The notes below the pieces were generated by a model. The model did not search any database. It was given only the letters and a program-made list of their open reading frames with translations, and was not told the DNA's origin. DNA of 25,543 nt from Myxococcota bacterium (GTDB taxonomy: Bacteria > Myxococcota > XYA12-FULL-58-9 > JABJBS01): assembly GCA_036339465.1 (NCBI GenBank), contig JAYZAY010000046.1:1-25543 (forward strand), written 5' to 3'. The translations under genes were made by a program, and so were the position numbers. This document shows, piece by piece, positions 1-25,543 of this stretch (positions are counted from its first letter, which is position 1; every line of letters starts with the position of its first letter).

Positions 1-750
1 TCCGTCGTCGGTGACCGCCAGGGTATGTTCATATTGGGCCGAGAGCTTGTGGTCGGCAGTAATGGCGGTCCAGTTGTCATCAAGGACAATGCTGTTGGGA
101 ACCCCTTCGTTGATCATGGGTTCGATGGTGAAAGTCATTCCTGGTCGGAGTCTTAAACCCTTACCTTTTTCTCCGTAGTGCCTTACTTCGGGCTCTTCAT
201 GAAATGTGCGTCCGATACCATGGCCGACAAAGTCCCGGACCACAGAGTAACCTTCAGGTTCCGCTCGAGCCTGGATAGCATGGCCGATATCTCCCAGGCG
301 AGCACCCGGCTGGACGGCGAGCACACTATTACGCTGTGATTCGAGGGTGGTTCTTAAGAGATGCATGGTCGATTCGCTCACCTGACCCACAGGAATCGTG
401 CTGGCATTGTCTCCGTGAAATCCTTCAACGATGAGGGTGACATCCACCCCTATGATATCGCCTTCCTTGAGGATGTGTTTGGGGTCGGGTATTCCATGGC
501 AAATGACTTCGTTGACTGAGGTGCAGATGCTTTTTGGAAATCCCCGGTAATTGAGAGGGGCACAAATAACGGCATGTTTCTTCGCAAATTGGCATTGAAG
601 GTCATCGATGTCTTGGGTGGACATTTTGGGCTCCACCTGATTGATGATCCATTCGAGGCATTCGGCGGCGAGATGGCCAGCTGCCCGCATGCTTTGGAGC
701 TCGCGGTTGCTCTTTAGATTGACTTGGCGATTCTTTTTTCTAAATACCAT
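1..750 (-). CDS. map: Type I methionine aminopeptidase (3' end runs off the window; absent from the ORF track)
   Basis: Manual translation from ATG at 750: MVFRKKNRQVNLKS...YRGFPKSICTSVNEVICHGIP...GDIIGVDVT...GFHGDNA...FVGHGIGRTFHEEP...GMTFTIEPMIN...SAQYEHTLAVTDDG. The D, D, H, E, E metal ligands of MetAP are present. Confidence 0.96.
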   Translation of the reverse strand, partial: MVFRKKNRQVNLKSNRELQSMRAAGHLAAECLEWIINQVEPKMSTQDIDDLQCQFAKKHAVICAPLNYRGFPKSICTSVNEVICHGIPDPKHILKEGDIIGVDVTLIVEGFHGDNASTIPVGQVSESTMHLLRTTLESQRNSVLAVQPGARLGDIGHAIQARAEPEGYSVVRDFVGHGIGRTFHEEPEVRHYGEKGKGLRLRPGMTFTIEPMINEGVPNSIVLDDNWTAITADHKLSAQYEHTLAVTDDG

Positions 751-766
751 AATGAAGCCCTTGGGA

Positions 767-1192
767 TTAAGTCGATGCGATGATTTCTTCAGCTGCAGTT
801 GCGCGCATGCGTTCGACCATGGCGGTTAATCCATTGGCCCTGCTTGCGCTTAAGTGTTTGTCGAGGCCCAATTGAGCGAATATTTTTTTGGCGTCAATGG
901 CGAGAATTTCTTTCGATGTTTTTTCCGAATACATCACCAGAAGTATGCGTAGGAGACCTCGAACGATGTGGGCATCGCTGTCGGCGACGAACCGGATTTT
1001 GGTGAGCGCGTCATCGGTGTTTTTTTCGGAGATAAGCCACACTTGACTCTGGCACCCACGAACTCGGTTTTCCTCAGTTTTGTGGACGTCAGCGAGTGGG
1101 GCCAGTTCTCGACCTAAATCGATGATGTAGCGGTAACGCTCTTCCCAATCCAATAGGATTTCAAAATTCTCGAGAAGTTCTTCTGTATGCAT
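767..1192 (-). CDS. sufE: SufE/CsdE family Fe-S metabolism sulfur acceptor
   Basis: DWEERYRYIIDLGR, VRGCQSQVW (catalytic Cys), ADSDAHIVRGL and HLSASRANGL motifs. Confidence 0.93.
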   Translation of the reverse strand: MHTEELLENFEILLDWEERYRYIIDLGRELAPLADVHKTEENRVRGCQSQVWLISEKNTDDALTKIRFVADSDAHIVRGLLRILLVMYSEKTSKEILAIDAKKIFAQLGLDKHLSASRANGLTAMVERMRATAAEEIIAST

Positions 1193-1262
1193 CTATAACC
1201 CTGGTTTGAGCGCAACCTCTATGACAAGACTATTCGATTTTCAATGGTTTGCTAAGGTCTCG

Positions 1263-1517
1263 TCACGAGTTTGGGGGGAGTGTGGAGCGGGTGTTGCGCG
1301 CTTCGGCATCCGACTTTGCTGCTTTTTTATAGATCCTATAGATTAGAAAGCCCCCAATTCCGATGATTCCCAGGGGAAGAAAAGTTAGAAATGCGGTGGT
1401 GTTGATGAATGCAATCCGAGCTTCGTCGTTGCTTTCGAAGCAAACTGCGCATGCATGAGCGAGTGTGGGTAAGAACATGATGGGAAGGACGGCTAGGGCT
1501 GGTGCGAGGAACCGCAT
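1263..1517 (-). CDS. Small membrane protein with signal peptide, CxxC motif and one further TM helix; last gene of the oxidase operon
   Basis: Signal-like N-terminus ending LAHA, then CAVC, then a hydrophobic helix and a basic tail. The ATG directly follows the subunit III stop (TAG-ATG). Confidence 0.75.
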   Translation of the reverse strand: MRFLAPALAVLPIMFLPTLAHACAVCFESNDEARIAFINTTAFLTFLPLGIIGIGGFLIYRIYKKAAKSDAEARNTRSTLPPNS

Positions 1518-2126
1518 CTAGAGATAAACCTGAATATACAAGATTGGCCAAACGCCCACCACAAAGTACCAGAAGGCCTGGGCTGTCCAGAACGTGGACG
1601 GGTCTAGATTGTTTCTGAGTAGTTTCACCAGGGCGTAGCCCAAGATAAGAATGGCGCAGACGGCGTGGAGACCATGTATCCCGATGATGAGGTAGAAAAA
1701 GGCGCCGTGGGCACTAGAGGTAAGGGTGAGTCCTTGGGCAATGAGGGCCACCCACTCAAATCCCTGGGCCACCACGAAAAACACACCCAAGGCCAAACTC
1801 AAGAGCATGGGCCGAAGTGCTTTTTGATGGGCTTCTTTGAATTTGCGGTTGGCAAGCCAAAGAAAGATCCCACTCAGTATGAGGGCGGCGGAATTGAAAA
1901 GGGTTTGTTCGAGAGGCAACCGAGGTTGCCCAATGGGGGGCCAGATCCCGCCTGCGGCGTTGGATTTCACGATCATGTGCGCACTGACTAAGCCGGCGAA
2001 GAACATAATCTCCGTGAGGATAAAGACAATCATGCCCAATAAACCATTGGGAATGGCAGGTTTGCTCTTACTTTCGGGCGGTGTTTCTTTGACCATGGTT
2101 TTTTCCACGGTTGCGGCTACTGTCAT
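1518..2126 (-). CDS. Heme-copper oxidase subunit III family protein (second copy)
   Basis: FILTEIMFFAGL, GFEW, FFYLIIGIHGLH and FWYFVVGVW motifs with 5 TM helices. The ATG at 2126 overlaps the upstream TGA (TGATG). Confidence 0.92.
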   Translation of the reverse strand: MTVAATVEKTMVKETPPESKSKPAIPNGLLGMIVFILTEIMFFAGLVSAHMIVKSNAAGGIWPPIGQPRLPLEQTLFNSAALILSGIFLWLANRKFKEAHQKALRPMLLSLALGVFFVVAQGFEWVALIAQGLTLTSSAHGAFFYLIIGIHGLHAVCAILILGYALVKLLRNNLDPSTFWTAQAFWYFVVGVWPILYIQVYL

Positions 2127-2602
2127 CAATGATTCCCGGCGGCGCCGCTTTGTTCCAAGACACGCTGAATCTCGGCTTTAGCAGCGATATTTTCCCACTG
2201 TGGGATGGTTATAATTCCCTCAGCGGTTTCGATTTCGTGGATTGCGCCCTGGTGATTGAGCACGTCGGGAGCCACCGCGGAAAAGAAGAGAAGCATGAAG
2301 GCCAAGGAGGTAAACATAAGGTAGGAAATGTATTTTTTCTCCATCTTCAAATGCATGAATTCACTGGCTACTAAGTAGGCTTTCACGAGGGCAATCCCAA
2401 ATGCCGTAAAGAGCACAATGGCGCGTCCGATGCCCGGCTGGCCAAGCATTTCGCCAATTGTAGGCCCGACTTCAGGGCCTAGAAAGCTGATGAACGCCAA
2501 AACGAGCAAGGCACCGTAGATCTTGAGGTAGTGCTTGGTGTGGTCGTGGTGCTCGCCATGCTCTGAAGCGTTTTCGTGTGCTGCTGCTTGTTCTTCACTC
2601 AT
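2126..2602 (-). CDS. Prokaryotic cytochrome c oxidase subunit IV family protein
   Basis: His-rich N-terminus, 3 TM helices and the IALVKAYLVASEFMHLK signature. It lies between the two subunit III genes. Confidence 0.88.
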   Translation of the reverse strand: MSEEQAAAHENASEHGEHHDHTKHYLKIYGALLVLAFISFLGPEVGPTIGEMLGQPGIGRAIVLFTAFGIALVKAYLVASEFMHLKMEKKYISYLMFTSLAFMLLFFSAVAPDVLNHQGAIHEIETAEGIITIPQWENIAAKAEIQRVLEQSGAAGNH

Positions 2603-2624
2603 TTTTTAACCTCGAATGGACGAA

Positions 2625-3194
2625 TTATTTTGCAATGTAGAGAAGGGGGAAGAGGAAAACCCAAACCAGGTCGACAAAGTGCCAGTAGTTGGCGATGAGT
2701 TCCACCCGTTGTACTTCCTTATTCTGCCTCACGTCGTTGGCTATCCATATCATCAGTATCATTCCGGCGATGACGTGAAGTCCGTGGATGCCTGCGGCCG
2801 TGTAGTAGAAGCTCCAGAAGGTGTTGGCGGTAATGGTGTAGCCCAGTTCTATCTCATGGGACCATTCAAAGAATTTAACCACCAAAAACACCAGGCCAAA
2901 CCCCGTGGTGACCATGAGAAGTTTGGCTGCCTTTTTATTGTTGCCCATTTCAACGGCATTGTGGGCACAGACGGCAAAAAAACTGGAGGTCAGAAGAACC
3001 CAGGTGTTGAAGGCACCGGCGTAGATGTTGGTGTGAATGGAATAGTTTGCCCATTCAGGATGACCGATACGGTGCATGATATAGCTGGCGAGCAGGCCGC
3101 CAAAGATAACGATCTCCGAAACAATCACCCACCAAACCGCCAATCGGCCTGTGGGGATCCCCGTCGCACTTCGTGTGGTTGCAATCGGTTTCAT
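2625..3194 (-). CDS. Heme-copper oxidase subunit III family protein (first copy)
   Basis: IVSEIVIFGGL, NTWVLLTSS, KFFEW, GIHGLHV and YWHFVDLVWVFLFPLLY motifs. Confidence 0.94.
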   Translation of the reverse strand: MKPIATTRSATGIPTGRLAVWWVIVSEIVIFGGLLASYIMHRIGHPEWANYSIHTNIYAGAFNTWVLLTSSFFAVCAHNAVEMGNNKKAAKLLMVTTGFGLVFLVVKFFEWSHEIELGYTITANTFWSFYYTAAGIHGLHVIAGMILMIWIANDVRQNKEVQRVELIANYWHFVDLVWVFLFPLLYIAK

Positions 3195-3227
3195 GTTGAT
3201 ACCTCTCCTAAAGTGATACCTAATTCG

Positions 3228-4922
3228 TTAGGATTCGTTGGGCAAATGCTGGGGCCAGTAGTCATCGTCGCGTCCAGGCACACCATATTCGTAGGGGCCC
3301 CGGTAGACCGTGGGCATTTCTTTGAAGTTGCCGTGTGGCGGGGGAGAAGCTGTGACCCACTCCAATGTGGTTCCTTTCCAGGGGTTCTCACCGGCCTTTG
3401 GACCGAAGAAGATGCTCCAGAAAAAGTTGGTCAGAAACACGATTTGGAATACGATCAGGGTGACCAAGGCCATGGTCGCCAGGACCCGGAGGTTTTGAAG
3501 CTCGGTGGTGGCCAGCTCGGGGAAGTGTTGGTAATTGTAGATTCGTCGGTGCTGACCAGCACTGCCCAGCACAAAAAGCGGAATGAAGATGAAGTTGAAG
3601 GGGATAATCGTCCCCCAGAAGTGAATTTTACCGGCGGTCTCATTCATCAGGCGCCCAAACATCTTCGGAAACCAGTGGGTCAGGCCAGCAAACACCGCAA
3701 TAAAGGCGATAGGAAAGAACGTGTAGTGAAAGTGCGCGATGACAAAGTAGGTGTCGTGGAAATAAACGTCTGCACCACTGGCTCCTAAGAAGATCCCAGT
3801 GACCCCGCCAATGAGGAATTCGGCGATGAATGCCAAGGCCCAGAGCATGGGGGTGCTCAAGGTGATGGATCCTCCCCAAAGGCTCGCAATATAAATAAAG
3901 AGCATTTCCGCGATGGGAATGGAGATGAGCAAGGTGGTCACCGTAAATACATTGGCCATTCGGGGATCGATACCCGCGATGAACTGATGGTGGGCCCAAA
4001 CGAAGAAACTCAGAATACCCGTGGCAAAGGTGGTGTAGAGGATGGTCTTATAGGCAAAGAGCTTTTTACGGGCAAACACCGCGATAATCTCCGCCACGAT
4101 ACCCATGGCCGGCAGCAATACCACGTAAACCTCAGGGTGGCCAAAGAACCAGAAGAGGTGTTGCCAGAGCACGGGATCTCCACCGGCGCTCGGGTCGTAG
4201 AAGGTGGTGCCAATGACTTGATCCATAAACATCATCACCGCGCCGGCGATTAAGGGGCCTACCGAAGCCATAAAGAGAATACTGGCGATGACGATCATCC
4301 ATACCACGATGGGAACATCAAACATCTTCATGCCGGGGGCACGACTGTTCATGGCGGTGGTGATAAAATTAATACCCCCCAATAGGAAGGCCACAAATTC
4401 TAAGGCCACCGCGACCAACCACATTGAGGAGCCGAGCGGGGTTAAACTGTATTCGGCTTTGGCCGAGAGGGGGGGATAGGCTGTCCATGCGCCGCCGAAG
4501 CCACCTCCTTCCACGAAAAATGATGCCAGGATGATGACGGCACTGATAAAGAAAATTTGGTAGGAGAGGCGATTGATCCGCGGAAAGACCATATCGTCGC
4601 AACCGATCATCAGCGGAATCAAGAAGTTGCCAAAGGCGGCGATCAACACCGGCATGGCCACCCAAAAAACCATAATGGTGCCGTGGTTGGTGATGAGCGA
4701 ATTGTAATCACCGGGGGTTACTTTGCCGTAGAATGGGACCTCGATGCCCGGAAATGCCAATTGCATCCTGAAGGCGTAAACCAGGAAACCACCGATGAGG
4801 GCCATAAACATCCCCGTAAAGAGATACTGCATGCCAATGATTTTATGGTCTAATGGGAAAATATATTTGCTCACCCAACCCGGTTCATGGTGGGCATCAT
4901 GTGCGTGGTCTGCTGCACTCAT
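3228..4922 (-). CDS. ctaD: A-family heme-copper oxidase catalytic subunit I (atypical K-channel)
   Basis: H80, GHPEVY (H262/E264/Y266), WAHH (H311/H312), HDTYFVIAHFHY (H397/H399) and the RR pair. D-channel D110, N99, N117 and N185 are present. Confidence 0.97.
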   Translation of the reverse strand: MSAADHAHDAHHEPGWVSKYIFPLDHKIIGMQYLFTGMFMALIGGFLVYAFRMQLAFPGIEVPFYGKVTPGDYNSLITNHGTIMVFWVAMPVLIAAFGNFLIPLMIGCDDMVFPRINRLSYQIFFISAVIILASFFVEGGGFGGAWTAYPPLSAKAEYSLTPLGSSMWLVAVALEFVAFLLGGINFITTAMNSRAPGMKMFDVPIVVWMIVIASILFMASVGPLIAGAVMMFMDQVIGTTFYDPSAGGDPVLWQHLFWFFGHPEVYVVLLPAMGIVAEIIAVFARKKLFAYKTILYTTFATGILSFFVWAHHQFIAGIDPRMANVFTVTTLLISIPIAEMLFIYIASLWGGSITLSTPMLWALAFIAEFLIGGVTGIFLGASGADVYFHDTYFVIAHFHYTFFPIAFIAVFAGLTHWFPKMFGRLMNETAGKIHFWGTIIPFNFIFIPLFVLGSAGQHRRIYNYQHFPELATTELQNLRVLATMALVTLIVFQIVFLTNFFWSIFFGPKAGENPWKGTTLEWVTASPPPHGNFKEMPTVYRGPYEYGVPGRDDDYWPQHLPNES

Positions 4923-4962
4923 TCTTTATTACCTCTTAGGCTAAAATCATTCTTAGGGTAAA

Positions 4963-5694
4963 TCACGGTACGCCGACGGCGGCGACGGTCGTGCTTAGGG
5001 CTTTGTCGTCAATTTTGGAGGCCACCATGCCTTCGCTCTGGCTTTGCATCCATTTCTCGTGTTCCTCGGGTGTTTCAATAAAGATTCGGCCGCCCATCAT
5101 ACCATGGGCGATGCCGCAGATTTCGGCACACTGTATATCGTGTTCTCCGGTGCCTGTGGCTTTAAACCAGCCCGTGATGACTCGGCCGGGAATTGCATCC
5201 TGTTTCAATCTGAAAACAGGAACCGAGAAATCATGAAGCACATCCAATGATTCGAGCTTGTAATGATAGGTGGTTCCCACTTTGACATGCAGTTCGTCGG
5301 TGGTGCGGATATCATCTTTGGTATCGAGCTTGTTGTCTGGGCCGGGGTGCTGGAAGGTCCAACCCCATTGCTGTGAAATAATCCGGACGGTTGCTTCGGC
5401 CGGCGGAAGGGTTTGTTTGATATCCACCCAAACCGTCACGGCAAAATAAATAATAAAAACGTCACAAACCAAGACGGCGTAATGGGGCCAAGTGACCCAA
5501 CGTTTTTGATGGGCCTCTTCCCCGGTGATGTATTCGGAACGGACCCCTTCCTTGGCGCGATATTTCCAAATCAACCAGAAAAAGACACCTTCCGATAGCA
5601 CGAGCCAGATGCCCGTGAACCAGGCAACCAGGTTGACAAGGAAATCGAGATCAGATGCGTAGGTGGAGAGTGGTTCAACCAATGACTCTATCAT
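4963..5694 (-). CDS. ctaC: Cytochrome c oxidase subunit II (CuA, no fused cytochrome c)
   Basis: Two TM helices, QQWGW aromatic motif, and a complete CuA ligand set DVLH...CAEICGIAHGMM. Confidence 0.96.
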   Translation of the reverse strand: MIESLVEPLSTYASDLDFLVNLVAWFTGIWLVLSEGVFFWLIWKYRAKEGVRSEYITGEEAHQKRWVTWPHYAVLVCDVFIIYFAVTVWVDIKQTLPPAEATVRIISQQWGWTFQHPGPDNKLDTKDDIRTTDELHVKVGTTYHYKLESLDVLHDFSVPVFRLKQDAIPGRVITGWFKATGTGEHDIQCAEICGIAHGMMGGRIFIETPEEHEKWMQSQSEGMVASKIDDKALSTTVAAVGVP

Positions 5695-5708
5695 GTTTAC
5701 TTCCTACC

Positions 5709-5813
5709 TTAGAGAATGAATGCGAATACAACGCCAACGAAAACGGCCGTTGCCAACATTGTGATCGTGAAGGTTTTCTTAATCAGTTCGTCGGGTCCAA
5801 TATCTGCTGCCAT
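5709..5813 (-). CDS. Unannotated 34-aa single-TM peptide MAADIGPDELIKKTFTITMLATAVFVGVVFAFIL
   Basis: ATG at 5813 preceded by a GGAGG RBS (5822-5826), TAA at 5709-5711, one long hydrophobic helix, and it ends 14 nt before the subunit II start. Confidence 0.75.
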   Translation of the reverse strand: MAADIGPDELIKKTFTITMLATAVFVGVVFAFIL

Positions 5814-5829
5814 CGCGATGGCCTCCTGC

Positions 5830-5898
5830 GTGATTTATCTGCTGGGTGATTTATCTGCTGCGTGATTTATTTGTTACCCCGTGATCTATTTGTTGCTG
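5830..5898. repeat. Four degenerate tandem copies of a 16-19 nt unit (GTGATTTATCTGCTG core)
   Basis: Copies start at 5830, 5846, 5862 and 5881. The first two are identical over 15 nt and the last overlaps the cytochrome c stop codon. Confidence 0.8.
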
Positions 5899-6533
5899 AG
5901 TGTCCCGATATAGGCAATGACGTCTTTCATCGCTTGCTCATTGGGCAAAACACCCGCCATACCAATCATCTGGGCGGCCACGGCATCCCGGGGGTCAGAG
6001 CCTCGGATTTTATGCTTGAACTTTTTGAGCGAGTTGAGCACATACCAATCGTTTAGGTGGGTGAGTGAAGGTGCGCTGAGGGCCTGATTCCCCGCTCCAT
6101 CCGTACCATGACAGGTGGTGCACACCGCGAAGTAGGCCTGGCCACGGGTGGAGTCGCCGGTTTGGGCGACTTGAGTGGGTGCGGGTTTGTTTTGGGGCAG
6201 GCTGGAGATGTGAAGCGCGACGGCCTCCACGTCTCGGTCTGTGGGCAGTGTGAGCGACATAGGGCGCATTTTGCGGCCCTCGAGGTCATCGGGATGCATG
6301 CCTCTCCACCCTTTTTTATATTTCATCAGTTGAGTTTGTAGGTACCACTGCTCCATGCCCGCGATAGCCGGGGCGTGAATCTTTTGGTTGCCCTGGCCGT
6401 TTTCCATATGACATGGAATGCAGCTTGCATAAAGGGCCTTACCACGGGCATGGGGTTCTTCAGGGATTTCCTTACAGCCCGTGGCGGCAATCATGGCTAT
6501 TAAAGCGATCCCTAAGACGATCAATCGTTTCAT
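5886..6533 (-). CDS. Diheme cytochrome c (c4-like), predicted lipoprotein
   Basis: CIPCH and CTTCH, APAIAG/APSL..L...Y class I motifs, distal Met motifs KMRPM and QMIGM, and a lipobox-like ATGC after the signal peptide. Confidence 0.93.
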   Translation of the reverse strand: MKRLIVLGIALIAMIAATGCKEIPEEPHARGKALYASCIPCHMENGQGNQKIHAPAIAGMEQWYLQTQLMKYKKGWRGMHPDDLEGRKMRPMSLTLPTDRDVEAVALHISSLPQNKPAPTQVAQTGDSTRGQAYFAVCTTCHGTDGAGNQALSAPSLTHLNDWYVLNSLKKFKHKIRGSDPRDAVAAQMIGMAGVLPNEQAMKDVIAYIGTLSNK

Positions 6534-6945
6534 TTCTTCCCTCTACCAACATACGAAGCTTGATGGTTTCCCATTCGGTATCCCAGTTTGCTACGCATCC
6601 TTGACGCTTCCGTGTTCTCTACCCGCGCAATTGCAAATCGATTGGTTCAAGTCCAGTCTTCAATTCGCGAATTCCAGGCCGGCGTTTGTCTGAGTACATA
6701 GCGTTTTCGTGTTCCGTATTCAACTAAACGCATTATTAATTTAGTCAGTTTTGGGTTCAAATTCAAATTTTCGAACCCTATATTCCATGGCATTACTCTA
6801 TGAAAATTATAAGGTTTTCGGAAGAAAATTGATGGATTTTATTACAGGTAAAATTATCTGTCGGGTTGACGGGCTACAGGCCCTTGGATTAACCGCATGT
6901 TTTGCGGCCCTCTCTGGGGCCTATAACGGTTGTGAGGTAACGCGG

Positions 6946-7578
6946 ATGATTAAGAAATTCCCAGGAATGTTGTTGTTTGTCATGGTTCTCTTTTCCTGCA
7001 AGAGTATCGAACGTAAGCTCCCCGAATATGGCGAGGTGCCTGTTTGGGCTTTCATGAATCAGGATGCGCAGCCCTTTGGCTCGGCGCAGCTTTCTGGGCG
7101 GGCGTGGGCGGCCAACTTTATATTTACATCGTGTCCCACGGCATGTCCGACCATCGCTAAGAAAACCCATACGGTTCAAGAGAAAATGCGAGAATGGTTG
7201 CCGCAAATAAAGGAAAACCGGCCTGTGCTTGTGTCTATCTCAGTGGACCCTCTCACAGATACCCCGGCAAAACTTCGGGAGTTTGGTTCCAAACACTATG
7301 CAGATCATAAAATTTGGCAGCTTGTCAGCGGTGATTATGATGCCATGGAAAATTTGGTAACCAAGGGATTTCTTCAAGCGCTCGATCGATCGGGAGGGAA
7401 GGGAGAAAAAACGTTGAAGGAGGCCCTTAATCGCGAACCGACCCCACTGGACACGGTGCACAGCATGCATTTTGTGTTGATTGATAAGGTGGGTAAAATT
7501 AGGGGCTTCTATGGGCAGGATGCCAATTCACTGACGCGTCTGGCCGCAGATCTAAGATATTTAAGTGAAAAAATATAG
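6946..7578 (+). CDS. SCO1/SenC family copper chaperone, predicted lipoprotein
   Basis: FIFTSCPTAC (CxxxC), SISVDP..DTP and HSMHFVLID..G.IRGFY motifs. Start placed at ATG 6946 (GAGGT RBS, LFSC lipobox) rather than 6751. Confidence 0.92.
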   Translation: MIKKFPGMLLFVMVLFSCKSIERKLPEYGEVPVWAFMNQDAQPFGSAQLSGRAWAANFIFTSCPTACPTIAKKTHTVQEKMREWLPQIKENRPVLVSISVDPLTDTPAKLREFGSKHYADHKIWQLVSGDYDAMENLVTKGFLQALDRSGGKGEKTLKEALNREPTPLDTVHSMHFVLIDKVGKIRGFYGQDANSLTRLAADLRYLSEKI

Positions 7579-7599
7579 GAAGGGGTAGGTCAGGGTGGG

Positions 7600-8088
7600 C
7601 TACTTACCAAAGCCACGTACAATTTTGACCAATTCGGAGACGGTTTCAGGCTTGTTCATCAGGTCTGGGTTGCCTGGCATCAAGGGGCTTTTGCCCACCG
7701 ACATTCCACCATTGAGAATGATTTTTGTGAGATAGTCGTCTTTGACAGACGCTTGCCACCCTTTATTCGTCAAATTTCTGGGTTTCGGATTGAGATTGGC
7801 GGCGCCTGCGCCATCACCCAAGCCCGTAGCGCCATGGCATAGGGCACATCGTTGGGCGAAAATCTCCTTTGCCTCGGCGCCAGGATCTGCAGGCGCGGCC
7901 GCAGCGGCGGCGGCTCCCGCCGCAGGCACACCCGTGAGCCCGGGAGCTTTCACGGCTTGTTGAGCCGCGAGGGTGGGGGCGGCTTTTTTGGTGGCCTCGC
8001 TGGTGGTGGGTGTCTCGGATTTGGAACAAGCCGCCGCAGCGACGAGTGCCACAAGGCACAGGGATAGAGCGAAGTCTCGTTTCTTCAT
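7600..8088 (-). CDS. Monoheme cytochrome c lipoprotein with long Ala/Pro/Thr linker
   Basis: AAAC lipobox, low-complexity tether, CALCHGATGLGDG, PKPRNLT and the SPLMP distal Met. Confidence 0.92.
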   Translation of the reverse strand: MKKRDFALSLCLVALVAAAACSKSETPTTSEATKKAAPTLAAQQAVKAPGLTGVPAAGAAAAAAAPADPGAEAKEIFAQRCALCHGATGLGDGAGAANLNPKPRNLTNKGWQASVKDDYLTKIILNGGMSVGKSPLMPGNPDLMNKPETVSELVKIVRGFGK

Positions 8089-8163
8089 GGTGATCTCCGA
8101 GTGAGGGGTTCGTTGTTTATTTAAGTGGACAACCTCGATCGAGTTTATCGTAAGATTTCCGCG

Positions 8164-8847
8164 CTAGTTGGTGGCGGTGGCGTCAGTAGGGCCAGCTCCA
8201 TTTATGTCTGTACCTTGAGGAGCCCTTCCCTTTGCATTGGTATTTCTTATGGAGAGAAGATAGGCCACGAGATTTTTGACCCCAGCTGCCTGGAGGGTTG
8301 GTCCCCAAGGGGGCATGCCTTTCGCGGCGACGCCTTTCCAAAGTACCAAATAGTTGTCTTTGAGTTCACTGCCATGAAGCCAATAAGCATCGGTTAAATT
8401 AGGTCCCGTAAGCCCCTCCCCATTCTGACCGTGGCAACCGGTGCATAGGGATTTGAATGTGGCTTTTCCGGCTTTGATGGTGGGCGCGCTGTCACCAAGA
8501 CTGGCCAAGACCTCGTTGGTGACGCCATCCAGAATTTTCGCCTCCACGGCGAGAATTTGTTCTGCGGTGGGAACCACAGGCGCCCACGTACCGGCGGCGA
8601 GTTCCGCTTCTACCTTCGCCATCGCCTCGGTGATGGGCATTTTTACAAAACCCAATTCCTTGTCGGCCCAGTCATAGGTGTTCAGTGCCGTCTTTTGATC
8701 GGCAAGGTATTCCTTTTTTGCAAAGTCATTTACATTGATGTGGCGGTGTTCTTCCCACTCTTGGGCCGCGGCCGCGACGATGAGAACCGTAACCGTCGCG
8801 AACACGATGGTCAGAGTTTTAGAGATGCCAATGAGTTTCTGTTCCAT
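8164..8847 (-). CDS. ActG-like membrane subunit fused to a CcoP-like monoheme cytochrome c
   Basis: N-terminal TM helix, ActG-like motif LNTYDW...GFVKMPITEAM, and C-terminal CTGCHG..G.G..GPNLTDAYWLHG...KGMPPW. Start placed at ATG 8847 (AGGTGA RBS). Confidence 0.82.
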   Translation of the reverse strand: MEQKLIGISKTLTIVFATVTVLIVAAAAQEWEEHRHINVNDFAKKEYLADQKTALNTYDWADKELGFVKMPITEAMAKVEAELAAGTWAPVVPTAEQILAVEAKILDGVTNEVLASLGDSAPTIKAGKATFKSLCTGCHGQNGEGLTGPNLTDAYWLHGSELKDNYLVLWKGVAAKGMPPWGPTLQAAGVKNLVAYLLSIRNTNAKGRAPQGTDINGAGPTDATATN

Positions 8848-8887
8848 GTTATCACCTAACGTCAAACCCGAAAATTATGGTTCCAGA

Positions 8888-10132
8888 TTAAAAATTTTCG
8901 TAGGAAAGAGCTTCTTTGAGCCGAGGGTCTTGGATTGGTATCAGCTTTTTACCGCGCATGGCGTAGCCGATGGTGCCCACAAACATGCCGCCTATGCCTA
9001 GGAAACAAGTAAGGTCGAGGATACTGAAGGGGATCTCGCCCGCAAGAGCATGACCATGGGAACTCATGGTAGGCATGACCATAAAATAATGGTCCACCCA
9101 GTGGAAAAAGAGGAGCCACACGGCCCAGCAGGCAAGGATTCTAGTACGCCTTTTGGCGTGTCGGGAAATCAAACCCACATAGGGGATGAAAAAATGCCCT
9201 AGGATGAGAAACCACACCATGTAGTTCCATTCGCCTGTTTTTCTGACGATGTACCACTGTGTTCCTTCGGGCATACTGGCATACCAAATCAACATATATT
9301 GAGAAAAACCAATGTAACCCCAGAAGAACACAAAGCCAAAAAGCAATTTACCGAGGTCATGGTAATGTTCGACGTTGATAAATTCACCGATCTTGCCCTG
9401 GGATTGGAGGTATTTTGAACCCAAAATCAGACATGCGAGGCACGACATGAAACAGCCGGCAAAATAGTAGACGCCAATGATGGTGCTGAACCAGTGAAAT
9501 TCCAAGGTCATCACCAAGTCCACAGCGGCGAAGCTGATGGTGAGGGCGAGCACGACCATGCCCGGCGCGGATACTTTTTCCATTTGCAGCGTGTTGAGCA
9601 CCTCACCACTCTCATCTTGTTCTAGGGACTTCTTATTGAAGTAACGCGCTAGGCACACCCAAAATAAGAAATAGAATGCGCAGCGGCCCGCAAAGAAGGG
9701 AATGTTGAGGTAGGGCTCTTTGAGGTGGAGCATGTGGTCTGTTTTAGCGAGCGCGTGGTTTGTCCATGCGTAGAGTTCGTGGTTGCCCATGAGCGTGGTA
9801 ATGATGTTGGGAAGGAACAAAAGCGCCAGGATGGGAAGCGCGTTACAAATAAGCTCCGCCTGGCGACGCAGGGTCACACTCCAGCCCGCTCTCGTGAGAT
9901 GCTGGAGGGTAACGAAAAACAAAGCGCCTAGGGCGATACTTAGGAAATATGAAAAGTTGGTTAGGTAGGAGTGGAGGAAGTTTGCCCACTGGTCGTTATG
10001 GGATTGGCCAATGGCTCCACTTGCAATTAGACTAACGATACCAATCCCAAAGCTAAAGAGGGTGATTTTACCCAGCTTGTCGTCGGCTTGAACCTCGGGT
10101 CCCTTGGTTGACGGCATATGTTTCGCGCTCAT
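8888..10132 (-). CDS. actF: Alternative complex III subunit ActF
   Basis: Polytopic membrane protein with QHLTRAGWS, EPYLN, DLVMTLEFHWFSTI and HYHDLGKLLFGF..FWGY..FSQYMLIWY motifs, in act operon position. Confidence 0.93.
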   Translation of the reverse strand: MSAKHMPSTKGPEVQADDKLGKITLFSFGIGIVSLIASGAIGQSHNDQWANFLHSYLTNFSYFLSIALGALFFVTLQHLTRAGWSVTLRRQAELICNALPILALLFLPNIITTLMGNHELYAWTNHALAKTDHMLHLKEPYLNIPFFAGRCAFYFLFWVCLARYFNKKSLEQDESGEVLNTLQMEKVSAPGMVVLALTISFAAVDLVMTLEFHWFSTIIGVYYFAGCFMSCLACLILGSKYLQSQGKIGEFINVEHYHDLGKLLFGFVFFWGYIGFSQYMLIWYASMPEGTQWYIVRKTGEWNYMVWFLILGHFFIPYVGLISRHAKRRTRILACWAVWLLFFHWVDHYFMVMPTMSSHGHALAGEIPFSILDLTCFLGIGGMFVGTIGYAMRGKKLIPIQDPRLKEALSYENF

Positions 10133-10154
10133 TAGAATGCTCTCCGCTTCTCAA

Positions 10155-11366
10155 TCATTGAAACTTAGATTGCTTGTCTTTTTTAAGGTCAGCAACCTTG
10201 GCGTATTGGCTTCGTTGCAGGGCTCGAATGTAGGCCACGATAGCCCACCTGTCATTTACGGCGACACTGTGTCCATAGCCCATCATGTTTCGAATGCCGT
10301 TGGTAATAGTATTGAATATTTGTCCGTGGGGTTGGGTGCGCAGGTAGCCCTGGTGGAGGGAGGTGGGAGGAACCCAGGCACTTTGCCCTGTGGAGAGGGC
10401 TCTGCGGTTAACCATGCCGTTGCCATCGCCTGTTTCTCCGTGGCACGCTGAGCAATGGATATTAAATTGCTTTTGTCCGTTGGCAAGTAAGCTTTGATTG
10501 ATCACGACTTGTTTTGGAAGGGTGGCCGCCCATTGGTCGTCAACGATTCCGCGAAAAAAGTGGTCATCGAGTTGAGCTTCACCCACCGCCACGGTGCCGG
10601 GTATCTTTGAGCGCATGCTGCGGCCATCGGCGTAGAGTGAATTTTCGCTTTGCGACTTGAATTTTTGCTGGAAATCCATGTTCGGGTTGGGGTGGATGCG
10701 CGTGTTTTCCATGTGACTTACGCGGGCTTTTCCAATGACCGCGAGGGGAATGAATCCCGCGACGAAGAAACAAAGTCCCGCAGCGAGCAGTGGTTTGGGA
10801 ATGGCGGCACCAATGTGTCGATCATCCTCACATACTTCGAGGCTTAAGGGATCGGTGTCGCGCAGGAGTGCTTGGCTCGCGGTTGGATTGTATTTGGGGT
10901 CCGCGGCCTCGATGGCAATAAAGAATCGGTCATCGGTGGCGCGCGCGAATTTCTTAATGCGATTCAACGGATGGTGGAACGAAGGAAGCATATTTATCGC
11001 GAGACATCCAAAAATCGCGGTCAATGCGGAAAATAGAACCGTGAGTTCGAAGCCTACGGGCACATTCGCAGGCAAACTCCAGAGGGGTTTACCGCTGATG
11101 AGATATTCGTAGTCGTAGGCGTTCATCCACCACTGCATCAAGAGGGCGACACAGGTCCCGGTGATACCAGCGCCAAAGATAAGCCATGGCAGCTTGGTGG
11201 GTTTAATGCCCATGGCAGGGTCGATGCCATGAACGGGAAATGGAGCGTAACTGTCCCACTTCGTGTAGCCGGCATCTCGCACTTTTTCGCACGCCTTCAC
11301 CAGCTTGGCTGTGGTGTCGTATTCGGCGAGTAGGCCGTAGACTTTGGTATTTGAATCTTCTGTCAT
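10155..11366 (-). CDS. Fused ActD (DUF3341-like) and ActE (monoheme cytochrome c)
   Basis: The N-half has D.YAPFPVHGID..MG, ISGKP...PA.VPVGFELTVL and TDDRFF. The C-half has NMDFQ.K, DGRSMR...GTVA, CSACHG, GIRNM and DRWAIVAYIRALQ. Confidence 0.92.
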   Translation of the reverse strand: MTEDSNTKVYGLLAEYDTTAKLVKACEKVRDAGYTKWDSYAPFPVHGIDPAMGIKPTKLPWLIFGAGITGTCVALLMQWWMNAYDYEYLISGKPLWSLPANVPVGFELTVLFSALTAIFGCLAINMLPSFHHPLNRIKKFARATDDRFFIAIEAADPKYNPTASQALLRDTDPLSLEVCEDDRHIGAAIPKPLLAAGLCFFVAGFIPLAVIGKARVSHMENTRIHPNPNMDFQQKFKSQSENSLYADGRSMRSKIPGTVAVGEAQLDDHFFRGIVDDQWAATLPKQVVINQSLLANGQKQFNIHCSACHGETGDGNGMVNRRALSTGQSAWVPPTSLHQGYLRTQPHGQIFNTITNGIRNMMGYGHSVAVNDRWAIVAYIRALQRSQYAKVADLKKDKQSKFQ

Positions 11367-11385
11367 CCTAACCTCTTATGCTCCG

Positions 11386-12801
11386 TTACTCGTGTTCTGC
11401 TTTATAGTGGGGGTCAGCCTCGGGCATCACCGCTTTTACTTCCGCGATGGCGACCATGGGGACCCACCGAATGAAGAGAAGGAATAGGGTGAAAAAGAGC
11501 CCAAAACTTCCTAAGAGCATCAAACCATCGAACATGGTTGGCTCGAAATAGGCCCAGCTTGAGGGTAAGAAATCTCGACTGAGGGAGGTCACTGTGATGA
11601 CGAATCGCTCAAACCACATACCGATGTTCACGAAAATGGAGACCACAAACATAAACCAAGGGGTCTGTCGACACCACTTAAACCAGAAGAGTTGAGGCGA
11701 GATAACGTTGCACGAAACCATGATCCAATAAGCCCACCAATAGGGTCCGAAGGCCCGGTTGATGAATGCAAATTGCTCGATTTCGTTGGCGCTGTACCAT
11801 GCCATGAAGAATTCCATGGCGTAGGCGTAGCCGACCATGCTGCCGGTGACCAAGATAATCTTATTCATATTATCAAGGTGGCGAACGGTGATGAGATTCT
11901 TCATCCCGAAAAATTCCCGGCAGGGAACAGCCAGGGTGACCACCATTCCAAAGCCACTAAAGATGGCGCCAGCCACAAAGTAGGGCGGGAAGATAGTGGT
12001 GTGCCAACCCGGGAGCTGGGAGGTGGCAAAGTCGAAGGATACCACAGAGTGAACCGACAAAACCAGTGGCGTGGCGAGCCCGGCGAGGATGAGATACACC
12101 CGCTCATAGCGGTGCCAGTGGCGGGAAGAGCCTGTCCAGCCCATAGAGAAAATGCCGTACATGATCTTGCGGATCTTGGTGGAGGCGCGATCCCTGAGCG
12201 TCGCCAAATCGGGAAGCATTCCGAAATACCAAAAGAGGATAGAGACGGTGGCATAGGTTCCAACCGCGAATACGTCCCAAAGCAATGGGCTTCGGAAGTT
12301 GGGCCACATCTCCATTTGGTTGGGAATCGGAAAGAGCCAATACGCCGCCCAGACGCGGCCGATGTGGATGCCCGGAAAGGTCGCCGCACAAATGACGGCA
12401 AAAACAGTCATGGCTTCGGCAAAACGTGCAATGCTGTTTCGCCATTTTTGTCGGAATAGGAAAAGAACGGCGGAAATCAACGTTCCTGCGTGGCCAATAC
12501 CGACCCAGAAGACGAAATTGACGATAGGCCAACCCCAGCCAACGGGGTTGTTGTTGCCCCAGATCCCAACCCCTTCCCAGAGGAGGTAGGCGATACAGGC
12601 GCCAAACATTCCTAGAACCGAAACAGAGGCAAGGAAGGCCACCCACCAGTTACGGTTGATCCGAGCTTGTTCAGGCACGGAACAAATGGCTTCTGTAACG
12701 TCTGCAAAGTCGGCAGCACCGAGGGTTAGGAGGGCCCGTTTTCCCGGTGTTTCTTCTGTGTTGTCGTCCAAAATATCATTGGAAATGACGGCTGAGGTCA
12801 T
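11386..12801 (-). CDS. actC: Alternative complex III subunit ActC (NrfD/PsrC family quinol-binding subunit)
   Basis: [55 protein letters not shown] and GMWFERFVI motifs. Confidence 0.96.
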
Positions 12802-12804
12802 GGT

Positions 12805-15800
12805 TTACACCTTTGCCAAGTCAGGGTTTACGTTGCGTATTTTTCCGAGCATTTCGGTTCGCGGACGGAGATTTAACCCCCCCAACATTCCGTATGACCG
12901 GGCGAGCTTTCGCAGTTTGGATACCCGACTGTTTTTGTCGTTGATATCGCCGAAAACGATGGCGTCGCTGCCGCAGGTTTGTGCACAGGCGGGCGTGATA
13001 TCGCCGTCTGCTAGGGGCCGCTTCTCGTTGCGCGCCGTATCCTTAGCTTGTTTGATGCGCTGGATACAATACGTGCATTTTTCCATGACCCCTCGGAAAC
13101 GCACGGTAACGTCGGGATTAAACTGCATGGTCTTGACTTTATTTTCCGGTGTCTTCAGGTCCTCGTGATAATTATGATAGTTGAAGCGCCGTACTTTCAA
13201 GGGGCAGTTGTTGAGGCAATATCTTGTTCCCACGCAGCGGTTGTAGACCATATCGTTGAGGCCTTCTTCGGTGTGGAGGGTCGCGGCCACGGGACAGACC
13301 TGTTCGCAGGGGGCATTCTCACAATGCACACAGGCAACGGGTTGGCTAAGAATGGTTGGGTCTTCCTCATCCCCAGCAAAATAGCGGTCAAGTCGGAGCC
13401 ACTGCATCTCGCGGCCCTTTAATACCTGATCCTTGCCCGCCACGGGAACGATATTCTCGGTGTTACAGGCCATGATACAAGCGTTGCACCCATTACATTT
13501 GGAGAGATCGATCGACATCCCCCATTGGTGGTCGGCCTTGTACTCGAGGGCACCGAAAAGTTGTTCCTGCTTGTATTTATCGATCACCGGAAGGTGGTGT
13601 TCGTATTTCGTACTATCGACGTAGCCTGGGTCTTTTTGGTATTCGGCAAGGGACGTTTCCCGAATAAGGGTATGGGCGCGGCGTTCTCGTTCTTGGTAAC
13701 CGGTGTCATCGATAGCGTGGTGATTTTGGGTGCTTGCCAGTTCGTAATCCGCGCCGGTGGCGGTGATGGTTACGCCCTTTCTTTGAAAGGCCGACGAACT
13801 TCGGCGAATTGCGGAAACATCAAAACCGGGAGATGCGACACTCAATTTGGCAGACCCCCCGACGTGTCCGGCCTCCTCGCGCCCGTAGCCGAGGGCCACG
13901 GCAATAGAGCCGGTGGGCTGTCCCGGAAGCGTATAGACGGGGAGTGTTACCGATTGACCGCCGATTTCTAGCTTGATCATTTGGCCGTCATTGACCTTGA
14001 GGGTCTTGGCCGTGGATGGGCTTAATAGGGCGGCGTTATCCCAGGTGAGTTTGGTGGTGAAGTCGGGTAGCTCTTGGAGCGAACCATTGTTGGCAAAACG
14101 CCCATCATAGACCTTACCGTCATCGATAAAGGTAATCTCGTATTCCCCGTTTTTGAGATTGTCGTGTGAATTCAGCGAACCTGAATTCGGTGGGGTAATG
14201 GAGAAGGATTGAAGGGTGGCATCGGTCTTAACCGGGTAATCTGTGTTTGGCACTATGCCGTCTTGCACGAGTTTTCGCCAAGTGCGGTCGTTTTTGTTGG
14301 GCGCTGCGGCCACGGCGGTATCCGTGTTGGCCGCGGAAGGAGCTGTGTCAGCCTTTTCTGCTTCAAGGGCAGCGGGGTTGCCTCCTGCCATTGTCAATGC
14401 AGTGGCGCGAACCAAGGCATAGGCGGAATCTTCGCGGCCCATGAGCTTGAGGAGTAATTCTATTTGGGAATGAGACTTGTAGAGTGGCTCTAAGAGGGGT
14501 TGGGCGACGGAATAAGTACCGCTGAAAGAACGACCATCGCTCCAGGTTGCCAGCGCATGCGTTTCAGGAAGATGCCAGGTTGCGAGCGCAGCCGTCTCAT
14601 TGGCATATAAGCCCAGGTGAATCTTATTTTTCACCTTGTTCATGGCTTCGCCAAATTTCAGATCGCCTGTGGCGGAATAGGCGGGATTGGCTCCTAAGAT
14701 GAGGAGTGTATCCACCTTGCCTGTGTTCATGTCACTGGCCAGGGTTTTGATGGCTCGGTACTGGTTGGAGTTCGTTTTCGCGGCTATCCCTAAGACACTT
14801 AGGGTCTTGCCTAAATTACCCAAGGCTACATTCAACCGATGGGCCAAGGCGTGAACCTCCGCCGGTTGTCTGTATCCGACCGTGAGCAAGGATTTTCCTT
14901 GATTGGCCGCGAGGTCTTTGGCGAGGGCTTTGACCCAGGCAGCGATCTTGTGTGCTTTCAAAAAACCGGAATTGGGTGTCGCTTCTGGCCCCTCGATGGT
15001 CACACCGTGGGCTTTGAGAGCGCCCTGAAGTGCCAGAAGAAAGGGTTTAAGTTGTTCGTGCCGCAGTGGCAGGCGGTGGTCAGAAGAGACGCCGGAACTT
15101 GAGAAATGACTCTCCACGGCGTAGAGCCGATTCATCTTTCCGGCTTCAGGGTTTCGATTGTCCCCCCATTCCTTGGTGTGTCTGAGGGCTTCTGGATGTT
15201 CCGTGAGGAAGTCTCCGTCTAGATTAACGATGATTTCTGCTTTGGCCACATTGTATCGGACCCTCGTGCCTGCCCCGAATGCGATTTGGGCTCCCTCATC
15301 GACGTTGTCGCGGTTAAAAGTGGTGAATTCTGTCCAAGTGGCCTTGGGGAAGGCACTCAGAAAATCAGCCTTCACTTTGGCTAAGGTAACCGAGGCGCTC
15401 GGCTCTGCTAAAACGCGAAGGTTTTGGCCGCCGTTGGCCTTCAACTTGCCCAATAACTTCGATAAGTACTTGTCGAAGGTTTTGGCATCGCTGGGTTTGC
15501 CCCCCTGCAGGATTTGTTGGCTGCGGTCGGGGTCATAGAGCCCGAGGATGGATGCCTGAGCGTAGGTGCTACAGGCACCAAGGCTTGCTGGGTGCAGGGG
15601 ATTGCCTTCTATTTTGATTGGGCGCCCTTCGTAGCTGGTAACGCTCAAGCCTTGGCTGAATCCGCCGAGATTGAAAAGAGTAGCGTAGCTTTTGGTTTGG
15701 CCGGGTACCAGGCCAGCGGGTCGGCGCGTATGGGGAAGAATCTTCTCTTTGGCCCACATACCAGGACCTTCCAAAATGCAACCGCTGGCGCTTGATAGGG

Positions 15801-15969
15801 CCAGGGATGCGCCCATGAGCTGCATGAATCGCCGGCGCGAGACTGAGCCAGGTGCATCGACATTGACGTCTTTGAATTCCCGATGGAGATATCCTTGAAA
15901 TTCGGAGTTTTCGGCCAATTCGTCGAGACTACGCCAGTAATTTTCTGCTTTTGATTTTATCGATGACAT
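12805..15969 (-). CDS. actB: Alternative complex III subunit ActB (molybdopterin-oxidoreductase-like domain plus Fe-S domain)
   Basis: YWRSL.EL N-terminus, TAT motif SRRRFM and lipobox ASGC, EGRPIKIEGNP.HP. C-terminal Fe-S motifs are CNGCNACIMAC, CVHCENAPCEQVCP, CVGTRYCLNNCP and CTYC..PACAQTC. ATG 15969 overlaps the actA end. Confidence 0.96.
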   Translation of the reverse strand: MSSIKSKAENYWRSLDELAENSEFQGYLHREFKDVNVDAPGSVSRRRFMQLMGASLALSSASGCILEGPGMWAKEKILPHTRRPAGLVPGQTKSYATLFNLGGFSQGLSVTSYEGRPIKIEGNPLHPASLGACSTYAQASILGLYDPDRSQQILQGGKPSDAKTFDKYLSKLLGKLKANGGQNLRVLAEPSASVTLAKVKADFLSAFPKATWTEFTTFNRDNVDEGAQIAFGAGTRVRYNVAKAEIIVNLDGDFLTEHPEALRHTKEWGDNRNPEAGKMNRLYAVESHFSSSGVSSDHRLPLRHEQLKPFLLALQGALKAHGVTIEGPEATPNSGFLKAHKIAAWVKALAKDLAANQGKSLLTVGYRQPAEVHALAHRLNVALGNLGKTLSVLGIAAKTNSNQYRAIKTLASDMNTGKVDTLLILGANPAYSATGDLKFGEAMNKVKNKIHLGLYANETAALATWHLPETHALATWSDGRSFSGTYSVAQPLLEPLYKSHSQIELLLKLMGREDSAYALVRATALTMAGGNPAALEAEKADTAPSAANTDTAVAAAPNKNDRTWRKLVQDGIVPNTDYPVKTDATLQSFSITPPNSGSLNSHDNLKNGEYEITFIDDGKVYDGRFANNGSLQELPDFTTKLTWDNAALLSPSTAKTLKVNDGQMIKLEIGGQSVTLPVYTLPGQPTGSIAVALGYGREEAGHVGGSAKLSVASPGFDVSAIRRSSSAFQRKGVTITATGADYELASTQNHHAIDDTGYQERERRAHTLIRETSLAEYQKDPGYVDSTKYEHHLPVIDKYKQEQLFGALEYKADHQWGMSIDLSKCNGCNACIMACNTENIVPVAGKDQVLKGREMQWLRLDRYFAGDEEDPTILSQPVACVHCENAPCEQVCPVAATLHTEEGLNDMVYNRCVGTRYCLNNCPLKVRRFNYHNYHEDLKTPENKVKTMQFNPDVTVRFRGVMEKCTYCIQRIKQAKDTARNEKRPLADGDITPACAQTCGSDAIVFGDINDKNSRVSKLRKLARSYGMLGGLNLRPRTEMLGKIRNVNPDLAKV

Positions 15970-16601
15970 GTTGAGCAATCCAGTGAGGGATTTACGTTAT
16001 AAAGCTCTTTGAGCTTGGTTCCGAGGTGGGGATCGGTGGGTTTCCAATCCATGGCCGTGATATGCTCCACGGGTCGTAAATGTTGTTCCGGGGCTTTGTG
16101 GCAGTCGAGGCACCAACCCATACTGAGGGGCTCATGCTGGTAGACGACTTCCATTTGGTCCACCCGGCCGTGGCAAGAAACGCAACCAACACCTTTGGTT
16201 ACGTGAGCTGCGTGGTTGAAGTATGCGTAGTCGGGCAGGTCGTGAACCCGAACCCACTCAATGGGGTTGCCGGTTTTCCACGATTCTCGTACGGGTGCCA
16301 ATTTCGGACTCTCCGTATGAATCTTACTATGGCAATTCATACAGGTCTGAGTTGCGGGAATGGGTGAATGCGTGGCTTGCTCCACCGTCGTGTGGCAGTA
16401 GCGGCAGTCGACTCCAAGCTCGCCGACATGGAGCGCGTGGCTAAACGGGACGGGCTGGGTTGGCTGATAGCCCACATCGGTGGTGGCAGGCGAAAAGCCA
16501 AAGTTCACAATGAGAAAGGCATAAAACCCGCCACCGGCAACAGCTAAACCCACAAGAAATTTTATCTTATTGGTCCATGGCGGAAACTGAAACACACTCA
16601 T
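15957..16601 (-). CDS. actA: Alternative complex III subunit ActA (pentaheme cytochrome c)
   Basis: One TM helix, QPVPFSHALH, five CxxCH motifs (CRYCH, CMNCH, CVSCH, CLDCH, CSTCH) and LSMGWC. Confidence 0.96.
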   Translation of the reverse strand: MSVFQFPPWTNKIKFLVGLAVAGGGFYAFLIVNFGFSPATTDVGYQPTQPVPFSHALHVGELGVDCRYCHTTVEQATHSPIPATQTCMNCHSKIHTESPKLAPVRESWKTGNPIEWVRVHDLPDYAYFNHAAHVTKGVGCVSCHGRVDQMEVVYQHEPLSMGWCLDCHKAPEQHLRPVEHITAMDWKPTDPHLGTKLKELYNVNPSLDCSTCHR

Positions 16602-16678
16602 AATTTACCCCGGTTCACGAAATTTCCAGAGTTGGGTTATTCTTGCCCAAACTGCAGTTGGTCGTTAGCGTCCCAAAT

Positions 16679-16707
16679 ATAGTACTAAGTTCTTTCGTCA
16701 GCTTCAA
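16679..16707 (-). promoter_or_regulatory. Candidate sigma70 promoter of the act operon
   Basis: Minus strand reads TTGAAG (16707-16702), 17 nt, TACTAT (16684-16679), about 78 nt upstream of the actA ATG. Confidence 0.5.
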
Positions 16708-16953
16708 ATATGACAATCTAATTGGAGGATTTCATCACGAATGTCGAGGATTTTCAAAAAAATTGCACCGAGAAGTTATGAATCGACAGTCATGTCGCTT
16801 GTATGCCTGGATGTTTTGGTTGTCTTGGATGTCTTGGCAGGCACGAGGGTGCTCTTCATATTCGGCGGTGTTGGGATGGGTGCACCTCGAAGATGGTGGC
16901 GGTGGAGCGGGTGGAAATTCAGGGTTGGGAAGGGGAGGTTTGGGGCGCCAACC

Positions 16954-17370
16954 TTAGGGTTCGGAGTTGCGAATAGAGTGAAAGATCGTTTGGCGAAAAA
17001 GTCGGAGATCTTCACGGGGCGTTGTCTTGGAATCGATTCGAATTCCAATACCGCTGATTGGAGATCCTACATGAGGAACCACCTCGGCGGCTAGGTTAAG
17101 GGGATTGCCGGGGCGCGTGCGAAGGGGGAGCAGGACTCGGATCTTAAGACCGATCGGAGGTGGGTCATCGGTGGTGGCTAGATAGAGGCCGTTTGGATTG
17201 GCATTGAGGGCTTGGAAGGTGCCGAGGGGGTCACCGCCCTGACTTTGAAGGTGGATGGCGAAGGAGACCCCAGATCGGGTCAGTTGGCGCGGTGGGGTTT
17301 TGTCGTGTGTCTTGGTTTGAGTTTGAGGGTTCCCACCCTTTGAGGGTGGAGGGTCGTTTCCGGGTTGCAT
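16954..17370 (-). CDS. PilZ-like domain protein
   Basis: RQLTR (RxxxR) followed by NANPNGLYL (degenerate D/NxSxxG), then PPIG, AEVV and GIGIRI beta-strand pattern. Confidence 0.62.
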   Translation of the reverse strand: MQPGNDPPPSKGGNPQTQTKTHDKTPPRQLTRSGVSFAIHLQSQGGDPLGTFQALNANPNGLYLATTDDPPPIGLKIRVLLPLRTRPGNPLNLAAEVVPHVGSPISGIGIRIDSKTTPREDLRLFRQTIFHSIRNSEP

Positions 17371-17386
17371 AGGGCTATATTAATGG

Positions 17387-17404
17387 TGAAGCCATAGGGC
17401 TTCA
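17387..17404. other. Short perfect hairpin TGAAGCC-ATAG-GGCTTCA in a short intergenic gap
   Basis: 7-bp inverted repeat with a 4-nt loop and no clear U-tract, so either a weak terminator or an operator. Confidence 0.35.
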
Positions 17405-17428
17405 ACGGGTCTGGCATTTTACGGGCAT

Positions 17429-18037
17429 TTATCTGTCGGTTGGCTTGACAATCTCAAGGATTCCGAGGTTCCAGGAGTTTGCACCATGGTTGTCTACATG
17501 AAAGTAGACAGGGGTGTTTTTCTCGAAGCTAGAGGGTAGAGTGACCACGGGGACCATATATTGAGGCGCATGTGGGATCGGGATTGTGAGGGCCCATAGG
17601 GGCGAATCACCGAAATAGATTGCCACTTTGGCCTCGGCGATTTCTTCGGAGAAAAGGACGTTGTGATAGAAGAGAAACTTGAGTTTTTCTCCTTGGTCAA
17701 CGCTGGAAAGAAGAGGCTGCTGAAGGGTTACCCAACTGCATCCACCGGTATCAATTTCCACCGTACCGTCTTCGAAACTGACGAAAACAGGATGGCACGC
17801 TGGAGGCGGGTATTGTTGGTCGGTGGTGAAGGGGTCATTGTCTTGGGTAACCAGGGTCCAAGCATTTGTTTCAGTGAGGGGGCGGGGGTGATGGGCACCG
17901 GAGCATCCACCCATGAGCATGAAAGTGATTGGAAAGATGATTCTCCAGCCAGCGGGGTCTAAAAGGCGATTCTTGTTTCCGGAGCGCAAATTACCATGAC
18001 CGATTTTATCCACGGGAATATTGGCCCTTATCGTCAT
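17429..18037 (-). CDS. Hypothetical protein, probable lipoprotein (start uncertain)
   Basis: Hydrophobic stretch ending MGGC, followed by a beta-rich domain with VEIDTGGC and FHVDNHGANSW. Confidence 0.7.
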   Translation of the reverse strand: MTIRANIPVDKIGHGNLRSGNKNRLLDPAGWRIIFPITFMLMGGCSGAHHPRPLTETNAWTLVTQDNDPFTTDQQYPPPACHPVFVSFEDGTVEIDTGGCSWVTLQQPLLSSVDQGEKLKFLFYHNVLFSEEIAEAKVAIYFGDSPLWALTIPIPHAPQYMVPVVTLPSSFEKNTPVYFHVDNHGANSWNLGILEIVKPTDR

Positions 18038-19001
18038 TTCTTTTTATGTCGCTCATCTTTTGCTTATCCATGCATCGGAGCGATTCCCTAAGGATGAAAG
18101 CAGGGCGACCCTGTTTTAATTCGAGTATTTTCCCTATGTATAGTCCCAGACCGCCGGCCGCAAGAAACCCTCCGGCAAGTAATAGATGGATTAAGAGCGA
18201 CGAAAAGATGCTGGCTTCATCGACTTTTCCGAGCCAATAGAGTGAGTATGTGATGATTGCGCTGGCTATGGCCGTGGTGCAAAGTGGGAACCCAAGTTGC
18301 AGTGGCGCCTGGGTGAAACCAACCATCCCAGTTATTCCTAATGTAAGAACTTTCCAAGGCGTATGCTTGGTTGTGCCCGAATGACGGCTAGGCCGTTTGT
18401 AAGGCAGAGGGGTCGAAGGATAGCCGAGCCAAGCGATAAGTCCTCGTGTGTATCTTGGGAATTCCGGGAGTGAGAGGAGTGAGTCAACGACTTTTCGATC
18501 GAGGAGCATGAAGTCACCGACGTCGACGAATAAGGGGACCTTCGATAGGCGACTGAGGAATCGATAAAAGAGTTGGGCGGTTATGCGCTTTAGGAATGAG
18601 TCAAGGGAACGGTCTGTTCGCCGGCCAAGCACCACGTCGTAGCCCTTTGACCACTGCGAGAGAAAGTTAGGAATGAGATGGGGTGGGTCTTGGAGATCGG
18701 CATCCATGGGAATGACCACGTCGCCCGAGGAGGCCTGAAAACCAGCCAATAAAGCGGCTTCCTTACCAAAATTTCGTGTGAACCGAATGAGGCGTAGGGT
18801 GGGGGTTTTCTGAGCCCATGCCTCCAGCTTCTGATAGGTCTGGTCTGTGCTGCCGTCATCGATGCAGATAATCTCAAAGCTTTGGCAGTCGGAGGCCCTT
18901 AAAATGGGTAGAAGAACGTTAAATAAGCCCTCGAGTAATTGTTCCTCGTTCAGCATGGGAATGACGATTGAGATTTTTGGATGGGGGCGACGGGGTCTCA
19001 C
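18006..19001 (-). CDS. GT2 polyprenol-phosphate glycosyltransferase (GtrB/ArnC-like)
   Basis: ISIVIPMLNEE, IDDGSTDQT, RNFGKEAAL.AG, MDADLQDPP and GDF.LLDRKVV motifs, with two C-terminal TM helices. Confidence 0.92.
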   Translation of the reverse strand: MRPRRPHPKISIVIPMLNEEQLLEGLFNVLLPILRASDCQSFEIICIDDGSTDQTYQKLEAWAQKTPTLRLIRFTRNFGKEAALLAGFQASSGDVVIPMDADLQDPPHLIPNFLSQWSKGYDVVLGRRTDRSLDSFLKRITAQLFYRFLSRLSKVPLFVDVGDFMLLDRKVVDSLLSLPEFPRYTRGLIAWLGYPSTPLPYKRPSRHSGTTKHTPWKVLTLGITGMVGFTQAPLQLGFPLCTTAIASAIITYSLYWLGKVDEASIFSSLLIHLLLAGGFLAAGGLGLYIGKILELKQGRPAFILRESLRCMDKQKMSDIKRNDDKGQYSRG

Positions 19002-19092
19002 TTATTGTACCTTGGGTGGTGTTTTGCCCCCGCAAAAATCAATGAAATGTCTAGAAGTCAAGGGTTGTCTGGGTTTGCCTAAGTGTCAGGTA

Positions 19093-19875
19093 CTAGAGTC
19101 GTCTGGCAACCTCCACCCCAGGTACGGCGGGGGCTTTAAATTCGAAATAGTATTGAATGGGCGTTGTGCTTTGCCCGCATTGAAGGGTGACTGATTCTAG
19201 AACTTGCTCTTGGACTAGATGCGCTTCTCTTTTGAGCGCACCGACTCGATTGGGGCAAGGTGAGACCAATTCGATGAAATAAGAGACTTCTGCATGATCG
19301 TGCACCGGGATGGGATCTTGACTGGTACGACCATATTGGGAAGCTTTTTGTGACCAAGTAGCCGACATCACCGCTCGGGCCAAAGACAATCTGCGTCTTA
19401 AATCGAACTGATTGATGAACTCTTGTGTGCCGTTCTGTCCGACACTGTAGGCGTCTCGCTCATCTAAAAGATCTTCTGATAGAACCACAAAGGATGCTAG
19501 GGCATCAATACTGCTTCCCTCATGCCCCTGGGCTTTTTCGGCGAGGTGAATGTACCAATAGGCGACAGCGCGTCCTGCATCGCTTAAATAATCTGTGTTG
19601 ACTGCGGCCTGGAAGGCTTCTGCTGCGGAGGCAGAGTCACCGGAACGGAGGTAGAAAAGTGCGATTTCGAGCAACTCTGCTGCTGGGATGTTGTCGTAAC
19701 TACTGGATACAGAGGGGCTTGCTTGGTGTGTTAGGGAGGGGCGCATTGGTTGAGGGGCGACGGCTGCGACTCCAATATCCGGAGAGTGGGGCATCGTACA
19801 CGCGCAGAGTCCTAGAATAAGGCAAAATGAAAAGTTATTAGATGCTGGTCGTCGTATTTGTTGTTTGCTTCGCAT
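19093..19875 (-). CDS. Hypothetical lipoprotein with TPR-like helices
   Basis: GGAGG RBS upstream, LCAC lipobox and the helical repeat-like A..YLRSGD..SAAEAF.AA segment. Confidence 0.72.
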   Translation of the reverse strand: MRSKQQIRRPASNNFSFCLILGLCACTMPHSPDIGVAAVAPQPMRPSLTHQASPSVSSSYDNIPAAELLEIALFYLRSGDSASAAEAFQAAVNTDYLSDAGRAVAYWYIHLAEKAQGHEGSSIDALASFVVLSEDLLDERDAYSVGQNGTQEFINQFDLRRRLSLARAVMSATWSQKASQYGRTSQDPIPVHDHAEVSYFIELVSPCPNRVGALKREAHLVQEQVLESVTLQCGQSTTPIQYYFEFKAPAVPGVEVARRL

Positions 19876-20374
19876 CTATGGGTCCTCCAATGAATTAATC
19901 CTCTCTTTAAATTGTAGGTGGTGGAGACCAATTTTGCACGCGAAACTTCGATAAAAATGACTCAAAGTAGGACGCGGTATGGGTGTGTCGAATCGAGTCT
20001 GCGGGCGTAGGTGTAAGTGGTTGCGCTTCGTAAGTGTTTGTTAATGCTGACGATTTGTTCGCTTTCTGTTCGCGGGTGTTTTCCGCGGTGTTGTGTCTTG
20101 AGTAATTGGTTAATTGATTTATTGTGTTTCCTATTGTGCGAAACTAGGCATGGCGCATTTTGTGGTTGTTTGTAGGGGGATGGCGTTGACTGTAGGTGAG
20201 GCGGTGACGATGGTTCCTTTTTTGGGAATCTGGCTTATGGGTTTTCTGCGTGTGATTCCGAGGTTTGTTTTAGGTCTTAGGTCGGGGCACCTCTTTACTC
20301 GTTGGGCTTTTGTTGTTGTCTTCGACCTCAATGGTGGCTTTGATTCTCTATCTCGATATCCAATAACTGTATCC

Positions 20375-20761
20375 ATGAATGAGACAAGTTATCTTCTATT
20401 TGTTTTCTCTCTCATGTCCATGGGCTGGGCAACAAAGATAGGGCTGTTTGTTACTCGCCCCAAAGCAAGAAAGGAAAGAGGGGCAAAATGCAAAAGAAAG
20501 AAAAGAAGGACCAGCCATCACTCCTGCCAGAGACACTTCTCAGGCCAAAGATGTCGCCTGAGTACTTCCCCCATTTTTCGGCATCAGATGGATATGGACC
20601 ACGCCCTTTTAAAAACGCGACGAGAAGCGCAAGGCTTTATGCCCTATGGCCAAAACTTCCTCCAGGAGGTGTTTCAATCTTTGGCGCCGCTGGTTGAAGC
20701 GGTAAGGAATGCAAAATTTAAAGAAGTCGGGTATCCTCGAAAAAAACGAGCTTCTCCCTAG
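20375..20761 (+). CDS. Possible small basic membrane-anchored hypothetical protein
   Basis: The open frame from ATG 20375 gives one hydrophobic segment and a Lys/Arg-rich region. No family recognised, and the longer 20114 start is doubtful. Confidence 0.35.
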   Translation: MNETSYLLFVFSLMSMGWATKIGLFVTRPKARKERGAKCKRKKRRTSHHSCQRHFSGQRCRLSTSPIFRHQMDMDHALLKTRREAQGFMPYGQNFLQEVFQSLAPLVEAVRNAKFKEVGYPRKKRASP

Positions 20762-21080
20762 AAAAACACCTCCCATATTCCGAGTGCTATTAAAAGGGAA
20801 GTAGCTTTGAACGACTATTTTCAGTGTTGCTTTGTGGGAAAATATGGTCGGCGGTGTGGGGAAAACAGGGCTTGGCCTATCACCACATCCATACCTTTTT
20901 ACCTAGGGCTGTGTGAAATATGCGGGTGTTAAACATTCACCTGAGAATTTTACCTTGCTCTGGGGCCAGCATAATCAGTGGGACGGGCAACAAACCTTTG
21001 GGGGCCAATGGATTTGGAGAATTTTTTGGGGGATGGGGAGGTAGTGGCTTACGGATATCCATTGACCGTTTTGGTTTTTT

Positions 21081-21293
21081 TCACGCACCGTCGTCAAGTC
21101 GAAATCCCACTTTGATGGTGACTTGGAAGGTTGGGTTGCCGGCTTCCAAATTGCCGCGAATTTCAGTCACCTCAAACCACCGCAAATTGTGAACCGAGGT
21201 GGATGCCTTGGAGCAGGCGTTCTTAATGGCTTCTTCGATGGATTCGGTTGAAGAACCCACCAATTCGATTTTCTTATAGGTTCTTTCTGGCAT
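21081..21293 (-). CDS. Dodecin (flavin-binding)
   Basis: TYKKIELVGSS..SIEEAI.NA...A...LRWFEV.EIRG...FQVT.KVGFRL. ATG 21293 with an AGGAG RBS gives 70 aa. Confidence 0.94.
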   Translation of the reverse strand: MPERTYKKIELVGSSTESIEEAIKNACSKASTSVHNLRWFEVTEIRGNLEAGNPTFQVTIKVGFRLDDGA

Positions 21294-21591
21294 CAATGAC
21301 TCCTTTGACTTTTTAATGGAGAGTTTCCTCATGCAGCCGAAAGCCCCAAGTTGATGACTGTCTTCTTGGAGCCACGACCCTCCTCCAAACATTATCCTAT
21401 GGTCCAAGGGGGGACGCAAATGAGGCTAGGAAAGGCATCCGGTAATGGAACTGGTGTGGCTCTGAAGCCTAGAAAATCGGCGAATGCGGATGTTTTTTGT
21501 GGCGAGTGAGCGGGCGGGCGAGAATGGCTTGGGTCTAGAAGGTGCCCTGGGGGCTTGGTGCATTGCCGAAAGGGTCTACCGACACTTTGTT

Positions 21592-22002
21592 TTAAGGCGT
21601 TCCTTCAATTTCGTTCATGATTTCGAAGACCTTTTGAATCATATCGGAGGGCTCAAAGGGTTTGAGGAAGACGAAGTCGGCTCCGAATTGAGAGGCGGAT
21701 TCCAGCATTTCCTCTCCCGCAATAAGCGTTCCGTCTGGACGGGGCGCGCCGCCGGACATCGCGATTATTTTCACATGGGGACTCACTCGTCGAATATGCC
21801 AAATGGTCTTGTATCCTTGCTGGGCCGGCATGACGAGATCGGTGATGACCAAATTTGGCTCAACATCGCGAAAGAGCGTCACTCCTTTCAATCCATCGCA
21901 GGCCTCGTAAACTGTGATGCCCGCGCCCCTGAGGAGGAGGGCCAATGGCTCGCGGATGCCTGGATCATCGTCTATAAGCAAGACCGTCTTTTTCTTTGCC
22001 AC
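21592..22002 (-). CDS. Stand-alone response regulator receiver domain
   Basis: VLLIDDD, LVITDLVMP (phosphoacceptor D), IIAMSGG and FLKPF motifs. GTG start at 22002 with a GGAGG RBS. Confidence 0.92.
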   Translation of the reverse strand: MAKKKTVLLIDDDPGIREPLALLLRGAGITVYEACDGLKGVTLFRDVEPNLVITDLVMPAQQGYKTIWHIRRVSPHVKIIAMSGGAPRPDGTLIAGEEMLESASQFGADFVFLKPFEPSDMIQKVFEIMNEIEGTP

Positions 22003-22738
22003 TGGTTTAACCTCCCGCAAATTTCATGCGCGGTTTTGTGATTTGCACGACTTGGGATGTGAAGGATGACGATTGAAGTATGTTAACAGAGGGGGGATTT
22101 TGTAGGTCATTTCATCACCATTGAGTTGATTTTCCCGAGGGCTTTCCTTCCCAAACGCTACAAACTATTTTTATCAAGAACCATACTAAATCTCAAGTTC
22201 AGTCTAAGTGAGTTTGCCTTGCTCTATAAGAACACAGAAGTGGGCTAGGGTATCGTGATGAGGGTGGTGGGGAGATAAATCCAGTTATAAGGCATTAGAA
22301 TGATGGATACATTTAGTGAGTGACTAAAAATTCATGGGCGTTGTTTCCGAGACACTGTGGAGCGCAGGGAAGGAAATAGGAAGTTCGGTTTTGGATCGGG
22401 TCGCATTTTGTAAGACAATTCCCCTGAAATTCCCCGCCATCGCATTGCACATTTTCGCGGCAAAATCTTGTCGCCTCAGAGGTGTGGGGTGGGCATCTGG
22501 GAACAAGCGGTTTGCGGGGCCGTGAAAAAAATGAACGAATTCCCATTGTTCAAGGTAGCACCCGCTCCATGGGAACCGGAAAATTAAATCGGGCTATCTT
22601 CGGATTTTAGGGCGGGCTGACTGGAGCGAACAAAACCTGGTTTGGCTTCGGTGCTGGGTAAGAAAGAAGCTCTAAGGGCCCAAAGGAGGGTAAAAAGCCA
22701 AAGCATCTAGAATCAGAATCGATCTTTCGGTCTTCAAT

Positions 22739-23848
22739 CTATCCCAATTTCCCGGCAACTTCCCCCGCGATGGCCAATGCCGCCGTGAGTCCGGGGCTCT
22801 CAATGCCTAAACAATGCACCACCCCTGATATTTTATGATGCTCTGGCGAAAGTATCTTAAAATCCGCTGCCGGCTCCCCCTGCCCGACGAGCTTGGGGCG
22901 GATGCCTGTGTAGTCGGGGTTGATGTTGCGGTTTAGGACAGCAGGCCAATAGGTACTTATTTTTTGGATGAATGTATCTTTCCTACTTTCATCGAAGGAA
23001 TAGTCGATTTTGTCAGTCCATTGGACATCGGGGCCAAACCGAGCGGCACCGCCGAGGTCGAGGGTGAGATGTACGCCGAGGCCGCCTGTTTCGGGAATGG
23101 GGTAAATGAGTCGGTTGAAGTTGTGGGCCCCTGAGAGGCTAAAGTAATGGCCTTTGGCAAAATAGGAATTCATGGGAGTCCAGTGGGCGTCGTTTTCATG
23201 GATGAGGTTGGCGAGTTTTGTGGCGTGAAGGCCTGCGGCGTTGATGAGTGTGCGGCACTGCACGGTGTAGGGAGTGTCTGATTGGATGTGGACGATATGC
23301 TCCTCGCTAGAGCGTTTGTAGGTTTGGACGGCGGCGTTTTTCACCAGCATGCCTCCGTGGTGGAGGAAATCAGCTTCGAGGGCTTTGAGGAAGCTGTGGA
23401 CGTCGATGATGCCTGTTTGGTGGGAGAGGATGGCTTCTAGGCCGACAATGTCTGACTCTAGGGCGCGAATTTTCCGTGGGCCGATAAGTTCGAGTCCTTC
23501 GACGTCGTTGACGAGGCCCTGCTTGTGGATGCGGTGGAGTTTTTCTTGTTGTGTGGGGGTGGTGGCCACGATGATTTTACCGATTTTTTGGTGGGGGATG
23601 TCTTTTTCTTGGCAGTAGTCATAGAGGAGGCGCCGCCCTTGGACGCACAATTTGGCCTTAAGTGAGTTTGTTGGGTAGTAGATGCCGGCGTGGATGACGC
23701 CTGAGTTTCGGCTCGTGGTTTCTTGGCCCAGGAAGGGATGTTGTTCCACTAGGGCGACTTCTTGGCCCCTTAGGGCCAGTTCTCGGGCGATGGCGAGGCC
23801 GATGACACCTCCCCCGACGACGAGGGTATGGATGCTTGCGTTTTCCAC
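22739..23848 (-). CDS. FAD-dependent oxidoreductase, L-2-hydroxyglutarate oxidase (LhgO)-like
   Basis: VVGGGVIG, ETTSRNSGVIHAGIYY, INAAGL.A, KGHYF, LIYPIP..GLGVHLT.D, GIRPKL and GIESPGLT motifs. Confidence 0.92.
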   Translation of the reverse strand: MENASIHTLVVGGGVIGLAIARELALRGQEVALVEQHPFLGQETTSRNSGVIHAGIYYPTNSLKAKLCVQGRRLLYDYCQEKDIPHQKIGKIIVATTPTQQEKLHRIHKQGLVNDVEGLELIGPRKIRALESDIVGLEAILSHQTGIIDVHSFLKALEADFLHHGGMLVKNAAVQTYKRSSEEHIVHIQSDTPYTVQCRTLINAAGLHATKLANLIHENDAHWTPMNSYFAKGHYFSLSGAHNFNRLIYPIPETGGLGVHLTLDLGGAARFGPDVQWTDKIDYSFDESRKDTFIQKISTYWPAVLNRNINPDYTGIRPKLVGQGEPAADFKILSPEHHKISGVVHCLGIESPGLTAALAIAGEVAGKLG

Positions 23849-23941
23849 TTAGCCAGCACCTTAGGGGAAAGGCTTTTGGAAGTCGAGGATGGGTGTGTAG
23901 GGCGGGGATAAGGTAGTTTGATGGCCTGAGACATCAAATAA

Positions 23942-24426
23942 GCAGCGCCAGGGCTTGGTGAATTCAACTCTCCCAAAAAGAAAGCCAATACGTATCTGGC
24001 GGCGGGCTAAGCCTTTTGGGCTGCCGCAGCCGATGATTCAAAGTGAAAGAGCAGGAACACTTCATCCAAAGGATGCCTTCATTAGGGAGAAGGCATGCTT
24101 CTAGAGCTCTCCCCGAATCCATAAGATAGGTCAGAGCCGAGCTTTTGGCTGTGAGCTTCGAATGAAGTGTTCAACTCTCCCAAAAAGAAAGCCAATCGGC
24201 ATCGGCTAGCCCAAAAGGCTAAGGCCGGTTGCCAGGTAAGCGCAGCGCCAGGGCTTGGTGAATTCAACTCTCCCCAAAGAAAGCCAATCGGCATCGGCGA
24301 CCTCCAAGGCTTAAGTCCGGTTGCCAGGTAAGCGCAGCGCCAGGGCTTGGTGAATTCAACTCTCCCAAAAAGAAAGCCAATACATATCTGGCGGCGGGCT
24401 AAGCCTTTTGGGCTGCCGCAGCCGAT
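23942..24426. repeat. Mosaic (BIME-like) repeat array: conserved 48-nt linker alternating with ~45-nt imperfect palindromes in both orientations
   Basis: Core TTCAACTCTCCCAAAAAGAAAGCCAAT at 23963, 24170, 24263 (variant) and 24355. 23942-24034 and 24334-24426 are identical at 92 of 93 nt. Confidence 0.9.
24055..24172. other. Structured ~118-nt element with terminal inverted repeats (candidate ncRNA or MITE)
   Basis: GAACACTTCAT (24055-24065) and ATGAAGTGTTC (24162-24172) form a perfect IR. There is an internal hairpin ATGCCTTC/GAAGGCAT (24073-24096). Confidence 0.55.
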
Positions 24427-24564
24427 TACGATGGCCATAACGATGATAATGGGTTGATGATGACACGGGAGAATGTTTTAAAATGCGAAATAATGCCCGG
24501 TATTTTTATTGTTTTATTTTGGGAATAGTGCTAAGGCGTTCGTCTTGACATCAAGGATTCGAGC

Positions 24565-25543
24565 ATGGAAATAACACCGCCACACAAACCAATTTTAGAG
24601 AAACCAATCACAGAAAAGGTCACAAGCAAGCAATTGATGAATCAATGCGTCCAGCAGCTCCAGCTCAACAGAAAAGGGGAGGCGCGGTTTATCGCGCTCT
24701 TAAATGAGATAGACCATCGTCGCCTATTTGCTGAAGAAGGTTACTCCTCTATGTTTAAATTCTGTGTGGGGCATCTTCATCTCTCCGAGGCCGCAACCTA
24801 TAAACGGATCGGGGCAGGTCGCGTTATTCGGCAATATCCCATAGCCTTAGAGATGCTTGAAGAGGGCGAGATTCACCTAACCGCCATCAACATTATCCGC
24901 CCTTGTCTCACATCCGAAAATCACCTTAAGGTTTTGCGCCTTTGCAAACATAAAACGAGAGTAGAGGTGGAGTTACTCGCAGCACAACTCTCCTCAGAGC
25001 GATCAGCCCGTAAAAAAAAGAAAAAGCCCAAGGCAGAGATTCGAGCCTTGCCCTCTTTTGACTTTGACAATCTTGGCTTTGACAATCCCCAAAGAGAACT
25101 CTCCCCAAAGCCTGCCGACACAAGTGCGCCCGCAAAGCAGAATGAATTTAAGCAGAATGACCGCAAAGAGGATGAACGTGGGGTGTTAAAGCCCTCTCTT
25201 TCGCCCAGGCGATTTCGTCTTTCGGTGGATATAGAGCAATCAATCCAAGAGAAGTTAACGCGCGCCCAAGAGCTTTCGCCCTTTGGGAAGAGTTCGCTTC
25301 AGGATGTGCTTTCAGCCTCCCTTGACCTCCTCATAAAAGAACGCATGAAGATGAAATTTAAGCAGGGATCCTCTCCTCATCGAGCATTATCCTCCACGCA
25401 GACGACAAAAGCGACAGGCCGCCACATTCCAAGCGCTATCAAGCGTGAGGTGGCAGATCGGGACAACTTTCAATGCACCTTTACCTCCAGCTCCGGTCAT
25501 AGATGTAAGGAAAAGCAGGGTTTGGAGTATCATCACCTTCAAG
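24565..25543 (+). CDS. DUF222-like/HNH endonuclease (3' end runs off the window; absent from the ORF track)
   Basis: Manual translation is open from ATG 24565 to the window edge: EIDHRRLFAEEGYSSMFKFCVGHLHLSEAATYKRI...RHIPSAIKREVADRDNFQCTF...GHRC...LEYHHL, the last part being the start of an HNH motif. Confidence 0.88.
   Translation, partial: MEITPPHKPILEKPITEKVTSKQLMNQCVQQLQLNRKGEARFIALLNEIDHRRLFAEEGYSSMFKFCVGHLHLSEAATYKRIGAGRVIRQYPIALEMLEEGEIHLTAINIIRPCLTSENHLKVLRLCKHKTRVEVELLAAQLSSERSARKKKKKPKAEIRALPSFDFDNLGFDNPQRELSPKPADTSAPAKQNEFKQNDRKEDERGVLKPSLSPRRFRLSVDIEQSIQEKLTRAQELSPFGKSSLQDVLSASLDLLIKERMKMKFKQGSSPHRALSSTQTTKATGRHIPSAIKREVADRDNFQCTFTSSSGHRCKEKQGLEYHHLQ

Follow-up and report, generated by a model that had tools for sequence, protein, structure and literature searches.

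The K-channel lysine is regarded as defining and essential for oxidases of the A family, in which the K362M substitution serves as the standard "dead" mutant. A sequence-only reading of the DNA considered here, a 25,543-nucleotide stretch from a marine Myxococcota bacterium that we call the window, had nevertheless found an oxidase operon whose subunit I carries Met in place of that lysine, and had described its K proton channel as naturally abolished. This raises the question of whether such an enzyme could still reduce O2 and, if so, by which route its protons would enter. The subunit I gene and the sites at which canonical residues are kept or lost are as follows.

3228..4922, minus strand: CoxI, subunit I of an A-family heme-copper oxidase, 564 aa, Lys-free "PIAEM" clade (PF00115, E 3.7e-128)
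4125..4139, minus strand: active-site motif H262-P-E264-V-Y266 (CuB ligand, D-channel Glu, cross-link Tyr)
3891..3929, minus strand: helix VIII segment, residues 332-344, LISIPIAEMLFIY, ungapped in the alignment to 1m56_A
4089..4094, minus strand: helix VI A277 (for S299) and E278 (for H300), by alignment to 1m56_A

Identity of CoxI and loss of the canonical K-channel residues

Searched against the PDB by phmmer, CoxI matched R. sphaeroides 1m56_A (E 3.7e-120), and its AF2 model (pLDDT 92.8) gave Foldseek TM scores of 0.85-0.89 to A-family subunit I structures; the top PDB sequence and Foldseek matches were A-family throughout. Against TIGR02891 the protein scored 570 bits, under the equivalog cut-off of 670.75. 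The six His ligands (H80, H262, H311, H312, H397 and H399) align with the heme a, heme a3 and CuB ligands of 1m56_A and are either invariant or conserved to 90% or more in alignment A1, in which H262 and Y266 are both invariant. Translation and alignment to 1m56_A thus bore out the earlier statement that the six ligands, Tyr266 and Glu264 are intact, while the constant numbering offset of 22 from the R. sphaeroides protein held from about residue 84 onward and failed ahead of the long R. sphaeroides loop insertions. CoxI reads WFFGHPEVY, with E264 and Y266 corresponding to the A1 Glu and not to the A2 YS motif, and GHPEVY recurs in all 120 best-matching relatives; judged by the Glu of this motif, CoxI is an A1-like A-family oxidase. 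Membership of the B family was ruled out, since the closest matches by sequence and by structure are all A-family and both E264 and the D-channel entrance are present; no ba3 subunit I occurred among the 41 PDB matches of CoxI at E<=1e-20, and the ba3 subunit II matches CoxII solely in the CuA domain. The NO reductases of the superfamily (cNOR, qNOR and newer families) were likewise set aside on the presence of Y266 and the three CuB histidines, as NORs have lost the cross-link Tyr and/or have an altered CuB/FeB site according to the available part of PMC11214002. An open reading frame of 390 aa at 2616-3788 of the opposite strand had no coding support and was treated as an antisense artefact.

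The query segment LLISIPIAEMLFIYIASLWGG aligned gap-free by phmmer to helix VIII of 1m56_A, giving T359->I337, I361->E339, K362->M340 and S365->I343. At the DNA level, plus-strand positions 3903-3905 read cat, the coding ATG of M340, and positions 3906-3908 read ttc, the coding GAA of E339. The alignment and the codons therefore confirmed the four substitutions that had been reported (those of K362, T359 and S365, and S299->A277 in helix VI), and their joint loss stands, with all four canonical K-pathway residues of CoxI gone. By a weak alignment, the entrance Glu of CoxII is likewise lost in the present copy (Q63), so that M340, I337, A277 and Q63 stand where the canonical A1 K channel has its Lys and Thr (helix VIII), its Ser (helix VI) and its subunit II Glu. 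Among 200 family rows, position 340 is Met in 183, Leu in 16, Ala in 1 and Lys in none, and position 277 is Ala in 192. Position 278 is always acidic (Glu in 139, Asp in 61), and an acidic residue there is frequent in K-bearing relatives too. The helix VIII region reads WGG in the present CoxI and YGG in relatives.

The search for relatives returned 7994 proteins at E<=1e-50, of which the best 120 have 76-82% identity, and relatives are encoded in at least 581 species-representative genomes. The CoxI family forms a clade with an SH-aLRT support of 100, and E339 together with a non-Lys residue at 340 is fixed in 200 of its 200 rows. These observations uphold the proposal of a distinct subfamily whose homologues share the Lys-free motif, ruling out a one-off decaying copy of a PTxxK enzyme, and they point to strong purifying selection over a large clade. 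The codons were also checked in public sequencing runs: contig X1 (covering 3313-3992), possibly from the source sample itself, is identical at codons 339-340. X1 alone among the run contigs spans codon 340, and none of them spans the whole gene.

Family-specific residues around the K and D channels

The sites that distinguish the family from canonical enzymes, in CoxI and in CoxII, are these.

4008..4064, minus strand: K287 and the helix VII Thr/Ser ladder T293, T297, T301, S305 (family compared with 73 K-bearing representatives)
3819..3821, minus strand: E368 in helix IX, where canonical enzymes have Leu/Met at R. sphaeroides position 390 (Glu in 189 of 200)
4386..4400, minus strand: helix IV E175-F-V-A178-F179, replacing upper D-channel S197, S200 and S201 (alignment, family counts)
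4963..5694, minus strand: CoxII, 243 aa, CuA motif CAEICGIAHGMM, without a fused cytochrome c domain (PF00116)
5461..5508, minus strand: CoxII TM2 start, Q63-K-R-W...P70-H71...D78 (weak phmmer alignment)

Two helix VIII residues, S334 and E339, the latter adjoining the Lys site, are present in all 200 family rows, and by helical periodicity E339 lies about 100 degrees off the Lys position. In helix VII, where canonical enzymes have P, G/A, A, I and G at the positions of 287, 293, 297, 301 and 305, the family has K287 (199 of 200), T293 (185), T297 (199), T301 (198) and S305 (194), and residues 291-307 are helical in the AF2 model. E368 is absent from the sister clades. About 100 conserved positions across the whole protein differ between the family and canonical enzymes, and given so many scattered differences the cluster of new residues near the K channel could be partly coincidental. 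Tests with independent pairs on the tree, which at 5-7 pairs have no power, gave no significance for K loss against S305, S334, A277, T301 and other residues. Many further K-less lineages have a helix VIII devoid of acidic residues, and a helix VIII carboxylate is therefore not required.

The D-channel residues D110, N99, N117 and N185 had been described as intact, and at the channel entrance these four as well as S120 are indeed present and conserved. The upper D-channel serines are replaced (S197->E175, S200->A178, S201->F179), and the replacements are fixed in the family, with E175 in 200, A178 in 199 and F179 in 200 of the 200 rows. The changes at S200 and S201 lower the polarity of the upper D channel. 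The set E175-A178-F179 is shared by the sister type L089.

CoxII scored 123.6 bits against TIGR02866, under the cut-off of 147.7. By the weak phmmer alignment, its Q63 falls at the position of E101 in R. sphaeroides subunit II, the Glu of the K-channel entrance, and this position is variable among 79 family rows (Glu in 52, Gln in 11, Leu in 10). H71 and D78, both membrane-embedded, are present in 79 of 79. Among CoxI/CoxII pairs from Myxococcota relatives, a pairing from which L092 and the CoxII of L119 were left out as unparseable, the mid-TM2 Asp occurred in 6 of 6 K-less and 0 of 10 K-bearing pairs, and the entrance Glu in 10 of 10 K-bearing pairs. The six K-less pairs span three types, PIAEM, PFAVH (with His at the Lys position) and PAEVL; all three fall within one 26-row clade and could trace back to as few as one event in evolution. 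The two sister types, PFAVH and PAEVLF (with Glu two residues ahead of the Lys position), both from Myxococcota relatives, share S305, S334 and the CoxII mid-TM2 Asp with the PIAEM family, and PFAVH additionally shares E175/A178/F179 and Q313, while both lack E339, E368, the T293-T301 ladder, K287 and the CoxII His71. The 700-960 aa PF00115 matches of about 400 bits in relatives (L100-L109), considered as possible fused K-less types, were dropped from this pairing when 0 of 10 matched CoxI by phmmer or tblastn; one of these ten loci, L100, holds a cbb3 CcoN-CcoO fusion.

Operon, neighbourhood and genome

The other genes of the oxidase operon and those beside it in the window are listed below.

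5886..6533, minus strand: diheme c-type cytochrome with an N-terminal signal/lipoprotein-like leader (PF00034, two stretches; CXXCH at residues 38 and 138)
2625..3194, minus strand: first subunit III-like protein, 189 aa (PF00510)
2126..2602, minus strand: subunit IV, caa3 subunit IV-like, 158 aa (PF03626; TIGR02229 at 37.5 bits, exceeding the cut-off of 37.25)
1518..2129, minus strand: second subunit III-like protein, 203 aa, TTG start (PF00510)
1263..1517, minus strand: small membrane ORF at the operon end, 84 aa, CAVC motif (no Pfam match; tblastn match in 22 of 80 loci)
6751..7578, plus strand: SCO1/SenC copper chaperone (PF02630)
7600..8865, minus strand: two monoheme c-type cytochromes, 7600-8088 and 8164-8865 (PF00034, PF13442; one CXXCH apiece)
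8888..16601, minus strand: alternative complex III (ACIII) cluster (Pfam matches)
15957-16601, minus strand: ActA, pentaheme (five CXXCH motifs)
12805-15978, minus strand: ActB (Pfam)
11386-12801, minus strand: ActC (NrfD) (Pfam)
10155-11366, minus strand: ActD fused to a cytochrome c domain (Pfam)
8888-10132, minus strand: membrane ORF, 414 aa, likely ActF (weak likeness to ActC, E 0.001)

The operon is conserved among 80 related loci: CoxII, CoxIV and both of the CoxIII-like proteins each occur in 79, and the diheme cytochrome c, which probably donates electrons to CuA, lies upstream of CoxII in 74. Within the window the oxidase operon adjoins the act genes, forming an ACIII-associated module. 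In the 6-kb flanks examined, ActA and ActB lay within 6 kb of the oxidase at 17 of the 80 loci, and ActC, ActDE and the ActF-like ORF at 3.

The genome, which is 92.8% complete, contains a single PF00115 match, CoxI itself, making it the sole heme-copper oxidase found; a search of the same assembly for bd oxidase (PF01654) gave no match, and a heme A synthase is encoded. In a relative of the same family (G002), a K-bearing A2-type oxidase comes after the ACIII cluster and is the sole oxidase found there, from which the Lys-free enzyme appears to be interchangeable with ordinary oxidases. Three runs that carry a marine or seawater metagenome label (X1, X2 and X5) yielded contigs at least 99% identical to the locus. 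One RNA-library contig showed 8 differences over 275 bases; it could come from a relative, or be DNA.

Comparison with known oxidases and readings of function

Canonical A1 aa3 oxidases (R. sphaeroides and P. denitrificans CtaD-CtaC; 1m56, 1ar1) have the same fold as CoxI (TM 0.85-0.88, 37-38% identity) and share with it the six His, the Tyr, the GHPEVY Glu, the D-channel entrance, CuA and subunit III- and IV-like partners. The present enzyme differs from them in lacking K362, T359, S365 and S299, in the replaced upper D-channel serines with an added E175, in the gain of E339, E368, the helix VII Thr ladder and CoxII His71/Asp78, in a subunit III made of two separate short proteins, and in CoxI and CoxII scores under the NCBIfam equivalog cut-offs. 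Loss of the lysine is itself no novelty, since A-family COX1 without it and with a changed CoxII Glu is already in print: the available portions of Degli Esposti et al. (10.1101/2020.03.01.968255, PMC8239418) describe, in acidophilic iron oxidizers and relatives, enzymes with a hydrophobic residue for the helix VIII Lys, a changed CoxII Glu and an essentially kept D channel, which a classifier assigned to the A2 type and which were termed a rare case. A K-less COX is also remarked on for Ferrigenium straubiae in the part of a 2026 preprint available (10.64898/2026.01.22.701106). Our literature search for K-less ACIII-linked or Myxococcota oxidases returned nothing specific beyond the Degli Esposti papers and that remark. 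Compared by these partial descriptions, the present clade likewise has a hydrophobic residue for the Lys (here M340) but differs in its A1 Glu, its ACIII link and its relatives in at least 581 species-representative genomes; the CoxII entrance, changed in the iron-oxidizer enzymes, is Gln in the present copy and Glu in 52 of 79 family members. The same portions make no mention of conserved E339, E368, CoxII H71/D78 or E175.

Because CoxI is the sole heme-copper oxidase found, no bd oxidase was detected and the genome has a heme A synthase, CoxI most likely belongs to a functional O2 reductase. Electrons would pass from ACIII through c-type cytochromes to the intact CuA site and on to the intact heme a3-CuB-Tyr centre, and we infer that the Lys-free oxidase reduces O2 and pumps protons. 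Its newly gained ionisable and polar residues are placed in helices described in the literature as bordering the K channel, and may line a proton path. The canonical K pathway (CoxII Glu, S365, K362, T359, S299) would then have been replaced and not simply deleted, giving way to a path of polar and acidic residues, free of Lys, that occupies the same region where subunits I and II meet, with E339 and S334 (helix VIII), T293/T297/T301/S305 (VII), E368 (IX) and CoxII TM2 His71 and Asp78 as candidate residues. In the D channel, the entrance is kept and the upper part is rebuilt as well (E175 for S197; A and F for S200 and S201). Whether CoxI is a working aa3-type cytochrome c:O2 oxidoreductase with such a rebuilt path in the K region is, in our judgement, an even call. 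The word "abolished" is nonetheless too strong for a channel whose bordering helices hold E339, S334, T293/T297/T301/S305, E368 and CoxII H71 and D78, and a rebuilt Lys-free path seems at least as likely as no path.

The K-channel analogue of T. thermophilus ba3 consists of Ser, Thr and Tyr residues and a subunit II carboxylate, with no Lys. By analogy with it, the proposed path would supply the protons of the reductive half-cycle, and the present enzyme would resemble ba3 in having a Lys-free proton input path at the K-channel position. It differs from ba3 in possessing a D-channel entrance and the helix VI Glu (E264); B-family oxidases have a single K-like channel, as given in the available part of PMC11214002. 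We tentatively propose, with somewhat less confidence than an even call, a more specific arrangement in which the key ionisable group of the K pathway has shifted from subunit I to subunit II, where the buried TM2 Asp and His of CoxII would act with E339, E368 and the Thr ladder as a carboxylate-based route for protons between the two subunits, and in which the D channel gains a second Glu. If true, the enzyme would be an A-type oxidase whose two channels have been re-engineered in nature, perhaps with a changed gating or pumping stoichiometry; it would be common among environmental bacteria, marine ones included, and serve some of them as their only oxidase.

The strongest alternative is that the K pathway is truly absent and all protons, chemical and pumped alike, enter via the remodelled D channel, with E175 beside E264 aiding their partition and the other family residues being structural. 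The conserved entrance (D110, N99, N117, N185 and S120) and the invariant added E175 fit this explanation, as do the many K-less lineages with no obvious helix VIII replacement, and the same reading was proposed for the iron-oxidizer enzymes in the available text of 10.1101/2020.03.01.968255. However, it leaves unaccounted for the invariant membrane-embedded His71 and Asp78 of CoxII, the TM2 Asp that goes without exception with a K-less CoxI in the 16 pairs examined, and the fact that E339, S334 and the helix VII ladder do not vary, and the changes S200->A and S201->F reduce the polarity of the very channel it relies on. We consider it unlikely, though a serious contender.

A different coupling ion, which the sequence-only reading had also raised, or a reduced pumping stoichiometry, in either case in a low-oxygen marine niche, could explain the buried carboxylates (E175, E339, E368 and CoxII D78) as adaptations. 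Several membrane-embedded acidic residues are indeed fixed in the family and the nearly identical contigs came from marine or seawater runs, but the family is present in MAGs with many different labels, and the precedent of Na+ pumping by Vitreoscilla bo3 is reported as not upheld in the available part of PMC6423279; we regard this explanation as improbable.

A changed job, mainly as a peroxidase, NO reductase or O2 scavenger with no need for K-channel protons, is very improbable in our estimate, and the earlier suggestion of H2O2 or NO as the substrate is accordingly unlikely to hold. Laboratory K362M enzymes do retain a peroxidase-type partial activity. The peroxidase phase does not use the K channel and A-family oxidases show some NO reduction, as stated in the available parts of PMC10095113 and PMC11214002, respectively. 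Against this, the cross-link Tyr and the three CuB histidines, missing in known NORs by the latter account, are kept along with CuA; ACIII, c-type cytochromes and SCO1 adjoin the operon; no terminal oxidase other than CoxI was detected in the genome, which is 92.8% complete and has genes for ACIII and heme A synthase as well; and ordinary K-bearing oxidases fill the same genomic role in relatives. A sequencing error or decaying pseudogene copy can be dismissed, as the reading frame is open, the operon is conserved among relatives, the public-run contigs concur at the codons covered, and Lys is found at position 340 in 0 of 200 relatives, which excludes error or chance.

If the favoured reading of a working oxidase is right, a large, strongly conserved lineage without the K-channel Lys would represent a natural working alternative, since the Lys-free oxidase is the only one found in at least one genome. 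E339, E368, the helix VII ladder, CoxII H71 and D78, and E175 are testable candidates for the replacement residues. The family would thereby offer a natural system for asking whether the Lys serves as a proton carrier or in charge compensation, whether a subunit II carboxylate can replace it, and how A- and B-type proton-input designs interconvert. The locus also bears on annotation: family proteins fall under the NCBIfam equivalog cut-offs, and many relatives of CoxI are named "cbb3-type" in their source annotations.

The oxidase operon and its substituted K channel

CoxI, the cytochrome c oxidase subunit I of the window, is encoded in an operon beside the genes of alternative complex III (ACIII).

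Features of the gene cluster in the window
1263-1517, reverse strand: membrane ORF, 84 aa
1518-2129, reverse strand: second subunit III-like protein
2126-2602, reverse strand: caa3-type subunit IV
2625-3194, reverse strand: first subunit III-like protein
3228-4922, reverse strand: CoxI, COX1 protein, 564 aa (PF00115, E 3.7e-128)
4963-5694, reverse strand: CoxII, CuA motif CAEICGIAHGMM
5886-6533, reverse strand: diheme cytochrome c
8888-16601, reverse strand: ACIII, with ActA, ActB, ActC, ActD fused to a cytochrome c domain, and likely ActF
reverse strand: two monoheme c-type cytochromes
forward strand: SCO1

CoxII, the first subunit III-like protein, subunit IV and the second subunit III-like protein were each found in 79 of 80 related loci (the best 80 of at least 581). 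The diheme cytochrome has a signal or lipobox-like N-terminus; in 74 of these loci it immediately precedes CoxII, and it probably does the work of the cytochrome c domain that caa3 enzymes carry as a fusion. The 84-aa ORF, the last of the operon, starts with a leader-like sequence, contains a CAVC motif and is predicted to span the membrane once; it gave a tblastn match in 22 of the 80 loci and no match in Pfam. ActD (PF11821; 10155-11366, reverse strand) carries a C-terminal monoheme cytochrome c domain, making it an ActD-ActE fusion. A 390-aa ORF (2616-3788, forward strand), antisense to CoxI and the first subunit III-like gene and rich in Gly, Val, Asp and His, is probably spurious because it is without coding support.

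The top phmmer match of CoxI among all PDB chains was Rhodobacter sphaeroides subunit I (1m56_A, E 3.7e-120), and the alignment, ungapped through helix VIII, reproduced exactly the replacements T359 to I337, K362 to M340, S365 to I343 and S299 to A277 reported by the sequence-only reading; codon 3903-3905 (cat on the forward strand) is indeed Met. All six His ligands, Y266 and E264 are present, as are the D-channel residues D110, N99, N117 and N185. Two features had been overlooked: the upper serines of that channel are lost (S197 to E175, S200 to A178 and S201 to F179), and the residue immediately before the Lys position, Ile or Val in canonical enzymes, is Glu (E339). The observation of a K362M equivalent in an A-family oxidase is confirmed; the interpretation put on it was right only in part. 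An AlphaFold2 model of CoxI (78-row alignment, mean pLDDT 92.8) matched A-family subunit I structures with TM 0.85-0.89, including 3om3, the R. sphaeroides K362M mutant.

A conserved family without the lysine

Searching a protein collection with CoxI gave 7994 matches at E<=1e-50 (76-82% identity for the best 120), and at least 581 stretches encoding a relative turned up when one genome was scanned for each species. The best 80 stretches (72-79% identity) were all MAGs, mostly labelled Myxococcota or Deltaproteobacteria, other labels including Binatia, Oligoflexales, Acidobacteriota and Gemmatimonadota. The 120 proteins and 80 loci, with rows common to both sets kept, formed a 200-row family alignment in which position 340 is M in 183 rows, L in 16 and A in one. 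E339, E175 and S334 occur in all 200 rows, T297 and K287 in 199, T301 in 198, S305 in 194 and E368 in 189. With Lys at 340 in 0/200 rows, E339 invariant and the operon kept, this 'PIAEM' family is a distinct conserved subfamily and not an accident. On 50% clustering it formed one full-length representative (77% identity), with the next full-length neighbours at 44-47%.

Many clade members among the best 120 of 7994 are misleadingly named 'cbb3-type cytochrome c oxidase subunit I' though A-family, and the window's CoxI and CoxII (P0001 and P0002) score under the NCBIfam CtaD and CoxB equivalog cut-offs. P0127 (547 aa, 62% identity) reads PIAVITF in helix VIII, without Lys or Glu, and has E175/A178/F179 and Q313 in common with the family; matching only query residues 9-409, it could represent an intermediate lineage, unless the record is chimeric or frameshifted.

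Candidate proton path and respiratory role

Set against 73 K-bearing representatives, the 200 family rows show about 100 family-fixed residues that canonical enzymes rarely share. These are scattered over the whole protein, with a conspicuous series in helices VII to IX (R. sphaeroides equivalents in brackets): K287 (P309), T293 (315), T297 (A319), T301 (I323), S305 (G327), Q313 (M335), T329, S334 (A356), A338 (G360), E339 (I361), M340 (K362), Y344 (W366) and E368 (L390). In CoxII, TM2 residues His71 and Asp78 are invariant over 79 family rows, while the counterpart of the canonical entrance Glu is E in 52, Q in 11 and L in 10 of the 79, the window copy having Q. The helices surrounding the K channel are named in two papers, one of which (PMC6115622) lists VIII, IX and X of subunit I and helix II of subunit II, so the helices carrying the new polar and acidic residues are the appropriate ones. 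On periodicity, which is arithmetic rather than structure, S334 is on the same face as positions 352/359/362, and T293 to S305, spaced i, i+4, i+8 and i+12, form one stripe on helix VII.

Among 16 CoxI/CoxII pairs from the window and Myxococcota relatives, K-bearing pairs had the CoxII entrance Glu (LExxW pattern) in 10/10 and a mid-TM2 Asp in 0/10, whereas that Asp was present in all six K-less pairs (the window's enzyme, one PFAVH type and four PAEVLF types); since the three K-less types are related, this may represent one to three events, not six. Among 50% representatives, S305, S334 and A277 go with most K-less lineages: S/T occurs at 334 in 37/53 K-less versus 1/74 K-bearing rows, and at 305 in 42/53 versus 11/74. 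Specific to the family are CoxII His71, E339, E368, K287 and the T293-T301 ladder. For testing residue association with Lys loss by independent pairs, the 5-7 pairs available were too few to give any power.

The likeliest reading, which we hold with even confidence, is a functional aa3-type oxidase whose K pathway would have been rebuilt without Lys in the same location, from E339, S334, the helix VII ladder, E368 and CoxII H71 and D78, the D channel having additionally gained E175. Such a path would be alike in logic to that of B-family enzymes, which have their own Lys-free channel. The main rival, that the K path is wholly absent and every proton enters via the D channel, has been put forward in the literature for the K-less COX of iron oxidizers, and we consider it a serious though lesser possibility. 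A changed ion or stoichiometry seems improbable.

A changed substrate, H2O2 or NO as had been suggested, is at least as improbable. In the window's genome (G000; 4.17 Mb, 92.8% complete) CoxI is the one and only PF00115 match and heme A synthase is encoded; cytochrome bd subunit I was not found, though absence from a draft assembly falls short of proof. Because CoxI is the sole oxidase found, heme A synthase is encoded, Tyr, CuB and CuA are intact and the neighbourhood holds ACIII, cytochrome c and SCO1, the enzyme is far more likely a respiratory O2 reductase than an NO- or H2O2-specialist. Myxococcota relatives also have PF00115 matches of about 400 bits (700-960 aa); judging from one of 805 aa (L100, G024:C10), these are apparently cbb3 CcoN-CcoO fusions, and G000 has none.

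Among same-order relatives the sole oxidase detected varies: in G002 (94% complete) it is a K-bearing A2-type caa3 after ACIII, in G011 (92% complete) a PAEVLF-type K-less enzyme. G001 (98% complete) has the PIAEM type plus a bd oxidase. In the same-family relative's locus L097 (G002:C409), ACIII genes (ActDE 60% and ActF-like 52% identical to the window's) precede the A2-type oxidase, whose CoxII has a fused cytochrome c domain; ACIII's partner oxidase has therefore been exchanged between close relatives.

Decay or error can practically be dismissed. The stretch recurs in contigs of public runs labelled marine or seawater metagenomes. A contig of X1, which may be the source sample, covers 3313-3992 with no difference at codons 339-340. 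Those of X2 (3941-4337, spanning A277/E278 and the helix VII ladder) and X5 (4137-4466, spanning E175) show 0 differences. At most, an RNA-library contig with 8 differences (X20, 4077-4351) weakly suggests expression of a close relative.

Prior knowledge and other Lys-free oxidases

A-family COX1 with hydrophobic residues for Lys and an altered COX2 Glu was described by Degli Esposti et al. from iron-oxidizing acidophiles and their relatives, Thioclava among them; they regarded it as rare and reported that the K channel has been lost repeatedly in Archaea (10.1101/2020.03.01.968255, PMC8239418); a 2026 preprint remarks on a Ferrigenium straubiae COX without the K channel (10.64898/2026.01.22.701106). 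No description of the ACIII-linked clade or its E339, E368, E175 and CoxII H71/D78 signature was found in the full-text literature, though one may exist in subscription papers outside the search. K-less A-family COX being already known, the clade with its residue signature would be a new variant thereof. Abundant, strongly conserved and the sole oxidase found in G000, the family supplies specific residues with which to probe the purpose of the K-channel lysine.

In quick trees with weakly supported deep branches (FastTree, 127 rows; short IQ-TREE search under LG+G4, 50 rows), the family came out as monophyletic (support 99 and 100), with a same-order relative's PFAVHLF type as its sister (support 100) and P0131 as the nearest K-bearing representative (SH-aLRT 89); all three fall in one 26-row clade mixing K-bearing and K-less lineages. 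Lys versus non-Lys required at least 7 changes over the 127 rows, and Lys loss is therefore recurrent in A-type oxidases.

The sister type (L089 / L096, G016:C193; helix VIII LISVPFAVHLFAF) has His at the K362 position and shares E175/A178/F179 and the CoxII mid-TM2 Asp with the family, without the CoxII entrance Glu or His71; it is possibly a Lys-to-His version of the K channel. The third Lys-free type, PAEVLF (IISIPAEVLFLNW, WIFGHPEVY...PAWG; L083-L086, L094, L095, L099 and L110), was found in G003, G005, G011, G016 and G029, with VVDGN in CoxII TM2 and the entrance Glu absent; in G003 (86% complete) and G011 no other heme-copper oxidase was found. A clade of about 840 aa, apparently fused I+III oxidases (P0158, P0164, P0173, P0174, P0193 and others), has Gln at the Lys position (PSGIQVF) and Glu at the D-channel N207 position.

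Follow-up and report, generated by a model that had tools for sequence, protein, structure and literature searches.

A Lys-less A-type cytochrome c oxidase with three extra buried glutamates and a candidate proton path at the subunit I/II interface

The heme-copper oxidase encoded in the 25,543-nucleotide stretch of Myxococcota DNA analysed here (the window) has lost the lysine of the K-channel, and a new glutamate right beside the lost residue, Glu339, probably teams up with acidic residues of subunit II to rebuild the lost channel. To the full proposal, in which a K-type proton path has been rebuilt at the interface of subunits I and II and a further new glutamate, Glu175, is a separate matter, we give about an even chance on the basis of conservation and structural models. 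The K-channel Lys is regarded as essential in textbook A-type oxidases, the K-to-Met mutant of the Rhodobacter sphaeroides oxidase is nearly inactive, and Glu and Lys are electrostatically non-equivalent. In the present case, a K-to-M enzyme occurs naturally and is apparently its host's only terminal oxidase.

The subunit I gene, coxI (3228..4922, on the minus strand, as are the other oxidase and alternative complex III features below), encodes 564 amino acids, matches Pfam COX1 with an E-value of 3.7e-128 and is of the A-type with an HPEVY motif. When it was compared with PDB chains by phmmer, the closest chain was 1M56_A of R. sphaeroides (E 3.7e-120), and the P. denitrificans structures 1AR1/1QLE gave E 2.7e-117. 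The AlphaFold2 model had a mean pLDDT of 93.2 and placed helix IV at residues 162-192, helix VIII at 320-348 and helix IX at 357-379. All six His ligands of the low-spin heme, the high-spin heme and CuB are present: H80, H262, H312, H397 and H399 were invariant and H311 almost so in a 76-sequence alignment, and H262, H311 and H312 were found in 120/120 sequences. Glu264 and Tyr266 of HPEVY (residues 262-266; 4125..4133), equivalent to E286 and the cross-link Tyr288, are retained in 227/227 clade sequences each; at the level of sequence, the cross-link Tyr on helix VI (HPxxY) is present. The coxI product is the catalytic subunit of an intact O2-reducing aa3-type cytochrome c oxidase. NO reductases of the superfamily are described in PMC11214002 as having no cross-link Tyr and an altered metal site; with Tyr266 and three CuB His, coxI does not carry these hallmarks.

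Two motif changes noticed in the initial annotation, WAHHM to WAHHQ and GMPRR to GQHRR, are both present in the translated coxI. In WAHHQ (starting at residue 309; 3984..3998), the CuB ligands H311/H312 are followed by Gln313 instead of Met in 227/227 sequences, and Met occupies this position in 85/89 K-bearing representatives of other 50%-identity clusters. In GQHRR (starting at residue 456; 3543..3557), the Arg pair is kept and Met-Pro has become Gln-His, with H458 in 227/227; in the predicted complex of the two subunits, His458 contacts Gln188 of subunit II, which adjoins a CuA Cys.

The K-pathway residues have been replaced throughout. Phmmer alignment put M340, I337 and A277 at the positions of K362, T359 and S299 of R. 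sphaeroides, and within the clade the Lys position was M in 208, L in 18 and T in 1 of 227 sequences. None of the canonical K-channel set, given in PMC3084760 as Lys354, Thr351 and Ser291 in P. denitrificans numbering, is kept in coxI. Near the K-path entrance in lower helix VI lies Glu278 (= H300; 4089..4091), which is E in 166 and D in 61 of 227 sequences, and E or D is common at this position outside the clade too. Meanwhile, hydroxyls have appeared in new places. Helix VII carries a ladder of T293, T297, T301 and S305 in the clade alignment (4008..4046; = P315, A319, I323 and G327), conserved in 221/227, 224/227 and 225/227 sequences for T297, T301 and S305, respectively, and helix VIII carries the clade-specific Ser334 (= A356; 3921..3923; 227/227). 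P315, G327 and A356, which bound the R. sphaeroides K-channel (PMC10341450), are thus Thr293, Ser305 and Ser334 in coxI.

Translation and alignment with 1M56_A confirmed the three extra glutamates that the initial annotation had equated with S197, I361 and L390 of R. sphaeroides. Glu175 (= S197; codon GAA, 4398..4400) lies in helix IV at the upper D-channel, S197 being counted among the D-channel residues of R. sphaeroides (PMC10341450). The pair Glu339-Met340 (= I361-K362; 3903..3908, with the GAA of Glu339 at 3906-3908) sets the new Glu beside the lost Lys in helix VIII, and Glu368 (= L390; GAA, 3819..3821) is in the middle of helix IX. All three fall within membrane helices of the AlphaFold2 model. 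The conservation check suggested with the annotation found them near-invariant: within the clade, Glu occurred at 175 in 227/227, at 339 in 227/227 and at 368 in 222/227 sequences, the other five having Thr. Among 100 loci from species-level genomes the counts were 100/100, 99/100 and 93/100, and the remaining seven species had A, T, C or L at 368. In other 50%-identity clusters, none of the K-bearing representatives had Glu at 175 (0/84) or at 339 (0/89); at 368, the three commonest residues, L, M and T, made up 77/88, and one representative (P0148) had Glu. The combination of all three glutamates was absent from every other 50%-identity cluster, and a literature search biased towards open-access papers returned none on these glutamates or on a buried subunit II carboxylate.

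The neighbouring gene coxII (4963..5694; Pfam COX2) encodes a CuA subunit II of 243 amino acids with two membrane helices and without a fused cytochrome c; its CuA ligands H154, C189, E191, C193, H197 and M200 were invariant among 72 coxII sequences. The second membrane helix (TM2) bears a conserved stripe at 71, 75, 78, 81/82, 85 and 89, which includes His71 in its lower part (= I109 of R. sphaeroides subunit II; 5482..5484; 97/98 species) and Asp78 in its middle (= G116; 5461..5463; 98/98 species). Glu35 in TM1 (5590..5592) is not invariant, the three commonest residues being E 67, Q 24 and L 3. Gln63 (5506..5508), aligned to the canonical K-entrance Glu101 of R. sphaeroides, is Glu in most clade members (commonest three E 68, Q 13, L 10).

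A complex of subunits I and II was predicted with an ipSAE of 0.92, compared with 0.00 for the best control; the runs had at least 98% contact agreement and a partner pLDDT of at least 85. The mark used for such predictions was reached by 116/157 solved complexes and 2/215 mismatched pairs, and for this pair success may come through memory of solved oxidases. As the initial annotation had assumed, helices VIII and IX pack against the subunit II helices in this model. The predicted interface includes residues 334-335, 338-339 and 341-343 of subunit I and residues 34-35, 70-71, 74-75 and 78 of subunit II, with Glu35 contacting residues 367 and 370 of helix IX. The suggested grouping of E339 and E368 with subunit II E35, H71 and D78 was therefore borne out in part: E339, E35, H71 and D78 are all interface residues, and of these H71 and D78 show essentially no variation in the clade. 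E368 is off the interface list, though its neighbours 366-367 and 370-371 are on it, and E35 swaps with Gln.

The rest of the oxidase operon occupies 1518..3194, with a COX3-like gene at 2625-3194, COX4_pro at 2126-2602 and a second COX3-like gene at 1518-2129. SCO1 is at 6751-7578, and upstream lie the alternative complex III genes (7600..16601), namely ActA-like multiheme, ActB-like Fe-S, ActC-like NrfD and ActD fused to cytochrome c, in a stretch that also holds further membrane and cytochrome c genes. The oxidase genes thus share a cluster with SCO1 and alternative complex III, an arrangement that also marks the Act-linked COX operon subtype a-I. In the 92.8%-complete genome, coxI was the sole PF00115 match and cytochrome bd was not found; hence, the enzyme has to work. 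The best 200 relatives listed had 72-82% identity to coxI, and relatives are encoded in 581 candidate stretches of species-level genomes. The clade is tight and made up of mostly uncultured bacteria labelled Myxococcota; no cultured species was among the names shown for 240 listed clusters, and the named members seen were metagenome-assembled genomes. In RNA library X20, a single contig of 275 nt matched 4077-4351 with 8 differences, and in library X19, taken as RNA by guess, three contigs lay inside 4434-4921; these contigs cover small parts of coxI and do not establish its transcription.

Relatives in the same phylum lend support to the proton-wire idea put forward in the initial annotation. 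In other lineages, one or more Asp or Glu residues were found in the TM2 core of subunit II in 18/18 Lys-less and 0/17 Lys-bearing sequences, so a buried carboxylate tracks Lys loss, in a correlation drawn from few independent lineages (three Lys-less sequence types and few Lys-bearing ones). The Lys-bearing controls were recruited with P0132; the likewise Lys-bearing P0126 gave at best 48% identity in the phylum. Judged from sequences, the correlation appears to be a new observation, and it amounts to a simple rule open to checking in the superfamily as a whole. The Lys-less relatives (L109-L126) resemble the clade enzyme in having Leu or Ile at the Lys position and the TM2 carboxylate in every case. 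They differ in lacking His71 and all three glutamates (positions 175, 339 and 368), and their TM2 motifs, VVDG[ND]L or YIEG...VVVE, are unlike those of the clade. The one intermediate examined together with its subunit II, the sister form L084, is without E339 and E368; its Lys position is taken by His and position 71 of its subunit II by Thr, and D78 is kept. This His suggests that a protonatable group is needed. Another candidate intermediate, P0154, was dropped, its sequence being riddled with frameshifts. It should be further pointed out that a 63%-identical relative known from subunit I alone (P0122) has non-protonatable residues at 339, 340 and 368; thus, a Lys-less enzyme apparently manages without E339. 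No relative of P0122 exceeded 69% identity among 401 genomes of the phylum.

In the mechanism we propose, the canonical K pathway, which is dismantled in the clade (K362M, T359I, S299A), would have been rebuilt on the wall facing subunit II. Its core would be the carboxylate buried in subunit II TM2, Asp78, joined by His71 one turn lower on the same helix. Glu339 of helix VIII would stand between His71 and Asp78 in height, and the interface lists and helix register suggest that it may be in hydrogen-bond reach of both. Thr293, Thr297, Thr301 and Ser305 of helix VII and Ser334 of helix VIII would line the old channel volume, and all of these groups together would form the route by which "chemical" protons entering on the cytoplasmic side reach Tyr266 and the heme a3-CuB site. 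Glu368, in mid-membrane on helix IX, would be an auxiliary and non-obligatory polar liner. We further suggest, tentatively and with more doubt than confidence, that the protonatable group which serves the K pathway in mid-membrane has, in Lys-less A-type oxidases, moved from the catalytic subunit to subunit II TM2 (Asp78), and that in the clade it has been extended to a His71(II)-Glu339(I)-Asp78(II) relay. In that case, the accessory subunit would be indispensable to proton transfer far inside the membrane, with a Glu-based path in place of the Lys-based one. If this relay is real, there would be a second way of feeding chemical protons to the oxygen site, and subunit II would have a catalytic role. 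E339, H71 and D78 of subunit II, and E175 would then be defined residues for testing models of channel gating and charge compensation.

Glu175 belongs to a separate and older remodel of the D-channel, distinct from the K-type path at the interface, and it also occurs in sister forms without E339 and E368. In this remodel, the D-channel serines S200/S201 have turned into Ala178-Phe179 (4386..4391; A 226/227, F 227/227). Glu175 itself is probably a relay or pKa-tuning partner directly beneath the retained Glu264, and with it beside this gating residue the enzyme, if the relay above is real, would allow both proton channels to be studied in one natural experiment. Bulky replacements of S200/S201 are reported to abolish pumping in R. 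sphaeroides, S200V/S201V-type mutants being active and decoupled. Hence, the enzyme may be less coupled, and not repaired by E175. One could go further and suppose that without Lys and with Ala/Phe at S200/S201 fewer or no protons are pumped, and that the glutamates serve charge compensation or pKa tuning. The near-invariance of both replacements fits this account, as does an altered D-channel entrance with D109 and R118 in 121/121 sequences; however, D110, N99, N117, N185 and E264 of the D-channel are kept, and no other terminal oxidase was found in the genome. We consider such altered coupling quite unlikely.

The buried Glu, His and Asp might instead be purely structural, forming an interhelical network of hydrogen bonds and ion pairs that joins subunit II to helices VIII and IX, with the chemical protons going elsewhere, for example by the helix VII ladder or the D-channel alone. 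E339 and subunit II E35, H71 and D78 all lie at the predicted interface, the exchange of E35 with Gln fits hydrogen bonding better than obligatory protonation, and P0122 does without E339 and E368. However, packing does not call for invariant carboxylates buried at the level of the lost Lys, and Lys-bearing relatives pack the same helices without any carboxylate. The carboxylate's following Lys loss in all 18 relatives and the His of L084 also speak against a structural role alone, which we judge unlikely. A cluster of carboxylates and His resembles a metal site as well, and Glu339 and Glu368 with His71 and Asp78 of subunit II could be imagined to hold Na+, Ca2+ or a transition metal, either for structural reasons or as part of a path for Na+. 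Seven residues, or about 10 Å, separate His71 from Asp78 on their helix, though, which is too far for the two to share an ion; nothing in the analysis spoke for a Na+ site, some species do without E368, and the record titles of the clade span many source types beyond sea water. A cation site thus seems very unlikely. The suggestion that the glutamates fill the space that is left if the active-site heme is of the b-type, with no farnesyl tail, has a packing argument in its favour and is disfavoured. The genome encodes heme O synthase (CtaB; TIGR01473, 247 bits) and heme A synthase (CtaA; PF02628, 126 bits), both above cut-off, and coxI is the only heme-copper oxidase found, which makes a tail-less heme highly improbable. 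The two synthase genes are indirect evidence for heme A as the putative cofactor of the coxI enzyme.

With canonical A1-type aa3 enzymes (1M56; 1AR1/1QLE) the clade enzyme shares the twelve-helix core, the heme and CuB ligands, HPEVY with its Glu and Tyr, the D-channel entrance Asp/Asn, the CuA subunit II and the GxxRR Arg pair. It differs in that K362, T359, S299, S200 and S201 are all replaced, and it is new in Glu175, Glu339 and Glu368, the helix VII Thr/Ser ladder, Ser334, Gln313, His458, and His71 and Asp78 of subunit II; past the entrance Glu101, TM2 of the R. sphaeroides subunit II is free of charged residues.

Loss of the K-channel as such has already been catalogued from sequences. 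Degli Esposti et al. 2021 (PMC8239418) described Lys-less family A oxidases with a "KC-channel", a "hybrid" or a "modified" K-channel in the supplementary table for Fig. S7, and inferred several independent losses. The clade enzyme shares with this group a family A COX1 and a non-ionisable residue at the Lys position, but its pattern (Y, A, M and I at P. denitrificans positions 280, 291, 354 and 351) is in no row of the table. Of COX2, the table tracks only the entrance Glu; carboxylates buried in TM2 and positions 197, 361 and 390 lie outside it. The Act-linked subtype a-I has an A2-type subunit I with a canonical K-channel (PMC6431628, PMC8239418), and its rows in the same table keep the Lys; coxI does not show this trait, having the A1-like HPEVY with Glu and no Lys. 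The helix VII Thr/Ser at 293, 297, 301 and 305 are candidates for the protonatable residues at the four cbb3-type "KC" positions, which the table gives for V. cholerae CcoN.

The ba3 oxidase of Thermus thermophilus has no Lys and no D-channel, and takes up its protons through a K-pathway analogue made of hydroxyls and a subunit II Glu at the entrance. Such an analogue is given in a table note of PMC3084760. Lys-free delivery by hydroxyls and a subunit II carboxylate is common to ba3 and, as proposed, to the clade enzyme. In ba3, however, the Glu of subunit II is found at the mouth of the channel and not in the membrane core. The clade enzyme, unlike ba3, has an A-type sequence and retains Glu264 and the entrance of the D-channel.

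Subunit I of the heme-copper oxidase, a protein of 564 amino acids, is encoded at window positions 3228-4922 on the minus strand. Its best match among PDB chains in phmmer was the R. sphaeroides aa3 oxidase (1M56_A, E 3.7e-120), and residue equivalences to R. sphaeroides were taken from this alignment. Translation placed the codons of Glu175, Glu339 and Glu368 (4398-4400, 3906-3908 and 3819-3821) exactly where the initial annotation had located these three extra glutamates, and the alignment confirmed S197, I361 and L390 as their counterparts. The altered motifs WAHHQ (starting at residue 309) and GQHRR (starting at 456) were both present as well. In helix VI, HPEVY begins at residue 262, with E264 and Y266 equivalent to E286 and Y288. 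In the K-pathway region, A277, E278, I337 and M340 occupy the positions of S299, H300, T359 and K362, and in the upper D-channel E175, A178 and F179 occupy those of S197, S200 and S201. Thus, the glutamates occur together with the removal of every canonical K-pathway residue and of both serines in the upper part of the D-channel. Retained are the residues of the D-channel entrance (D110, N99, N117, N185) and E264, the gating glutamate. The entrance region is also altered at 4569-4598 (D109, D110, R118) and at Q32 and Q122: an additional Asp precedes the entrance Asp (CDDM), the second Asn of the PRxNN motif is Arg118, and a conserved Trp is Gln122, each in 121/121 members of the clade of close relatives in which the three glutamates are conserved.

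The 120 closest clusters in a large protein collection were 76-100% identical to the window's subunit I, and all named members were metagenome-assembled genomes with Myxococcota-type or 'Deltaproteobacteria' labels. Seeding a second search with a relative whose genome is closed (9.4 Mb) led to the same result. The glutamates proved to be conserved: among 227 distinct clade proteins, E175 and E339 were invariant (227/227 each) and E368 was found in 222, with Thr in the other five. Q313 and H458 were also invariant (227/227 each), while the lysine position held M in 208, L in 18 and T in one. Across 100 species-level genome loci the counts were 100/100 for E175, 99/100 for E339 and 93/100 for E368, the last being replaced by A (3), T (2), C (1) or L (1). 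Of the 401 genomes sampled from the phylum, 63 contained a gene whose identity fell in the same band as that of the gene in the window. This figure takes in the genome of the window itself, the sister form and the unpublished genome G195; residues were inspected for 23 of these matches.

In the set of the 150 top-ranking cluster representatives (50% identity), only the query's own cluster and its fragments carried the full signature. None of the representatives with the K-channel lysine had Glu at 175 (0/84) or 339 (0/89), and one, P0148, had Glu at 368. Outside the clade and its sister P0122, the only case of Glu at 175 among these 150 was P0245, a lysine-less A2-type (YSHP) oxidase of another cluster. 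P0122 is 63% identical to the window's subunit I; like locus L084 (G051:C193), a sister form of the clade, it shares E175, A178, F179 and Q313 with the clade and has neither E339 nor E368. Positions 339, 340 and 368 are V, I and L in P0122. L084, a natural intermediate, has F337, V339, L368 and a histidine at the lysine position (H340). In an unrooted FastTree of 126 sequences the clade sits beside P0122, followed by the lysine-less P0125, P0187 and P0265, and all of these nest within a mixed lysine-bearing and lysine-less group. Subject to rooting, lysine loss came first, then E175, and E339/E368 last; E175 is thus a feature separate from E339/E368. P0257, a 504-residue oxidase-like protein adjoining the clade in the tree, has neither the CuB histidines nor the tyrosine (N, N, L, L at 262, 311, 312, 266); it could be a degenerate paralogue, or its placement a long-branch artefact.

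Subunits I and II were then considered as a complex, folded together with two hemes. The ipSAE was 0.92 versus 0.00 for the best of three controls, with runs sharing at least 98% of contacts and a partner pLDDT of 85 or more. The calibration mark was reached by 116/157 solved complexes and 2/215 mismatches, a comparison that is rough here owing to the supplied alignments and ligands, and a pass for such a textbook pair may reflect memory of solved complexes. Predicted interface residues were 334-335, 338-339, 341-343 and 345-346 in helix VIII and 363, 366-367, 370-371, 374-375 and 377-378 in helix IX of subunit I, and 34-35 among others in the first (TM1) and 66-67, 70-71, 74-75, 78 and 81-82 in the second (TM2) membrane helix of subunit II. 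The suggestion that E339 and E368 act with E35, H71 and D78 of subunit II was therefore borne out in part: E339 and the three subunit II residues lie at the predicted interface, whereas E368 is unlisted, which leaves its place uncertain. The listed pairs (345-38, 348-41, 370-35 and 367-35, I with II) place TM1 between helices VIII and IX, in their groove. Judging from helix register, the other stripe of helix VIII (346, 342/343, 339, 335, 332, 328) would face the antiparallel TM2, and Glu339 would stand level with subunit II 74/75, with His71 a turn beneath it and Asp78 a turn higher. Elsewhere in the model, His458 of GQHRR (3543-3557) contacts Gln188, the residue before the CuA ligand Cys189 (CuA loop at 5095-5235). 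All clade members have this replacement of Pro by His, and Phe450 stands nearby in place of a canonical His (position 472 in R. sphaeroides); the region between CuA and heme a, or the side where protons leave, may be affected.

In the 98 species with a recovered subunit II, D17 (98/98), H71 (97/98) and D78 (98/98) were essentially invariant, and position 35 was most often E (67), Q (24) or L (3). The single exception at 71 was L084 (Thr), the same locus that lacks E339/E368, and Asp78 is kept there. H71 and D78 both fall on the low-entropy stripe of TM2 (70/71, 75, 78, 81, 85, 89). The R. sphaeroides TM2 has no charged residue beyond the entrance Glu101, which aligns with Gln63 of the window and is Glu in 68 clade members.

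Whether a buried subunit II carboxylate accompanies lysine loss was asked with control loci chosen without regard to it. One set comprised 20 loci of further A-type enzymes from the phylum, picked by rank; every one proved lysine-less, with Leu or Ile instead, and 18 yielded a subunit II sequence. The other set, obtained with the lysine-bearing P0132 as query, comprised 19 loci, every one with Lys, of which 17 yielded subunit II. At least one Asp or Glu occurred in the aligned TM2 core of 18/18 lysine-less loci (L109-L126), as VVDG[ND]L in 14 and YIEG...VVVE in 4, the latter acidic at column 71 as well as column 78, versus 0/17 lysine-bearing loci, which keep the canonical LExxWT..P entrance motif instead. 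Because the loci are kin from few independent lineages, these alignments give a strong hint, not a statistic, that a TM2 carboxylate goes with lysine loss. Glu at 175, 339 or 368 was absent from all other lysine-less enzymes of the control set.

The oxidase genes form a minus-strand operon, in which the CuA subunit II gene (4963-5694, minus strand) is next to that of subunit I. The operon also includes a COX3-like, a COX4_pro and a second COX3-like gene, in that order (1518-3194, minus strand; 4 bases, 2126-2129, are shared by the last two), which is a split or duplicated subunit III arrangement. Immediately after the oxidase genes, an 84-residue ORF (1263-1517, minus strand) encodes an N-terminus resembling a signal sequence, one membrane helix and a CAVC motif. 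A Pfam search with it gave no match, and relatives occur in 37/80 related loci; its product could be a small subunit of the oxidase or an assembly factor. Upstream are a lipoprotein-like dihaem cytochrome c (5886-6533), an SCO1 gene on the opposite strand and an alternative complex III gene set (7600-16601), whose ActD-like subunit (10155-11366, minus strand) carries a fused C-terminal monohaem cytochrome c domain.

The initial annotation had also offered a tail-less active-site heme, whose space the glutamates would fill. Against this, heme A synthase and heme O synthase are both encoded in the genome (92.8% complete), each above its curated cut-off, and the window's subunit I is its sole PF00115 match. 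As no cytochrome bd was found in this genome either, the enzyme is most likely the organism's working terminal oxidase, using farnesylated heme; RNA evidence is thin and falls short of showing expression.

In R. sphaeroides, K362M is reportedly nearly inactive. We read a carboxylate in the membrane core of TM2 as the common denominator of lysine loss, and the clade would surround it with the added His71 and Glu339. The clade adds hydroxyls too. On this reading, a K-type proton path would have been rebuilt along the side of the old channel that faces subunit II, with Glu339 among its members and Glu368 as an accessory lining residue. Reduced energy coupling of the clade enzyme is a live alternative, because bulky S200/S201 replacements, studied by Zhu, Gennis and co-workers in 2010, reportedly left an active, non-pumping enzyme. 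For the rebuilt path, the hydroxyls in question are Thr293, Ser305 and Ser334, at the positions of P315, G327 and A356, which mark corners of the K-channel volume in the available portion of an R. sphaeroides simulation study (PMC10341450). The same portion lists S197 among the D-channel residues; its counterpart Glu175, directly above the lost upper D-channel serines, is read as a relay or tuning partner of Glu264.

A literature search, with many journals outside its coverage, found no description of Glu175/Glu339/Glu368 or of the buried subunit II carboxylate. The A-type K-channel residues are defined in the available text of PMC3084760. Degli Esposti et al. 2021 (PMC8239418) catalogued family A K-channel variants from sequence and inferred several independent losses; in its table, no row has the clade's residue pattern, the entrance Glu alone is tracked in COX2, and the Act-linked a-I subtype is given as A2-type with lysine. 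Act-linked operons are usually A2 according to the accessible part of PMC6431628. The conserved glutamate of sNOR, an enzyme of another family, lies at a different location in the portion of PMC11214002 available.
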